The notes under the pieces are model-generated. The model saw nothing but the letters and a program-made list of their open reading frames with translations, was not told where the DNA came from and did not search any database. Positions 1 to 64,000 of a stretch of 64,000 nt of DNA are shown one piece after another (within the stretch, counting starts at the first letter, position 1; each line of letters begins with the position of its first letter). Origin of the DNA: Candidatus Methylomirabilota bacterium (GTDB lineage: Bacteria; Methylomirabilota; Methylomirabilia; Rokubacteriales; CSP1-6); contig JBKPAK010000008.1 in NCBI GenBank assembly GCA_046726415.1, forward strand, positions 1-64,000, read 5' to 3'. The position numbers and the translations under genes are program-made.

Positions 1-1
1 C

Positions 2-412
2 GGCCATGCATCTGATCTCGACCATCACCACGCCGGCGAACATCGGGGTGAGCACGGCCATCACCACCACGCCTCCCCGGCCACCTTGCGCGAGCTGTTC
101 ACCCTGGGAATCACGGGCGGCATCGTGCCGTGTCCGGCCGCGCTGGTCGTCCTGGTGAGTGCGATTGCTCTGCAGCGGACAGGATTCGGTCTGGTACTCA
201 TTCTCGCCTTCAGTGTCGGGCTGGCGTCGGTGCTGGTCGGCATTGGGCTCTTGATGGTCTATGCGCGCTGTTTCATGACCCGCATCCAGGGAGACGGGCG
301 GCTGGTGCGCCGCTGGCTCCCCCTGGCCTCGGCCGCGATCATCACCGCGCTGGGAGTGACCATTGCCGTCCAGGCCCTGGTCGCAGGAGGCATTGTCCAG
401 ATCCGGCTCTAG
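2..412 (+). CDS. RcnA/NicO-like nickel/cobalt transporter, 5'-truncated by window edge
   Basis: Frame open from base 2: His-rich loop (DHHHAGEHRGEHGHHHH), then GITGGIVPCPAALVVL motif and TM helices. Confidence 0.85.
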   Translation, partial: GHASDLDHHHAGEHRGEHGHHHHASPATLRELFTLGITGGIVPCPAALVVLVSAIALQRTGFGLVLILAFSVGLASVLVGIGLLMVYARCFMTRIQGDGRLVRRWLPLASAAIITALGVTIAVQALVAGGIVQIRL

Positions 413-673
413 GCTCCTCTGACCGTAGGCTCCGCTGACGAGACCTTCCTCTCTGAGCCATCTGATCCACAGAGCCCGTGACAACGGTCGGGCAAGCCTG
501 GTAGTATCCCGGGGCTTACCTACGACGTGGAGGACATGCACGGCGCCTACGCAGGTCAACCTTCTCGGTCCGGGGACGCCTCCCCCGAGTCCGAAGGGCC
601 GCGACTTCTCCACGCTTCCGGACCTTGGCAACCAACGGGTTGGCACCGTCTGCGAGGAGTCGATGGAGGCCTG

Positions 674-1564
674 ATGCCGGTTCTCCTCGCCCTCGTCCTC
701 GCCTTGGCGGGCTGTGGGGTCAACCGCTCGGTCGTTCCCGTCAATCTCCCTGCCCACACCTTGGAGCGCCCGACCCATTCAGAGAGCCTCAACTCCCCAG
801 ATGCCGCCGTGCGCGGTATCGCGGCCATCATGGTGCACGACCTCGGACTAATCATGCCCGAGCGCGTCACGGTCTACGTGTACTCGGGTCGCGAGGTCTT
901 CGAGCAGGGGCTCATTCGCGACGCCGACATTGCTCCCGCACGGGCCGCCGAGCTCAGCGATTTTGCCGTCGGGGTGGGCAAGCGGCGCCAACTCCTCCTC
1001 CACGATGAGCCGGGCATGAGCCAGGGTGGCGAGTGGCTTCGACTCATCGCCCATGAACTCACCCACGTCTCCCAAATCGAGCTCGCCCAGGGGGAAGGCA
1101 GAGCCGAGCAGTGGCTGGCGGAGGGCATGGCGGAGTGGGTGGCGTTCACTGTGCTCGAACGTCTCCGCCTCGATACGCTGAGCCGTCGCCGAGCAGTAGC
1201 AGTGGCCGGCGTTCGCTCCCAGGCCGCCCTGCAGGCAGGACGGCTCGATCTGGAGACCCTCGGGACGCCGCGGGGCTTCACCATGCGACACCTGCGCGAA
1301 GGATCGCTGCCGACCTACCAGCTCTCTTTCCTCATGACGGAGTATCTGATCCAGCGCGATGGCTTCAGCAGCCTCGTGCGGTATTTCGCCGCCGCCGCCG
1401 CGCGCAGTCGCGAGCGCCGTCTCGCCTTCCGCCACGCCTTCAGGCAGAGCCTGGAACAGTTCGAGCGCGAGGTGCTCGAATACCTTCAGCTGCTGGTCAA
1501 CGAGGGGGAGCCGGGAGACCCGGAGGTTCTCGCCAGGTCTTCCGCCAGCTCGGCACCTCGCTGA
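674..1564 (+). CDS. Putative lipoprotein with zincin/peptidase MA-like HExxH domain
   Basis: GGAGG RBS before ATG 674; lipobox LAGC; IAHELTH followed by WLAEGMAEW. Confidence 0.7.
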   Translation: MPVLLALVLALAGCGVNRSVVPVNLPAHTLERPTHSESLNSPDAAVRGIAAIMVHDLGLIMPERVTVYVYSGREVFEQGLIRDADIAPARAAELSDFAVGVGKRRQLLLHDEPGMSQGGEWLRLIAHELTHVSQIELAQGEGRAEQWLAEGMAEWVAFTVLERLRLDTLSRRRAVAVAGVRSQAALQAGRLDLETLGTPRGFTMRHLREGSLPTYQLSFLMTEYLIQRDGFSSLVRYFAAAAARSRERRLAFRHAFRQSLEQFEREVLEYLQLLVNEGEPGDPEVLARSSASSAPR

Positions 1565-2387
1565 AGGCTGCCCGCGGTGATGGGGCAGGGAGTGCGCCGT
1601 CTGCGGGAGGATCCCTCTGGCGCGCCGTGGTGCTCGTAATCATTGCTGGTTTCCTCGATGCGGTGGGCTTCCTCGCCCTCGCCGGGAGCTTCGTCGCGTT
1701 CATGAGCGGCAACACATCCGCAGGCGGTGCCTTCGCCGGAACGCTGGACATCTCTCTGGCGTTCCGGCAACTCTTTCCCCTGCCGCTCTTCGTCGCCGGC
1801 ATCTACATCGGGGCGCTCGTCGTCCAGGCGGCGCTGCCGGAGTCGCAAAACCGGCGCTACGCCATGGTCCTCCTAGCCGAGTGGGGGCTGATCGCGTTCG
1901 TTCTGGCGGCGGCGACGATGGAGGGTCTCCAATCTGCCGTGCCACTCGACCCACCCGGGCGCTTCTTTGGGCTGGCCGCTCCCCTGGCCGTGGCGATGGG
2001 GCTCCAGAACGCGATGCGGATGGACGTCAAGGGCGCGACTCTTGCCACGACCTACGTGACCGGTACACTGCACGTCGCGGCCCAGGCGCTGGCTCGTGCC
2101 ACGCTCCTCGCGGTCGCGGCGAGGCGAGCTCGGCGAGAAGCGCCGGTGGCCATCTCGGGGCGGGCAGGGCTCCGCATGGCGCGGGCGCCGCGGGGGGAGA
2201 CAGCGGCGCTGCGCGCCGAAGCGCGGGGGGCTGCGGAGTTGGGGCCACCGCGCTCATGGTGTGGGCCGGTTTCCTCGTGGGTGCAATGGCCGGCGGAGCG
2301 CTGTTTGGGCGCGCCAGGCTGGCCACCCTGCTCCTGCCGCTCGTGCTCGTGCTGGTGTTGGATACGCTGTGGCACCCGCGTCCTTGA
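1561..2387 (+). pseudogene. YoaK/DUF1275 membrane protein with an apparent frameshift near 2225-2245
   Basis: AGFLDAVGFL..FVAFMSGNT..AMGLQNA..TTYVTG in one frame; last TM helices (VWAGFLVGAMAGG) in another frame ending 2387; start uncertain (CTG 1561 or GTG 1627). Confidence 0.7.
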
Positions 2388-2413
2388 AGTGAGCGGGGAG
2401 GGGTCCCTATAAT
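2384..2413 (+). promoter_or_regulatory. Sigma70-type promoter of acs
   Basis: TTGAAG-18bp-TATAAT about 50 nt upstream of the acs ATG. Confidence 0.55.
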
Positions 2414-2463
2414 CGGCGCGCAGGCCCGATGTTCAATCCGCGCACGACGGTGAGGTCGCGTTC

Positions 2464-4410
2464 ATGGCCAAAGCTGCCCGACAGTCTGAGCCTATCGCCG
2501 CCCTCCTCAAAGAGGGCCGCAAGTTCCCGCCGCCCAAGAGCTTCGCCAAGCAGGCGCGCGTCGCCTCCGCTGGCGTCTACCGGGAAGCTCAGCGGGATCC
2601 CGTCCGCTTCTGGGAGAAGCAGGCCAAGACTCTGCGCTGGATGAAGCCCTGGAAGAAGGCCCACGAGTGGAAGCTGCCGTACGCCAAGTGGTTTGTGGGC
2701 GGCAAGCTCAACGCCTCCGACAACTGCCTCGACCGGCACGTCGAGGGGCCTCGGCGCACGAAGGCCGCCCTGGTCTGGGAAGGCGAGCCGGGCGATCGGC
2801 GCACGCTCACCTACTACGACCTCTACCGCGAGGTCAATCGCTTCGCCTCCGCTCTGCGCCAGCACGGGGTGAAGAAAGGCGACCCGGTCACCATCTACAT
2901 GCCGATGATTCCCGAGGTGGTGGTGGCGATGTTGGCCTGCGCCCGTATCGGCGCTCCCCACAGCGTGGTGTTCGGTGGCTTCTCACCAGAGTCGCTCCGC
3001 GATCGCATCAACGACTGCAAGTCGCGGATCGTCATCACCGCCGACGGCGGCTACCGCCGGGGAACGGTGGTACCGCTCAAGCGCAACGTGGACGAGGCCC
3101 TCAAGGAGTGTCCGACGGTGGCCTCGGTGATCGTGGCCAAGCGCGTGGGAAATGAGCTGTCGTGGCAGGCCGACCGCGACATCTGGTGGGACGATTTCGT
3201 CAAGGAGGCCCCGGCCTTCTGCAAGCCCGAGCCCATGGACGCAGAGGACATGCTGTACCTCCTCTACACGTCGGGCTCGACCGGCAAACCGAAGGGCATC
3301 GTCCACAGCACGGGCGGCTACCTCACAGGGGTGTCAGCGACGCATGCCATGATTTTCGATCTCCGCGAGGGCGATACCTTCTGGTGCACCGCCGACGTGG
3401 GCTGGGTCACTGGGCACTCGTACATCGTGTACGGTCCCCTCGCCAACGGTGCCACCGTGGTCATGTACGAGGGCACGCCCGATTGGCCCGACAAGGACCG
3501 CTTCTGGCGCATCGTGGAGCGGCACGGGGTGACAATCCTCTACACGGCGCCGACGGCTATCCGCACGTTCGTGCGGTGGGGCGACCAGTATCCCGCGCGC
3601 TGCGACCTCTCGTCCTTGCGCCTCCTGGGCACGGTGGGCGAGCCCATCAATCCCGAAGCGTGGGTGTGGTACTGGAAGGTGATCGGCGGAGGCCGCTGCC
3701 CCATCGTCGATACCTGGTGGCAAACGGAAACAGGCCAGATTCTCATCACCCCGCTGCCCGGCATTACCGTGACCAAGCCCGGATCGGCGACCTTTCCGTT
3801 CCCTGGCGTCGAGGCCGATATCGTCAACGAGCGAGGCGAATCCGTCCAGGCCGGCTATCTGGTGCTGAAGCGGCCGTGGCCCGCCATGCTGCGGGGCATC
3901 TATGGAGACCCCGAGCGATACGTGCAAACGTACTGGAGCCAGGTCCCCGGCATGTACTTCACCGGCGACGGGGCCAAGCGCGATAGGGACGGATATTTCT
4001 GGCTGCTCGGCCGGGTGGACGACGTCATGAACATCTCCGGGCACCGCGTGTCCACCATGGAGGTCGAGTCGGCGCTGGTCGAGCATCCGGCGGTGGCCGA
4101 GGCGGCCGTCATCGGGCGGACCCACGACATTAAGGGGCAAGCCATCGCCGCCTTCGTCACCGTCAAAGAAGGTCGGGATATGTCCAAGGATCTCCAGGAG
4201 GAGATCAAGGCGCACGTGACGAAGAAGATCGGCGCGTTGGCCCGTCCCGACGATATCATCCACGCCGCCGAGCTGCCGAAGACGCGGAGTGGCAAGATCA
4301 TGCGGCGACTCCTCCGCGACATCGCCGAGGGGCGTGCCCTGGGCGACACGACGACCTTGGCCGACCCCAACGTCATCGCCGTCCTCAAGACCAAGTACGC
4401 GGAGGAGTAG
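2464..4410 (+). CDS. acs: Acetyl-CoA synthetase (AMP-forming)
   Basis: [20 protein letters not shown] and [12 protein letters not shown] motifs; 648 aa. Confidence 0.97.
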
Positions 4411-4426
4411 GGGGCGGCCCGGCCGC

Positions 4427-4466
4427 TTGACGCGGTTTCATATTTCTATATACTTCGAAATATGAA
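4427..4466 (+). promoter_or_regulatory. arsR promoter with overlapping inverted-repeat operator; probably leaderless
   Basis: TTGACG(4427)-16bp-TATACT(4449); perfect IR TTCATATTTC-N10-GAAATATGAA (4437-4466) spanning the -10 and the ATG. Confidence 0.75.
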
Positions 4467-4761
4467 GACGGTGCCGGTGGCCCGGCTCGAAGCGCAGGCG
4501 CGCCACGTCGAGGCCTTCAAGGCGCTGGCCCATCCCACCCGCCTGCAGGTGTTCTTCTTCCTGGTGCGGGCCGATCGCGAGGTGCCGGCTGGGGAGATCC
4601 AGGCGGAGCTGGAGATTCCCGGGCCCACCCTCTCCCACCACCTCGATCTGCTGCGCCGGGCCGGGCTGGTGACGCGCCGTCGGGAGGAGCGATTCGTCTA
4701 CTACGCGCCGCGGTCCCAGATGGTGTCGGAGCTGGTGCGCCTGCTGACCGCCTGTTGCTAG
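4462..4761 (+). CDS. arsR: ArsR/SmtB family repressor ending in Cys-Cys
   Basis: FKALAHPTRL..TLSHHLDLLRRAGLV HTH; C-terminal LTACC. Confidence 0.9.
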   Translation: MKTVPVARLEAQARHVEAFKALAHPTRLQVFFFLVRADREVPAGEIQAELEIPGPTLSHHLDLLRRAGLVTRRREERFVYYAPRSQMVSELVRLLTACC

Positions 4762-4782
4762 ACCACTGACATGGAGGACATC

Positions 4783-5256
4783 ATGCTCGACGGCCCGAAA
4801 GTGCATGTGCACATGACGGTCTCGGATCTCGCCAAGAGCACGGAGTTCTATGCGAAGTTTCTCGGCGTCGGGCCGATCAAGGAGAAACCCGGCTACGTGA
4901 AGTTTCTCCCGGCTTTCGGGCCGCTTAACCTCGCGCTGTCCGAGTCGCGACCCGGCCAGGGCCGAGGCCACGTCGACCACATGGGCATCCAGGTGGAGAC
5001 CACGGACATCGTTCTGCACGAGCTGGCCCGGGTGAAGGCTGCGGGATTGACGGTGCGCGAGGAGTTCAGCGTCAACTGCTGCCACGCCAACCAGGACAAG
5101 TTCTGGGTGGCCGACCCCGACGGCGTGGACTGGGAAGTCTACGTTCTGAACCACGACCTCGAGGACGGCCCAACCCGCGCTACCGACGCTCACCACATGA
5201 CCCTGGGCAAGGGGCTGACGGTCGCCATGGCCAGTTCCTGCTGCTCGTCGTCGTAG
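4783..5256 (+). CDS. arsI: ArsI/CadI family VOC metalloenzyme (C-As lyase-like)
   Basis: VHVH, DHMG, NCCHANQDKFWVADPDG-WE motifs and a C-terminal CC; GGAGG RBS favours ATG 4783. Confidence 0.85.
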   Translation: MLDGPKVHVHMTVSDLAKSTEFYAKFLGVGPIKEKPGYVKFLPAFGPLNLALSESRPGQGRGHVDHMGIQVETTDIVLHELARVKAAGLTVREEFSVNCCHANQDKFWVADPDGVDWEVYVLNHDLEDGPTRATDAHHMTLGKGLTVAMASSCCSSS

Positions 5257-5260
5257 CACA

Positions 5261-5596
5261 GTGAAAGCGCAGGCGAGCCCCGCAACCGCGTCCCCCGTGA
5301 CGGTCACCGTTCCGGTCGAAGTGGTGTCGTGGGTCACGAAGTTCGTCGGCGGTGATGGCTCGGGGCGGCGTGTGTTCGAGGAACCACTGGTGCCCGGGAC
5401 TACCGTGCGTTCCGCTCTCCGAGCACTGTCGGCGCGCTTCCCCGAGCTGGAGCGCGCGCTCTGGAACGGGCAGCAACTTGGCGAGCACATCGAGGTCCTG
5501 GTCAACGACGCCGTCCTGGACGTCCACCACACGATCGACTCCCCCCTCAAGCCAGGCGACCGCATCGCCCTCCTCGGGCAGTACATGGGGGGCTGA
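5261..5596 (+). CDS. MoaD/ThiS ubiquitin-like sulfur-carrier protein
   Basis: VLVND..LKPGDRIALL and C-terminal GG. Confidence 0.8.
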   Translation: MKAQASPATASPVTVTVPVEVVSWVTKFVGGDGSGRRVFEEPLVPGTTVRSALRALSARFPELERALWNGQQLGEHIEVLVNDAVLDVHHTIDSPLKPGDRIALLGQYMGG

Positions 5597-5878
5597 CCGG
5601 CGGGGCTCGCCCACTGACGTGGAGGACAGTTCGTGGATCGTCGCGAGACGGCGCGCGGCACCATCACGCCGGTTCGTCAAGTGTAGGTGCTGGTCGTGTT
5701 AAACGGCCTCTGGTATCCCCAGGCGGCTGTCGAGATCGTCGGGAATGCGTGAAGTGCGAGGCAGTGGCCGCTCGTTAGTGATGCGTCGATCGGTACAGGT
5801 ACTGGCCCCCGCCGAAGCCGGCGGCTCGCGACGCGATCGGAGCCGGAGCTGCTCTACCCTGCCCGTCGGGCGGCCACC

Positions 5879-6643
5879 TCACGCAGGCGCCGTTCCGGAC
5901 CAGCGTGCCCTCTTGCCCTTCCCGCTGACGGCGCTGAGCTTGGTCACCGACTCCAAGAGCCTCGCCGAGTATGGGTTGCTCACCTCGCGCTTCACGATGA
6001 TGTCGGTCGGCGAGACCTCCTTGTCATAGTACGCGTTGTTGAGGCTGCCGCGGATCGCCACGACGGCGCCATCCACTGAGACCCCGCCATACAGTCCCTT
6101 GGAACGGATGAAAGACAAGATGTCCGCGCTGAGGTTCTCGGTGGCAGCCTTCGCGCCCACGCCGACCGGGCCCGCCGCCACGCTCGCGTCGGCCCCCAGC
6201 TTGAAGCTGGTACTGAGCATCGCGCTCACGCCACGCTCGGTCATGGCTACCAGGATTACCTCCGAGGACTGGCCGCCCGCCTGGAAGCCGAAGCTCGCCT
6301 CGCCCATCGTGTAGAAGGCCGGCTGGCTCCAGCTATTCTTGTCGTGGGCAACGAAGACCCCGCTACCCCCGGCCGCCCCAAATATGAAGGCTCCCTTGAG
6401 GAGGGCTGGACAGATGAAAAGACCGCGGCCCTTCTCTGCGAGGTCGCGCAGGGCCGACATCATCTTGTCGCTGCGGAACGCGTCGACGGTGAGCCGCGCC
6501 TTGTCGACGAGGCCTTTGGCATCGCCGAGATCGTCGGCGCGAGCGAGGCCCGGCACGGCGGCGACGAGCGCGGCCGCCTGGGCACCAGCGAGAAGGAAGG
6601 TGCGTCGGGTTACGGCGTCACGCGGCATCGTTGGCTGGATCAT
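5879..6643 (-). CDS. Tat-exported YSC84/SYLF lipid-binding domain protein
   Basis: AAGGAG RBS; TRRTFL Tat motif; KGAFIFG..GSG, GFQAGG and SKGLYGGVSVDG motifs. Confidence 0.85.
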   Translation of the reverse strand: MIQPTMPRDAVTRRTFLLAGAQAAALVAAVPGLARADDLGDAKGLVDKARLTVDAFRSDKMMSALRDLAEKGRGLFICPALLKGAFIFGAAGGSGVFVAHDKNSWSQPAFYTMGEASFGFQAGGQSSEVILVAMTERGVSAMLSTSFKLGADASVAAGPVGVGAKAATENLSADILSFIRSKGLYGGVSVDGAVVAIRGSLNNAYYDKEVSPTDIIVKREVSNPYSARLLESVTKLSAVSGKGKRARWSGTAPA

Positions 6644-6817
6644 GTCCGGCTCCTTTGTCTGGAAATCACTTCTGTCCACCGCCAGTCCCCCCGATGGGCA
6701 GTCGACTGGTGTCCTGGTCAAAAACCCCCGTTCGGCCCACCTCTTGAACTTACGCCATACCTCCCTCTGGGCCGGGTACAGTCGAGGCACCGACGCGACT
6801 CCGGGCCGGGAGCCTGA

Positions 6818-7145
6818 ATGCTCCCCCCTGTTCGCGCTCTCGACGTTCCTCCGTACGTTGCTCTTCGGGTCGACGGCAGCGCCCTCGAAAACGTGGCGCT
6901 GCGCCATCAACTCGCCGTCCTCCAGCGCTCCGTTCGCCGCCCACGCCTGTCGCGCTGGGATCAGATCTTCTGGCTTGGCTTCTCAGCCTCCTCATCGTTA
7001 GGCCCCCCACGGTCCTTGCCTGGGCACCGCCGGGGCTTCTAGTTCTACTGGTGGTGGAAGTCCACGACGAGCGCGGTTGGCGCCCACGACTCGACGCCGA
7101 GATTCGCCACCTGATCCGACGCATGGCCTGGGGGAATCCCTGGGG
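6818..7145 (+). pseudogene. Degenerate N-terminal fragment of an rve/integrase-core transposase
   Basis: ALENVALRHQLAVLQRSVRRPRL..DQIFW and RPRLDAEIRHLIRRMA.GNPWG in broken frames; no catalytic DDE part. Confidence 0.7.
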
Positions 7146-7203
7146 CCGAGGTGGTTTTGCTGACTCCGCCTTTGAGCTTGAAGAGTGCGATCCGCTTAGC
7201 CAT
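7146..7203 (-). pseudogene. ParA/Soj ATPase N-terminal fragment
   Basis: AAGGAG RBS, then MAKRIALFKLKGGVSKTT (deviant Walker A), truncated at the transposase remnant. Confidence 0.65.
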
Positions 7204-7511
7204 GCCATGCTACTCCTTGTCTCGGCCCTCCGCACGGCTGCCCGGCGCTTAGTCAGCCGATCGGCCAAGCAAAACGATCTTCTGCGAAGCTGGCTTCATC
7301 CTCGCGCTAGTGGATTCGGAGCGCCGTTTTCGACCGCTCAGATGTCGGTGTCAGGAGGATGAGTCCGCGCCCAAAGCAGGCGCAAGGTGGGCCAAGCACC
7401 ACCCCTGTGAAGCGTCGGCGTCAGCGGGGCCCGTAGGCCACGCGAGCCGCGCCTCGCATATCCCGCCTCGCCCGCAGCGGCGAATCGCCTGATCGGGGCC
7501 CCCTAGCGACG

Positions 7512-7685
7512 TTGGCGCGCCGAGGTCACCGCGGGTTCATCTCGCTGGTCGAGAACGGCCGGCGCGAGCCGAGCCTTCGGACGGTGAGCCGACTGGCCAA
7601 GGCGCTCAGCGTCAGTGTGGCGGAGCTGTGGAGTAGCGAGGAAGTAGTGCCCGGCGGGCGGTCGGGGCCACGCTGCAGGCCGTAG
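7512..7685 (+). pseudogene. XRE-family HTH regulator fragment (N-terminus missing)
   Basis: LARRGHRGFISLVENGRREPSLRTVSRLAKALSVSVAELW. Confidence 0.7.
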
Positions 7686-7772
7686 GCGCACACGTGCGGT
7701 ACATGCACAGACTGAGGGGACGATGAACCGCCCAACGATCAGCGACCACCACGGAAACGCAACCCGGCGGAG

Positions 7773-7791
7773 CCTGTTAGAATCTAACAGG
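7773..7791. repeat. Perfect palindrome (operator or collapsed IS ends)
   Basis: CCTGTTAGA-A-TCTAACAGG; second palindrome AGTAATTACT at 7837-7846. Confidence 0.6.
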
Positions 7792-7865
7792 AATCGCCAC
7801 GACCAAGCACCAGGCTGGACTACTAACCAGAAACCGAGTAATTACTACAGGCGTTCACGACGACC

Positions 7866-9971
7866 ATGGCAGCGTCGACGATGACCACCGCGGCACCGTT
7901 CTCTCATTTCCCACGCGAGCGAACGTGGCTGCTCCCCGCCCTCGACGCGGTGCAGCGCGCCGACGGCAGCGTCTCGCCCGCCAGCCTGGCGGCCATTGCC
8001 GCGCATCTGCGCGTGCCTCTCAGCGAGGTCTGGGGCGTGGCGACGCACTACCCGGAACTGCGCTTGACGCCTCCCGGTGGGCGACTCGTCCGCGTGTGTA
8101 CGGGCGTCAGCTGTCGGGTGCGCGGCGGTATCGAACTGCTTCGCGAGTCCCAGCGACGGCTCGGCATACCGGCGGGCGCCACCACCGCCGATGGAGCGAT
8201 CACTCTCGAGGAGATGGACTGCGCCTTCGCGTGCGGAGTCGCCCCCACCATCCAAGTGGGCCACCGTCTCGTCGGTCGCGTGCAGATCGGGGAGCTCGAC
8301 GGTGTGCTCGGGCAGTCGACGTCGACCCACGAGCGTTCGACGCAGCATCCGCGATTCGCCGGCACTGCCGCGGAACCCGCGGGCCTCTCGACGGCGGATG
8401 CGGTAGCCGCATCGCCGGCGGCCCGGTTCGCGCACCTACGGCGCGAGGCCGAGCGCCGCGCGGGAACACCGCGTTTCGTGGTGGGACTGGGCAGTTGCGG
8501 GCTCGCCGTGGGGGCCGGCGAGACGCTCGACGCGCTGAGGGCCGAGATTGCGCGCCGGGAACTGCCGTTCATCGCCGTGGCCGGAGGCTGCAACGGGTCC
8601 TGCTGGGCGGCTCCGGCGGTCAGCGTGCTCCGCGACGGCGCCCCGCCGCTCGTGGCCGGTTCTCTGGCCGCGCCCGACGTGCCGCGCTTCGTCGACGACA
8701 TCGCCTCCGGCGCCGAAGCGGGCCGATGGGAGCTCGATCCGCGCTGGTTCGCCGCCCAACATCGAGTTCTCCTCTCGGGCTGCGGCACCATCGATCCTTG
8801 CGACATCACGGACGCCCTTCGGCGTGGGGCGTACGGCGCGCTGGTGCGCTGCCTCGAGGACACTCGCCCCGCCCGGGTGATCGAGGAGGTCCGGGCGGCC
8901 GGCCTCCTGGGGCGGGGAGGTGCCTACTTCCAGACGGCGGTGAAGTGGGAGGGATGTCGCGCGGCCCACGGAGCCCCCAAATACATCGTCGTCAACGGGG
9001 AGGAAGGCGAGCCGGGGATCTTCAAGGACCGTCACCTCATGGAGGGCGACCCGCACCTGCTCCTCGAAGGCGTTGCGCTGGCCGCCTTCGCAGTCGGCGC
9101 CACGCGGGGCATCGTCTACGTGCACGGCGAAGCCGATCTGTCGGCAGCCCGGCTGGCCGCGGCGATCGAGCAGGCGCGGGCCTGGGGGCTCCTCGGCGAA
9201 CGCATTCTGGGTTCCGACTTCTCGCTCGATCTGACGATCCGCCGGGGCCTGGGCGGTTTCGTCCTCGGCGAGGAGACCGCGCTCCTCGAGTCCATCGAGG
9301 GGCGGCGGGCCATGCCGCGGACGCGGCCGCCGTTTCCAGTGGAATCCGGCCTCTGGGGCAAGCCGACCGTCATCAACAACGTCGAGACGCTGTGCGCGGT
9401 GCCGCCCATCATGGAGCGCGGCGGCGCGTGGTTCGCCCGTCACGGTCGAGGATACGGCACCAAGCTGTTCGGGCTCTCGGGGCAGCTGCGGCGGCCTGGC
9501 GTGGTGGAGGTCGACGTCGGCGTCACCCTCCGCGATTTGATCGACGACTTGGGCGGCGGCCCGTCGTCGGACCACCCGGTGCGGGCGGCGGTGGTCGGCG
9601 GCCCCTCGGGCAGCGTCGTGCACCCCCGCAACTTCGATGAGCCGCTGATCCCCCGTGGCCCAGTGAATCCGGGGACGGGGGGCGTCGCTGCGCTCGATAC
9701 GGAGGGTTCTGTGCGCGACGCCGTGCGCACCGTGCTGGCCTTCAACACGCGCGAGTCGTGCGGGAAGTGCACGCCCTGCCGCGAGGGGACCGCACGTCTC
9801 TTGGCGATGCTCGACGCGCCCCTCGACGTCACGCGGGTGAAGGCGCTGGCCGAGATCATCCAGTTGGCTTCACTCTGCGGTCTCGGGCAGGCCGCGCCGG
9901 TTGCGGTGCTGTCAGGGCTGGCCGAGTTTCCGGAGGAGTTCGGCGCGGTGGACGCGGGGAATCGGCCGTGA
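7866..9971 (+). CDS. NuoE-NuoF (FdsG-FdsB-like) fusion, NAD(H)-linked diaphorase subunit of formate dehydrogenase
   Basis: CTGVSC..CAFAC [2Fe-2S]; second thioredoxin-like Cys domain; GLLGRGGAYF, EEGEPG, GEETAL FMN/NADH motifs; SCGKCTPCREG..SLCGLG [4Fe-4S]. Confidence 0.9.
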   Translation: MAASTMTTAAPFSHFPRERTWLLPALDAVQRADGSVSPASLAAIAAHLRVPLSEVWGVATHYPELRLTPPGGRLVRVCTGVSCRVRGGIELLRESQRRLGIPAGATTADGAITLEEMDCAFACGVAPTIQVGHRLVGRVQIGELDGVLGQSTSTHERSTQHPRFAGTAAEPAGLSTADAVAASPAARFAHLRREAERRAGTPRFVVGLGSCGLAVGAGETLDALRAEIARRELPFIAVAGGCNGSCWAAPAVSVLRDGAPPLVAGSLAAPDVPRFVDDIASGAEAGRWELDPRWFAAQHRVLLSGCGTIDPCDITDALRRGAYGALVRCLEDTRPARVIEEVRAAGLLGRGGAYFQTAVKWEGCRAAHGAPKYIVVNGEEGEPGIFKDRHLMEGDPHLLLEGVALAAFAVGATRGIVYVHGEADLSAARLAAAIEQARAWGLLGERILGSDFSLDLTIRRGLGGFVLGEETALLESIEGRRAMPRTRPPFPVESGLWGKPTVINNVETLCAVPPIMERGGAWFARHGRGYGTKLFGLSGQLRRPGVVEVDVGVTLRDLIDDLGGGPSSDHPVRAAVVGGPSGSVVHPRNFDEPLIPRGPVNPGTGGVAALDTEGSVRDAVRTVLAFNTRESCGKCTPCREGTARLLAMLDAPLDVTRVKALAEIIQLASLCGLGQAAPVAVLSGLAEFPEEFGAVDAGNRP

Positions 9972-12697
9972 TGGCCGAAACGCCGGCCGCGGGTGCGTCA
10001 GCTCCGATGCTCCGCCTGACCATCGACGGCCGCGCGGTCGACGTGTGGTCAGGCGCCACGGTCCTGGACGGGGTCAAGCGCCTGGGGCTATCGCTGCCGC
10101 ACCTCTGCAAAGATGCCGACCGGCCGCCGCTCGGGGCCTGTCGAACCTGCCTGGTGCACGTGGAGGGGATGCGCGGCGTGCCGGCCGCCTGCCACCTGCC
10201 CGCGCGAGACGGGATGGTCGTCGACACGCAGCACCCCGACGCGGTCCGTGTCCGCCAGGGCGTGCTCGACCTCACGCTGTCCATGCTGACGCCGGCTGAG
10301 GAGCGCAACGGCTTTGGTCAGCTCAGCACCGACGTGGTCAGGCACGGCACGCTTGAGCCCACCTATGAACCCTTGCATCACCACCCCGTCGACGCCAGCA
10401 AGTCGTTCTTCGTCCTCGACCGCGAGGCGTGCATCCTGTGCGGCCGCTGTGCGGTGGCCTGCGACGACGTGCAGCACATCGGCGCCATCGCCCTGCTGGG
10501 GCGCGGTCACGCCACGAAAGTGGGCGTGGCCGGAGACGGCCTCATGGCCTCCTCGGTCTGCACATCGTGCGGCCAATGCGTGGCGACGTGCCCGACCGGC
10601 GCCCTCCGCCCGAAGGAGCGACCGGCCAAGATCGCGCGCACCGTCGAGACGACCTGCCCCTACTGCGGCGTGGGCTGCGGGATCGACCTGGCCGTGCGCG
10701 AGGACGAGCGGCTGGCCGTCATGGCTGACGACGTGCCGGCCAATCGCTCCAGCGAAGGCATGCTGTGCGTGAAGGGGCGCTTCGGCACCGGTTTCGTGCA
10801 CGCGCGCGACCGCATTACCGCTCCCATGGTCCGGCGCGACGGGCGCTGGCAGGAGGTTGCGTGGGATCACGCCCTGGACGCCGCGGCGGAGGGGCTCGCG
10901 CGCCATCGCGGCTCCTTCGGAGCGCTGGCTTCCGCCAAGGCCACTAACGAAGACGCCTACGTCATCCAGAAGTTCGTGCGCGCGGTGATGGGCACCAACA
11001 ACGTCGACCACTGCACGCGCCTCTGCCATTCGCCCTCGGTGGAAGCCATGCTGGTATCGATGGGCTCGGGCGCGACGTCCAATTCCTACGTGGACTACGA
11101 GGAAGCGGGCTGCCTGCTGATTGTGGGAGCCGACGCCTCCGCCAACCATCCGGTCATCGCGATCCGCTTCCGCCGCGCTCTGCACCGCGGTGCGCGCATC
11201 GTGGTCGTGAATCCCAAGCGCATCGAGCTGTGCGACCAAGCCGATCTTTGGATCCAGAACCGGCCGGGCACCGATGTGATGCTCTTCAACGCCATGGCCC
11301 GCGTGATCCTGGACGAGGGTCTCGCCGATCTGGACTTCATCGCCCGCCGCACCGAGGGCTTCGAGGCGTGGCGGGCGTCGGTGGGGGAAGCGACCCTCGA
11401 GCATGCCGCCGCGGTGACCGGAGTTCCCGCAGAAGACATCGCCCAGGCCGCGCGCTGGTATGCTCGACCGCCCTTCGCGGGCTCGTGTCTCGTCTGGGGT
11501 ATGGGCATCACCCAACACACCAACGGCATCCACAACGCCCACTCACTGCTCAATCTCTCCCTGGTGGCCGGGCAGCTCGGATTTCCCGGCTCGGGGATCT
11601 CACCGCTGCGCGGCCAGAACAACGTCCAGGGGTGTGGCGACGCCGGCTGCATCCCCACGAATCTCCCCGGCTATCAGAACTACGCGCCGGCGACGCTCGC
11701 GCGGTTTGAGGAGCGATGGGGCATTCGCCCGCCGGGGGCGCCGGGCCTCGTCGTGACCGAAATGGTCGAGGGATGCCTGACGGGCGACGTCCGGGCCATG
11801 TACGTGGTGGGCGAAAACCCCCTGCTCTCCGAGCCCGATCTCCATCACGCCGAAAAAGCCATCGGCCAGCTCGACTTCCTGGTGGTGCAGGACCTGTTTC
11901 TCCACGAGACCGCCGAGCACGCACACGTGTTCCTGCCCGCGGCCGCGTTCGCCGAGAAGGAAGGGACGTTCACCAATTCCGAGCGGCGCGTGCAGCGCGT
12001 GCGCAAAGCCATCGAGCCGATCGGCCTGGCCCGTCCGGACTGGTGGATCACCGCGGAGTTGGCCAAGCGCGCGGCGGCGAAGCTCGGCCTCGACGTGAAA
12101 GGCCAGTTCGAGTACACCGGCGCCGCCCAGATCTTCGACGAGATGGCGAGCGTCACGCCGTTCCTGGCCGGCATGTCCCACCACCGCCTGGACCGCGAGG
12201 GCGGCCTCCAGTGGCCCTGCCCCAGCGCGGACCACCCCGGGACGCGTTTCCTGTACGCGGAGTCGTTCCCGCTCGGCCGGGCGCGGTTCGTCCCGGCCCT
12301 CCAGACACGCGAAGCGGCCGAACTGCCCGATCCCGACTATCCCTTCGTGCTCAACACCGGGCGACTCCTCTACCACTGGCACGGCGGGACGATCACCCGG
12401 CGAGTGGAGGGTTTGCTGGAGCTGGCGCCGCGCCTGGAGGTCGCCGTACATCCGAGCGACGCCCGCCGCCTCGGCATCGACACCGGCTCGCTCATTCGCC
12501 TGACGTCGCGCCGCGGAGAGCTGACCGGCTACGCCCGCGTCACCGAGGCGGTTCGCGCCGGTGCGGTGTTCGTGCCCTTCGTCAAGCTGGCCGATTCCGC
12601 CGCGAACTTCCTGACGAACTCCGCCTTCGATCCGTCGTCCAAGATCCCGGAGTACAAGGTCTGCGCGGTCCGGATCGAGCGCGTGGAGGCGCCGTAA
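9971..12697 (+). CDS. fdhF: Formate dehydrogenase alpha subunit (Mo/W-bis-PGD, Cys ligand)
   Basis: TGATG coupling to upstream gene; CRTCLV, two CxxCxx[36 protein letters not shown]. Confidence 0.95.
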
Positions 12698-12836
12698 GTC
12701 TCGGCTGCGCTTCTCGGCAGCGGCGGCGATCCCGATGTGTCCGGGCGCCGTGCCCAACGAACAGGCTATACTGCTGCCGATCTTGCACACCACGCCGACT
12801 CGCTCGGCTCCGACCATCCGCGCGAGGAGATCCCGC

Positions 12837-14507
12837 ATGGGGAAGAGTGACATTCAGATCGCCCAGGAGGCCAAGCTCCAGCCGATCCAGGCGATCGGTG
12901 AGACGCTCGGTCTGAGGGAATCAGACCTCGAGGTCTACGGGCGCTTCAAGGCGAAGCTGACCACTGAGGCGATCGAGCGGCTGCGCGAGCGGCCCGACGG
13001 CGTGCTGGTGCTCGTCACCGCGATGACCCCCACGCCCGCCGGCGAAGGGAAGTCGACCACCACGGTCGGGCTGGGTGACGCTTTCCGGAGAATCGGCAAA
13101 CGGTCGATGGTGGCGATTCGCGAGCCGTCGCTGGGGCCGTGCTTTGGCATCAAGGGCGGAGCGGCCGGCGGCGGATACGCCCAGGTCATGCCGATGGAGG
13201 ACATCAACCTCCATTTCACCGGGGACTTCCACGCGGTGACCTCCGCCCACAATCTCTTGGGCGCCGTGCTCGACAACCACATCTTTCAGGGCAATGCCCT
13301 CGGCTTCGACGTCCGGCGGGTGGCCTGGAAGCGCGTGCTCGACATGAACGAGCGCGCCCTGCGCAACGTCGTGCTGGGCCTCGGCGGATCCGCGCACGGC
13401 GTGCCCCGGGAATCGGGCTTCGAGATCACCGCGGCCTCCGAGATCATGGCCGCGCTCTGCCTGGCCTCCGATCTCGCCGATCTGAAGGCGCGTGTGGCGC
13501 GGATGATCGTGGGCGAGCGCCCCGACGGGAGCTTCATCGCCGCGGGTGAACTGAAGGTGGCAGGGGCGCTGACCGTGCTCCTCCGGGATGCGCTCAGGCC
13601 CAACCTGGTGCAGACCCTGGAGGGCACGCCGGCCTTCGTGCACGGCGGCCCGTTTGGCAACATCGCCCACGGCTGCAACAGCCTGATCGCCACGCGGGCG
13701 GCCCTCAAGCTCGCCGAGGTTGTGGTGACCGAGGCCGGCTTCGCCACCGAGCTGGGCGCCGAGAAGTTCTTCGACATCAAGTGCCGGGCGGGAGGGCTGA
13801 CGCCATCGGCCGCGGTGATCGTGGCCACCGTGCGCGCACTCAAGATGCATGGCGGCGTGGCGCGGGATCGCCTGGCCACCGAGAACGTGGAGGCCGTTGG
13901 CGCGGGCCTGGCCAATCTGGAGAAGCACGTGGAGAACGTGCGGCACTTCGGCGTCCCGCCGGTGGTCGCCCTCAACCACTTCACGACAGACAGTGGCGCG
14001 GAGGTGGCCGCAGTCATGGAAGCCTGCGCGCGCTTCGGCGTGCCCGCACGGCTCTCGCGCGTGTGGGAGCGGGGCGGGGACGGCGGCACGGATCTGGCCC
14101 AGGCGGTGCTGGCCGCGATGGGCACCGGTTCGGAATTCCACCCGCTCTATCCGGCCGCCATGCCACTGACTCAGAAGATCCACGCCATCGCCAGAGCGCT
14201 CTACGGAGCTGCCGGCGTGACCCTGCTCACGGCCGCGGCCACCAAGCTGGCGAAGTACGAAACCATGGACCACGGCCATCTGCCCGTGTGCATGGCGAAG
14301 ACCCAGAATTCGCTGTCGGACGATCCCCAGAAGCTGGGTCGGCCCCGCGACTTTACCGTGACCATCCGCGACGCCAAGCTCGCGGCGGGGGCCGGGTTCG
14401 TGGTGGCGTATGCCGGCGACATCCTGACGATGCCCGGCCTTCCCAAGAAGCCGGCGGCGGAGTCGATCGACATCGACAAAGACGGGAACGTCGTCGGGCT
14501 GTTCTGA
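12837..14507 (+). CDS. fhs: Formate--tetrahydrofolate ligase
   Basis: [52 protein letters not shown]. Confidence 0.97.
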
Positions 14508-14511
14508 GCCG

Positions 14512-15435
14512 CTGAGCACACCCTCGCCTTCCGCGCCGACCCGGCTCGAGTGCGTGCCCAACGTCAGCGAGGGTCGCGACCCTCGCGTGATCCGCGCCCT
14601 GACTCAGGCCGTCCGTTCCGGAGGCGCCGATCTGATCGACGTGCATAGCGATGTCGATCATCATCGGTCCGTCTTCACGTTCCTGGGTTCGGCTCCGGCC
14701 GTGGAGAGATCGGCCCTCGCACTAGCCGTCGTGGCCATCGACCTGATCGACCTCCGGCGACATGACGGCGTCCATCCCCGCGTGGGCGCGGTCGACGTCA
14801 TTCCCTTCGTACCCCTCCGCGGTTCATCCATGGACGATGCCGTCGCCGCCGCGCGCCGACTAGGAGCCGCCCTGGCCGCGGCGTGCCAGCTGCCCGTCTT
14901 TTTCTACGGTGAAGCGGCGCGGAGTCCGGCCCGCCGCGAGCTGCCGGAGCTGCGCCGCGGGGGCTTCGAGCAACTCGCCCACCGCCTCAGCGGTCCTGAC
15001 GGGAGGCCGGACGCCGGTCCGCCGGCGCCACATCCCACCGCCGGCGCTTGTGTCGTGGGTGCTCGCCGTCCCCTCATCGCGTTCAACGCGGTTCTCGACG
15101 GCGACGACGTCGACGTGGCTCGGGCTATCGCACGCGCCATTCGCGCGTCGTCAGGAGGTCTGGAGGGCGTGCAGGCCATGGGGGTGAGGCTACCCAGCCG
15201 CGGGCTCGTGCAGGTGTCGCTGAATCTCATCGACAACCGGCGCACGTCACTTCTCACGGTTGCCCAGACGATCGCGGCCGAGGCGGCCCGCCGGGGCACA
15301 GCGGTGCGAGAGTACGAGCTGGTGGGATGCGCGCCGGCCGATGCCGTGGCCGACTGGCCCGCCCCGCTCGCCCCCATCGTGGGACTCGAGCCGGCGCAGC
15401 TGCTCGATCCCGCGCTGTTCGCCGCCGAGTGCTGA
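14512..15435 (+). CDS. ftcD: Glutamate formimino/formyltransferase (stand-alone FT domain)
   Basis: LECVPNVSEGRD, DVDHHRSVFT, HDGVHPRVGAVDVIPFVP, GARRPLIAFN; start uncertain (CTG 14512 or GTG 14554). Confidence 0.92.
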   Translation: MSTPSPSAPTRLECVPNVSEGRDPRVIRALTQAVRSGGADLIDVHSDVDHHRSVFTFLGSAPAVERSALALAVVAIDLIDLRRHDGVHPRVGAVDVIPFVPLRGSSMDDAVAAARRLGAALAAACQLPVFFYGEAARSPARRELPELRRGGFEQLAHRLSGPDGRPDAGPPAPHPTAGACVVGARRPLIAFNAVLDGDDVDVARAIARAIRASSGGLEGVQAMGVRLPSRGLVQVSLNLIDNRRTSLLTVAQTIAAEAARRGTAVREYELVGCAPADAVADWPAPLAPIVGLEPAQLLDPALFAAEC

Positions 15436-15505
15436 TCGGTACGACCGGCGATCTGCGGAACACTTGTCAGCACGTCCGGCAATGCGCGGAGGCGCCCTCG
15501 CTCGG

Positions 15506-16489
15506 TCAGCTCTCGCGACGTTCCCTCGCCACCGCGCCACCGCGCCCGAGCGCCCGTGGTCGGGTGCGGCGAGCTGACGGCCGGCGCCGGGCGTGCGGCG
15601 CGGGAACCTCGCGGACGGCGGCCCGGAATACCTGAAGCAACGCCCGGGCCTCGACCTTGAGGGGACGTTGCCGCGGATGGATGACGTCGAGGCTGCGCCG
15701 GAGGGGCTCGGCGTCCACGATATCGAGGGCCAGGAGCTTGCCATCCTGGATCTCGCGCGCCACGGCCAAGTGGGGAAGGAGGGTCAGGCCAAGACCTCGT
15801 TCCACCATGCGCTTGGCCGTCTCGATCGTCTCGACCTCCATCACCACATTGGGCACGAGTCCCGCCGCGCGGAAGAGTCCGTGGGTCAGCGTCCAGTCGC
15901 TCGAACCGCGATCGAAGAAGATGAGCGGCTGATCAGCCAGCTCCTGAAGCCGTAGGCCCCGGGTGCGTCGCGGCCAGGCCGCCGGCGCCGCCATGAGGAT
16001 GAGCGGGTCGTCGCGTAGGCTAAGGGTCTCGACCTCGGGATGGTGCAGCGACCGGGCCAGTCCCAGTTCCGCCTCACCGCGGAGGACCATGTCCAAGACT
16101 TCCTTGGAGTGGCCCGATCGCACGGTGATGGTGACGCCCGGGTGGGCGGCTCGAAAGCGCTTGAGCACGTCGGGTAACAGATAGGTGCAGATCGAGAGGG
16201 CGGCGGCAATCTGCACGGCGCCGCCCGCGGCGGGGCGCAGATCGTGCACAGCCTGGCGGGCGAGGGCCACCGCGCGTAGAAGCTGCTCGGCCTGGGGGCG
16301 CAGCGCGCGGCCTGCCGGGGAGAGGCCGAGCTCCGACCCGCGTTCGAAAAGGGACACGCCGAGGGAGTCTTCGAGCGCGCGGATGCGCGCGCTGACCGCC
16401 GGCTGGGTGAGCCGCAGGGCCTCGGCCGCCCGCCGGAATCCGCCGAAGGTACCCACGGCCAGGAAGGCCTCGATCTGCCCGATCTCCAC
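15506..16489 (-). CDS. LysR family transcriptional regulator
   Basis: FRRAAEALRLTQPAVSARIRALE HTH; GGAGGT RBS before GTG 16489. Confidence 0.93.
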   Translation of the reverse strand: MEIGQIEAFLAVGTFGGFRRAAEALRLTQPAVSARIRALEDSLGVSLFERGSELGLSPAGRALRPQAEQLLRAVALARQAVHDLRPAAGGAVQIAAALSICTYLLPDVLKRFRAAHPGVTITVRSGHSKEVLDMVLRGEAELGLARSLHHPEVETLSLRDDPLILMAAPAAWPRRTRGLRLQELADQPLIFFDRGSSDWTLTHGLFRAAGLVPNVVMEVETIETAKRMVERGLGLTLLPHLAVAREIQDGKLLALDIVDAEPLRRSLDVIHPRQRPLKVEARALLQVFRAAVREVPAPHARRRPSARRTRPRALGRGGAVARERRES

Positions 16490-16522
16490 GGCGGCACCTC
16501 CTGATTCTCGCGCTGTATAGGC

Positions 16523-16544
16523 CGATAAAAATAATCTGTTATCG
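16523..16544. promoter_or_regulatory. Putative LysR binding site in AT-rich divergent intergenic region
   Basis: CGATAA-N10-TTATCG inverted repeat. Confidence 0.45.
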
Positions 16545-16629
16545 CCCTGATAGAAACAATGATTTTGATCGAGATCGATCGACGCGGCATGCTGACCCCG
16601 GCGCATCACCACGAGGCCCGGAGGAGACC

Positions 16630-16830
16630 ATGCCCGCTCGGTGTGATTGTGGACGAGACCTGTCGCACACCTTCGAGCTGCTCGGCTGTCTCGCCTGTGG
16701 TGCCGCCCTGCTGCGGCGGTGGCGCCGTATCCCTGGAGTCCGCGCCCTCCTGCCTCGCTGCGCGATCTCGCCGCTCGACGGCCACGCGCCGCGGGGGGCG
16801 GGCGCCTTCACCCTTCACAGGAGGACCACC
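16630..16830 (+). pseudogene. Degenerate first copy of a small Cys-rich Zn-finger-like ORF (compensating frameshifts)
   Basis: GGAGGAG RBS; MPARCDCG..CLACGA, then CCGG..SC in the +1 frame, then RCA back in frame; reads in-frame into the next ORF. Confidence 0.5.
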
Positions 16831-16986
16831 ATGCCCCCCATCTGCACGTGCGGAATGCTCGTGGAACCGCCGACCCGCGCCGCTCGCTGCCCCGACTGCG
16901 GGGCGGCATGCTGTCGAAGCTGCACCATCGAAGTCGACGCCCAGACCTATTGCCGGTGGTGCGCCACCGCCTTCCTCGCGACCTGA
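16831..16986 (+). CDS. Small Cys-rich putative Zn-binding protein (51 aa)
   Basis: AGGAGG RBS; CTC..CPDC..CCRSC..YCRWC. Confidence 0.65.
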   Translation: MPPICTCGMLVEPPTRAARCPDCGAACCRSCTIEVDAQTYCRWCATAFLAT

Positions 16987-16991
16987 GTCGG

Positions 16992-17036
16992 GCGAGCCGC
17001 AGGACGCCGCGGGGCCGGGGCCCCGCCGTCCGCGTA
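16992..17036 (+). repeat. REP-like hairpin repeat, dispersed copy
   Basis: 41/45 identical to 22793-22837. Confidence 0.8.
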
Positions 17037-17050
17037 TGAAAGGAGACGCC

Positions 17051-18025
17051 ATGGAACACACGGGACGCGCCTTTCGCCAGCTGCTGAAGACCGAGCCGTA
17101 CCTGTTCACCGGCGGTGTGTACTCACCGCTCGACGCGCAGATTGCCGAGCGGGTCGGGATGAAGTCGATCTACCTGAGCGGCTATTCGGTGGCCATGGCC
17201 AACGGCTGGCCGGACATGGGATTCCTGACGCAGACCGAGGTGGCGCGGGTCGCCCACATGGTGGCCAGCGCCGTATCGATTCCCGTCATCGCCGACGCCG
17301 ACGACGGCTACGGCAATGCGCTCTCCACCATCCGGACGGTCCAGGAGTTCATCAAGACCGGTGCGGCGGGGATCCACCTCGAGGATCAGGTATTTCCGAA
17401 GCGCTGTGGCCACATCGCCGGCAAGACGGTGGTCAGCCGCGAAACGGCGCTGGGCAAGTACCGCGCCGCCATCGACACGCGCAACCGCCTCGATCCGGAC
17501 TTTGTCATCATCGCGCGCACGGATGCCTACGGCGCGGTGGGAGGCAGCCTGGAGGAGGCCATCTGGCGCGGCCGCGCCTACGCCGAGGCCGGCGTCGATC
17601 TCGTGTGGTGCGAACTGTCGAATGCGTCGCGCGAGCCGGCCGTCGCGTTCGCGCGCGCCATGCGGGAGACCCATCCCGACCTGCCGCTGGCGTTCAACTA
17701 CTCGTCGTCCTTCCGGTGGAACCAGGACCCTCACCCGTTCACCTTCAAGGAGCTGGGTGATCTGGGCTACCGGTTCATCTTCATCACCCTCTACGCGGCC
17801 CACGCCGGCACGTACGCCGTGTGGAACGCCATGGAGGACCTGGTGCGCGACGAGGAGCAGGCGCAGTGGCGGCTGGAGAAGGTGAAAGCCGGCCACCCGA
17901 CGGAGAGCCATCACGTGATGGCCCGCGTGGCTCACTTCCAGGAACTGGAGCGGCGTTACATCCCCGGAAGTGACGACCGCCTCAGGTCGTCGGATGGCTT
18001 CGGGGAGGCGCCCGCCGGCCACTGA
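17051..18025 (+). CDS. aceA: Isocitrate lyase family enzyme, short (haloarchaeal AceA-like) type
   Basis: IADADDGYG, HLEDQ..KRCGH, IIARTDA, LAFNYSSSFRW, LGYRFIFITL. Confidence 0.75.
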   Translation: MEHTGRAFRQLLKTEPYLFTGGVYSPLDAQIAERVGMKSIYLSGYSVAMANGWPDMGFLTQTEVARVAHMVASAVSIPVIADADDGYGNALSTIRTVQEFIKTGAAGIHLEDQVFPKRCGHIAGKTVVSRETALGKYRAAIDTRNRLDPDFVIIARTDAYGAVGGSLEEAIWRGRAYAEAGVDLVWCELSNASREPAVAFARAMRETHPDLPLAFNYSSSFRWNQDPHPFTFKELGDLGYRFIFITLYAAHAGTYAVWNAMEDLVRDEEQAQWRLEKVKAGHPTESHHVMARVAHFQELERRYIPGSDDRLRSSDGFGEAPAGH

Positions 18026-18091
18026 CGATCTGGCCACGCTCCCGTGAGGTGTCAGGCAGGCCGGGGCGTAACGCGGCGGATCGTTCGGGCG

Positions 18092-18334
18092 TCATGCCTG
18101 AACGCCGAAATTGATCGGGGGTCCCCCGAAGTTCGATGGCTCCCGGACGCAGGTACCGTCGGCGCCCATCTGCCAACCCGGGGAGCATGGCGAGGGATTG
18201 ACGACCGGGGGAGGGGCTGGAGGGAAGGGCGCGCACCCCGCCGCCGCGGTGCCCAACCCCGCGAGCAGCGCGATGGCGCCCCATCGGCCGACCTCCCCCG
18301 CCGCCGAGCGCCCCCGGAATCGCCGGTCGATCAC
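18092..18334 (-). CDS. Small Pro-rich putative lipoprotein
   Basis: Hydrophobic stretch plus AAGC lipobox, CSPGWQMGADGTC Cys pair; TACTAT just upstream suggests a leaderless GTG. Confidence 0.4.
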   Translation of the reverse strand: MIDRRFRGRSAAGEVGRWGAIALLAGLGTAAAGCAPFPPAPPPVVNPSPCSPGWQMGADGTCVREPSNFGGPPINFGVQA

Positions 18335-18380
18335 CACGTCATAGTACGGGATGAGGGCTGGGCTATCATCGAACGCGCCC

Positions 18381-18671
18381 ATGGCGAGTTACGAGATCAT
18401 CTCCTGGCGAGGCGTGCCGACGGTGGTCGAGGCGCGCGACGCGCACGAGACGGTTTCTCGATCCCTCAGTGACCGCTTCCAGTCTCTCGTCGACTCCGTG
18501 GCCATGCAGCTGGGGCTCTCGGAATCGGACGAGTATCTGGATGCCTGGTCCCGCAGCGCGCCCGAGGAACGGCCCGGCACGGCCGCGGAGGTCGCGGAGA
18601 GCGTGGTCGCCGAGTTGGAGGATCAGTTCCCCGAGTTCATCGCGCAGGCCTTCCGGAGGAGCGACTCGTGA
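18381..18671 (+). CDS. 'Virulence factor' domain small protein (PF13769-like)
   Basis: YEIISWRGVPTVV..LSDRFQSLVDSVAM..DEYLDAW pattern. Confidence 0.7.
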   Translation: MASYEIISWRGVPTVVEARDAHETVSRSLSDRFQSLVDSVAMQLGLSESDEYLDAWSRSAPEERPGTAAEVAESVVAELEDQFPEFIAQAFRRSDS

Positions 18672-19258
18672 CGAGCTTCCTCGCCAGCTTGCTGGCCGAG
18701 CTGGAGCAATTCGGTCTGGCCAACGACAGAGCCACGACCGAGCGGCAGCGTCGCATGCTCAACATCACCCGCGACACGGGCGAGTTCCTGGCCATGCTGG
18801 TCAGGGCCACCCTGGCCCGCCGGGTGCTCGAGATCGGCACCTCCAATGGATACTCGACCCTGTGGTTGGCCAGCGCCGCCCGGGCGACAGGCGGCTCGGT
18901 CACCACGGTCGAGCGATCCCAGGACAAGGTCGGCCTGGCCTCCGCGAACTTCGCGCGCTCCGGCCTCGCACCCTTCATCTCGCTCCTGCACGACGACGCG
19001 GGTCGAGTGCTGGAGCGCTCGCCCGATGGCGGCGTCGACCTCATCTTCCTCGACTCCGAGCGTCCCGAGTATCCAGGGTGGTGGCCGCATCTCAAGCGCG
19101 TGCTCCGGCCCGGGGGCTTGTTGGTCGCCGACAATGCCACCTCTCACCCGGAGCAGATGGCGCCGTTCGTGGCGCTGGTCAAGGCGGATGCCGACTTCGT
19201 CACGAGTCTCGTTCCCGTCGGGAACGGGGAGTTCCTGGCCGTGAAAGCGATGGGGTGA
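18668..19258 (+). CDS. O-methyltransferase (YrrM/CCoAOMT-like)
   Basis: VLEIGTSNGYSTLW, DLIFLDS, LRPGGLLVADN; GTGA overlap. Confidence 0.9.
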   Translation: MTSFLASLLAELEQFGLANDRATTERQRRMLNITRDTGEFLAMLVRATLARRVLEIGTSNGYSTLWLASAARATGGSVTTVERSQDKVGLASANFARSGLAPFISLLHDDAGRVLERSPDGGVDLIFLDSERPEYPGWWPHLKRVLRPGGLLVADNATSHPEQMAPFVALVKADADFVTSLVPVGNGEFLAVKAMG

Positions 19259-19269
19259 GCGACTGCTGT

Positions 19270-19866
19270 TCACCGCAATCGGCCGCGATGCTGCTGGCCG
19301 AGGGGAATGTCGAGCGCGAAGAGGACGGGGTGGTGGACCAGACTCTCCCACCACGAACCGAGCGCACGCGTTTCGACCAGGCGCAGGCCCCGCGACACGA
19401 ACAGGTCGCGCCACCCCTCCGGAGACCGGAAAGCGAGAGGGACGTTCATGGCCCCGCCGTGCCGGCGCGCGTTGACGCGCCCATCGAGGAGATCCAGCCA
19501 GAAGCGATCGAGCCGGTTGCGCACAACGGATTCCGTCACCACCAGCCGATGACGGGTCACGCGCCAGGCTTCGTCCAGCACGCGTCCGGCGTCGTCACAG
19601 TGGTGCAGCGTGAGCAGGAGGATGGTCGTGTCGAACGCATGGTCGCGAAAGGGCAGGCGGGCGCCATCGTACACGACGTACGGCCCCGGAGCGCGCCGGA
19701 ACGGACCCACGTCGCACGAGCAAGCCCAGCCGCCGCGAAGCCGGATGAGCGCGGGCGCCACGTAGCCTTCGCCGGCGCCAAAATCCAGCAGGCGCGAGCC
19801 AACGGCGAAGGGCGCCACGGCGGCGGCCTGGCCGCGCGCGTACCAGCGGAGAAACCTCTGCAGCAC
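19270..19866 (-). CDS. Class I SAM-dependent methyltransferase
   Basis: LLDFGAGEG, YDGARLPFRDHAFD, LHH. Confidence 0.85.
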   Translation of the reverse strand: MLQRFLRWYARGQAAAVAPFAVGSRLLDFGAGEGYVAPALIRLRGGWACSCDVGPFRRAPGPYVVYDGARLPFRDHAFDTTILLLTLHHCDDAGRVLDEAWRVTRHRLVVTESVVRNRLDRFWLDLLDGRVNARRHGGAMNVPLAFRSPEGWRDLFVSRGLRLVETRALGSWWESLVHHPVLFALDIPLGQQHRGRLR

Positions 19867-19932
19867 GCTCGTCGTCTTCCTCTGGGCTCATCGGAGACGG
19901 CGGGCCGACCGGGGTCAGCTCGCCTCGCCCAC

Positions 19933-20688
19933 CTATCGCTTGTCTTTCAGAGACTCCAGCAGCGCGCGGGCGTCGGGTGCGTCCTTCATCGTCCAGTCGG
20001 CCGGACTGAAGGGAGCCGGCTCGTCGAGAACGGCCTGGGCTTCGCGCCGCGCATCCGCGGCCTTGCCCTTCTTGGCAAGGGTCCGAGCCAGGCCCACCCG
20101 TGCCGTCGTGAAGTTTGGCACCTGCTTGAGAGCGGTGCGAAAGCTCTCCTCGGCGCGGTCGAGATCCCCGCCGAAGAGCCCGGGGACTTCGTAGTAGACG
20201 TAGCCGAGAACCACGTAGGCGCCGGTCAGGTTCGGATCGAGCTGGAGGGCAGTGCTGAGATGCTCGCGAACGGTGGACAGCAGGAACAGCGAGCGCACCA
20301 CCCCATTGATCTGACCCCACCTTCCGGTGTTCGTGGCGTACCAGAAGTGCGCCGAAGCGTCTCTGGGCGAAAGCTCGACAGCCCGCTGGCCGGCCTTCCG
20401 GCCGCGGTCATAGGCTTCGAGCTTCTGCTCGCGGGTGGTGGCCCGGATGTCGCCCCACAGGAAGCAGATTCGCGAAAGTCCAGTCCAGTGAGAAGGAGTG
20501 GGATCCGCGGCGATCGCGCGCTCGAACGCTGCGCGCAGGCGATCGAGCTGGGCGGGATCTTCGTGATACTGCTTCGCCGCCGCGTCCAGCTCGGCGAGCA
20601 AGGGAGATTGGGCGGACGCGGTCCCGCTTCCCAGGGCAAGCAGGCCGAGGACAAGAAGCCGGAGGGCGAGTCCGTCCCGACGAGTCAA
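19933..20688 (-). CDS. Exported TPR-repeat protein
   Basis: Signal peptide (ASA-Q); TPR-like helices AHFWYA.., AYVVLGYVY.. Confidence 0.75.
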   Translation of the reverse strand: MTRRDGLALRLLVLGLLALGSGTASAQSPLLAELDAAAKQYHEDPAQLDRLRAAFERAIAADPTPSHWTGLSRICFLWGDIRATTREQKLEAYDRGRKAGQRAVELSPRDASAHFWYATNTGRWGQINGVVRSLFLLSTVREHLSTALQLDPNLTGAYVVLGYVYYEVPGLFGGDLDRAEESFRTALKQVPNFTTARVGLARTLAKKGKAADARREAQAVLDEPAPFSPADWTMKDAPDARALLESLKDKR

Positions 20689-20693
20689 CTGGG

Positions 20694-21800
20694 CTATCGT
20701 TCAGACCCCAGGCCGGCTCGGCTCCGCCGCCCATGAAACGCGTGGTTGATCAGTCGGCGGACCTCGGCGCCCTGCAGCGTTGCCGGCGCCAGACCATGGC
20801 GCCCCAGGATGCCGCGCGCATGGCGGTCGTCGAAGCAGACGTCGTGAGTCAGATAGTCGCGGTAGCGCCCGAGCATTGCGCGGAGGCGGCGTTCGAGCCG
20901 AGAGGCGTCGGCGATGGGACGCCCGCGCGCATCCACGAGGGCGAAGCCCCGCACGCCCAGTCGCGTCGTGAGCATGCGAAGCATCGCATCCTGTCGGGGG
21001 GCATCGGCCACCACGAGGTGGAAGGTACCGCCGGCCGCCTCCGAGCATCGCGCGAGGGCGAGAATCCCGCGGGCCACATACCCGATCGGTACGATGTTGA
21101 AGCGAGCGCCAGGCGCGGCCTCGATGCGCAGGGGCACGGTGGCTCCGGCGGCGAGGGTGGAGGCTATGCGAATGAACTGAAAGAAGAGATTCGAAGGGGT
21201 GCCACCGGGCGTCTCCGGCGCCCGCCCCACGACGATGCTCGGCCGGAACACGCGAACGTCGAGCCCCCGGCGCCCGCCGGCCGCGCGGATCGCCGTCTCG
21301 GCCTCGAGCTTCACGCGTTCGTAGGGGTTGCGGAAATCCTGGCCGACGTCGCCCTCGGTCTCGAAGACCGTCCCGGAGCGTCGCCCGCAGACGTAGGCCG
21401 TGGAGAGCTGCGCCCACGTCGCGAGGCGTCCCGGGGCGAGCATCTCCAGAAGGCTCACTGGCCCGTGCACGTGACTGGCGTAGAAGCCCTCGGGACATTC
21501 GGGGAAGAGGGCGGTTTCGCCCGCACAGTGGATCACCGTCTCCACCGTATCGCGGAGCCGGGTGCGCTCGGCCGCGGCGAGGCCGGCGGCGGGTTCGCCG
21601 AGATCGCCCTCGATGAGCTCGAGGTCGACCGGTTCCCGCCGCCCACCCAGCGCCGCCGCAACCCGAGCCGTCGCGCTCTCGCCGTGGCGAGACCGCGCCA
21701 ACACGGTGACGGGCGCGCCTCCGGCGAGCAGGCGCCGGGCCACCGCGCCCCCGATGAAGCCAGTGACGCCCGTCACGAGGATGCGCGCCGTGGACCTCAC
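20694..21800 (-). CDS. Extended SDR, male-sterility/thioester reductase-like NAD-binding protein
   Basis: LVTGVTGFIG, STAYVCG, NPYERVK, RPSIVVG; GTGA overlap with upstream gene. Confidence 0.85.
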   Translation of the reverse strand: MRSTARILVTGVTGFIGGAVARRLLAGGAPVTVLARSRHGESATARVAAALGGRREPVDLELIEGDLGEPAAGLAAAERTRLRDTVETVIHCAGETALFPECPEGFYASHVHGPVSLLEMLAPGRLATWAQLSTAYVCGRRSGTVFETEGDVGQDFRNPYERVKLEAETAIRAAGGRRGLDVRVFRPSIVVGRAPETPGGTPSNLFFQFIRIASTLAAGATVPLRIEAAPGARFNIVPIGYVARGILALARCSEAAGGTFHLVVADAPRQDAMLRMLTTRLGVRGFALVDARGRPIADASRLERRLRAMLGRYRDYLTHDVCFDDRHARGILGRHGLAPATLQGAEVRRLINHAFHGRRSRAGLGSER

Positions 21801-22543
21801 GGGAGGGAGCCTCGCGGGACCGATGACACCCATGGGCTCCCCGGCGGCCGGTCGTCCGGACCTCGCCAGCGACGTGCGTAGCGCTGGGTATCCAGTCCGA
21901 GCGTGTGGAGCAACAGCAGCCACACGATGAAAGCAAACGTCCGACAGGGGCCGCGGGCGAGGAAGCGCCGCCCCGAGGTGAGGATTGGTGTCCTGATGAG
22001 AGCGGTCTTACCCAGGCGTTTGAGCCGCTGGCTCAGGATCAAATCCTCCATGAGGGCGAGATCTGGATAGCCGCCGAGATCGCGGAAGACCGATGCACGG
22101 ACGAAGATCCCCTGGTCGCCGTAGTAGTTCCGCGTGAGGCGATAGCGGATGCGGTTGATGAGGTTGATGACGGCGAGACTCCACGCCGGCTCGATGAAGC
22201 GGTGGGCGAAGGCGCCACCCACGATGCGATCGTCAGCCATCACCCCTTTGATGAGCGATACGGCGTCAGCCGGGGGCAGTGAGTCGGCGTGCAGGAACCA
22301 CAGGATGTCGCCGCCCGCGACGGATGCGCCGTTGTTCATCAGGGCCGCGCGGGTCGACCCCACGGGGGTCAGGGCGCGCGCCCGCCCCCCCACAACGCGC
22401 GCGGTCTCGTCCGCGGATCCCGCCGCGGCGACGATCACCTCGACGTCGCCCTGGTGGGAGAGTGTGACCAGATGATCGAGCGTCCGGCCGAGAGCCTCGG
22501 CGTCGTTGCGCGCCGGAATGATGAGCGAGATGGAAGGCGCCAT
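21797..22543 (-). CDS. GT2 glycosyltransferase, TIGR04283 (rSAM/selenodomain-associated, arsenosugar-linked) type
   Basis: SLIIPARND, MNNGA..FLHADS, YGDQGIFV..F..LGGYPDLALMED, TSGRR. Confidence 0.85.
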   Translation of the reverse strand: MAPSISLIIPARNDAEALGRTLDHLVTLSHQGDVEVIVAAAGSADETARVVGGRARALTPVGSTRAALMNNGASVAGGDILWFLHADSLPPADAVSLIKGVMADDRIVGGAFAHRFIEPAWSLAVINLINRIRYRLTRNYYGDQGIFVRASVFRDLGGYPDLALMEDLILSQRLKRLGKTALIRTPILTSGRRFLARGPCRTFAFIVWLLLLHTLGLDTQRYARRWRGPDDRPPGSPWVSSVPRGSLP

Positions 22544-22724
22544 CAGGAGCGCTCGGCGCCTGGCGCAGCAGCCATGGGATCGTTGGCGTTCACGCCGAGA
22601 TCCGTGGATCCGTTTGACGATAGGGGCGTGGTGGTGTGGTCACGCTTTCTAGGATGCCCCATCGACCGCACGGCGTGTCAAAGTTCAGTCAACTCCCGAG
22701 CGTCGCCCGCCTGCTCCGTCGAGC

Positions 22725-22833
22725 CAGTAGTGCGAGCCGCAGGACGGCGTGGGGCTGGGGCCCCACCGTCCGAGGCGAGCGTCTGCAGTAGTGCGAGCCG
22801 CAGGACGGCGTGGGGCTGGGGCCCCACCGTCCG
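22725..22833 (+). repeat. Tandem pair of 48-bp REP-like hairpin repeats
   Basis: Identical CAGTAGTGCGAGCCGCAGGACGGCGTGGGGCTGGGGCCCCACCGTCCG at 22725-22772 and 22786-22833, 13-bp spacer. Confidence 0.9.
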
Positions 22834-22891
22834 CGTACGATTTGACACCGCTGTGACGACTTTCGGTTCGCCCCGATCGAGACTGGCATCC

Positions 22892-23425
22892 ATGAGGACA
22901 CGATCGTCGGCAGGGGTGATACTGGTCGGCGCCGTGGCCCTGCTGTTGGTGGGGCTGCTCCCGGCCCGAGCGCAGGCGCCCCGCATCGGCCAGCCCGCCC
23001 CGGACGTCACGGGCGGACCGTGGATCAATAGCGCCCCGCTTACCCTCGACGGGCTGCGCGGGCGTGTGGTGTTGGTGGAGTTCTGGACGTACGGGTGAAT
23101 CAACTGCCAACACGTGATCCCGCAGTTGCGGGCCTGGCACGAACGGTACGAGGCGCGCGGACTCACCATCGTCGGCGTGCACAGCCCGGAGTTTTTCTGG
23201 GAGCGCTCGCGCGACAGCGTGGTGAACGCCTGCACGCAGTTGGGCGTCCGGTACCCGGTGGTGCAGGACAATGACATGGCCATCTGGAAGCGCTACGGGG
23301 TGCGAGCGTGGCCCACGGCTGTCCTCATCGATCGGGTCGGCATCATTCGGTACCGACACATCGGCGAAGGCGCGTACGAGGAGATGGACGCCATGATCCG
23401 GCGACTTCTGGCGGAGAACGGGTGA
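22892..23425 (+). CDS. Exported thioredoxin-like redoxin (DipZ C-terminal/TlpA-like), probable selenoprotein with UxxC
   Basis: Signal peptide; LRGRVVLVEFWTYG-TGA(23096)-INC..GLTIVGVHSPEF..YPVVQDN..WPT..HIGEG, all one frame; ORF track splits it in two. Confidence 0.85.
23101..23139 (+). other. Candidate bacterial SECIS hairpin
   Basis: TGCCA/TGGCA lower stem plus CCCGC-AGTT-GCGGG upper stem; alternative fold CAACTGC/GCAGTTG. Confidence 0.55.
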
Positions 23426-23432
23426 GTCCGAC

Positions 23433-24944
23433 CTGACGTCCATCCGCGCCCGCCTCTGGCTCCTGGCTCTCCTGGCCATTGCGGTGCCGGCCGCCATCGT
23501 GGCTGTCCTGGGCTACGTCTCCTTGCGCCACTGGCAGACCTCGGCCGACCTCCTCTTCCGCGAGCAGGCGCGCGACATGGCGGCGATGGCCGTCGACAAG
23601 ATCGAAATGACCTTGCGCGAAACGGAGAACGACATGCTCGGCCAGCTCCAGGGAGCTCTCGATGCGCCGGCTCCGCTGGCGGCATCGCTCGACGCCTTCC
23701 TGAAGGCTCACTCCCTCGTGCGCCGGCTCTACCTGTTCGATCGCGGCGGCGAGTTGCTCTACCCGGCGACGCGCCATGAGAGCGACGCGCTCATCTTCGC
23801 CCGGCTCCTGGCCGAGGTCTCGCAGGAATTCTGGGACCGAGGTGGACGACGGGAGCTGACGGGTGGCGACCAGATCGCGCTGGCGACTATCCTCCGTGGT
23901 CCGGATGGGCGGCCGGCCCTCGCCACCTTGACTTGGAACATCGAGGTCCTGTGCGAGGCCATCCTGGCTCGCACCGTCCGCGCGCTGGAAGCGCCCACCA
24001 TCCTCGCCGTCGTCGACGGCCGCGATCGGCCGATCTTTAGCAAGGAGTCGCTCGCAGGTGCCGATCGCCTGGCCGCCGTGCCGTTTCGTGAGCGACTGGC
24101 CAGCTGGCGCCTGGCGGTCTACCAGCCTCCCGGCGATTCGCCGCGCCAGGCCGTCCGTCGCCAGGTGATGTTCTTCACGTGCGCGTTCGCCGCGCTCCTG
24201 GCCGTCATCGTGGCCGGTATCGCGGTCACCTGGCGCCTCGCGCGGCGGGAGGCGGAGATGGCCCAGCTCAAATCCGACTTCGTGGCCAACGTATCTCACG
24301 ATCTGAAGACGCCGCTTTCCGTGATCCGGATGTTCGGAGAGACGCTCGAGATGGGACGTGTGACCGAGGAGACCCAGCGCAGGGAGTACTACGGCGTGAT
24401 CGCGCGAGAAAGCGAGCGGCTTTCGCGGCTCATCGAGAACGTCCTGGACTTCGCCCGCATCGAGGATGGCCGCCGCACCTACGCGATCGTGCCCACGGCC
24501 GTCGAGCCCGTGATCCGCGATACCCTCGAGGCCTTCAGCCATCCGCTGACGAGCGGTGGATTCGAGGTTGAGGTGTGCATACCCCCCGATCTGCCCGACG
24601 TGCCGATGGATGGCGAAGCCGTTTCCCAGGCCTTGTCCAATCTGCTCGACAACGCCATCAAGTACTCAGCCGCGCGCAAGGTGCTTGCCATCGAAGCGCG
24701 GGCCATCGACGGGGAACTGGCCATCTCCGTAGCCGACGCCGGCGTCGGCATCCCGCGCGGGGAGCAGACCCGGATCTTCGACAAGTTCTATCGGGTGGGG
24801 CGGAGCGAGACGCAGGGCCGGCGCGGGAGCGGGATGGGGTTGGCTCTCGTCCGGCATATCGCCGAGGCCCACCGCGGCCGGATCACCGTGCAGAGCACGC
24901 CGGGTGAGGGGAGCCGCTTCACCCTGTGGCTTCCCCTCGGCTGA
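23433..24944 (+). CDS. Membrane sensor histidine kinase
   Basis: Two TM helices; FVANVSHDLKTPL H-box, NLLDNAIKY, DAGVGI, GSGMGL; start uncertain (CTG 23433 or GTG 23484). Confidence 0.92.
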   Translation: MTSIRARLWLLALLAIAVPAAIVAVLGYVSLRHWQTSADLLFREQARDMAAMAVDKIEMTLRETENDMLGQLQGALDAPAPLAASLDAFLKAHSLVRRLYLFDRGGELLYPATRHESDALIFARLLAEVSQEFWDRGGRRELTGGDQIALATILRGPDGRPALATLTWNIEVLCEAILARTVRALEAPTILAVVDGRDRPIFSKESLAGADRLAAVPFRERLASWRLAVYQPPGDSPRQAVRRQVMFFTCAFAALLAVIVAGIAVTWRLARREAEMAQLKSDFVANVSHDLKTPLSVIRMFGETLEMGRVTEETQRREYYGVIARESERLSRLIENVLDFARIEDGRRTYAIVPTAVEPVIRDTLEAFSHPLTSGGFEVEVCIPPDLPDVPMDGEAVSQALSNLLDNAIKYSAARKVLAIEARAIDGELAISVADAGVGIPRGEQTRIFDKFYRVGRSETQGRRGSGMGLALVRHIAEAHRGRITVQSTPGEGSRFTLWLPLG

Positions 24945-24947
24945 GCC

Positions 24948-25622
24948 GTGCCGCGGGTCCTGATCGTCGACGACGAGCCGGAGATCGTGCGGGGCATCGA
25001 AGACAATCTGCGGTTCGAGGGCTACCAGACGCTCGCCGCCACCAACGGGGAGACGGGCCTGGCGCTGGCGTGCCAGGAGGCGCCCGACCTCATCCTGCTC
25101 GACATCATGATGCCGAGAGTGAGCGGCTGGGACGTGTGCCGCGAGCTGCGCCGCCGCGGCATCGACGTGCCGGTGATCATGCTGACCGCCCGCGCGGAAG
25201 AAGCCGACCGCGTGCGCGGGCTCGAATTGGGCGCCGACGACTACATCACCAAGCCCTTCTCGGTGCGGGAACTGATGGCGCGCGTGCACGCGGTGCTCCG
25301 GCGGCCGGGACCGCGCCGCAAGGCGGCGCTGCTGGCCTTCGGCGACGTCCGCATCCATATCCAGGCCCGGCAAGTGTTCAAGGGCGGGCGCGAGGTTCCG
25401 ATGACGCGCAAGGAGTTCGATCTGCTCGTCTATCTGGTCGAACACCGCGGGGAGATCGTCACGCGGGAGCGGCTGCTCGATCAGGTGTGGGGTTACGAGC
25501 GCTTTCCCACCACGCGCACGGTGGACACGCATATCCTCAGGTTGCGGCGGAAATTCGAGGTCGACCCCGACTGTCCCGCGTTCATCTTGACCGTGCACGG
25601 ACAGGGCTACAGATTCGCGTGA
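24948..25622 (+). CDS. OmpR-family response regulator
   Basis: LIVDDE, LLDIMMP, GADDYITKPF, winged-helix C-terminus. Confidence 0.95.
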   Translation: MPRVLIVDDEPEIVRGIEDNLRFEGYQTLAATNGETGLALACQEAPDLILLDIMMPRVSGWDVCRELRRRGIDVPVIMLTARAEEADRVRGLELGADDYITKPFSVRELMARVHAVLRRPGPRRKAALLAFGDVRIHIQARQVFKGGREVPMTRKEFDLLVYLVEHRGEIVTRERLLDQVWGYERFPTTRTVDTHILRLRRKFEVDPDCPAFILTVHGQGYRFA

Positions 25623-25658
25623 GCGTGAGATGCTAGAACGCGAGCGGGAGGACACCCC

Positions 25659-26612
25659 ATGCTGATCCGACGCGCTCCGATGATCCGGGAGTCCGACGTC
25701 ACCGACGAAACCGTCTACCTCAATCGGCGCGCCTTCATGACGGGCCTTGGGGCGGTGGCTCTGGTCGGCACCGCCGCGCACTCGGAGGCGGCACCGCCCG
25801 CGCCAGCCGGGCTGGCCGCCACGCCGAATGCCGCGTACCGGCTGGCCGATCCGACGACGAAATGGGAGGAGGCCACCACCTACAACAATTTCTACGAGTT
25901 CGGCGTCAACAAGGACGATCCCGCCCGGCTGGCGCACACCTTGCGGCCGCGGCCGTGGACCGTGCAGGTCGAGGGCTTGGTGGCCAAGCCCCGCCCCTTC
26001 GATATCGACAGCCTCATGAAGCTGGCGCCCATGGAAGAGCGCATCTATTCGCTGCGCTGCGTGGAGGGCTGGTCGATGGTGATTCCCTGGATCGGCTTCC
26101 CGCTCGGGGCCCTCTTGAAGCGGGTGGAGCCGACCAGCCAGGCGAAGTACGTCGAGTTTGCGACCTTGGTCGACCCGGAGCAGTTTCCGGGCCAGCGCAA
26201 GGGCCTCTTCGGTTTCTCGAGCCTCGAGTGGCCCTACATCGAGGGGCTACGGCTCGACGAGGCCATGCACCCGCTGACGCTCCTCACCTTCGGGATGTAC
26301 GGCAAGGTGCTGCCCCACCAGAACGGCGCTCCCGTGCGCGTCGTGATTCCGTGGAAGTACGGCTTCAAGAGCGCCAAGTCTATCGTGCGCATCCGGCTCA
26401 CCAGCGACGAGCCCAAGACTGCGTGGCACAAGGCCCAACCGAGCGAGTATGGCTTCTATTCGAACGTCAACCCAACGGTAGACCATCCGCGCTGGAGTCA
26501 GGCCACCGAGCGCCGAATCGGCGAGTTCCGCCGGCGCAAGACCCTCATGTTCAACGGATACGACCAGGTGGCGTCGCTCTACACGGGCATGGATCTGGGG
26601 AAGTACTACTGA
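25659..26612 (+). CDS. msrP: Protein-methionine-sulfoxide reductase catalytic subunit
   Basis: Tat [43 protein letters not shown]. Confidence 0.96.
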
Positions 26613-26615
26613 CTC

Positions 26616-27242
26616 GTGTCCCGCCGCGCGCGACTCGGGTTGAAGGCCGGGGTGTGGGTCCTCTGTCTCCTCCCCTTGGCGTTCCTGACCACGTGGGCGT
26701 GGACCGGCGATCTCACCGCCAATCCCATCAGCTTCATCACGAACTGGCTGGGCGACTGGGCGCTGCGCATCTTGCTCGCCAGCCTCGCCCTCACCCCAAT
26801 GCGCCTGCTGTTCGGGATCGCCTGGCAGATGCCGCTGCGCCGCCTGCTCGGGCTCTTCGCGTTCTGCTACGTGTGCCTCCATTTTCTCGTCTGGCTCGCC
26901 GTCGATCACTTCTTCGACTGGCGACAGATGGGCACGGACATCGCGAAGCGCCCCTACGTCACCTTGGGCATGGCCGCCCTCCTCTGTTTGATCCCGCTGG
27001 CGGCCACCTCGACCTCGCGCATGGTCAAGCGCCTGGGCGCGCCGACCTGGCGCCGGCTCCACCGCCTGGCGTACGCCGCCGGCATCCTCGCCAGCCTGCA
27101 CTTCCTGTGGCTGGCCAAAGTCGGCCGTGTCGAGCAGTATATCTACGCCGGCGCGCTCGGACTCCTGCTGGGAGTGCGCCTCTGGTATGCTGCCCAGCGG
27201 CGCATGCGAAGCTGGATCACCCAGCCGAGAGAGATCGCGTGA
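26616..27242 (+). CDS. msrQ: Protein-methionine-sulfoxide reductase heme-binding subunit
   Basis: LALTP, RRLLGLFAF.Y..LH, KRPY, WRRLHRLAY; follows msrP. Confidence 0.95.
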   Translation: MSRRARLGLKAGVWVLCLLPLAFLTTWAWTGDLTANPISFITNWLGDWALRILLASLALTPMRLLFGIAWQMPLRRLLGLFAFCYVCLHFLVWLAVDHFFDWRQMGTDIAKRPYVTLGMAALLCLIPLAATSTSRMVKRLGAPTWRRLHRLAYAAGILASLHFLWLAKVGRVEQYIYAGALGLLLGVRLWYAAQRRMRSWITQPREIA

Positions 27243-28600
27243 CCGTCCGATCGGGCGTGCCGACGCTCGGTGCGGCCCTCCGCGCTCTCATCTTGGTGCT
27301 CCTCCTCGGCGGCTGCGCGACGGCGGGATCGGCCCCTTCGCCGATGGCGCCAGGTGACACCGAACCGGTGCGGACGGCGCTCGGCAACGGTGTCGTCCTC
27401 ATTGCTCAAGAGCATCGCGCCAGCGACGTGGTGGCCCTTCAGCTCTGGTTTCGGGTCGGCGGCCGCGTGGAGTCCGCGGACGAGCTGGGTCTCTCACACT
27501 ATATCGAACACATGATCTTCAAGGGCACGCCGACGCGCCCCGTGGGATCGATCGATCGCATGGTAGAGGGCCTGGGCGGGACCAGCAACGCTTACACCTC
27601 GTACGACTACGTGCACTTCGATGTCGTGCTGCCGGCCCGAGAGGTGCGAGCCGGCATCGACCTGATGGCCGATATTGCCGTCAACGCGAGTTTTCCGCCC
27701 GACGAGATCACCAGTGAGAAGAAAGTCGTGTTCGAGGAGATGAGCCTCCTGGAGGACGATCCGGAAAAGGCGCTCGTGCGGCGGCTCTACGAGCTGGGTT
27801 ACGAGCCGTTCCCCTACGGGCGTCCCATCCTCGGAACGCGCCGGGACATCGAGGCGCTCGGGCGTGACCAGCTCGCCCGCTATTACAAGAAGTACTACGT
27901 GCCCCGAAACATGGTGCTGGTGGTCGTCGGCGCGGTGAAGCCGGTGACCGTGCAATCCATGGCCGAGGCGGCCTTCGGACGCCTGTCGGGGGGTGAGGGC
28001 CGGGGGCCTGCGCTGCCTTCAGTGCCCGTGCTCGACCGCTCGCGCCGGCGCGACATCCGCCGCCTCGAGAAGCAGGCCTATCTCGGGATGGCCTGGCGCG
28101 CCCCCGCTGTCGCTGACGCGGATGTCTTCGCCGTGGACCTGCTCACCTACATCCTGGGCGATTCGCCGAGCTCTCGGCTCAACCGGGTTCTCCGCGACCA
28201 GCAGGGGCTCGTCGACACCATCGAGGCCGGATACGGCGCCTGGCAGTTCAGTGGCCTGGCCACCGTGACGGCTCGCCTGGAGCCCGCCAACCTGGACCGC
28301 GCCGAGACGTCAATCCTGGAGGTGCTGCGCCGCGTCCGGGAAGAGGGGGTCACCGAGGCAGAACGGCAGCGGGCGATCATCTCCGCGGAATCACTCTACG
28401 CGTTCGACATCGAGACGGCCGAAGGGCTCGCCAAGACCTACGGCCAAGCGGAAGTGACGTACAACCTAAAGGACGAGCTCGCGTATCTCTCGCGACTGCG
28501 CCACATCACCGCCGCCCAGATTCAGGCGGCCGCCCGCAAATACTTCGGCGACGACAACTACGCCCGGGTGCGCTTGATCCCGCAGGAGCTCGGCCGGTGA
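27239..28600 (+). CDS. M16B zinc peptidase, catalytic subunit (lipoprotein)
   Basis: LGGC lipobox; HYIEH (HxxEH), NAYTS; GTGA overlap. Confidence 0.92.
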   Translation: MTVRSGVPTLGAALRALILVLLLGGCATAGSAPSPMAPGDTEPVRTALGNGVVLIAQEHRASDVVALQLWFRVGGRVESADELGLSHYIEHMIFKGTPTRPVGSIDRMVEGLGGTSNAYTSYDYVHFDVVLPAREVRAGIDLMADIAVNASFPPDEITSEKKVVFEEMSLLEDDPEKALVRRLYELGYEPFPYGRPILGTRRDIEALGRDQLARYYKKYYVPRNMVLVVVGAVKPVTVQSMAEAAFGRLSGGEGRGPALPSVPVLDRSRRRDIRRLEKQAYLGMAWRAPAVADADVFAVDLLTYILGDSPSSRLNRVLRDQQGLVDTIEAGYGAWQFSGLATVTARLEPANLDRAETSILEVLRRVREEGVTEAERQRAIISAESLYAFDIETAEGLAKTYGQAEVTYNLKDELAYLSRLRHITAAQIQAAARKYFGDDNYARVRLIPQELGR

Positions 28601-29913
28601 GCGTCGCCACCTTCCTCGCCGCCGCCATCGTGGCCGGGCTGCTGTCGGGAGCGGCGCAGGCGGCGGATGCCATCCGGGTGGAGCGCCTCGACAACGGCTT
28701 CACCATTCTCGTGCGCGAGAATCCCGTGGCCCCCGTGGTGGCGCTGTCGCTGATGACCAGAATGGGGACCCGCTGGGAGACCGCGGAGAACGCGGGCATC
28801 TCCAACTTTCTCCAAGCCGTGATGATGAAGGGAACCACCAAGCGCAGCGGCGCCGAGCTGGCCGACGCGATCACCGCGCTCGGGGGGAAGCTCAGCGCCT
28901 CCGGCGACATCGATTACTCGGAGATCCGCGCCTCGGCCCTCGCCCGCTTCTGGCGCGAGCTGCTCGGCCTCACCGCCGAGCTGGCTCTCGAGCCCAAGCT
29001 GGCGCCCGAGGAGGTCGATCGGGAGCGCGAATGGCTGCTGCGCCGCGTGCAGCGTCGACTCGACAGTCCGGCGTCCCATGCCTTCGACGCCTTCTACGCC
29101 CTCCTGTATGGCCCGTACCCGTATGGACTGCCGACCCTGGGGACGTCGGAGACCCTGCGCCGGATCGATCACGCCGCCATCGTGGCTCGCTACCGGGCCT
29201 TCTACCGGCCGCCGCGGATGGTGCTCGCGGTGAGTGGGCAGGTGCGCGCGGACGACGTCGTCGCTGAGACCCGACGTCTCTTCGGAGGGCTGACGCGTGA
29301 GGGCGCCGCCGCCGATCTCTCCCTCACGCCACCGGTTCCGCTCGGCCAACGCCCGGCGGCGTCACTGCGTCGAGTCGTCGAGCAACCGGCCCAGCAAGCG
29401 CAGGTCGTCGCCGGCGGCTTGGCGCCTGCCCTCGACCATCCTGACTACGCCGCGGTCAAAGTGTTGAGTGGCATCCTGGGCGGCGGCATGGCCGGACGGC
29501 TGTTCGTCGAGTTGCGCGACAAGAGCGCGCTGGCCTATACCGCTACCGCCTTCTACGACCCGATGCGCGGGCCCGGCGCGCTCATCCTCTATTTGGGCAC
29601 ATCGCCGGAGAGCGCCGCGAAGGCCGAGGAGGGGCTGCTCCGCGAGATCGCGCGCATCCGAGACGAGCGCGTGCCCGAGGAGGAGCTGGCGCGGGCCAAG
29701 GCGTATACGCTCGGCAAGTACGACATGGATCGGCGCACCAACGAGCGGCAGGCCTGGTACCTCGCCTTCTACGAGATCGAGGGCGTGGGACTCGAGTACC
29801 CCGAGCGCTACCGGCAAGCATTGGCGGCGGTGACGGCGGCTGACGTACAGCGCGCGGCGCGGACCTACTTGACGCCGACCGCGGTCCTCGTCCTGCGCCC
29901 GCCCGCACCCTGA
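28597..29913 (+). CDS. M16B peptidase, non-catalytic partner subunit
   Basis: M16 fold motifs with HxxEH replaced by NFLQA; GRLFVELRDKSALAY. Confidence 0.9.
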   Translation: MSVATFLAAAIVAGLLSGAAQAADAIRVERLDNGFTILVRENPVAPVVALSLMTRMGTRWETAENAGISNFLQAVMMKGTTKRSGAELADAITALGGKLSASGDIDYSEIRASALARFWRELLGLTAELALEPKLAPEEVDREREWLLRRVQRRLDSPASHAFDAFYALLYGPYPYGLPTLGTSETLRRIDHAAIVARYRAFYRPPRMVLAVSGQVRADDVVAETRRLFGGLTREGAAADLSLTPPVPLGQRPAASLRRVVEQPAQQAQVVAGGLAPALDHPDYAAVKVLSGILGGGMAGRLFVELRDKSALAYTATAFYDPMRGPGALILYLGTSPESAAKAEEGLLREIARIRDERVPEEELARAKAYTLGKYDMDRRTNERQAWYLAFYEIEGVGLEYPERYRQALAAVTAADVQRAARTYLTPTAVLVLRPPAP

Positions 29914-29935
29914 CGCCTCTTCCGCGTCTCCGCTA

Positions 29936-30784
29936 TTGTTCTTAGTGGATCGGCTCCGCGCGCTCTACCCCGAGAGCTCTGGTCGCGCGCGCAAGCACTG
30001 GTTGGGCGCGGGACGCGTGCGGGTCAACGGCGAGGTCGTTCGCCGTGGCGACGTGGAGCTGCGGGCCGGCGACCGCGTGGAGCTGGGCAATCCCTCGGTG
30101 GCATTTCCCCATTCACTCCGCCTCGTCCACGACGATCAGGACATCGTCGTCATCGAGAAGCCGCCGGGCCTGCTCAGCATCGCCACCCCGCACGAGCGGC
30201 GCCGCACCGCCTACCGGATGCTCGCCGACTATTTCGCCTCGCGGCGCGGCGTCACGCCGCAGGGCGCGTGGCCTGCGGGAACCGGGCGAATCTTCATCGT
30301 GCATCGCCTCGATCGCGAGACCTCGGGGCTCTTGTGCTTCGCCAAGTCTCCCGAAGCCAAGCGCGCGCTCCAGGTGCAGTTCGCCGCTCGCTCTGTGCGG
30401 CGAATCTACGTGGCCCTCGTGGAGGGACGGGTGGCGCAGGACGAGGGCGTTCTCACCGATCGCCTGATTCAGGATCGGTCCCTGCGCGTTCGACCGACCC
30501 TGGAGGGCCCGCGGGGAAAGGAGGCCATCACCCGGTATCGCGTCCTGGAGCGCCACCGGCGCACGACACTGCTCGAGCTGACGCTCGTCACGGGGCGGCG
30601 CAGTCAGATTCGCGCCCAACTCGCCCATGCCGGCCATCCTGTGGTTGGCGATACTGACCATGGCAGCCGCCCCGACCCGGGGCACCGGCTCGCCCTGCAC
30701 GCCACGCAACTGGGGTTCCGGCATCCGCGCGGACACGCTGTCGAGTTTCACAGCCCCGTGCCGAGCGCATTCCGGCGCGGGTGA
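29936..30784 (+). CDS. RluA family pseudouridine synthase
   Basis: S4-like N-terminus, IEKPPGL, VHRLDRETSG, TGRRSQIR, LHA. Confidence 0.93.
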   Translation: MFLVDRLRALYPESSGRARKHWLGAGRVRVNGEVVRRGDVELRAGDRVELGNPSVAFPHSLRLVHDDQDIVVIEKPPGLLSIATPHERRRTAYRMLADYFASRRGVTPQGAWPAGTGRIFIVHRLDRETSGLLCFAKSPEAKRALQVQFAARSVRRIYVALVEGRVAQDEGVLTDRLIQDRSLRVRPTLEGPRGKEAITRYRVLERHRRTTLLELTLVTGRRSQIRAQLAHAGHPVVGDTDHGSRPDPGHRLALHATQLGFRHPRGHAVEFHSPVPSAFRRG

Positions 30785-30836
30785 CGGTGGCGACGGCTCG
30801 TCGCCACCAATCTCGGCGCGGCGAGCTCGGCGATCG

Positions 30837-31064
30837 CTAATCTCGGCGGGCCCGAGCTTCCTCGGCCGCGCGAATCTCGTCGGCGAACAGACCGATGTGA
30901 AGCGGGCAGGGCGGCTTGTTCTCGTCGACGTATTGGCAATCCAGTTGGTTGCACTGAACGAAGTAGCCCTGGGGTCGCCCGAAGCCGGGCGGCCGCTTGA
31001 GACGAATCAGGACGGTCTCCTGGACGACAGGACACCAGAACTCTCGCGGTCGGCTGCGCGGCAT
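30837..31064 (-). CDS. Small hypothetical protein with four Cys (75 aa)
   Basis: AAGGAG RBS; WCP..CNQLDCQY..PPCPLH. Confidence 0.6.
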   Translation of the reverse strand: MPRSRPREFWCPVVQETVLIRLKRPPGFGRPQGYFVQCNQLDCQYVDENKPPCPLHIGLFADEIRAAEEARARRD

Positions 31065-31231
31065 CGCTCTCCTTCGCGTGGATGATCGGGACCAGCGGAT
31101 CCCCTCCACCTTAACCGGGGCAGCGGCCCAGTGACAAGGCCCGGCCCCCGGGAGACTCGCGATCTCGGCCATAAAGCCGCAGACTTCGCATATAGTGTGG
31201 AAACACCCGCAACGACAGCAGGAGGGGATGC

Positions 31232-32284
31232 TTGCGCCGCTCGTCCGTAGCCAGCCTGAGTCCGCCGATCTTCTTCGCCGTCATCGCCCTCACGGCCATC
31301 GGCTGCGGCACCTTGTCCCGAGCGCTCGAGGCGGGCTCGACCGCCTCGGCGACCATCTCTCTCGCCGCACCAACCCTGTCGCCCGACGGCGACCGCCACG
31401 ACGGAAGCGTCCCGCACCGCGAGGGGGTCTCCACCGACGACAACGCGCTGGCGGCCGTCGGCATACCTTTGATTATCGCCGCCGGTGAGCACACCGCCGT
31501 CGCGGTGGCCGAGCCGAGCATCGCGGCTCACCGAGCGGGGAATGCGCCGACGGGCCGCGCGGGTACCCAGCGTCCCGAGGCCGCAGGTGAACCGACCAAC
31601 GCGGTCGGCGGCGATCCCACCGCAGGCATGGCGCAGGTCCGCGAGACGACCATCGGCGACGTCCCCGAGGACTACGACCCCTGGGAGCCCTACAACGAGC
31701 GGATGTTCGCGTTCAACTACAACGTCGACAAGTACGTGATGAAGCCGACGGCCAACGTGTATCGACACATCATGCCGGAGCCGTTTCAGCTCATGATCTC
31801 CAACGGCTTCGACAACATCCGGTATCCCGCGCGCCTGGTCAACCATCTCTTGCAGTTGCGCTTCTGGGGCGCCTTCATCGAGACCTCGCGCTTCTTCATC
31901 AACACGGTCATGGGCTTCGGCGGGCTGTTCAATCCGGCCACCGACTACTTCGGAATCCCCAAGTCGCGGGCCGACTTCGGCCAGACGATGGCCCGCTGGG
32001 GCGTGGGGCCGGGGCCCTTCTTCGTTCCGCCGTTTCTCCCTCCGGCCACGGTCAGGGACTTTATCGGGCGACTCGCCGACTCGGCCATCAATCCCATCGC
32101 GTGGTTTCTGATCGACTTCTGGCCCGAAGGCATTTCCATCGGAGTGGGCGAGATGGTGAACGAGCGCGCGCTCAACTACGAATTGTTCCAGGGCGTCGAG
32201 GAAACGACCCTCGATCTCTACACCGCGGTGCGGGACGGTTACCTGCGCAGGCGCGAGCGACAGCTCCGAGAAGACGTGGAGTAA
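31232..32284 (+). CDS. mlaA: MlaA/VacJ family lipoprotein
   Basis: AIGC lipobox; DPWEPYNERMFAFN, RFFINT.MGFGG, DFGQT, DLYTAVRDGY. Confidence 0.88.
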   Translation: MRRSSVASLSPPIFFAVIALTAIGCGTLSRALEAGSTASATISLAAPTLSPDGDRHDGSVPHREGVSTDDNALAAVGIPLIIAAGEHTAVAVAEPSIAAHRAGNAPTGRAGTQRPEAAGEPTNAVGGDPTAGMAQVRETTIGDVPEDYDPWEPYNERMFAFNYNVDKYVMKPTANVYRHIMPEPFQLMISNGFDNIRYPARLVNHLLQLRFWGAFIETSRFFINTVMGFGGLFNPATDYFGIPKSRADFGQTMARWGVGPGPFFVPPFLPPATVRDFIGRLADSAINPIAWFLIDFWPEGISIGVGEMVNERALNYELFQGVEETTLDLYTAVRDGYLRRRERQLREDVE

Positions 32285-32288
32285 CACC

Positions 32289-33206
32289 GTGTGGAGGGTC
32301 TCCGCGGTGCTCGGCGCCGCGGTCATCGCCGGCGCCACGGCGCTCCTGGGTCTACGCGGGCTGGCCGCTACGCCCGCTCCTGCCACTGCGCCCGGGCCCG
32401 GGCAGGCGCTGTACACCATGTACTGCGCCGTGTGCCACGGCGAGTCCGGCCGAGGTGATGGCCCCTCGGCGGCGAGCTTCGCCTCCAAGCCCTCGAACTT
32501 GACCGATGGCCGGCGGTTCAACCAGCTTCCCGAAGAGTTTTTCGTCAACGTCGTCCTCAACGGAGGTCCCGCCGAAGGGCTCTCCCCCGGCATGCCGCCC
32601 TTCCGGGGCAACTTGAACGAGGAACAGATCCGCCAGATCGTGGCTTACCTGCGCTCCATGGCCGATCCACCCTTCAAGCCGGACGATCCTCGACCGATCG
32701 TCACCACGCCGGGAGCACCGCGACAGCCAATCTTCTTCAGTCACCTCATCCATGCCGGCTCCTATCGAATCGACTGCCAGTACTGCCACGCGGAGGCACG
32801 ACGCTCTCCGTCCGCAGGCGTGCCGTCCGTGGATCGCTGCATGGGATGCCACAAGATCATCGGGGCTCAGGACAACCCCGAGATCCGCAAGATCCACCAG
32901 TACTGGGAGAAGCGCGAGCCGATCCCCTGGATCCGGGTCTTCAAGATTCCCGAGTTCACCTACTTCACGCACAAGCCCCACATGCAGGCCGGGCTCCCCT
33001 GTCAGGGCTGCCACGGCCCCATCCAGCAGATGCGGGTCGTCGGTGCGCGGACGGGACCTTCGCTCGTCAACGATCTCCAGAACCTGGTCGGGCTGCGTCC
33101 CGCGGCCCCTCCGTTCACGATGGGCTGGTGCATCGACTGCCATCGCGAACAGAACAAGACGAAGGGACGGCAGGCGCCGCTCGACTGCGTGGCGTGTCAC
33201 CATTGA
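32289..33206 (+). CDS. Hexaheme cytochrome c: class I monoheme fused to ActA-like pentaheme domain
   Basis: Six CxxCH (CAVCH, CQYCH, CMGCH, CQGCH, CIDCH, CVACH); QPIFFSH, PIPWIRV, FTMGWC. Confidence 0.88.
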   Translation: MWRVSAVLGAAVIAGATALLGLRGLAATPAPATAPGPGQALYTMYCAVCHGESGRGDGPSAASFASKPSNLTDGRRFNQLPEEFFVNVVLNGGPAEGLSPGMPPFRGNLNEEQIRQIVAYLRSMADPPFKPDDPRPIVTTPGAPRQPIFFSHLIHAGSYRIDCQYCHAEARRSPSAGVPSVDRCMGCHKIIGAQDNPEIRKIHQYWEKREPIPWIRVFKIPEFTYFTHKPHMQAGLPCQGCHGPIQQMRVVGARTGPSLVNDLQNLVGLRPAAPPFTMGWCIDCHREQNKTKGRQAPLDCVACHH

Positions 33207-33406
33207 GCTGGCCGCCTTGCTCGGCATGAGTAACTGGGTTTAGAAATGGTAGGATCCCGCGGGGACATGGGATGCCGGTACCGTTGCCGATGCGGATGCT
33301 CTCCTCCGCCACCCCGAGGTTGATCGCATACCTGAGCCAGTGAGGACGGGGTGGCCCACCGCGTGCGACGCGCTGAGCCGCCGCCGCTCTTCACCGAGGA
33401 GGTTCG

Positions 33407-33553
33407 ATGGCGCTCGCCATGCTCGATCGACGGCCGCACACCGTGGACGCCTTGGCAACCGAGCGCTGCGTCGTTGTGCCGGAACAGCACATGCAGCGGG
33501 CCTCGCGGTTCGCGCCACGGTGCGATTGCCCGCCTCCCCGGAGGGGGCGATGA
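33407..33553 (+). CDS. Small ORF (48 aa), possible cNMP-binding domain remnant
   Basis: GAGGAGG RBS; ATGA-coupled to next gene; LAMLDRRPHTVDALATERC. Confidence 0.3.
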   Translation: MALAMLDRRPHTVDALATERCVVVPEQHMQRASRFAPRCDCPPPRRGR

Positions 33554-34740
33554 GACTCGCCCTGGAGGGCATTCGCGTTGTCGATCTCTCCCGCGTGCTG
33601 GCCGGGCCCTTCTGCTGCGCGCTGCTCGGTGACATGGGGGCGGACGTTGTCAAGATCGAGGACACGGCCAGCGGCGACGAGTCGCGTACGTGGCCCCCGC
33701 ACAAGGACGGCGAGTCGGCAGGCTTCATCGTCAACAATCGGAACAAGCGCGGCATCGCCGTCGACCTCAAGACCCCTGAGGGCGTCGAGCTCGTCAAGCG
33801 CCTGGTGAGCCGGGCCGACGTGCTGGTGGAGAACTTCCGGACGGGGACGATGGAGCAGTTCGGTCTGGGCTATGAGACCCTGGCCGCTCTCAACCCCCAA
33901 CTCGTGTATTGCTCCGTCTCCGCCTTCGGCCGCACGGGCCCGCGCGCGCACGAGGCCGGGTACGAGGCCCTCATGCAGGCCTTCAGCGGGATCATGAGCA
34001 TCACCGGGGAGCCGGACGGGCCGCCTGTTCGCTGCGGGGTGTCCTTTCTCGACCTGACCACCGGCATTCTCTGCGCCTTCGGGGTGGTGAACGCGCTGTT
34101 GCTGCGCGCGCACAGCGGCCAGGGGGTGCGGGTGGACGGCTCGCTGCTGGAGACGGCCCTCGGGCTGCTCAATTTCCAGGCCGAGGGCAATCTCCTCACG
34201 GGCAGTATCCCGAGGGCGCTGGGCTCCGCCCATCCGTCGCTCTCGCCCTATCGCAACTTCCGCTGCCGAGATGGTCAGTGGATCTTCATCGCGGGCGCCA
34301 ACGACCGGCTGTTCCGGCGTCTGGTCACCGCCCTGGGGCGGCCCGCGTTGGCCGAAGAGCCGAGATTTGCCACCAACGTGGAGCGCGTGAAGCACCGGAC
34401 GGAGCTGGAGTCGACCCTCGGCGAGGCCATCGGCAAGCACGATCGGGCTCCGCTCATCGAGTTGCTTCACGCGCACGACGTACCGGCCACGCCGGTCAAT
34501 ACCGTGCCCCAGGTGCTCCAGGACGAGCAGACGCAGGCGCGCGGCATCGTGCAGCGGGTGCGGCATCCACGCCTGGGGGACATTCCCATCGTCAGCATAC
34601 CCCTGACGTTCGCCGGCATGCGGCCGCCGGTGCGTCGGCCAGCGCCGGCGCGCGGCGAGCACACCGAGGCCGTGCTGACCGAGTACGGGTACTCGCCCGC
34701 CGACATCGCGACCTTGCGGGACAAGAAAGTGATTCTGTGA
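33550..34740 (+). CDS. CaiB/BaiF family III CoA-transferase
   Basis: LEGIRVVDLSRVLAGP, GADVVKIE, NRNKR, ENFR, catalytic-position D in FLDLTTG. Confidence 0.95.
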   Translation: MRLALEGIRVVDLSRVLAGPFCCALLGDMGADVVKIEDTASGDESRTWPPHKDGESAGFIVNNRNKRGIAVDLKTPEGVELVKRLVSRADVLVENFRTGTMEQFGLGYETLAALNPQLVYCSVSAFGRTGPRAHEAGYEALMQAFSGIMSITGEPDGPPVRCGVSFLDLTTGILCAFGVVNALLLRAHSGQGVRVDGSLLETALGLLNFQAEGNLLTGSIPRALGSAHPSLSPYRNFRCRDGQWIFIAGANDRLFRRLVTALGRPALAEEPRFATNVERVKHRTELESTLGEAIGKHDRAPLIELLHAHDVPATPVNTVPQVLQDEQTQARGIVQRVRHPRLGDIPIVSIPLTFAGMRPPVRRPAPARGEHTEAVLTEYGYSPADIATLRDKKVIL

Positions 34741-34818
34741 GGGGGTGCGGTTGCCAGACAGGGCCGTGAGCCTTCGGCGACGTCGTGGGATCGGTGAGCG
34801 GACCGGTCGAGGTGTGAC

Positions 34819-35397
34819 GTGAGAGCAATCGCCACCGGCGCTTTCGCCATCATCCTGGTCAGCGGGGCGCCGGCGGCCGCACAGGTCTATCGCTGGACCG
34901 ATGCCACCGGGGTGGTGCATCTCACGACCAACCCCGAGAATATCCCCGAGCAACACCGCGACGACGTGCATGTCATCGACGCCTGGCGCCCTCCCAGTGA
35001 CTCGCCCGCTCCCCCCGTGCCCTCGCCGGCGACGATTCCGCTCTCCGGGGGCGAACCCATCATGGTGACCGCCCAACTGAACGGGGTGCCACTGACCTTG
35101 ATGCTCGACACCGGCGCGGACCGGACGATGCTGGCGCCGGCGGCGGTCGCGCGGGCCGGGCTGGACGCCAGCCGCGGGCGGCCCGTGCGCGTGATCGGCG
35201 TCACCGGGGCGAGTCACGCGTTCGAGGTCACCGTGCCCCGCCTCGACATCGCCGGCGCTCGCCTCGGCCCGGTGGCGGTGGTGGTGCACGACGTGCCGGC
35301 GCCCGACGTCGACGGCTTGCTTGGCCGTGATCTGCTGAACGCCTTCACGTTGACCATCGATCCCACGAGCGGCCACGCCACGCTCACCCCGCGTTGA
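34819..35397 (+). CDS. Exported DUF4124 plus retropepsin-like aspartyl protease
   Basis: Signal peptide, VYRWTDATGVVH, LDTGA, GLLGRD. Confidence 0.85.
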   Translation: MRAIATGAFAIILVSGAPAAAQVYRWTDATGVVHLTTNPENIPEQHRDDVHVIDAWRPPSDSPAPPVPSPATIPLSGGEPIMVTAQLNGVPLTLMLDTGADRTMLAPAAVARAGLDASRGRPVRVIGVTGASHAFEVTVPRLDIAGARLGPVAVVVHDVPAPDVDGLLGRDLLNAFTLTIDPTSGHATLTPR

Positions 35398-35445
35398 CGA
35401 TGGGGCACCGACATCGCCCCCCATCCCCCCACGCTCGGAGCGCGG

Positions 35446-36342
35446 TCAGCGAGGCTTGATGCTCGGAGCCAGACCCCCCATTGCGGCTAGGACGTCGAAG
35501 ACCACGGCAAAGTCGAAGTGTCCCACCCCGAGACCGCGGGCGGCGGTGAGCATCTCTTGGGTCACGCCCGTGGTGGGAAGCGGAACGCCGAGCGTTCGCC
35601 CCATCTCGAGGGCGAGGCCCAGATCTTTCTGCATCATGGGCACGTCGAAGAGCGCCTCCCTCGGCATCTGGAGAACAAAAGGTCCTCGGTACCTCACCAT
35701 GGGTGAGGCGATCACCGACCGGAGAAGTGCCTCGACCGCGCGTTCGCGCGCGATGCCGGCCTTCTCGGCGAGGGCGACCGCTTCCGAGAAGGCGAGCATC
35801 TGCACGGCCAACCCCAGATTGGTGGCGATCTTCATCGCGCTGGCCAGGCCGACCTCGCCGACGTGCGTGATGGTCGGGCCGATGGCGCTGAGATAGGGCC
35901 GCACCCGGTCGAGGACGGCAGAATCGCCCCCCACCATGAACGAGAGCTGGCCGGCATCGAGCGTGATCGGGCTGCCGGAGACGGGGGCGGCGAGCATGGC
36001 CGCGCGGCGCTCCGTCACCTTCGCGGCCAGGGCGCGCGAGGCCTGGGGGCTCACCGTGCTCATGTCGATGATGACGGCGTTGGGCCGCAGGCCGGCGAGG
36101 AGACCGTCCGGCCCCTCGCTGACCGCCTCGAGCGCGGCGGGATCGGTGACCATGATAAAGATCACCTCGGCCGCGGTCCCGACCTCCTTGGGCGAGCTCG
36201 CCAGTCGCAGGCCGGCATCGACCAGCCAGCGAGCCTTGCTGGCCGTGCGGTTGTAGCCGACCAGCGCGTGCCCGGCGGCGAGCAGACGCTTGGCCATTCG
36301 CCCGCCCATGGCGCCCAATCCGACGAAGCCGAGCGTTCCCAC
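35446..36342 (-). CDS. 3-hydroxyisobutyrate/beta-hydroxyacid dehydrogenase family
   Basis: GFVGLGAMG, DMSTVS, APVSG, KIATN, MQKDL. Confidence 0.92.
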   Translation of the reverse strand: MGTLGFVGLGAMGGRMAKRLLAAGHALVGYNRTASKARWLVDAGLRLASSPKEVGTAAEVIFIMVTDPAALEAVSEGPDGLLAGLRPNAVIIDMSTVSPQASRALAAKVTERRAAMLAAPVSGSPITLDAGQLSFMVGGDSAVLDRVRPYLSAIGPTITHVGEVGLASAMKIATNLGLAVQMLAFSEAVALAEKAGIARERAVEALLRSVIASPMVRYRGPFVLQMPREALFDVPMMQKDLGLALEMGRTLGVPLPTTGVTQEMLTAARGLGVGHFDFAVVFDVLAAMGGLAPSIKPR

Positions 36343-36349
36343 CGCCAGC

Positions 36350-36838
36350 TCAGCGCGACCGTCGCCCGCGTGCTCGCGCGCGGCGCGAGGCGCCAGGCCG
36401 CACGGGGCGTCGCGCGGGAACGACGGCGATGGCGCTGATCTCGAGTTTGCAGCGCGCGTGGGTAGCCAGCCGTGACACCTCGACCGTCGTCGTCGTGGGG
36501 AGGTGACCGCCGAGGTAGGAGCCCCATACCCGATTCAGGTCGTCCTGTTCTCTCACGTCGGTGAGGTAACGCGTGGCGGACACGAGGTCGTTGAGGCTTC
36601 CGCCCGCGGCCTCGATGGTCTTCTTGAGATTCTCCATGGTCAGCACCGCTTGCTCGCGCATGCTCTCGGGGAGGTCGAACTCCTCGTCGCGGTGCGGGTG
36701 GCTGTGGTAGACGGGGGCCGCGGTGACCCCGGACAGGAACACGACGCGACCCCCATGGACGAGGATGGCGGGCGCGTAGGGCATCAGTACGTCGGTCCGC
36801 CGATCGGCGTGATGAACGATCTCGAGGTGCTTGGGCAT
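36350..36838 (-). CDS. RidA/YjgF family protein
   Basis: PYAPA, VFLSG, NLKKTIEAAG, LEISAIA; lacks the conserved Arg of PAR (PTTTT). Confidence 0.85.
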   Translation of the reverse strand: MPKHLEIVHHADRRTDVLMPYAPAILVHGGRVVFLSGVTAAPVYHSHPHRDEEFDLPESMREQAVLTMENLKKTIEAAGGSLNDLVSATRYLTDVREQDDLNRVWGSYLGGHLPTTTTVEVSRLATHARCKLEISAIAVVPARRPVRPGASRRARARGRRSR

Positions 36839-36945
36839 CGAGACGCCTCCTCTTGGCCGTGCGAGCCGCGGCACGGACCGAAACTGAAGGCCCGGGGTGC
36901 GAGGCGAACCCACAGCCCCCAGCGTGGCATCGTAGCATGCGGACA

Positions 36946-36974
36946 TTGACCCCGCGGGGGAGGGCGGCTACCCT
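36946..36974 (+). promoter_or_regulatory. Sigma70-type promoter
   Basis: TTGACC-17bp-TACCCT upstream of the SDR gene. Confidence 0.45.
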
Positions 36975-37026
36975 CAGAAGGGTTCGCCGCCCGCATTCCC
37001 CATTCACCCTGAGGAGGATCACGCGC

Positions 37027-37833
37027 ATGGAGTCGATTCGCGACCGCGTGGCCGTCGTCACCGGTGCCGGCTCGGGCATCGGCCGCGCCCTCGCCCAGGC
37101 GTTGGCCCGTGAAGGGGCGCGGGTCGTCGTGGCCGACATCGACGAGGCGGCGGCGGCCGCTGTGGTGGCGGACATTGGCGGGCGAGGTGGTGACGCCCTC
37201 GCCGTGCGTGCCGACGTCAGCGACCTGGCCCAGGTGCAGGCGATGGCCGATCGCGCCTTCGCGCACTTCGGCGCCGTCCACGTCCTCTGCAACAACGCGG
37301 GGGTGGCTCTTCACGGGTCGCTGCAGGACGCCACCCACCAGGATTGGCAGTGGGTGCTCGCGGTGAACCTGTGGGGCGTCATCCACGGACTGGAAGCCTT
37401 CCTGCCGCGGATGATCGCGCAGGGCCAACCCGGCCACATCGTCAACACCGCCTCCATGGCGGGCCTCATCGCATCGCAAGGGCTCGGTGTCTACAACGCC
37501 TCCAAGTACGCCGTGGTGGGAATCTCGGAGACCCTGGTCAAGGATCTGCGACCACACCACATCGGAGTCAGCGTCCTCTGCCCGATGGGCGTGAGCACGC
37601 AGATCCTCCACAGCGGCCGCAATCGGCCCGCGCATCTTCGCAACGATCGACAGCGGACCGAATCCGCCCCGGAGTTGATCGGCAAGTATCTGGATCCGGA
37701 GGCGGTGGCGGATATGGTCCTGGCCGCAATCCGGGCCAACCGCCTTTATGTCATCACCCACGACGAGAGCCTCGAGCCGCTCCGGCGGCGGTTCCAGCGC
37801 CTCGAGCAGGCGATCCTCGATCGACCCCGTTAG
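37027..37833 (+). CDS. Classical SDR oxidoreductase
   Basis: TGAGSGIG, NNAGV, YNASK. Confidence 0.93.
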   Translation: MESIRDRVAVVTGAGSGIGRALAQALAREGARVVVADIDEAAAAAVVADIGGRGGDALAVRADVSDLAQVQAMADRAFAHFGAVHVLCNNAGVALHGSLQDATHQDWQWVLAVNLWGVIHGLEAFLPRMIAQGQPGHIVNTASMAGLIASQGLGVYNASKYAVVGISETLVKDLRPHHIGVSVLCPMGVSTQILHSGRNRPAHLRNDRQRTESAPELIGKYLDPEAVADMVLAAIRANRLYVITHDESLEPLRRRFQRLEQAILDRPR

Positions 37834-37837
37834 CGCG

Positions 37838-39010
37838 ATCTCCGAGGCGCCCGCGTGGACGTGGGTCGGGACACGAGGCACCCTCGAGGGCCTCGCTCGG
37901 GAGCTGGCCCCACGCCGCGAAGTTGCTCTCGACACCGAGGGCGACAGCTTGCATCACTACCCGGCGCGCGTGGCTCTCGTCCAGCTCGCCCTCGATGCCG
38001 GCCCGGCGTGGCTGGTGGACCCGCTGGCGTTGCCCGATCTCACCCCGCTCGCTCCGGTCTTCGCCGATCCGGCCATCGTCACCGTCGTCCACGCCGGCGA
38101 CAACGACCTGGTCCACCTCAAGCGCCGTTACGGATTCCGCTTCGCGCATCTGTTCGACACCTCGATCGCGGCGCGCTTCCTCGGCAGCCGGGCCCTCGGG
38201 CTGGACGTCCTGCTCGCCGAGCATCTCGGCGTCGAGCTGCCGCCCTCGCGCCAGAAAGACGACTGGTCGGCCCGCCCGCTCTCGCCTGCGCAGGAGCGCT
38301 ACGCCGCAGCCGACGTGCAGTACCTGATTGCCCTCAAGGGCCGCCTCGTCGAGGCGCTCGAGCGCGCCGGCCGCCTGGCGTGGGTCGAGGAGGAGTGTGC
38401 CGCGCTGGCTGCTGATCCGGCGGTGGAGACTCCGCCCGATCCCGACGCGTACGCGAGCCTGAAGGGGGCCCGCGAGCTGTCGGCCCGCTCCCTCGCCGCG
38501 CTGCGCGAGCTGTACGAGGCGCGCGAGCAACTCGCGCTCCAAACGCGGCGGCCGCCCTTCAAGATCATGGCGAACGAGGCGCTCGTCGCCGTGGCCGCGG
38601 CGCTGCCCCGCGACGAGGTCGGGCTGACGGCCATCCCGGGATTCACGCCCCGCGCCGTGCAGCGCTGGGCGACCGCCGTGCTCGCCGCAGTCAGCCGGGC
38701 CCTCGATCTGCCCGAGTCGGCCTTGCCGATCCTGACCCGGCCGGCACGCCTGCACGTCGACGGGCCGACGCGTCGGAGGATCGAGGCCCTCCGCGTCTGG
38801 CGGACACCCGCCGCGACCCGCTTCGGTCTGGATTCCGGTGTGCTCTTGCCCAATCGGCTCATCGGGGAGGTTGCTCGCGCCGCGCCGCGCGACCGCGATC
38901 AGCTCGCGCAGGTGGACGGGCTCCGGCGGTGGCGCGTCGAGGTTGTGGGCGATGAGATCCTGAATGTGCTGGCCCCCACGGCGTCTCGCGTGAGTCGCGA
39001 ATCTCGGTAG
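37838..39010 (+). CDS. rnd: Ribonuclease D
   Basis: ALDTEG, HAGDND, FDTSIAA, DWSARPL..YAAADV, HRDC domains; start codon unclear. Confidence 0.9.
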   Translation: MSEAPAWTWVGTRGTLEGLARELAPRREVALDTEGDSLHHYPARVALVQLALDAGPAWLVDPLALPDLTPLAPVFADPAIVTVVHAGDNDLVHLKRRYGFRFAHLFDTSIAARFLGSRALGLDVLLAEHLGVELPPSRQKDDWSARPLSPAQERYAAADVQYLIALKGRLVEALERAGRLAWVEEECAALAADPAVETPPDPDAYASLKGARELSARSLAALRELYEAREQLALQTRRPPFKIMANEALVAVAAALPRDEVGLTAIPGFTPRAVQRWATAVLAAVSRALDLPESALPILTRPARLHVDGPTRRRIEALRVWRTPAATRFGLDSGVLLPNRLIGEVARAAPRDRDQLAQVDGLRRWRVEVVGDEILNVLAPTASRVSRESR

Positions 39011-39011
39011 G

Positions 39012-39464
39012 ATGGAAGATATGAGTGACTGGCGGGAGAACCTGATCGACGATGACCCAGGGCTGTCGCGGATTCTCACCGAGGCCAAGCGGATCGCCGT
39101 GCTCGGCGCCAAGGTGGGGCGCGGCGAGCCGGCGTTTTACGTGCCGGCTTATCTGAAGGCGCAGGGTTACGAACTCGCGCTGGTCAATCCCACGCTCGCC
39201 GGCCAGAAGGTGCTCGGCGTGCCGGTAGTCCCAAGCCTCGCGGATCTCGAGGGCGCCGACGTGATCGACATCTTCCGGCGGCCGGAGTTCTTGCCGGGGC
39301 ATGCCGCGCAAATCCTGGCACTTCCGTGGCGGCCGGCGGCCGTGTGGCTCCAGCTCGGCATCCGTCATGCCGGGGCCGCCGAGCAACTCGCCCGGGCGGG
39401 CATCCGCGTCGTGCAGGACCGCTGCATGATGCCCGAGCACCGCCGCCTGGTGCGCCCGCGGTAG
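39012..39464 (+). CDS. CoA-binding protein (YccU-like)
   Basis: [30 protein letters not shown]. Confidence 0.9.
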
Positions 39465-39472
39465 GAGCGAGC

Positions 39473-41152
<1,680 letters not shown>

Positions 41153-41194
41153 ACGTTTGGGCGCAGGCCGCGCCCCGGCGAGCGAGGCGGGGAC

Positions 41195-42052
41195 ATGCTC
41201 ATCGGGCAGATCAGCGACACGCACATCAGCACGGCGGGGAGTCGCAACGATCGCTTCTTCCACACGGCTGAGCTCCTGGCCCGCGCGGTCGCCCACCTCA
41301 ATGGCCTCGAGACTCGGCCGGATCTCGTCGTCATCACCGGCGACCTCGTCGAGCATGGCCAGGTCGAGGAGTACGAGCGACTGCGCGAGATCCTGGGGCC
41401 GCTGGCCATGCCCACGTTCCTGATCCCCGGCAATCACGACGACCGGGGCAACCTTCGGAAAGTCTTCGCCCATCACGCATATCTGTTCAGCGACGGACGC
41501 TTCGTCCAGTACGCCGTCGAGGACTGGCCGGTGCGCCTCCTCGCCCTCGACACACTGGTCCCGGGACAGAGCGGTGGCCGACTGTGCGGGCAACGCCTGG
41601 CCTGGCTGGAGGCCCGACTGGCCGAGGCGCCGCGGCGCCCGACGGTCGTGATCATGCATCACCCACCGTTCGTGACCGGGATCGCCGCGATGGACGACAT
41701 GGGCCTCGACGGTACCGAGGCCATGGCTGATGTGATCCAGCGCCATCCTCAGGTCGAGCGAGTCCTGTGCGGGCATCTGCACCGTACGATCGTGCGCCGC
41801 TTCGGCGGAACCGTGGCCTGCACCTGTCCCTCCACGGGGCATCAGATCGCGTTGGATCTCCCGCCCGCGCAGGGCCTGGCCGCGGTCATGGAACCTCCGG
41901 CCTGCATGCTGCACCTCTGGCTCGGCGATGCCGGCGGCCTCGTGAGCCACGTCAGTCTGATCGGCGACGGGCATCCGCGGTTCACCGTTTACGATGGTCA
42001 GCGCTGGTTCAGTGACGCCGTTCCGCCCCCGGGATTCTTCCGGGGTCCATGA
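41195..42052 (+). CDS. Metallophosphoesterase (GpdQ/CpdA-like phosphodiesterase)
   Basis: QISDTH, TGDL, PGNHD, MHHPP, CGHLH. Confidence 0.92.
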   Translation: MLIGQISDTHISTAGSRNDRFFHTAELLARAVAHLNGLETRPDLVVITGDLVEHGQVEEYERLREILGPLAMPTFLIPGNHDDRGNLRKVFAHHAYLFSDGRFVQYAVEDWPVRLLALDTLVPGQSGGRLCGQRLAWLEARLAEAPRRPTVVIMHHPPFVTGIAAMDDMGLDGTEAMADVIQRHPQVERVLCGHLHRTIVRRFGGTVACTCPSTGHQIALDLPPAQGLAAVMEPPACMLHLWLGDAGGLVSHVSLIGDGHPRFTVYDGQRWFSDAVPPPGFFRGP

Positions 42053-42714
42053 GAATTCCCGGCGCGGTCTGACCGGATCGGCGACGTGCCGCAGACGAGG
42101 ATATTGTCGGCTTCGCGCCGGATGCGCCGAAGGCGGATCTCGGCGAAGTAGGGCCCCAGCGCCGCTGCGGTTTCCCGCGCGTGCGGGCGCCGGTGGCGGT
42201 TGACGATGAGGGCGCCGCGGTGGCTCACCAGCTGGGCCAGGCTCACCGCGAGCGGGATCGAGCGCGCGGCCGTCTCGTCGTACGTGCAGTCCTCCATGAT
42301 GAAATCGAAGCGGCGACGGGCCCGCTGCAGGGAGGCCACCGCCCATTCGGCCTCCGCGCACAGGAACTCCAGGCGCGGCACCGCGCCCAGCCCGAACCAC
42401 CGCGTGGCCACGCGGACAATGACGGGATCGCGCTCGATGGCGGTGACGTGGCGCGGGGTGAGCCGCGTGCGCAGCAGGTGCAGCTGCGTCCCGCCCCCGA
42501 GTCCCACGAACAGGACCGAAGGGCGGAGCGGGAGATCCACCATGGCGAGCGCCTCGCCCCAGTACTCCTTGAGGGCGCGGGTCCAATCGCCATCACGCGC
42601 GAAGATCGACAGCACGGCGCCATCGAGCATGAGCCGCCGATCGACCCCCACGTCGACGACCTTGACGAGGCCGGAGAGCGGCGACCGCGTCTGGTAGACG
42701 ACGCGCCGGCTCAC
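41998..42714 (-). CDS. Spermidine-synthase-like SAM methyltransferase
   Basis: VLFVGLGGG, AIERDP, FDFIMED. Confidence 0.75.
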   Translation of the reverse strand: MSRRVVYQTRSPLSGLVKVVDVGVDRRLMLDGAVLSIFARDGDWTRALKEYWGEALAMVDLPLRPSVLFVGLGGGTQLHLLRTRLTPRHVTAIERDPVIVRVATRWFGLGAVPRLEFLCAEAEWAVASLQRARRRFDFIMEDCTYDETAARSIPLAVSLAQLVSHRGALIVNRHRRPHARETAAALGPYFAEIRLRRIRREADNILVCGTSPIRSDRAGNSHGPRKNPGGGTASLNQR

Positions 42715-42733
42715 TCCCGCGGCGACCGCCGTT

Positions 42734-43501
42734 TCAGCGGGGGGCCATGCGGATGGCGCCATCGAGCCGGATCGTTTCCGCATTGAGCATGGTGTTCTCG
42801 ATGATGTGCGCGGCGAGGAACGCATACTCCTCAGGCCGTCCCAGCCGCTGGGGGAACGGCACCTGCTTGCCCAGCGAAATGCGCGCGGGCTCGGGCAGGG
42901 TGGCGAGCATGGGCGTCTCGAAGATGCCGGGCGCGATGGTGACCACGCGAATCCCCAACTCGGCGAGGTCGCGGGCGATCGGCAAGGTCATGCCCACCAC
43001 GCCGCCCTTGGAAGCCGAATACGCGGCCTGGCCGATCTGCCCGTCAAAGGCCGCCACCGACGCCGTGTTGATGACGACCCCTCGCTCGCCGTCCGCCGTC
43101 GGCGTGTTCTTGGCCATGAGCGCCGCGGCCAGCCGAATGCAGTTGAAGGTGCCGATGAGATTGATCTGGATGACGCGCGCAAAGTCCTCCAGCTTGGCCG
43201 GCCCCGATCGCCCGAAGGTCTTCATGGCGGTGCCGACGCCCGCACAGTTCACCAACACGTTGACGGCGCCCAGGCGTTCGTGGGCCGCCTTGAGCGCGGT
43301 GTCGACCTCGTCGCTGCTCGTCACATCGGCCGGGGTGAAGACGGCCGATGTGCCCAGCGAGCGCGCCACCTCGGCCCCCGGGGAAGCGGGCCGGTCGAGG
43401 ATGGCGACCCGTCCCCCGGCGGCGATCAGGTGCGCGGCGGTGGCGCGGCCGAGGCCCGAGGCCCCGCCGGTGACGACGGCATTCACGGACTTGATCTCCA
43501 T
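42734..43501 (-). CDS. HSD10-like 3-hydroxyacyl-CoA dehydrogenase (SDR)
   Basis: [40 protein letters not shown]. Confidence 0.93.
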
Positions 43502-43638
43502 GGAGTCCTCCCGGGTGCCGGATGAGCCGCTCTCTATGTAGCACGTTCAGCAGCCCGGGGCGATTGCGCCGGCGAACGCTGACGCGAAGGCCGGTCACCA
43601 AGACGGCGACCGCCCTTGAGATCGGCGGGGTGTTCCAG

Positions 43639-44211
43639 CTAGGTCCCGGTGCCCGGAGTGGCGGCGGATGTCTCGGCGTCTGCGGTGACCTCCGCGCTCT
43701 CCAGCGCAACCGCGGCGGCATTGATGGTGGCGGCAATCCGGACGGCGTCGTTGACGTGGTCGGCAGTGAGGCCGCCGTCCATCACCACCTTCTCGTGGGC
43801 GCGGATGCACATCTCGCAGCCGTTGATGGCGCTGACGGCGAGCGAGAACAGCTCGAAGTCCGTCCTGTTCGTAGCGGGCTGCACCAGGCGGTTCATGCGC
43901 AGTCCGGCCGCCTTCTCGGCGTAGACGGGCTTGCCCACCATGTGGCGGAATCGGTAGTAGACGTTGTTCATGGCCATGAGCGCGGCGGCGGCCGTGGCAT
44001 CTTCCAGGACGGCAGCATCCACGACCCGCGCGGCATCGGCGGTGATCGCGGCCCGCAGCCGGCGGTTGCGGGCGGCGATGGCCGACGCCACCGCCACCCC
44101 CCAGCGCTGAGGCTCGGAGAGCGCGCCGCCCTTCAACACGGTCGGCAGATTGAGCCGGATGTCCTTGGCGGCCTCGGGGAGGGCCGCCCGGAGTGCGTCG
44201 ATCGCGTGCAT
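43639..44211 (-). CDS. ahpD: Alkyl hydroperoxidase AhpD
   Basis: AKDIRLNL, MAMNNVYY, AVSAINGCEMC..HE. Confidence 0.94.
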   Translation of the reverse strand: MHAIDALRAALPEAAKDIRLNLPTVLKGGALSEPQRWGVAVASAIAARNRRLRAAITADAARVVDAAVLEDATAAAALMAMNNVYYRFRHMVGKPVYAEKAAGLRMNRLVQPATNRTDFELFSLAVSAINGCEMCIRAHEKVVMDGGLTADHVNDAVRIAATINAAAVALESAEVTADAETSAATPGTGT

Positions 44212-44213
44212 GA

Positions 44214-44756
44214 CTACGCCACCTGAAGGGTCGGCTCTCCCGCCTTCCAGTTGCAGGGGCACAGCTCACCGGTCTGCAGAGCTTCGAGGACCCGCAGCAC
44301 CTCGTCGACGTTGCGGCCAACGGACAGGTCATTGGCGGTGGCGAAGCGAATGATGCTCTCGGGATCGGCGATGAAGGTGGCGCGAAGCGGGACTCCTTCG
44401 CCTCGGTGCAGGATTCCGAGCGCTGCCGACAGCTCGCGCTTGGTATCGGCCAGCATGGGGAAGGGCAAATTCTTGAGCTCGGCATGGTCGCGCCGCCACG
44501 CGAGATGGACGAAGTGCGTGTCGGTGCTCATGCCGAGCACCTGCGCATCGCGGTCGACGAAGTCGCCGTGGCGCTTGCCGAACTCCGCGATCTCGGTCCG
44601 GCAGACGAACGTGAAGTCCATGGGCCAGGCGAAGAGCACGAGCCATTTGCCGGGATAGCTCCCCTTCGTGATCCGGCGGAACTCCTGGCCACGGTCGAGA
44701 CTCACCACGGCCTGCAGGTCGAAATCGGGCAGACGATCCCCAACGGTCAGCATCAC
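44214..44756 (-). CDS. ahpC: Peroxiredoxin AhpC (AhpD-associated type)
   Basis: WPMDFTFVCRTEI, VGRNVDEVLR, LCPCNW. Confidence 0.94.
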   Translation of the reverse strand: MMLTVGDRLPDFDLQAVVSLDRGQEFRRITKGSYPGKWLVLFAWPMDFTFVCRTEIAEFGKRHGDFVDRDAQVLGMSTDTHFVHLAWRRDHAELKNLPFPMLADTKRELSAALGILHRGEGVPLRATFIADPESIIRFATANDLSVGRNVDEVLRVLEALQTGELCPCNWKAGEPTLQVA

Positions 44757-44797
44757 GAGCGGTCTCCTTTCGAGGTTGAGTGAGCCTTACTTTCAGT

Positions 44798-44817
44798 ATT
44801 AGGAAACCTTAATTATA
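44798..44817 (-). promoter_or_regulatory. ahpC -10 box with adjacent AT-rich imperfect palindrome (possible Fur/PerR-family site)
   Basis: TATAAT on minus strand (44817-44812) overlapping ATTAAGG-TTT-CCTAAT. Confidence 0.45.
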
Positions 44818-44987
44818 CGCATGCATCAACCGGAACGGTCGATGCTCGGGTCGCCGACACCGATGCCCGCGCCATCTCCAGACCGGTCGAGAGAGCGCCG
44901 GGGACACCGCCTGTCGTGTGCCGCAGAGTCTCGACCCCCATATCTCCCGGCTTGCCAGCATCCTAAACATGAGATGAGTATTTCGAT

Positions 44988-45563
44988 ATGAGTGACCCAG
45001 AGGCGAGACCGGATGCACTCACTGCGCGGGTGGTGCGCCCTGGGGCGATCACCGAGGTGGTCGGTGGTCTCTCCTCAGGGCGTACCAGTGTCCTGATGGC
45101 GTGCCTGCGGGATCTCACCCTGGCGGCGGCCGTGGTCGCGCTGGTGGACACTGATCACGCGTTCGATCCCGGCTCCGCCAGGCGGGCGGGGCTCGATCTT
45201 CGACGTCTCCTCTGGGTGCGCTGCGGAGGCCGTCGCGATGTGGCGCTGCGCGCGACCGATCTCCTCGTACGCTGCCCAGGCTTTGCCCTGATCGGGCTCG
45301 ATGTCGGCGAGTCGCCGCCCCGCCTGCCGCTCACCGCGGCCTTCCGGCTGAAGCTCGCCGTGCGCCGCTCGGGGGCGGCCCTGCTCGTCGTCGGCGCTCG
45401 GCGCATCACCGGCGCGGGAGCGTCGCTGGCACTGGAAAGCGCGCGGGAGGCGCTCGCCTGGTCTGGTCCCGGCCCCACTCCAACGCGACTCGTGAGCATG
45501 CGCTCGCGCCTCTCGGTATTGCGTGGCCTGGGCGACGGACTCGCCATGGAGTGGACGGCATGA
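44988..45563 (+). CDS. imuA: ImuA (RecA-like translesion accessory protein)
   Basis: GAITEVVG..SSGRTS, ALVD..HAFDP, GLDLRRLLWVR; first gene of the cassette. Confidence 0.85.
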   Translation: MSDPEARPDALTARVVRPGAITEVVGGLSSGRTSVLMACLRDLTLAAAVVALVDTDHAFDPGSARRAGLDLRRLLWVRCGGRRDVALRATDLLVRCPGFALIGLDVGESPPRLPLTAAFRLKLAVRRSGAALLVVGARRITGAGASLALESAREALAWSGPGPTPTRLVSMRSRLSVLRGLGDGLAMEWTA

Positions 45564-47065
45564 GCCGCTGGGCCTGCGTGCTGGTTCCTCACTTCGCGGC
45601 GGCGGCGGCCGAGCGTGTCGAGCCGGGGCTATGCGAGCGTCCTCTGGCGATCGTGACGGGCGCGCCGCCTGTCACGCGTATCGTCGAAGCCAACATGTCC
45701 GCCCGCGAGCAGGGCGCGGCACCGGGAATGACCGAGGCCGAGGGGCGCACGCGCTGCCCCGCGCTCGCCTCGCGTCCCGCCACCCCGGAGCTCGTGGAGT
45801 GCGCCTCACAGGCGCTGCTCCAGGCGTGTCTCGGCGTATCCCCACGGATTGAGGACGCCGCCCCCGGTGTCGTCCATCTCGAGATCGACGGGCTCGAGCG
45901 CCTGATCGGCGACGACGGCGCGATTGGTCACCGACTGGCGCGATTGGCGACGCGCGTGGGACTGCCCGCGCGCATCGGCATCGCGGATAGCCGCGTGGCG
46001 GCGCGGGTCGCGGCGCGGCGGGCGACCGGACGCGTGACGGTCGTTCCGCCTGGTGCCGACGTGACCACGCTCGCCGCTACACCGCTCGAAGTGTTGGAGC
46101 TGGGGGACGATCTTCGGGGGACGCTCGCGCGCTGGGGAGTGACCACGCTCGGCGACCTGGCCGCACTGTCGCCCGCGGGGCTTGGTGACCGGCTCGGCGC
46201 GGCAGGGTTGCGGGCACACGACCTCGCGCGGGGTCGGGACCTCGGGCCGTTCCGGCCCTACGTGCCACCGCCGTTCTGGGAGGAGGCGCTCGGGCTCGAC
46301 TGGGAAATCGACACGGTGCCTGCACTCGCCGTGGCGCTGGAGATGGTGCTCGGGCGGCTCACCGCCCGACTCGCCGCCGCGCGTCTGGCCGCCGATGCGC
46401 TCTGCCTCCGCATGGGGCTGGCCACTGGGGGACACGACGAGCGGCAGATGCCGCTGGCCTATCCCCTGCGCGAGCCGGCACCGATGTTGACCTTGCTCCG
46501 ACTCTCGCTCGAAGCCCACCCGCCGGCGGCGCCAGTCACCCGCATCGTGGTGAGCGCCAGCAGTGTGGCCGCGCGCCCGGCCCCGCGCGAGCTATGGGAG
46601 CCGGCGGGGCCCCCCACGCGCGACCTGGGAGCGGTGCTCGCGCGGCTGGTCGCCCTGGCCGGTCCCCAGAACGTGGGCTCGCCGGTGGTGAGCGACTCGC
46701 ACCGGCCTGACGCCTTCACGATGGTGCCTTTCGTGCCGCCGGCCGGAGGGCGACCGGAGCTCCCCACCTCCCTGTTCCTCACTCCGCTGGTTCTTCGGCG
46801 CCTTCGCCCTCCGCGGCGCATCGAGGTGGAGACGGACGGGACGGGGCGAGCCAGCGGACGGCTTCCGGCGCGGGTGACCCTCGGCGGTCGTGCGCCCGTG
46901 CGCGTCGCCACCTGCGCGGGCCCGTGGCGGGTCAGCGGGGAGTGGTGGGACGCACGCCCGTGGGCGCGAGACGAGTGGGACGTGGAACTCGCCGACGGCG
47001 TGGTCTGTCGCCTCGCCCGCGATCGCATCTCCCACGCCTGGTATCTCGACGGGGTCTACGACTGA
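45560..47065 (+). CDS. imuB: ImuB (inactive Y-family polymerase)
   Basis: SPRIED, RIGIADS, WGVTTLGDL, C-terminal GPWRVSGEWW..RDEW..GVYD; ATGA overlap. Confidence 0.9.
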   Translation: MSRWACVLVPHFAAAAAERVEPGLCERPLAIVTGAPPVTRIVEANMSAREQGAAPGMTEAEGRTRCPALASRPATPELVECASQALLQACLGVSPRIEDAAPGVVHLEIDGLERLIGDDGAIGHRLARLATRVGLPARIGIADSRVAARVAARRATGRVTVVPPGADVTTLAATPLEVLELGDDLRGTLARWGVTTLGDLAALSPAGLGDRLGAAGLRAHDLARGRDLGPFRPYVPPPFWEEALGLDWEIDTVPALAVALEMVLGRLTARLAAARLAADALCLRMGLATGGHDERQMPLAYPLREPAPMLTLLRLSLEAHPPAAPVTRIVVSASSVAARPAPRELWEPAGPPTRDLGAVLARLVALAGPQNVGSPVVSDSHRPDAFTMVPFVPPAGGRPELPTSLFLTPLVLRRLRPPRRIEVETDGTGRASGRLPARVTLGGRAPVRVATCAGPWRVSGEWWDARPWARDEWDVELADGVVCRLARDRISHAWYLDGVYD

Positions 47066-47070
47066 GTCCC

Positions 47071-50000
47071 ATGTTCGGCGAGCTCCACGCCCAGTCGGCG
47101 TTTTCGTTTCTCGAAGGCGCGGAGCAGCCAGAAGCGCTGGTGGCCGAAGCCGCCCGCCTGGACATGGGCGTGCTGGCCCTCGTCGACCGCGACAGCCTCG
47201 CGGGGGCTCCCCGCTTCTACCAAGCCGCCCTGCGCGCGGGGATCCGCCCGCTCATCGGCAGCGAGCTCACCCTTCGCGACGGCACTCGGCTGCCGCTGCT
47301 CGTCGAGGACCGCGAGGGCTACCAGAACCTCTCGCGGCTGATCACCCTGATGAAGCTCCGTGCCCCCAAGGGGGAGGGGGCGCTCGATCTGGACGAGATC
47401 GCACCCTACTCGACCGGGCTCGTGTGCCTCACGGGGGGAACTCACGGTCCCCTCGCACGCCTGGTGGCCGCCGGCGATGCTCGCGCCGCGCGCGCGGCGC
47501 TCGATCGCCTGGTGGGGATCTTCGGTGCCGACAATTGCTGGGTCGAGGTTCAGCGTCATCTCGACCGAGGCCAAGAACGCGTGCTCCAGCGGCTCGTCCG
47601 CCTTGCCCGCGACGCTCGTCTGTCCTTCGTGGGAACCAACCAGCCCCTCTACTGTGGCGAGCGCGGGGCGATCGTCGACGACGGCGCCCCATGGTCGAGC
47701 GGACGGGCTCTGGCTGACGTGCTGACGTGTATCCGCGAGAAGACCACACTCGATGCTGCCGGCCACCTCCTCGCGGTGAATGACGAACGCCGCCTCAAGC
47801 CCGGCGTCGAGATGGCCCGTCTCTTTGCCGATCTCCCGGAGGTGGTCACGAATACCGGCGAGCTGGCCCTGCGCCTGGCCTTCACGCTCAAGGACGTGGG
47901 CTATCGCTTTCCTGACTTTCCCCTGCCCCCCGGCCAGACCCCCCACGAGTATCTGCGGGCGCTGGCCGAGCGAGGCGCGCGGCAGCGCTACGGCCAGGGA
48001 TCGCTCGCCGGCAAGGCGCGCCGCCAGATCGCCCACGAGCTGGAGATCATCGGGCGCCTCGACCTGGCCGGCTACTTCCTCATCGTGTGGGACATCGTCG
48101 AGTACTGCCATCGCCAGAACATCCTGGTGCAGGGGCGGGGCTCGGCCGCCAACAGCGCGGTCTGCTACGCGCTCGGCATCACCGCCGTCGATCCGGTGAA
48201 GATGGAGCTGCTCTTCGAACGCTTCCTCTCCGAGGCGCGCGGCGAGTGGCCGGATATCGACCTCGATCTGCCCAGCGGCGACCGCCGCGAGGAGGTCATT
48301 CAGCACGTGTACCGGCAGTACGGCCGCCTCGGCGCGGCCATGACCGCAAACGTCATCACCTATCGGGGCCGGAGTGCTGCGCGCGAGGTCGGTAAAGCCC
48401 TGGGCTTGCCGGAGGATCTCCGCGAGCGGCTGTCCAAGCTCGTGCCCAACTGGGGCTATCGCGACCCTGCCGACGTGCTGACCCGCCACCTCGCCGCCGC
48501 CGGCTGCGATCCCGCGCATCCTCGGATCCGGGCCTTCGCCGCCCTGTGGACGCGCATCCAGGACCTGCCCCGCCACCTCGGCCAGCACTCGGGGGGTATG
48601 GTCATCGCGGCCGGCCGCCTCGACGACATCGTGCCGCTCGAGCCGGCCACCATGCCGGGGCGCGTGGTGATCCAGTGGGACAAGGAGGACTGCGCCGCCC
48701 TCGGCATCATCAAGGTCGATCTCCTGGGATTGCGGATGATGTCGGTGATCCAGGAGGCCATCCAGATCGTGGGGGAGACGGGCGGGGAGATCGATCTCGC
48801 GCATTTGCCTGCCGACGACGAAACGGTGTACGGCATGCTGCGCGAGGCCGACACCATCGGGGTCTTCCAGGTGGAGAGCCGCGCCCAGATGGCCACGCTG
48901 CCGCGCATCCAGCCCGAGCGCTTCTACGACCTGGTGGTACAGGTAGCCATCATCCGCCCCGGCCCCATCGTGGGCGACATGGTGCATCCGTACATCAATC
49001 GCCGCCGTGGGCGTGAGCCCATCACCTATCCGCATCCCAGTCTGAAGCCGATTCTCGAGCGGACGCTCGGCGTCCCACTGTTCCAGGAGCAACTGCTGAG
49101 GATGGCCATGGCCACGGCCGGCTTTACCGGAACCCAAGCCGAGGAGCTCCGCCGTGCCTTCGGCTTCAAGCGCAGCGAGGCGCGCATGAAGGAGGTGGAG
49201 GCCAAGCTGCGCACGGGGATGGCCCGTCAAGGCATCGAAGGTGATGCCGCCGAACAGATTGTCCACGCGATCACCGCCTTCGCGCTGTACGGGTTTCCCG
49301 AGTCGCATGCCTCGAGCTTCGCGCTGCTTGCCTATGCCAGCGCGTATCTCAAGGCACACCACCCGGCGGCGTTCTACGCGGCGCTGCTGAACAACCAGCC
49401 GATGGGGTTCTATCACCCGGCCACGATCGTGAAGGATGCGCAGCGCCACGGACAGCGCATCCTGCCGGTGGACGTCAGGCAGTCGGAGTGGCTCTGCACG
49501 GTGGAACCGTGGAGCCGCGACGCGGCGACCAGAGGTGAGGGCGAGAGGCCTCTTCGGCAACGCGACCTTGATCAGCGGGGCGTGCCGCCAACCGGCACGT
49601 TCGCCGTCCGCCTCGGCCTCCGCTATGTGAAGGGACTGCGGGAGAGCGCGGCCAAGGCCCTGGTGGCCGCCCGGGCCGAGCGACCCTTCGCCTCGCCGAT
49701 CGACGTGGCCCACCGGGTCCCGCTCGATCGTGCCGAGCGCGAGACCCTGGCGTCCATCGGCGCCTTCGCATCCCTGGGGGGGACGCGTCGACAAAACATG
49801 TGGGCGATGGCTCGGTTGCCGGGCGGTCCGCTCTTCGCGACGGTTGAAACTCGCGAGGGGATGTCTTGCCGAGGTGACGATGAGGCGGGGCAGGAGAGGC
49901 GCTCACGCTCCCCGGCAGGCTCGGCAGACGAGCGGTCGCCTTTGCGCGAGATGACCCAGATCGAGCGGCTGGAAGCTGACTATGGCGGCACCAGTGTCAC

Positions 50001-50367
50001 GGTCGGCCGTCATCCCATGGCCTTCAGGCGTGCGGATCTCGCTGCCCGTGGAGTGAGGCGTGCGTGCGATCTGGCTCGTGCATCCCCCGGCCAGCGCATC
50101 CGCGTGGCCGGCAGCGTCATCGTGCGCCAGCGGCCGGGGACCGCCAAGGGCTTCGTGTTCCTCAGCCTGGAGGACGAAACGGGCATCGCCAATGTGATCG
50201 TGACCCCTCAGTTGTTCGAGCGCCACCGCCTGGTGCTGGTCACCGAGCCCATCCTCATGGTGGAGGGTGTGCTCCAGAAGCAGGACGGCGTAGTATCGAT
50301 CAAGGCCGGCCGCGTGCAGGAGCTGCCGCGCCTGGCCCACAATGTCCCCTCCCACGACTTCGGATAA
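47071..50367 (+). CDS. dnaE2: Error-prone DNA polymerase DnaE2 (ImuC)
   Basis: ELHAQSAFSFLEGA PHP, GRGSAANS, PDIDLD, RQRPGTAKG, C-terminal SHDF. Confidence 0.96.
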   Translation: MFGELHAQSAFSFLEGAEQPEALVAEAARLDMGVLALVDRDSLAGAPRFYQAALRAGIRPLIGSELTLRDGTRLPLLVEDREGYQNLSRLITLMKLRAPKGEGALDLDEIAPYSTGLVCLTGGTHGPLARLVAAGDARAARAALDRLVGIFGADNCWVEVQRHLDRGQERVLQRLVRLARDARLSFVGTNQPLYCGERGAIVDDGAPWSSGRALADVLTCIREKTTLDAAGHLLAVNDERRLKPGVEMARLFADLPEVVTNTGELALRLAFTLKDVGYRFPDFPLPPGQTPHEYLRALAERGARQRYGQGSLAGKARRQIAHELEIIGRLDLAGYFLIVWDIVEYCHRQNILVQGRGSAANSAVCYALGITAVDPVKMELLFERFLSEARGEWPDIDLDLPSGDRREEVIQHVYRQYGRLGAAMTANVITYRGRSAAREVGKALGLPEDLRERLSKLVPNWGYRDPADVLTRHLAAAGCDPAHPRIRAFAALWTRIQDLPRHLGQHSGGMVIAAGRLDDIVPLEPATMPGRVVIQWDKEDCAALGIIKVDLLGLRMMSVIQEAIQIVGETGGEIDLAHLPADDETVYGMLREADTIGVFQVESRAQMATLPRIQPERFYDLVVQVAIIRPGPIVGDMVHPYINRRRGREPITYPHPSLKPILERTLGVPLFQEQLLRMAMATAGFTGTQAEELRRAFGFKRSEARMKEVEAKLRTGMARQGIEGDAAEQIVHAITAFALYGFPESHASSFALLAYASAYLKAHHPAAFYAALLNNQPMGFYHPATIVKDAQRHGQRILPVDVRQSEWLCTVEPWSRDAATRGEGERPLRQRDLDQRGVPPTGTFAVRLGLRYVKGLRESAAKALVAARAERPFASPIDVAHRVPLDRAERETLASIGAFASLGGTRRQNMWAMARLPGGPLFATVETREGMSCRGDDEAGQERRSRSPAGSADERSPLREMTQIERLEADYGGTSVTVGRHPMAFRRADLAARGVRRACDLARASPGQRIRVAGSVIVRQRPGTAKGFVFLSLEDETGIANVIVTPQLFERHRLVLVTEPILMVEGVLQKQDGVVSIKAGRVQELPRLAHNVPSHDFG

Positions 50368-50549
50368 CGATGCGGGGCGGATGGCGCGCTCTCGCGTGCC
50401 GCGCCTCCCCGGGATGCGGGGCGCTGCCGGCGCGCCTGGCCGAGGTCTCGTCACGAGCCCGGTGTCCGGCACGTCCAGCTCCACGCGTGGGCCGTGTTGG
50501 GTGGCCGCCTGCCGGCGCAGCGGCCGGACCCCTTCGCGAGGGGGCGACC

Positions 50550-50990
50550 ATGAGTATCGAAGATAGGCTGGCCATCCAGGAGATCATCGCTCAGTACTCG
50601 TATGCATACGACGGCAAGGACGTCGAAGGCTTTGCCCGGCTGTTCGTGGAGGACGGCGTGTTCGAGGTCTTCGTCCCGGGCAAGACCATCGCCTCGGTCC
50701 GACTCCAGTCGAGAACGGAGATTCGCCAGTGGGCCGCCCAACGACTGCAAGAACGTCACGGGCGATTCACCAGCCGTCACTACCAATCCGGTATTCTGTT
50801 TGAGAAGCTGACATCGGATTCGGCCGTCACGCGAACCATGGTGCTGGTAACCCACCAGGAGGTGGCTGAGGCTGCGCCGCGTCCGACCGTCTCGGGGGTC
50901 TATCACGATCACTGGCGCAAGACACGCGCAGGATGGCGGCTCGCGCGCCGGGCCGCCCATGTTGACCGAGATCCCGGCTTTTCGACGTAG
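50550..50990 (+). CDS. SnoaL/NTF2-like protein
   Basis: EDRLAIQEIIAQY..D..FVEDG..GVYHD..GWR. Confidence 0.85.
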   Translation: MSIEDRLAIQEIIAQYSYAYDGKDVEGFARLFVEDGVFEVFVPGKTIASVRLQSRTEIRQWAAQRLQERHGRFTSRHYQSGILFEKLTSDSAVTRTMVLVTHQEVAEAAPRPTVSGVYHDHWRKTRAGWRLARRAAHVDRDPGFST

Positions 50991-51072
50991 CGGCAGAGGA
51001 CGCCAACTGCCCTGCCGGACGTGGCGTCCCGCCGCGGACGACCCCGAGATGAGACCGAGTGGAGGATCGCTC

Positions 51073-51474
51073 ATGTGTCGAAGCATCAAGACGCTCTACA
51101 ACTTCACACCGCCGGCCACGGATGAGGAAATCCGGGCATCGTCCCTGCAGTTCGTCCGCAAACTGAGTGGCTTCACCAGGCCTTCCAAAGCCAACGAAGT
51201 CGCTTTCACTCGGGCCGTGGACCAGGTAGAGCAGGCCGGGCGGGAGCTATTGGCTTCGCTCGTCACGAGCGCCCCGCCTCGCGATCGCGCGGTCGAAGCT
51301 TCGAAAGCTCGCGCCAAGGCGGCCGGGCGTGTTCACGCCTCCGATGCGAGGCTCGCTACCCACCCCGGGATGAGCGCGGACGGGGACTCACCCGACTCGT
51401 CACGGCAGGGTGGCCGTGGCGCCGGCCGCTCAACGGCAGGTGGCGCGCGGCCCGAAGAAAGGAGGACTCCATGA
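51073..51474 (+). CDS. DUF2277 family protein
   Basis: MCRSIKTLYNFTPPATDEEIRASSLQFVRKLSG; low-complexity C-terminal extension. Confidence 0.85.
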   Translation: MCRSIKTLYNFTPPATDEEIRASSLQFVRKLSGFTRPSKANEVAFTRAVDQVEQAGRELLASLVTSAPPRDRAVEASKARAKAAGRVHASDARLATHPGMSADGDSPDSSRQGGRGAGRSTAGGARPEERRTP

Positions 51475-51644
51475 CGCTTCCATCGGCGGTCTTACTCCGC
51501 GGCGGGCTCGGCTTGCGCATCGAGTTCATCGATGGCCAGGCGACGTTCTACGCCGGGGGTGGGCGAGACGGCGTGATCAATGACCTTGGCGGCAACGACC
51601 TGTGCTTCGGGATGGAGTCGAAGCAGCCGCTCGCCACGCCGTGA
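51471..51644 (+). pseudogene. Internally deleted VOC/glyoxalase-like ORF (57 aa)
   Basis: AAGGAGG RBS; LGLRIEF..FYAG..RDGV joined directly to DLGGNDLCFG; coupled by ATGA and GTGA overlaps. Confidence 0.5.
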
Positions 51645-54043
51645 CGCGAACGGTGCAACCGGTGCGCGAGCGGATTCCGGGTTACTGCGCCCTATGTGTC
51701 TCGCGGTGCGGCTCGATCGCCGTCGTCGAGAACGGTCGCTTTGTCGCCCTGGAGCCGGATCCCTCCCACCCCACCGGCCAGGCGCTCTGCGCCAAAGGAC
51801 GGGCGGCCCCGGAGCTCGTCTACCACCCGGATCGACTGCTCCATCCGCTGAAGCGAACGCGGCCCAAGGGCGATCCGGACCCGGGCTGGCAGCGGATCAG
51901 CTGGGACGAGGCTCTCGATCTGACGGCCAGCAGGCTGCGACAGCTCGCCGCGCAGCACGGGCCGGAGAGCATCGTGTTCAGCATGGTCTCCGCGTCCACG
52001 TCGGCGATAGGGGATTCGGCGGTCTGGATCCAGCGCTTGATGCGAGCGTTCGGCAGCCCGAACTTCTGCGGGTCGATGGAGCTGTGCGGCTGGGGTCGAA
52101 TCTATGCCACCCGCTACACCTACGGCATTGGTATGGGGTTCGCGGGGACCCCCATGCCGGATCTCGAGAACGCTGGGTGCATCCTGTTCTGGGGCTATAA
52201 CCCGAGCCTGGCCCGGCTTGCCCACGCGACCGCGGCCGTGGCGGCACTCCGACGTGGTGCTCGCCTCATCGTGGTCGATCCGCGCCGCGTCGGGCTCGCC
52301 AGCAAGGCCCACCTCTGGCTGCGGGTGCGACCCGGCAGCGACGGCGCGCTGGCCCTGGGGATCGCGAACATCATGATCGAGCGTGGCTGGTACGATCGCG
52401 CCTTCGTGCGGGACTGGACGAACGCCCCGCTGCTGGTCCGCTCGGACAACGGGCGATTGCTGACCGAGGGCGACGTTTTCCCTGAGGGGAGCCCACGGAA
52501 GTATGTCGCCTGGGACGCGGCGGCGGGGCGACCGCTCGTCTATGACCCGGCCCTCGGGCGCTACGCAGAGGGCGCCGAGCCGGCTCTCGTGGGCGAGTAC
52601 GCGATCGGCTCGCCGCGAGGCGAGATCGCCTGTCGGCCCGTCTTCGAACTCTGCGCCGAGGTCTGTCGGCGCTACTCTCCCGAGGCCGTCGAGGCGACCT
52701 GTGGCGTCGGGCGCGACCAGATCGAGAGCGCCGCCCGTTTGCTCTGGGAAGCGCGGCCCGTTGCCTACTACGCATGGAGCGGCCTCGAACAGCAGAGCAA
52801 CGCCACCCAGATCTTTCGGGCTATCTCGCTGCTCTACGCCGTGACCGGCAGCTTCGATGCCCCGGGCGGCAACGTGCTCTTCCCGGCGGTGCCGGCCGGG
52901 GACGTCGCTGGCGAGGAATTGTTGTCGGCGGAGCAGCTCGGCCACGCACTCGGTCTCCCAGAGCGGCCCCTGGGTCCGTCCCGCTGGGGTTGGGTCACCA
53001 CGGACGAGGTGTACCGCGCCATCCTGGAACAGCGACCCTACGCAGTGCGGGGATTGGTCGGGTTCGGAGCGAACTTGCTCCTCGCGCATGCCGATGTCCG
53101 GCGAGGGCGCCACGCGCTGGCCGCGCTCGAGTTTTACGTCCACGCCGACCTCTTCATGAATCCGACTGCCGAGCTGGCCGACGTCGTGCTGCCGGTCGCG
53201 ACCCCTTTCGAGAGGGAGGGCCTCAAGATCGGCTTCGACGTGAGCCCGGTGGCGCAGTCGCTGGTGCAACTGCGACGGCGCGTGGTGGAGTCTCGCGGCG
53301 AGGCCCGCTCGGATACCGACATCGTGTTCGACTTGGCGTGCCGTCTCGGTCTCGGCGCCCACTTCTGGGACGGTGATGGGGAGGCGGCGAACCGCTACCA
53401 ACTCAGCTCATCGGGCGTGTCGCTCGAAGCGCTCCGCGACAATCCAGGTGGGGTGCGGGTTCCCCTCCAGACGCGCTACCGCAAGTACGCCGAGAAGACG
53501 GATGGCGTACCGGCCGGGTTCGCCACTCCAACACGCAAGATTGAGCTCTACTGCGAGACGTTCCTGGAGCACGGCTACCCGCCGCTGCCAGAGCACGAGG
53601 AGCCGCTCATCAGCCCGCTCTCCCGACCGGACCTCGCCCAGCGCTACCCGCTGATCCTGACCTGCGCCAAGCACACGCAGTTTTGCGAGAGCCAACACCG
53701 CGGGCTTCCGAGCCTGCGCCGGCGAGCTCCGGATCCCGAGGTGGAGCTGCACCCCGCCGCCGCCGCTGCACGCGGCATCCGCGCCGGCCAGTGGGTGATC
53801 GTCGAGACTCCGGAGGGGTGCATCCGAGCCCGGGCCCGGCTGAACGAGAGTTTGGAGCCGAGTGTCGTCTGTGGTCAGCATGGTTGGTGGCAGGCCTGCC
53901 CGGAGATCGGCGCGCCTGGCTACGATCCCTTTGGCCCGGGCGGCGCCAACCTCAACCTCATCATCGGCAACGCGGCGATCGACCCGATCAGTGGTTCTGT
54001 CCCCCACCGCGCCTACCTGTGCCAAATCCGGCCGACTGAGTGA
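51641..54043 (+). CDS. Mo/W-bis-PGD oxidoreductase, acetylene-hydratase-like clade, substrate unknown
   Basis: CALCVSRC..LCAKG [4Fe-4S], MELCGW, VVDPRR, RPGSDGALALG, ADVVLP, HGWW; no signal peptide. Confidence 0.85.
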   Translation: MTRTVQPVRERIPGYCALCVSRCGSIAVVENGRFVALEPDPSHPTGQALCAKGRAAPELVYHPDRLLHPLKRTRPKGDPDPGWQRISWDEALDLTASRLRQLAAQHGPESIVFSMVSASTSAIGDSAVWIQRLMRAFGSPNFCGSMELCGWGRIYATRYTYGIGMGFAGTPMPDLENAGCILFWGYNPSLARLAHATAAVAALRRGARLIVVDPRRVGLASKAHLWLRVRPGSDGALALGIANIMIERGWYDRAFVRDWTNAPLLVRSDNGRLLTEGDVFPEGSPRKYVAWDAAAGRPLVYDPALGRYAEGAEPALVGEYAIGSPRGEIACRPVFELCAEVCRRYSPEAVEATCGVGRDQIESAARLLWEARPVAYYAWSGLEQQSNATQIFRAISLLYAVTGSFDAPGGNVLFPAVPAGDVAGEELLSAEQLGHALGLPERPLGPSRWGWVTTDEVYRAILEQRPYAVRGLVGFGANLLLAHADVRRGRHALAALEFYVHADLFMNPTAELADVVLPVATPFEREGLKIGFDVSPVAQSLVQLRRRVVESRGEARSDTDIVFDLACRLGLGAHFWDGDGEAANRYQLSSSGVSLEALRDNPGGVRVPLQTRYRKYAEKTDGVPAGFATPTRKIELYCETFLEHGYPPLPEHEEPLISPLSRPDLAQRYPLILTCAKHTQFCESQHRGLPSLRRRAPDPEVELHPAAAAARGIRAGQWVIVETPEGCIRARARLNESLEPSVVCGQHGWWQACPEIGAPGYDPFGPGGANLNLIIGNAAIDPISGSVPHRAYLCQIRPTE

Positions 54044-54169
54044 GTGTACTCGCGGCGAGCGATGGGCGGCGCCAGCGGACTTGAATGAGGTGGACTTGGG
54101 CATCCGGCCGCTTCGCCCCGAGGACGCGGCCTTCCTGATCTCGCGTCGTCGAGCAGCTTGGAGGGGAGC

Positions 54170-54532
54170 ATGAGCAGGGTATTAGTAAAGAGTGCGTGGG
54201 GTTCCGACGACCCCACCAAGGCAGCGTTCCCGTTTCTGCATGCGAACGCACTGGCGGAGGCCGGTCACGAGGTCCAGATCTTCCTGCTCGGGGAGGGCGT
54301 GTCGTTGATGCGCGATCCGGTGGCGACCGCCGTCGTGCCCGTCGGTTGGCCGCCGTTGGCGGAGACGCTGCGAGCGACGGTGGCTCTTGGCGTACCGATT
54401 CACGTATGAGGCGCATGCTCGAGGGCTCGTGGAGTCCTCGATGCAGACCTGGTGGGCAAGAAGGCTTCCTTCGCGAACCCGGCTATCCTCGTGCAGCTCA
54501 TTGAATGGGCGGACAAGCTCCTCACTGAGTGA
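54170..54532 (+). CDS. DsrE family protein, probable selenoprotein with UxxC
   Basis: GSDDPTKA..EVQIFLLGEGV..PIHV-TGA(54407)-GACSRARGV..LVQLIEWADKLLTE; 120 aa on read-through. Confidence 0.85.
54413..54444 (+). other. Candidate bacterial SECIS hairpin
   Basis: TCGAGGGCTC-GTG-GAGTCCTCGA, a 10-bp stem (one G-U) whose loop starts with G, 20 nt after the UGA. Confidence 0.7.
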
Positions 54533-54709
54533 CGGCGCCGGCGAGGACGGCGGCGGGTGGACCAGCGCTTGGCGGTCGGGGTGTTCGGCCGAATCCGCGT
54601 CAGTGAGGATCAGGGGCGGGAAGAGGGCGTTCTTCGAGGCCCCGGCGGTCGAACGGATGACCGGTAAGGCCACGTTGCTGCCGGCCATCCAGAAAGAGAG
54701 TGCACGTCG

Positions 54710-55249
54710 ATGAGCGTGGTGACGGCGGTGAGCCGCAGCGCGAGGCACTCACTGACCAAGCCCAATCAGGACAGCATCCGGCTTCTGGCCGGGCTGGGCG
54801 TCGAGGGCGACGCGCATCTAGGTGAGACGGTCAAGCATCGCTCGCGGGTTGCCCGCAACCCGAGCCAGCCCAACCTGCGGCAGGTGCACCTGATCCACGC
54901 CGAGCTGCATGACGAGCTGGGGGCCGGCGGCTTCGCCGTCTCGGCGGGACAGATGGGCGAAAACATCACCACGCGCGGCGTCGATCTGCTCGGGCTGCCC
55001 GCCGGCACGCGGCTGCACCTTGGCGACACGGCGGTGGTGGTGGTGACCGGCTTGCGCAATCCCTGCGCCCAGCTCGACCGGATCCAGCCGGGCCTGATGG
55101 CGGCAACCTTGGGGCGCGACGAGCGCGGCAATCTCATCCGCAAGGCCGGCGTCATGGGAATGGTTCTGACCGGCGGCGAGGTACGGCCCGGGGACGCGAT
55201 CCGGGTCGAGCTGCCGGCCGAGCCGCACCGATCGCTCGAGCCGGTCTGA
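54710..55249 (+). CDS. MOSC domain protein (YiiM-like)
   Basis: GLGVEGDAH, RQVHLI, GENITT, RNPCAQL, GEVRPGD. Confidence 0.92.
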   Translation: MSVVTAVSRSARHSLTKPNQDSIRLLAGLGVEGDAHLGETVKHRSRVARNPSQPNLRQVHLIHAELHDELGAGGFAVSAGQMGENITTRGVDLLGLPAGTRLHLGDTAVVVVTGLRNPCAQLDRIQPGLMAATLGRDERGNLIRKAGVMGMVLTGGEVRPGDAIRVELPAEPHRSLEPV

Positions 55250-55473
55250 GTACGCTGCTCCCGGTTTCTGTCCTCGGGCTCGGTGAAAAAGACGATCCAG
55301 GACTATCTGACAGGGCGCTGGAGTGGGCGTGGAGCAGCCGAGGAAGGCGCCGGTGGAGAACCTCACCATCCGAGCGGCGCAAGAGTGCGACCTTCAGAGA
55401 AATTTTCTGAGGACCGAGGGGCGCCGGCCGCTCGACGGCGGCCAGACCGCTCGCTGAGGTCGACGAGACTCGA

Positions 55474-56481
55474 ATGCTTCACATCACGAACGGGGACAGC
55501 GCGGCCGAGGTGATCCGACGTGCCGGCGTTCAGGGCGACGTTCTTCCCTGGCGCGATGTGCTCCATGAGGGCCCGGTGCCCCAGGGACTGTCACTTGAGG
55601 AGCTGCGCGGTGTGCGCGCCCGCTTCATCGCCGCGGCGGGCTGGGCGTCGTTCGATGACGCGCTGGCCGATTTCGGCGAGCGCGACCGCGTTCTCAGGGA
55701 GTCGCTGGCCCAGGACGAAGTCGTGCTCTGGTTCGAGCACGACTTATACGACCAGCTCCAGTTATTTCAGGTGCTGGACTGGTTTGCCGCGCAGGACGGC
55801 CGCGCATCGCGACTGAGCCTGATCTGCAACGCCGAGTACCTGGGTTCGTCGACGTCCGAGCAGCTTCGCCACCGTTTCCCGGACCGTCAAGCGGTCTCCG
55901 CGTCGCACTTGAATCTCGGCCGGCAGGCGTGGGCGGCCTTCCGGTCGCCGGACCCGACTGCGCTGATCGAGCTTCTCCATCAGGACACCTCGGCCCTGCC
56001 ATTCCTGGGCCCGGCGCTCCGCCGCCACCTCCAGCAATTTCCCTCGGTCACCAACGGGCTGTCGCGCTCCGAAGTTCAGGCGCTTGAGGTGATCGCCGGC
56101 GGGGTCACCCGGCTCCGAGATGTCTACCGCGCCTCCCATCACGAGCGGGAGGAAGCGATCTTTCTGGGAGACAGCATCTTCGGCCTCTACATGGAAGCGC
56201 TGAGCCGGGAACGGACGCCGCTCGTCGTCGGGCGCGACGATCGAGTTCTGGCGCTGCCCCGTGGCGCGGTGGATGCGGGGAGCTTCTGGAACAGTCATGC
56301 CAGGCTCACCGAGATGGGACGGGCGGTGGTGGAAGGCCGGGCAGACCGGGTGAACGTCAACGGGATCGACCGCTGGCTCGGCGGGGTGCATCTGCACGGG
56401 CCGGATGCGCGATGGCGCTGGAACGACGCCGCTCAGCGCCTGGAGGAGGGCCGCGTGGACTCGCGCAGCCTGGAGAGGTGA
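55474..56481 (+). CDS. DUF1835-like hypothetical protein
   Basis: LHITNGDSA, WRDVLHEGP, LWFEHDLYDQLQL, GIDRWLGGV. Confidence 0.8.
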   Translation: MLHITNGDSAAEVIRRAGVQGDVLPWRDVLHEGPVPQGLSLEELRGVRARFIAAAGWASFDDALADFGERDRVLRESLAQDEVVLWFEHDLYDQLQLFQVLDWFAAQDGRASRLSLICNAEYLGSSTSEQLRHRFPDRQAVSASHLNLGRQAWAAFRSPDPTALIELLHQDTSALPFLGPALRRHLQQFPSVTNGLSRSEVQALEVIAGGVTRLRDVYRASHHEREEAIFLGDSIFGLYMEALSRERTPLVVGRDDRVLALPRGAVDAGSFWNSHARLTEMGRAVVEGRADRVNVNGIDRWLGGVHLHGPDARWRWNDAAQRLEEGRVDSRSLER

Positions 56482-57491
56482 GCGAGATGGGACGGCGCGA
56501 GCGCATCAGGGTGGCCGCCATCGGCGTCAGTCACTGGCACTCGCTCTACGACTCCGCATATCTGCGCCACCTCGCCGACATGCCTGACATGGCGCTGGTC
56601 GGGGTGCACGATACGAGCGCCGACGTCGCCGCCACCCGGGCGGCGGCGCTTGGCGAGCCGCCCGTCTTCACCGACTACCGCGAGATGCTGGTGCGAACCA
56701 GGCCGGACTTCGTCATCGCGCTGGGCCGGCACCGCAGCATGGCCGAGATCGCCCACTATCTGCTCGACCATCGCCATCCGTTTTTGATGGAGAAGCCGAT
56801 GGGCGTCAACGCGGCCGAAGTGCGCGGGATCGCCGAGAAGGCGGCGGCAACGAACGGCTTTGTCGCCGTGCCCCTGGGCCAGCGCTACCAGCCGTTCGTC
56901 ACGCCGGCGCGGCGCCTGCTCGCCGAGGGGCGGTTCGGTCCGCTCTCCCACATCTACTTCCGGCTGAACCGCCCCACCTCGGCCCGCTACACCGCCTGGG
57001 ATTCGCCATGGATGCTCGACCCGGTCGAGGCGGGCGGAGGCTGCCTGAGAAACCTCGGGCCGCATGGCCTGGACCTCTTCCTGTTCCTCACCGGCGAGGA
57101 CGCGGAGGTCACCGGGGCGCAGTTGAGCTGGCGCGCCCTGGGTCAACCGGTGGAAGACTATGCGTCGGTGCTGGTGCGCACCTCGACAGGTGTCCTGGGG
57201 ACGATCGAGGTCGGCAACACATTCCCGCGCGATGGCACCGATGGCCAGGTCAAGATCGCGGGTCGCGATGCCATTCTGGTGGCCACCGACGATACGGTGC
57301 GCCTTCAGACCAGGAGCGGTGAGGAAGCCATGCCAGGACGGCCCCCCGAGCCGCTCGCCCAGACCGCGCTTCGCGATGCCCTCGACCACTGGCGGCGCGG
57401 CGCACTCCCTCCGATCAGCGTCCACGACTGCGCCCGCGTCGTGGGCCTCATCGACCGAGCGTACGAGCTGGCTGGCCGCCCGTACGGCTGA
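56478..57491 (+). CDS. Gfo/Idh/MocA family oxidoreductase
   Basis: AAIGVSH, MEKPMG, GGGCLRNLGPHGLD, VEDYA. Confidence 0.9.
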   Translation: MSEMGRRERIRVAAIGVSHWHSLYDSAYLRHLADMPDMALVGVHDTSADVAATRAAALGEPPVFTDYREMLVRTRPDFVIALGRHRSMAEIAHYLLDHRHPFLMEKPMGVNAAEVRGIAEKAAATNGFVAVPLGQRYQPFVTPARRLLAEGRFGPLSHIYFRLNRPTSARYTAWDSPWMLDPVEAGGGCLRNLGPHGLDLFLFLTGEDAEVTGAQLSWRALGQPVEDYASVLVRTSTGVLGTIEVGNTFPRDGTDGQVKIAGRDAILVATDDTVRLQTRSGEEAMPGRPPEPLAQTALRDALDHWRRGALPPISVHDCARVVGLIDRAYELAGRPYG

Positions 57492-57594
57492 GCGAATTCC
57501 CGATCCCCAGGGGCCTGAGGGTCCGCAATCGGTGCGCGCGGCGCGCCCTTGATTCTCCCTCGGCGGCCGGCAACCTGGCAGGCTTCGCAACTTG

Positions 57595-57623
57595 TTGTTG
57601 ACATCAGAAGTCTGCTGTAAAGT
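57595..57623 (+). promoter_or_regulatory. Promoter/operator of the ABC operon
   Basis: TTGTTG-17bp-TAAAGT overlapped by imperfect IR TTGACATCAGA-AG-TCTGCTGTAAA. Confidence 0.45.
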
Positions 57624-57705
57624 ACCCGCCAATCGTCGAAGGCAACGCTCGCCCGCTCCGCCCCGTTCGATCAAGGCTCGATCAGCAACAGGGAGGATAG
57701 ATGCT

Positions 57706-59316
57706 ATGCGCTCACGATACCTTCCGGCAAGCCTCATACTCGTCGCGGCGCTGATTGCCCCACTCGCCGCGCCCCCCGCCCCCGACGCCCAGACGCCGAA
57801 ACGCGGCGGCACCCTCCGCGTTTCCTACGGCAACGAGATTGCCAACCTCGATTTCCATACTGCGCCCGGATACGAAATGATGTGGGTGGCCATGAACGTC
57901 GGCTGCGGGCTCGTCAATATCACGGCCGACGGGAAGTTTGTGGGTGACGCCGCCGAGTCGTGGCAGGTCTCCCCCGACGGATTGAGCTACACCTTCAAGC
58001 TCAAGCCGAACGTCCTCTTCCACGACGGCACGAAGGTGGATGCCGCCGCGGTCAAATTCAGCATCGACCGCCTGATGGACCCGGCCACCAAGTCCGGGAT
58101 GCGGAGCTTCTACTCTGCCGTCCACAGCGTCGAAGTGCTCGACCCCCTCATCCTGCAGATCCGTCTCAAGCACCCCTACGCCTTCATGCTGCACATGCTG
58201 GCCGCCTACCGTACGGGCCTCGTCCTCTATTCGCCCACGGCCACCCAAAAGTACTCGCTGGAGGACCGCAAGGCGGGCAAGCCGGAGGCGGTGGTCGGCT
58301 GCGGGCCCTTCCGGCTGGTCGAGTGGGTCAAGGGCAGTCACCTAGTCATGGATCGGTTCGACAAGTACTTCGTGCCCGGCATCCCCTACCTCGATCGGGT
58401 GCAGATCCGCACCATCAAAGATCCGGTCACCGAGATGGCCGCCTTCAAAGCCGGTGAGGTTGACTTCATCGCCTCCTTCTCGCCCGAGCACGTCGACACC
58501 CTGAGGGCCCAGGTGTCGAATGCCCAGATCATGACGGGGAAGGAAACGACGCCGATGATGGCGACCATGAAGGTGACGATCCCCAAGGACGGCAAGCCCA
58601 TGTCCAAGGAACGAATGCCCCACCCGATCTTCGGCGACATCCGCGTGCGCAAGGCCGTTGGCTGCTACGGGATCGACCGGAAGGAGGTCGTGAAGATCGC
58701 GTTCAAGGGCCAGGCGTCGCCGTGGGTCGGCATGATCCCGCCCGGCACCCTCGACTCGGTGGACCTCAACGCCCTGTGCCCCTACGACCAGGCCAAGGCG
58801 AAGGCGCTCCTGGCCGAGGCCGGCTACGGGCCCCAGAAGCCCCTGACCTTCGAGCTGATGACTAACACCGAAAAGTCCGTCTTCAACGTGATCGCCACCG
58901 TCATCAAGGAGCAGATGGCCCGCATCGGCGTGACCGCCAACATCCGGCTCGTCGACAAGGTCACCTGGATGAACACGACCCTCCAGGACGCCCCGTGGGA
59001 CATGTACGTCGAGGATCTCCTGTCGCTCATCACCCTGGACAGCAACGCCTACCTGACCACGACGCCCTCGACGTGGAACACCTCGCGGCACACCGACCCC
59101 AAGGTCGACGAGTACTACGCCCGCTACGCCAAGGAGCTGGACGCCGCCAAGCGCAAGGTCATCGCCAAGGAGCTGGCGGAATACATGGCCGACAAGGTCT
59201 ACTGGAACGTCATCTCCGGCTCGCCCTTCTACATGGTCGCCCAGCCGTGGATGAAGAACTACGTCTACAACGCCGAGTTCGAAGTGCACTACCACAAGGT
59301 CTGGCTCGACAAGTAA
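57706..59316 (+). CDS. ABC transporter substrate-binding protein, family 5 (peptide/nickel)
   Basis: Signal peptide, PKRGGTL, AESWQVSPDGLSYTFKL..FHDG, GCGPF. Confidence 0.93.
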   Translation: MRSRYLPASLILVAALIAPLAAPPAPDAQTPKRGGTLRVSYGNEIANLDFHTAPGYEMMWVAMNVGCGLVNITADGKFVGDAAESWQVSPDGLSYTFKLKPNVLFHDGTKVDAAAVKFSIDRLMDPATKSGMRSFYSAVHSVEVLDPLILQIRLKHPYAFMLHMLAAYRTGLVLYSPTATQKYSLEDRKAGKPEAVVGCGPFRLVEWVKGSHLVMDRFDKYFVPGIPYLDRVQIRTIKDPVTEMAAFKAGEVDFIASFSPEHVDTLRAQVSNAQIMTGKETTPMMATMKVTIPKDGKPMSKERMPHPIFGDIRVRKAVGCYGIDRKEVVKIAFKGQASPWVGMIPPGTLDSVDLNALCPYDQAKAKALLAEAGYGPQKPLTFELMTNTEKSVFNVIATVIKEQMARIGVTANIRLVDKVTWMNTTLQDAPWDMYVEDLLSLITLDSNAYLTTTPSTWNTSRHTDPKVDEYYARYAKELDAAKRKVIAKELAEYMADKVYWNVISGSPFYMVAQPWMKNYVYNAEFEVHYHKVWLDK

Positions 59317-59319
59317 CAG

Positions 59320-60297
59320 ATGCGGATCTACATCCTGCGGCGGCTACTCGGGATCGTGCCCACGGTCCTCATGATCACCCTCGTGGTGTTCGTGATGATG
59401 CGCTCGATCCCGGGCGATCCCGTGGTGTCCCTCCTCGGCGACGCCTATACCGAGGAGGACGCCGTCAAGGTGCGCGAGGAGTACGGGCTGAACAAGCCGA
59501 TCCTGATCCAGTACGTGATCTGGCTCGGCCGGCTGGCCCAGGGAGACTGGGGCCACTCAGTCCTCAGCGGGCGCCCGGTCCTTCAAGACGTGGTGTTCCG
59601 CCTCCCCGTGACCCTGGAGCTGGTCGTGCTCTCCATGTTGGTGGCGCTGATGATCGCGATTCCCGCCGCGATCATCGGCGCCAAGCGCCAAAACACCTGG
59701 GCCGACTACTCGGCCACGTCGATCGCCATGATCGGCGTGTCGATCCCGGAGTTCTTCCTCGGAGTGCTCCTCCTGCTCGCCTTCTCGGTGGGGCTGCGGG
59801 GCGCGCTGCCCAGCTCCGGCTGGGTGTACCTTCCCGGCACCTGCACGAGCGTGGTGTGCGCGGCTGGTCTCTGGGGCAACCTGCAGCACGTGCTGATGCC
59901 CGCGGTGGCGCTGGGCGTCGGCCGGGCGGCCATCCTCACGCGCCTGCTCCGTTCGAACCTGCTGGAAGTCATCCGCACCGAGTACGTGACCACCGCGCGC
60001 GCCAAAGGGCTGGGGGAGCGGAAGGTCGTGTTGAAGCATTCACTCAAGAACGCGCTCATCCCCACGGTCACCGTGATGGGGCTGCAGGTCGGCTTTCTGA
60101 TTGGCGGCGCCATTGTGGTGGAGACCCTGTTCGCCATGCCTGGGCTGGGCACCTACGGTATCGACGCCATCATCGCGCGCGACTATCAGCAGGTGCAGGG
60201 CTTCGCGCTGGTGACGGCGTTCGCCTTCGTGGTGATCAATCTGCTGGTGGACCTCACGTACTCATTCCTCGATCCACGGATCCGTTATGGTTCCTGA
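59320..60297 (+). CDS. ABC permease, DppB/OppB-like
   Basis: IPGDP, GDWGHS, TARAKGL, HSLKNA, DPRIR. Confidence 0.94.
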   Translation: MRIYILRRLLGIVPTVLMITLVVFVMMRSIPGDPVVSLLGDAYTEEDAVKVREEYGLNKPILIQYVIWLGRLAQGDWGHSVLSGRPVLQDVVFRLPVTLELVVLSMLVALMIAIPAAIIGAKRQNTWADYSATSIAMIGVSIPEFFLGVLLLLAFSVGLRGALPSSGWVYLPGTCTSVVCAAGLWGNLQHVLMPAVALGVGRAAILTRLLRSNLLEVIRTEYVTTARAKGLGERKVVLKHSLKNALIPTVTVMGLQVGFLIGGAIVVETLFAMPGLGTYGIDAIIARDYQQVQGFALVTAFAFVVINLLVDLTYSFLDPRIRYGS

Positions 60298-60339
60298 CAT
60301 ACGCGTCGGCGGTGCATCCCCGCGACGAGGGAGGCGGTC

Positions 60340-61266
60340 ATGAGCGCGATGCGCGAGGTCGATCTTGGCGCCGCCGGAGAGCTCGTCCTCGAGCGCCCCG
60401 CGGTCACGCGCTCGGAAAGCCCGCTGGCCCAGGGGCTCCGGCGGCTCCGGCGCAGCACGACGGCCCTGGTCGGCATGGCGATCGTCATCGCCCTCGTCGT
60501 GGTCGCCCTCTTTGCAGACGTGCTGGCCCCCCAGAGCCCGATCGCCAGCGACCAGACCAAGACATTCCAGCGGCCGAGCTGGGACTATCCGCTCGGCACC
60601 GATCAGCTCGGCCGAGACATGCTGAGCCGCCTCGTTCATGGCAGTCGCATCTCGCTGGCCGTGGGGGTGTCGTCGGTGTTGCTCGCGCTCTTCGCGGGTG
60701 TGCCGCTCGGGCTGATCGCGGGGTACTACGGAGGGCGGGTCGACACCGGTGTGATGCGGGTGATGGACCTGATCCTGGCGTTCCCCATCTATCTGCTGGC
60801 CATCATCCTGATGGTCATCTTCAGCCCGACGGCGGGGCTGATCGGCACCATGAAGGTCACCGGGGCTATCGCCATCGTGCGGATTCCCATCTACGCGCGG
60901 TTGGTTCGGGGCAGCGTCCTCTCGGTCAAGGAGAAGGAATACATCGAAGCATGCCGCGCGCTCGGCGTCCGAGACCCGTGGATCCTCGTGCGTCACGTGC
61001 TGCCGAACTGCCTGGCCCCGATCATCGTGACCACGACGCTCGGCATCGCCACCTCCATCATCGTGGAGGCCACGCTCTCCTTCCTGGGCCTGGGCACCCA
61101 ACCGCCGACGCCGAGCTGGGGCTGGGACCTCAAGGCCAACGTCGCCTTCATCCACGACTACCCGTGGCTCTCGCTCTTCCCGGGCATCGCCATCTTCGTC
61201 ACCGTGCTCGGCTTCAACCTCTTCGGCGACGGCCTCCGCGACGCCCTCGACCCGCGACTCAAGTAG
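60340..61266 (+). CDS. ABC permease, DppC/OppC-like
   Basis: LGTDQLGRD, EYIEACRALG, LSFLGLG, GDGLRDALDP. Confidence 0.94.
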   Translation: MSAMREVDLGAAGELVLERPAVTRSESPLAQGLRRLRRSTTALVGMAIVIALVVVALFADVLAPQSPIASDQTKTFQRPSWDYPLGTDQLGRDMLSRLVHGSRISLAVGVSSVLLALFAGVPLGLIAGYYGGRVDTGVMRVMDLILAFPIYLLAIILMVIFSPTAGLIGTMKVTGAIAIVRIPIYARLVRGSVLSVKEKEYIEACRALGVRDPWILVRHVLPNCLAPIIVTTTLGIATSIIVEATLSFLGLGTQPPTPSWGWDLKANVAFIHDYPWLSLFPGIAIFVTVLGFNLFGDGLRDALDPRLK

Positions 61267-61322
61267 CCAGCGATGCGGACTTCGTGACCGGCGTGACCAT
61301 CGACGTCACTGGCGGGGTCTGA
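61266..61322 (+). pseudogene. Orphan 3' end of an SDR gene
   Basis: ASDADFVTGVTIDVTGGV-stop directly after the dppC stop. Confidence 0.7.
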
Positions 61323-61346
61323 TATCAGGGGGCGCCGCGCTGCCCC

Positions 61347-62654
61347 CTAGTACCGGTTGGCGATGGGAAGCTCCTCGGCCGGGAAGAGCGTGATGATCAG
61401 CGCGCCACTGGGCGCCACGATAACTTCTTCCTCGATGCGGGCGGCCGAGGTGCCGTCGGTGGCCGGGCAGTAGGTCTCCACGGCGAACATCATGCCGGCC
61501 TCCAGCTCCATCGGATCGTCGAAGGAGTTCAGGCGGCTGATGATCGGCCGCTCGTGCAGGCCGAGCCCGATGCCGTGACAGAAGTTTAGCCCGAAGGCCG
61601 CCATCTCGCTCTCGAAGCCGATCTCCGGGGCCTTCGGGAAGGCGCGCGCGATCTTGTCCGTCGTGATCCCCGGCTTGATGAGGGCGATAGCTTCGTCCAT
61701 CCACTCACGGGCCTTCCGGTAGGCCGCCACCTGGGCGCGGGTGGCTCGGCCGACGTTGAAGGTGCGGTAGTAGCACGTCCGGTAGCCGACGTACGACATG
61801 ATGATGTCGAAGAAGGCCTGGTCGCCGGGCCGGATGAGGCGGTCGGTGAAGTTGTGGGGATGCGGGCTGCACCGCTCGCCGGAAATCGCGTTGATGGCCT
61901 CCACGCAGTCCGAGCCCATCTCGTAGAGGCGCTTGGTGGCCAGCGCCACGATCTCGTTCTCGCGCACACCTGGCTTCAGCGCCTCGAAGATGTCCTGGTA
62001 GGCGCCGTCCACCATGGCCGCCGCCATGTTGAGCAACATCAGCTCGTCCTGGCTCTTGATCATTCTCGCTTCCAGCATGACCTGCTGACCATCGCGGACC
62101 TCGACCCCCGCCTCTTGCAGGGCGAAGAGGAATGGCGGCTCCACGAGGTCGATGCCCAGCGGCATGCTCCCCACACCCTCCGCGCGCAAGATGTCACGGA
62201 TCTCCTGAGCCGCCTTCTTGAAGAGTCCGGCCTTCGGTGAGACGGCCCCGCGCATGCCCACCATGCCGGCGAGCGACTGCCGCTCGGGGATCCACGGCGC
62301 GTACAGGCGATGATGGCGGGCGGCGGAGCCGAAGTCCCACACCCAGGGCTCGCCGTTGCCGGTGAGCAAGGACCAGCGCGTGAGCTTGTCGCGCGCCCAC
62401 TCTCCGATGACGGTTCCCGAGAGATAGCGGATGTTGTGCTGGTCGAAGACGAGCACGGCGCCCAGCCCCGACCTGGCCAGCGCCTGCCGCGCGCGACCGA
62501 GGCGATAAGCGTGCAGGCGGCGGAAGTCCACGCGCTCCTCGAAGTCCACCTGCATGTGGCCCGGCGCCTGGAGCGGCCGCTCCCAGCGGTGGCGTGGGCT
62601 CACCTCATCGGATGTCAGGGGCCGGGGCGGCGTTGCCTCCTGCCGTCGAGCCAT
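61347..62654 (-). CDS. M24 (Xaa-Pro peptidase/creatinase fold) family hydrolase
   Basis: NIRYLSG, ARMIKS..E, HGIGL, FAVET, ARIEE; GYRTCYYRT variant. Confidence 0.88.
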   Translation of the reverse strand: MARRQEATPPRPLTSDEVSPRHRWERPLQAPGHMQVDFEERVDFRRLHAYRLGRARQALARSGLGAVLVFDQHNIRYLSGTVIGEWARDKLTRWSLLTGNGEPWVWDFGSAARHHRLYAPWIPERQSLAGMVGMRGAVSPKAGLFKKAAQEIRDILRAEGVGSMPLGIDLVEPPFLFALQEAGVEVRDGQQVMLEARMIKSQDELMLLNMAAAMVDGAYQDIFEALKPGVRENEIVALATKRLYEMGSDCVEAINAISGERCSPHPHNFTDRLIRPGDQAFFDIIMSYVGYRTCYYRTFNVGRATRAQVAAYRKAREWMDEAIALIKPGITTDKIARAFPKAPEIGFESEMAAFGLNFCHGIGLGLHERPIISRLNSFDDPMELEAGMMFAVETYCPATDGTSAARIEEEVIVAPSGALIITLFPAEELPIANRY

Positions 62655-62865
62655 CGCTGCCTCCTGGGCGGGAGATTCGTCCGCTACTGTACTGCAAGTC
62701 GCCGGGACTCGCCCTCCGGGCGCGCCCCATCGGCGGGGGGTGAAGATTCCCGACTCTGCATGGGCCGGCGGCAGCGAGGCGGGCACGACCCGGGTACACC
62801 GCGTACACTAATGCGGTCGGGCGCTCGGCGGGCGCCCCGATCACTCCAACGGCAGGGGGAACAAC

Positions 62866-63624
62866 GTGTTCGATCTCAAGGGCAAGGTGGCGGTGGTGAC
62901 GGGCGGCAATGGCGGGATTGGGCTCGGCATGGCCCGCGGTCTCGCCTCGGCGGGCGCCCAGGTGGTCGTGGTCGGGCGCAACGAGGCAAAGTCGCGCGAC
63001 GCCGTGAAGGATCTCGAGGGACGCGGGGGGCAGGCCTTCGCCCTGAGCCTGGACGTGAGCGACGAGGCCGCGGTGGCGCGCCTGGTCGGCGAGGTAGACC
63101 GGCGCTGCGGCCGGCTGGACGTCCTGGTCAACAACGCGGGGACCAATATCCGAAAGCCTCCGCACGAGGTCTCGCTGGCCGAGTGGAGCTTCGTCCTCAA
63201 TACGAACCTCACCAGTGCCTTCCTGTGCTCGAAGGCCGCCTATCCCGTGATGAAGCGAGCGGGCGGCGGAAAGATCATCAACATCGGCTCCATGATGTCG
63301 ATCTTCGGGGCCTCCTTCGCCCCGGCTTACTCGGCCAGCAAAGGCGGCATCGTCCAGCTCACCAAGTCCATGGCGGTGGCGTGGGCCAAGGACAACATCC
63401 AGGTGAATGCGGTCCTGCCGGGCTGGATCGATACCGAGCTGACGCGGAAGGCGCGGGCCGAGGTCCCCGGGCTCAACGAGAACGTCCTGCGGCGCACCCC
63501 AGTGGGGCGGTGGGGCACGTGGGACGACTGCGCGGGGATCGCCGTGTTCCTCGCGGCGCCTGCTTCGGACTTCGTCACGGGCACGGCCATCCCGCTCGAC
63601 GGGGGTTTCTCGATCCAAGGCTGA
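62866..63624 (+). CDS. SDR oxidoreductase (KduD/gluconate 5-dehydrogenase-like)
   Basis: TGGNGGIG, NNAG, YSASKGG, NAVLPGW. Confidence 0.92.
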   Translation: MFDLKGKVAVVTGGNGGIGLGMARGLASAGAQVVVVGRNEAKSRDAVKDLEGRGGQAFALSLDVSDEAAVARLVGEVDRRCGRLDVLVNNAGTNIRKPPHEVSLAEWSFVLNTNLTSAFLCSKAAYPVMKRAGGGKIINIGSMMSIFGASFAPAYSASKGGIVQLTKSMAVAWAKDNIQVNAVLPGWIDTELTRKARAEVPGLNENVLRRTPVGRWGTWDDCAGIAVFLAAPASDFVTGTAIPLDGGFSIQG

Positions 63625-63628
63625 TGGC

Positions 63629-64000
63629 ATGCGGGCGCTTGTCACCGACGCCATCGCCGAGGAGGGACTGGCATACCTTCGCGACCACGGCGTCGAAGTC
63701 GACCAGCTTCTGAAGGCGCCGCTCGGCACCCTGTACCGGCGCCTGGCCGACTACGACGCGCTCATCACGCGCTCCGGCACGACGGTGACGGCCGACCTGC
63801 TCGACCACGCCCCGCGCCTGCGCTTCGTGGGGCGGGCCGGCGTGGGGGTGGACAATATCGACGTGGAGGCGTGCTCGCGACGTGGCATTGTCGTCGCCAA
63901 CGCGCCGTATGGCAACGTCGTCTCCGCGGCCGAGCACACCCTGGCCATGCTCCTCGCGCTCGTCCGGCGCATCCCCGAGGCGCACGCGCACCTCAAGCGG
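63629..64000 (+). CDS. serA: D-3-phosphoglycerate dehydrogenase, 3'-truncated by window edge
   Basis: DYDALITRS, GRAGVGVDNID, NAPYGNVVSAAEHT. Confidence 0.88.
   Translation, partial: MRALVTDAIAEEGLAYLRDHGVEVDQLLKAPLGTLYRRLADYDALITRSGTTVTADLLDHAPRLRFVGRAGVGVDNIDVEACSRRGIVVANAPYGNVVSAAEHTLAMLLALVRRIPEAHAHLKR

Follow-up and report, generated by a model that had tools for sequence, protein, structure and literature searches.

Gene structure and genomic context

The gene described here lies in a 64-kb window (the whole stretch of 64,000 nucleotides that was analyzed) from a Rokubacteria/Methylomirabilota-type organism. Positions 22892-23425 of the forward strand form a single frame of 177 codons followed by a stop, assigned to a thioredoxin-fold redoxin on the basis of the frame, Pfam matches, predicted fold, and homologue start. 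Translation begins at the ATG at 22892, which matches the position where homologues start with the residues MR, and ends at the TGA at 23423-23425, giving a product of 177 residues. The sole interruption is an in-frame TGA at 23096-23098 ((23096-22892)/3 = 68, hence codon 69), which sits in the context ...VVLVEFWTYG-U-INCQHVIPQLR... (motif EFWTYG-U-INC) when read as selenocysteine (Sec, U69). The TGC at 23105-23107 encodes Cys72, the predicted resolving residue of the UxxC motif; its column shows near-complete conservation (at least 90%) in the alignment. GC3 is 0.90 upstream of the TGA and 0.92 downstream, coding-like in both halves. When both strands of the window were scanned for in-frame TGA codons between coding-like flanks, three sites emerged, of which only codon 69 is intragenic; the other two are the junctions between the histidine kinase and response regulator genes and between the MsrP and MsrQ genes. 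As TGA is the stop codon of 29 of the 43 predicted window genes, it has not been reassigned.

The initial annotation had described one frame broken only by this TGA, with both halves intact, and had expected standard annotation to split the gene. The frame and its composition agree with this description, the Pfam matches span the TGA, and the split has indeed occurred. Gene callers report a GTG-started open reading frame of 103 amino acids (23114-23425, forward strand) in place of the full gene. The protein database entry P0060 is the window's own 103-residue C-terminal piece (100% identical), and four relatives in the database are cut at the same residue. In public metagenome-assembled genomes (MAGs), at least 47 orthologues, like the window gene itself, are likely annotated as 103-residue fragments or pseudogenes. 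Functional inventories therefore probably lack a widespread, predicted periplasmic redox enzyme of bacteria that are abundant in soil and groundwater.

Four genes follow on the same strand as conserved neighbors. A histidine kinase (23484-24944) and an OmpR/PhoB-type response regulator (24948-25622) precede MsrP (25659-26612; NCBIfam 472.9 bits, cutoff 207) and MsrQ (26616-27242; 154.5 bits, cutoff 130). No promoter-like or terminator-like sites were detected in 22400-23700.

Alternation of TGA and cysteine codons

The TGA had been placed at the first cysteine of a WxxxCxxC motif, and alignment confirms this position: it coincides with the first cysteine of GCINC in homologues. We collected 62 related loci (about 830 kb in total), 60 of which cover the site. 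Codon 69 is TGA in 47 of these and TGC or TGT in 13, the alternation expected of a selenoprotein column. At non-TGA sites, the codon was TGC or TGT in 14 of 14 cases. Downstream of the TGA, the frame remains open for 100 codons in all 48 TGA sequences (the window and 47 relatives).

These data bear on whether the locus is a pseudogene or a sequencing or assembly error, that is, an ordinary cysteine redoxin in which the TGA is a nonsense mutation or a wrongly called TGC/TGT. Such a reading can draw on the many full-length cysteine forms in the protein database, which share 60-74% identity, and on the truncation of the gene by gene callers, as in P0060. However, the same codon is TGA in 47 independent assemblies that share 46-77% identity and keep their downstream frames intact, so the sequencing error for which the initial annotation had allowed is not upheld. 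The high GC3 of both halves and the synonymous constraint on the hairpin that follows the TGA (see below) also argue against decay or error, and we regard this explanation as effectively excluded.

A conserved SECIS-type hairpin

A SECIS-type stem-loop occupies 23113-23141 of the forward strand. Its lower stem pairs CGUG (23113-23116) with CACG (23138-23141), its upper stem pairs CCCGC (23119-23123) with GCGGG (23128-23132), and its apical loop is AGUU (23124-23127). [quoted passage not shown] The window hairpin falls within these limits: the spacing is 25 nt, the loop 4 nt, the upper stem 5 bp, and the core energy -8.3 kcal/mol (-13.0 kcal/mol for the 33-nt fold), while the loop carries G at position 2 followed by U, as in the consensus. 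Under a strict coding of the criteria that requires a contiguous stem, qualifying hairpins follow 45 of the 48 TGA sites and 2 of the 14 cysteine sites, compared with 0 of the 29 TGA codons that serve as true stops of predicted genes in the window and 94 of its 1474 TGA trinucleotides. The gene's own terminal TGA likewise lacks a qualifying hairpin.

Three TGA sites (L041, L042, L046) fall outside the contiguous-stem criteria. When sequences are folded individually, a hairpin occurs at the same place in all 48, with energies of -10.1 to -18.5 kcal/mol. It takes three clade-specific forms (CCCGC-AGUU-GCGGG, GCCUUG-GGU-CAAGGC, and AUCCCCA-GUU-UGG(U)GGAU), without variation inside the main clade and with a one-base displacement in the Methylomirabilis clade. 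All 40 of 40 distinct sequences use the codons ATC CCG CAG TTG CGG here, with no synonymous substitution; by comparison, 48 other conserved columns have a mean codon entropy of 0.93 bits and only two of them are invariant. The locus provides a clade-wide example of a SECIS element with measurable synonymous constraint.

Folding energy by itself is weak evidence for the hairpin. The 33-nt sequence gave z = -1.72 in a shuffle test, with 16 of 200 shuffles as stable. Synonymous resampling was modestly significant, with 38 of 1000 resampled sequences as stable as the native one for the window, 12 of 1000 for L045, and 54 of 1000 for L042. RNAalifold recovered just five pairs (-0.45 kcal/mol) from an ungapped alignment, in which the hairpin is one base off-register between clades. 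In fixed register, pairing reached 87.0% against 84.5% in shuffles, and changes on both sides were seen in only 2 of 10 pairs, a level reached by 260 of 500 shuffles. Because these values lie near those of shuffles, classical covariation is weak, and we rely on the per-sequence folds, the criteria scan, and the synonymous constraint. Rfam yielded no match at gathering score in the whole window and only chance-level matches near the site (E = 2 and 5.4). The hairpin fits the bSECIS consensus (PMC13188914) and matches no curated Rfam model; its binding by SelB is predicted.

The initial annotation had also reported a hairpin after the TGA, and this holds for the element at 23113-23141, including under the bSECIS criteria. 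A different pairing, the AACUGC/GCAGUU stem with a 14-nt loop found in the first 65-nt fold after the TGA (z = -0.70), was rejected as a SECIS because it is missing from sequences of the Methylomirabilis clade.

The hairpin might instead act without selenium, by stimulating near-cognate insertion of tryptophan or cysteine, or the ribosome might terminate and re-initiate, leaving a Cys/Trp protein or two peptides. The GTG start 18 nt after the TGA (the 23114-23425 frame) would suit re-initiation, and no Sec machinery was found in the 64-kb window. However, a split at residue 69 would part the active-site residue from its CxxC partner and from strand 1, and the consistent presence of cysteine at non-TGA sites is the pattern that Sec/Cys exchange usually leaves. 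The loop is also instructive. The G-U of the SelB-binding consensus is kept through TTG in 40 of 40 sequences, a rare codon that accounts for 7% of leucine codons in 15 window genes, whereas CUG would preserve the stem equally. In L027, the one close cysteine form that carries CTG, the loop is lost and no qualifying hairpin remains. With Sec use also reported for the phylum, we consider selenium-free decoding highly improbable. The preferred reading, Sec insertion directed by the hairpin, leaves knowledge of how Sec is encoded unchanged.

Protein fold and family

Three Pfam families match the read-through product across the TGA: AhpC-TSA (58.4 bits, cutoff 26), Redoxin (52.0, cutoff 26.6), and Thioredoxin_8 (48.1, cutoff 27). 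An AlphaFold2 model (pLDDT 91.7) predicts a thioredoxin-like fold in which strand 1 (59-65) leads into helix 1 (70-89) and the CxxC-type motif, U69-C72, lies at their junction, where the helix begins. The nearest solved relatives are the C-terminal thioredoxin-like domain of DipZ (PDB 2hyx, 5cyy) and the related thioredoxin-like domains of SOQ1 (7djj) and NHLRC2 (6gc1). DipZ is matched with E = 1.1e-37 by sequence and with E = 8.2e-19, TM 0.80, and 40% identity by Foldseek; its FW(A/T)Y(S/G)-C-I-N-C aligns with FWTYG-U-I-N-C of the window protein, so that the two have the same xINC active-site motif. These relatives differ in using Cys rather than Sec and in having the redoxin domain fused within longer chains (352-360 residues in 2hyx/5cyy, 579-667 in SOQ1 and NHLRC2), whereas the present protein is a stand-alone 177 residues. 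The TlpA/ResA/CcmG (DsbE) group shares the fold (Foldseek TM to target 0.87-0.91; ResA 4nmu, E = 1.2e-13), a WxxxCxxC-type motif, and an exported location, which is predicted for the window protein. However, the protein scores below each NCBIfam cutoff (ResA 70.5 against 170, DsbE 35.6 against 123.15, TlpA 21.4 against 230), has no adjacent cytochrome c maturation gene, and carries Sec for Cys.

The claim that the product is a 177-residue secreted selenoprotein is strengthened, as regards selenium, by TGA conservation and the bSECIS hairpin; for secretion, the N-terminus points the same way. Residues 1-27 (22892-22972, forward strand) resemble a Sec-pathway signal peptide, with MRTRSS, a hydrophobic run, and ARA ahead of QAP, and no lipobox cysteine. 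Judged by these features, the protein would be exported and cleaved. Relatives have similarly hydrophobic N-termini. The model is of low confidence over residues 1-30, with a lone helix at 10-20.

A selenoprotein of this kind might be a Prx-like peroxidase that acts on peroxides directly rather than a disulfide reductase. AhpC-TSA is the top Pfam match, fragment relatives are labelled 'peroxiredoxin' in their sources, and T66, three residues before U69, reproduces the TxxU spacing of the Sec-peroxiredoxins tabulated in PMC13188914. Against this, the residue seven before U69 is Val62 in place of the proline of the PxxxTxxC/U motif given in the same source, and PRK15000 peroxiredoxin C matches with 20.6 bits (cutoff 301). 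Among solved structures, the closest belong to disulfide reductases or thioredoxin-like domains (DipZ, SOQ1, NHLRC2, ResA, CcmG/DsbE), and the FWxxxUxxC motif places the resolving cysteine three residues on, as in TlpA/ResA. A peroxidase is hence an unlikely assignment, and we favor a thiol-disulfide oxidoreductase.

UxxC selenoprotein redoxins are already known. Table 1 of PMC13188914 catalogs such families, among them 'Redoxin family protein', 'Prx-like thiol:disulfide oxidoreductase', and 'Thiol-disulfide isomerase-like protein', and PMC2398784 describes 'Prx-like 3'. When compared by domain and motif only, the tabulated families share with the window protein the same Pfam domains, the UxxC motif with Sec for the first Cys, and many Cys homologues. 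Only two selenoprotein-specific NCBIfam models gave any match, both far below cutoff (WAxxUGC_long, 32.7 against 300; SelL-related, 22.7 against 120). What is new is this member.

Proposed mechanism and physiological role

The locus is very probably a genuine bacterial selenoprotein gene, with a Sec-decoded UGA and a SECIS, that encodes an exported redoxin of the DipZ/TlpA/ResA type with a likely role in envelope repair, as gene order suggests. The ribosome would decode the UGA at 23096-23098 as Sec, with the AGUU-loop hairpin 25 nt downstream (23113-23141) predicted to recruit SelB carrying Sec-tRNA(Sec). The resulting pre-protein of 177 residues would be directed out of the cytoplasm by its putative N-terminal export signal. 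Its mature form would be a periplasmic thiol-disulfide oxidoreductase with a thioredoxin fold, in which U69 at the N-terminus of helix 1 serves as the attacking nucleophile and C72 resolves the mixed selenenylsulfide. A membrane reductase of the CcdA/DsbD type, encoded elsewhere, may then return the oxidized Se-S pair to its reduced state; Pfam detected no CcdA/DsbD among 11 further window ORFs. Activity, reductant, and substrate are assigned here by homology and context, as candidates.

Usually the redoxin stands at the head of a conserved cluster that includes a two-component system and msrPQ, and a role in envelope oxidative stress is therefore likely. MsrP lies within 4.5 kb downstream in 26 of the 36 TGA loci that have at least 4.5 kb of downstream sequence, in 12 of them directly adjacent and in 14 behind the histidine kinase and response regulator. 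On this gene order, the redoxin would be co-expressed with the periplasmic methionine-sulfoxide reductase and contribute to reductive repair or defense of the cell envelope. To our knowledge, MsrP needs no thioredoxin. The order of histidine kinase, response regulator, MsrP, and MsrQ after the redoxin recalls HprSR (YedVW)-msrPQ of Escherichia coli. In that bacterium, YedVW is described as regulating msrPQ, whose inducers are HOCl and reactive chlorine species; the module as described includes no redoxin gene (10.1101/2021.09.09.459708; PMC9302797). With 158.8 bits, the window response regulator stays below the HprR cutoff (353), a score that does not support orthology to HprR. That the redoxin gene shows conserved linkage to a two-component system and to msrPQ suggests the testable idea that selenium participates in envelope oxidative-stress defense.

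A more far-reaching reading, which we offer tentatively, is that the U-I-N-C redoxin represents a distinct, undescribed Sec subfamily of the DipZ/SOQ1/NHLRC2-type domain. It may have arisen by a single gain near the base of Methylomirabilota/Rokubacteria-Binatia, reverted to Cys at least twice, and become the selenium-dependent thiol arm of an envelope module formed with the two-component system and MsrPQ. As the redoxin is the first gene of the cluster, selenium supply could, on the same reading, gate expression of the module via the efficiency of UGA decoding.

Selenocysteine use in the group

No selA, selB, selD, or tRNA-Sec was detected in the 64-kb window, where NCBIfam identified no sel gene among 49 ORFs and no tRNA was present. 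ARAGORN found no tRNA-Sec in 60 of the 62 related loci (all except L061 and L062, which were left out), and a crude screen of 894 kb with two short motifs, for SelB-type GTPases and SelD, gave no match. Absence from the window and the relatives' loci is uninformative rather than negative. Separately, the LysR regulator at 15506-16612 matches a 'selenium metabolism-associated LysR' model with 167.8 bits, below its cutoff of 250.

Among titles and abstracts on selenocysteine in Rokubacteria or Methylomirabilis, none concerned this protein, and the text of one BSepDB supplement contains no instance of 'Methylomirabilota', 'Redoxin', 'thiol', or 'Prx-like'. Selenoprotein-rich Methylomirabilota are known: a review reports one MAG with 63 predicted selenoprotein genes. 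The present gene adds a well-supported selenoprotein, predicted to be exported, to this phylum only recently reported as rich in them. A further candidate accompanies the TGA-redoxin on the contig of L023, where a DsbA-like gene has a UPVC motif and, 22 nt after its own TGA, a hairpin with an AGGU loop.

Reading frame and annotation

The redoxin gene occupies window positions 22892-23425 (+) and comprises 177 codons in a single frame that closes with a terminal TGA at 23423-23425 (+). Frame reading confirmed the proposal of the initial annotation that this frame is interrupted only by an internal TGA at 23096-23098 (+), codon 69, in the context VVLVEFWTYG-U-INCQHVIPQLR. Both halves had been judged intact, which agrees with their codon usage (GC3 of 0.90 on one side of the TGA and 0.92 on the other; window G+C 68%) and with the Pfam matches of the read-through protein, which exceed the curated cutoffs for AhpC-TSA, Redoxin and Thioredoxin_8 and span the TGA. 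When both strands were scanned, coding-like sequence lay astride an in-frame TGA at three sites in the window. The redoxin TGA is the sole intragenic site among these, the others being the junctions between the histidine kinase (HK) and response regulator (RR) genes and between MsrP and MsrQ.

Standard annotation splits the gene, as had been predicted. A protein search yielded 3096 relatives with E <= 0.001 out of 3714 candidates. Among the 120 matches listed (the best 120 of 3096), five are exactly 103 aa long and share a common first residue just past the active site; P0060 is 100% identical to the C-terminal part of the window’s redoxin, and P0087, P0090, P0115 and P0119 are 82-87% identical to it. 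Such fragments are expected from gene callers that terminate at the TGA and begin again from the GTG of an ORF listed inside the redoxin gene at 23114-23425 (+). An exhaustive search of representatives returned another 103-aa match (P0132). The finding matters for annotation.

Conservation of the TGA codon

DNA of related loci was collected at one genome per species. At least 62 loci were obtained, mostly from MAGs titled Rokuibacteriota, Methylomirabilota or Binatia; the window’s own genome is absent from the set, and the best identity to the window redoxin is 77%. Two of the 62 loci end before the codon-69 site. The remaining 60 display the expected alternation between TGA and Cys, with TGA at exactly codon 69 in 47 and TGC/TGT in 13, counts that are no population estimate given that the search patterns included one with Cys and that the locus total is a lower bound. 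One Cys locus (L049) carries two Cys copies, giving 14 Cys sites.

This recurrence, together with frames that remain uninterrupted over 100 codons or more past the TGA in all 48 TGA sequences (window included), excludes an error or a pseudogene as the origin of the codon. General reassignment of TGA is likewise excluded, since it serves as the ordinary stop codon of 29 of the 43 predicted window genes.

SECIS-type hairpin

A first fold of the 65 nt 3' of the TGA was unconvincing as a SECIS (z = -0.70) because the conserved element, as located by alignment of the 48 TGA sequences, lies farther downstream. This element, ATC CCG CAG TTG CGG G, forms the hairpin CCCGC-AGUU-GCGGG. In the window fold, the upper stem pairs 23119-23123 with 23128-23132 (+) around the apical loop AGUU (23124-23127, +), and a lower stem pairs CGUG at 23113-23116 with CACG at 23138-23141 (+). 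The hairpin that had been noted after the TGA is thus present at 23113-23141, with an energy of -13.0 kcal/mol and 88% of the ensemble. Per-sequence folds place a hairpin at the equivalent position in 48/48 TGA sequences (-10.1 to -18.5 kcal/mol). Its sequence is clade-dependent: GCCUUG-GGU-CAAGGC in the Methylomirabilis group, AUCCCCA-GUU-UGG(U)GGAU with a bulged U in two Binatia sequences, and UCCCG-AGUUUG-CGGGA in the related locus L047. These forms all retain an early loop G with G or U as the next base.

Published criteria for bacterial SECIS elements (bSECIS) specify a 3-9-nt loop, no fewer than 4 bp in the upper stem, a G in loop positions 1-2 followed by G or U, a UGA-loop distance of 16-37 nt and an energy <= -7.5 kcal/mol (PMC13188914, section 5). 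As coded here, with contiguous stems only, conforming hairpins follow 45 of the 48 TGA sites, including that of the window (exceptions L041, L042 and L046), and 2 of the 14 Cys sites (L021 and L059). The real TGA stops of window genes gave 0/29, and all TGA trinucleotides on both strands of the window gave 94/1474 (6.4%).

The strongest single RNA result is synonymous constraint at the hairpin. In 40 distinct TGA sequences encoding P-Q-L-R at this place, the codons of I-P-Q-L-R are nucleotide-invariant wherever encoded (36/36 for Ile and 40/40 for each of the other four), compared with a mean codon entropy of 0.93 bits and 2/48 invariant columns among 48 other conserved columns of the redoxin gene. 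The hairpin Leu codon is TTG, which accounts for 7% of the 836 Leu codons counted across 15 window genes. Replacement by CTG would preserve the stem and change the loop from AGUU to AGCU; L027, the sole close Cys form with CTG, fails the bSECIS criteria. The hairpin is still intact in L021, the other close Cys form.

Hairpin energy alone is modest (z = -1.72; 16/200 shuffles as stable), and synonymous resamples as stable as the native hairpin numbered 38/1000 for the window, 12/1000 for L045 and 54/1000 for L042. Classical covariation is little informative because the hairpin does not vary within the main clade and is shifted by one base in the Methylomirabilis clade. RNAalifold recovered 5 pairs only from the ungapped alignment; fixed-register pairing was 87.0% vs 84.5% in shuffles, with both-side changes at 2/10 pairs, a value reached by 260/500 shuffles. 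Searches of the whole window and near the site gave no match to an Rfam model, in the hairpin region or elsewhere.

Evolution of the Sec and Cys forms

A maximum-likelihood tree was inferred from 62 sites and 114 columns with the Sec/Cys column masked; its columns are few and it is rooted at the midpoint only. All 48 TGA sequences fall in one group of 50, within which two Cys forms are nested (support 81/50 for the group, 96/87 for its inner 46 rows). The Cys form L021 is sister to the TGA form L028 (99/75). The tree requires three changes of U/C label, a pattern that would fit one gain of Sec followed by two reversions to Cys.

Six contigs with Rokubacteria-type TGA-redoxin and HK-RR genes (L034, L029, L032, L039, L013, L035) belong to MAGs of foreign title, namely Nitrosotalea (an archaeon), Limnocylindria, Deferrimicrobiaceae, ‘delta proteobacterium’ and Chloroflexota. 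In the tree they sit amid sequences from Methylomirabilota, and mis-binning seems more likely than gene transfer.

Protein family and known relatives

The redoxin begins with MRTRSS, a hydrophobic run and ARA|QAP, and has no lipobox; homologues share the position of its MR start and have similar N-termini. The N-terminus is built like a Sec-pathway signal peptide, and the protein is predicted to be exported. The closest solved structure by sequence is the C-terminal thioredoxin-like domain of DipZ (E 1.1e-37), whose C-I-N-C aligns to U-I-N-C. Matches to the Trx-like domains of SOQ1 (E 5.2e-30) and NHLRC2 (E 2.4e-22) follow, then ResA (E 1.2e-13), with other TlpA/CcmG-type proteins ranking lower. 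An AlphaFold2 model (pLDDT 91.7, pTM 0.83; 29-sequence alignment) predicts a strand at 59-65 leading to a helix at 70-89, which would put U69 and C72 at the start of that helix, the arrangement found in CxxC oxidoreductases; Foldseek matched it to DipZ (E 8.2e-19, TM 0.80). The redoxin does not reach the NCBIfam cutoffs of ResA, DsbE, TlpA or peroxiredoxin C, nor those of two selenoprotein-specific redoxin models, the sole such models with any match. On these scores, we classify it as a DipZ-like member of the TlpA-like superfamily outside all of these named families.

Thioredoxin-fold redoxins in selenoprotein form, with UxxC, have appeared in catalogues from the earliest computational screens onward, and the U-I-N-C redoxin adds a well-supported example. 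The portion of PMC13188914 consulted has three relevant UxxC entries in Table 1, ‘Prx-like thiol:disulfide oxidoreductase’ (PF00578), ‘Redoxin family protein’ (PF08534) and ‘Thiol-disulfide isomerase-like protein’; ‘Prx-like 3’ is catalogued in the GOS study (PMC2398784, in excerpt). Going by domain and motif, the DipZ-like U-I-N-C clade may already be one of the Table 1 entries. No mention of it was found in the literature searched or in one BSepDB supplement, and BSepDB may well list it.

Evidence on selenocysteine use in the group

No tRNA or sel genes were found within the 64-kb window, and limited screens of the related loci (ARAGORN on 60/62; two short protein motifs) found no Sec machinery. 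A second candidate selenoprotein shares a contig with the TGA-redoxin of L023. This predicted exported DsbA-like protein (7855-8478, -; Thioredoxin_4 115.6 bits, DSBA 64.8 bits) has an in-frame TGA in VEFADYQ-U-PVC, followed after 22 nt by a 7-bp hairpin, GCCCAGC-AGGU-GCUGGGC. Together with a Methylomirabilota MAG predicted to have 63 selenoprotein genes (Deng et al. 2026, as cited in the part of PMC13188914 consulted), it provides indirect support for Sec use in the group.

The best NCBIfam match of a LysR-family regulator at 15506-16612 (-) is ‘selenium metabolism-associated LysR family transcriptional regulator’, of which it is an unconfirmed member because its 167.8 bits fall below the cutoff of 250. 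A one-carbon cluster at 9758-15435 (+) encodes formate dehydrogenase alpha, formate-tetrahydrofolate ligase and glutamate formimidoyltransferase. The formate dehydrogenase alpha subunit (979 aa, with a NuoG-like N-terminal extension) is not a TGA form, since its frame is uninterrupted.

Gene neighbourhood

The redoxin gene is followed on the same strand, after a gap of 58 nt, by genes for a histidine kinase (23484-24944, +), an OmpR/PhoB-type response regulator (24948-25622, +), MsrP (25659-26612, +; 472.9 bits vs cutoff 207) and MsrQ (26616-27242, +), then M16-type peptidase homologues. This order is conserved among TGA loci, 36/47 of which have at least 4.5 kb downstream. MsrP lies within 4.5 kb downstream in 26/47, directly adjacent to the redoxin in 12 and behind HK-RR in 14, and is accompanied by MsrQ in 25/26. 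Six TGA loci have HK-RR without MsrP and two have neither. Among the eight Cys loci with at least 4.5 kb downstream, one has HK-RR without MsrP and six have neither; L021, on a contig shorter than this requirement, is the sole Cys locus with MsrP beside the redoxin.

In E. coli, according to the parts consulted of 10.1101/2021.09.09.459708 and PMC9302797, msrPQ is under the two-component system YedVW/HprSR and is induced by reactive chlorine species. The window response regulator scores below the HprR cutoff, so it is at most a putative HprR orthologue. The conserved order suggests that the redoxin and HK-RR-msrPQ share a role in defence against oxidative damage in the envelope. The window ORFs scanned included no reductase of the CcdA/DsbD type.

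The divergent upstream gene (21797-22543, -) matches the NCBIfam ‘arsenosugar biosynthesis glycosyltransferase’ (198.2 bits, cutoff 182), and several related loci have a homologue upstream of the redoxin. An ArsR/SmtB regulator adjoins an ArsI/CadI-family metalloenzyme at 4462-5256 (+). Between the glycosyltransferase and redoxin genes are two perfect 48-nt direct repeats (22725-22772 and 22786-22833, +; starts 61 nt apart), each with an internal palindrome (GGACGGCGTGGGGC...GCCCCACCGTCC). They are the only two copies in the window at <= 3 mismatches and may represent a REP-like element or a site bound by a regulator.

Elsewhere in the window, the predicted ORFs of an AhpC-like peroxiredoxin (44214-44756, -) and an AhpD-family alkylhydroperoxidase (43639-44262, -), both with uninterrupted frames, overlap by ~49 nt. 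A short RecA-like fragment ORF (44988-45563, +) lies upstream of a DnaE2-type error-prone DNA polymerase (46924-50367, +; 1230.8 bits vs cutoff 939), and the two may form a mutagenesis cassette (44988-50367).
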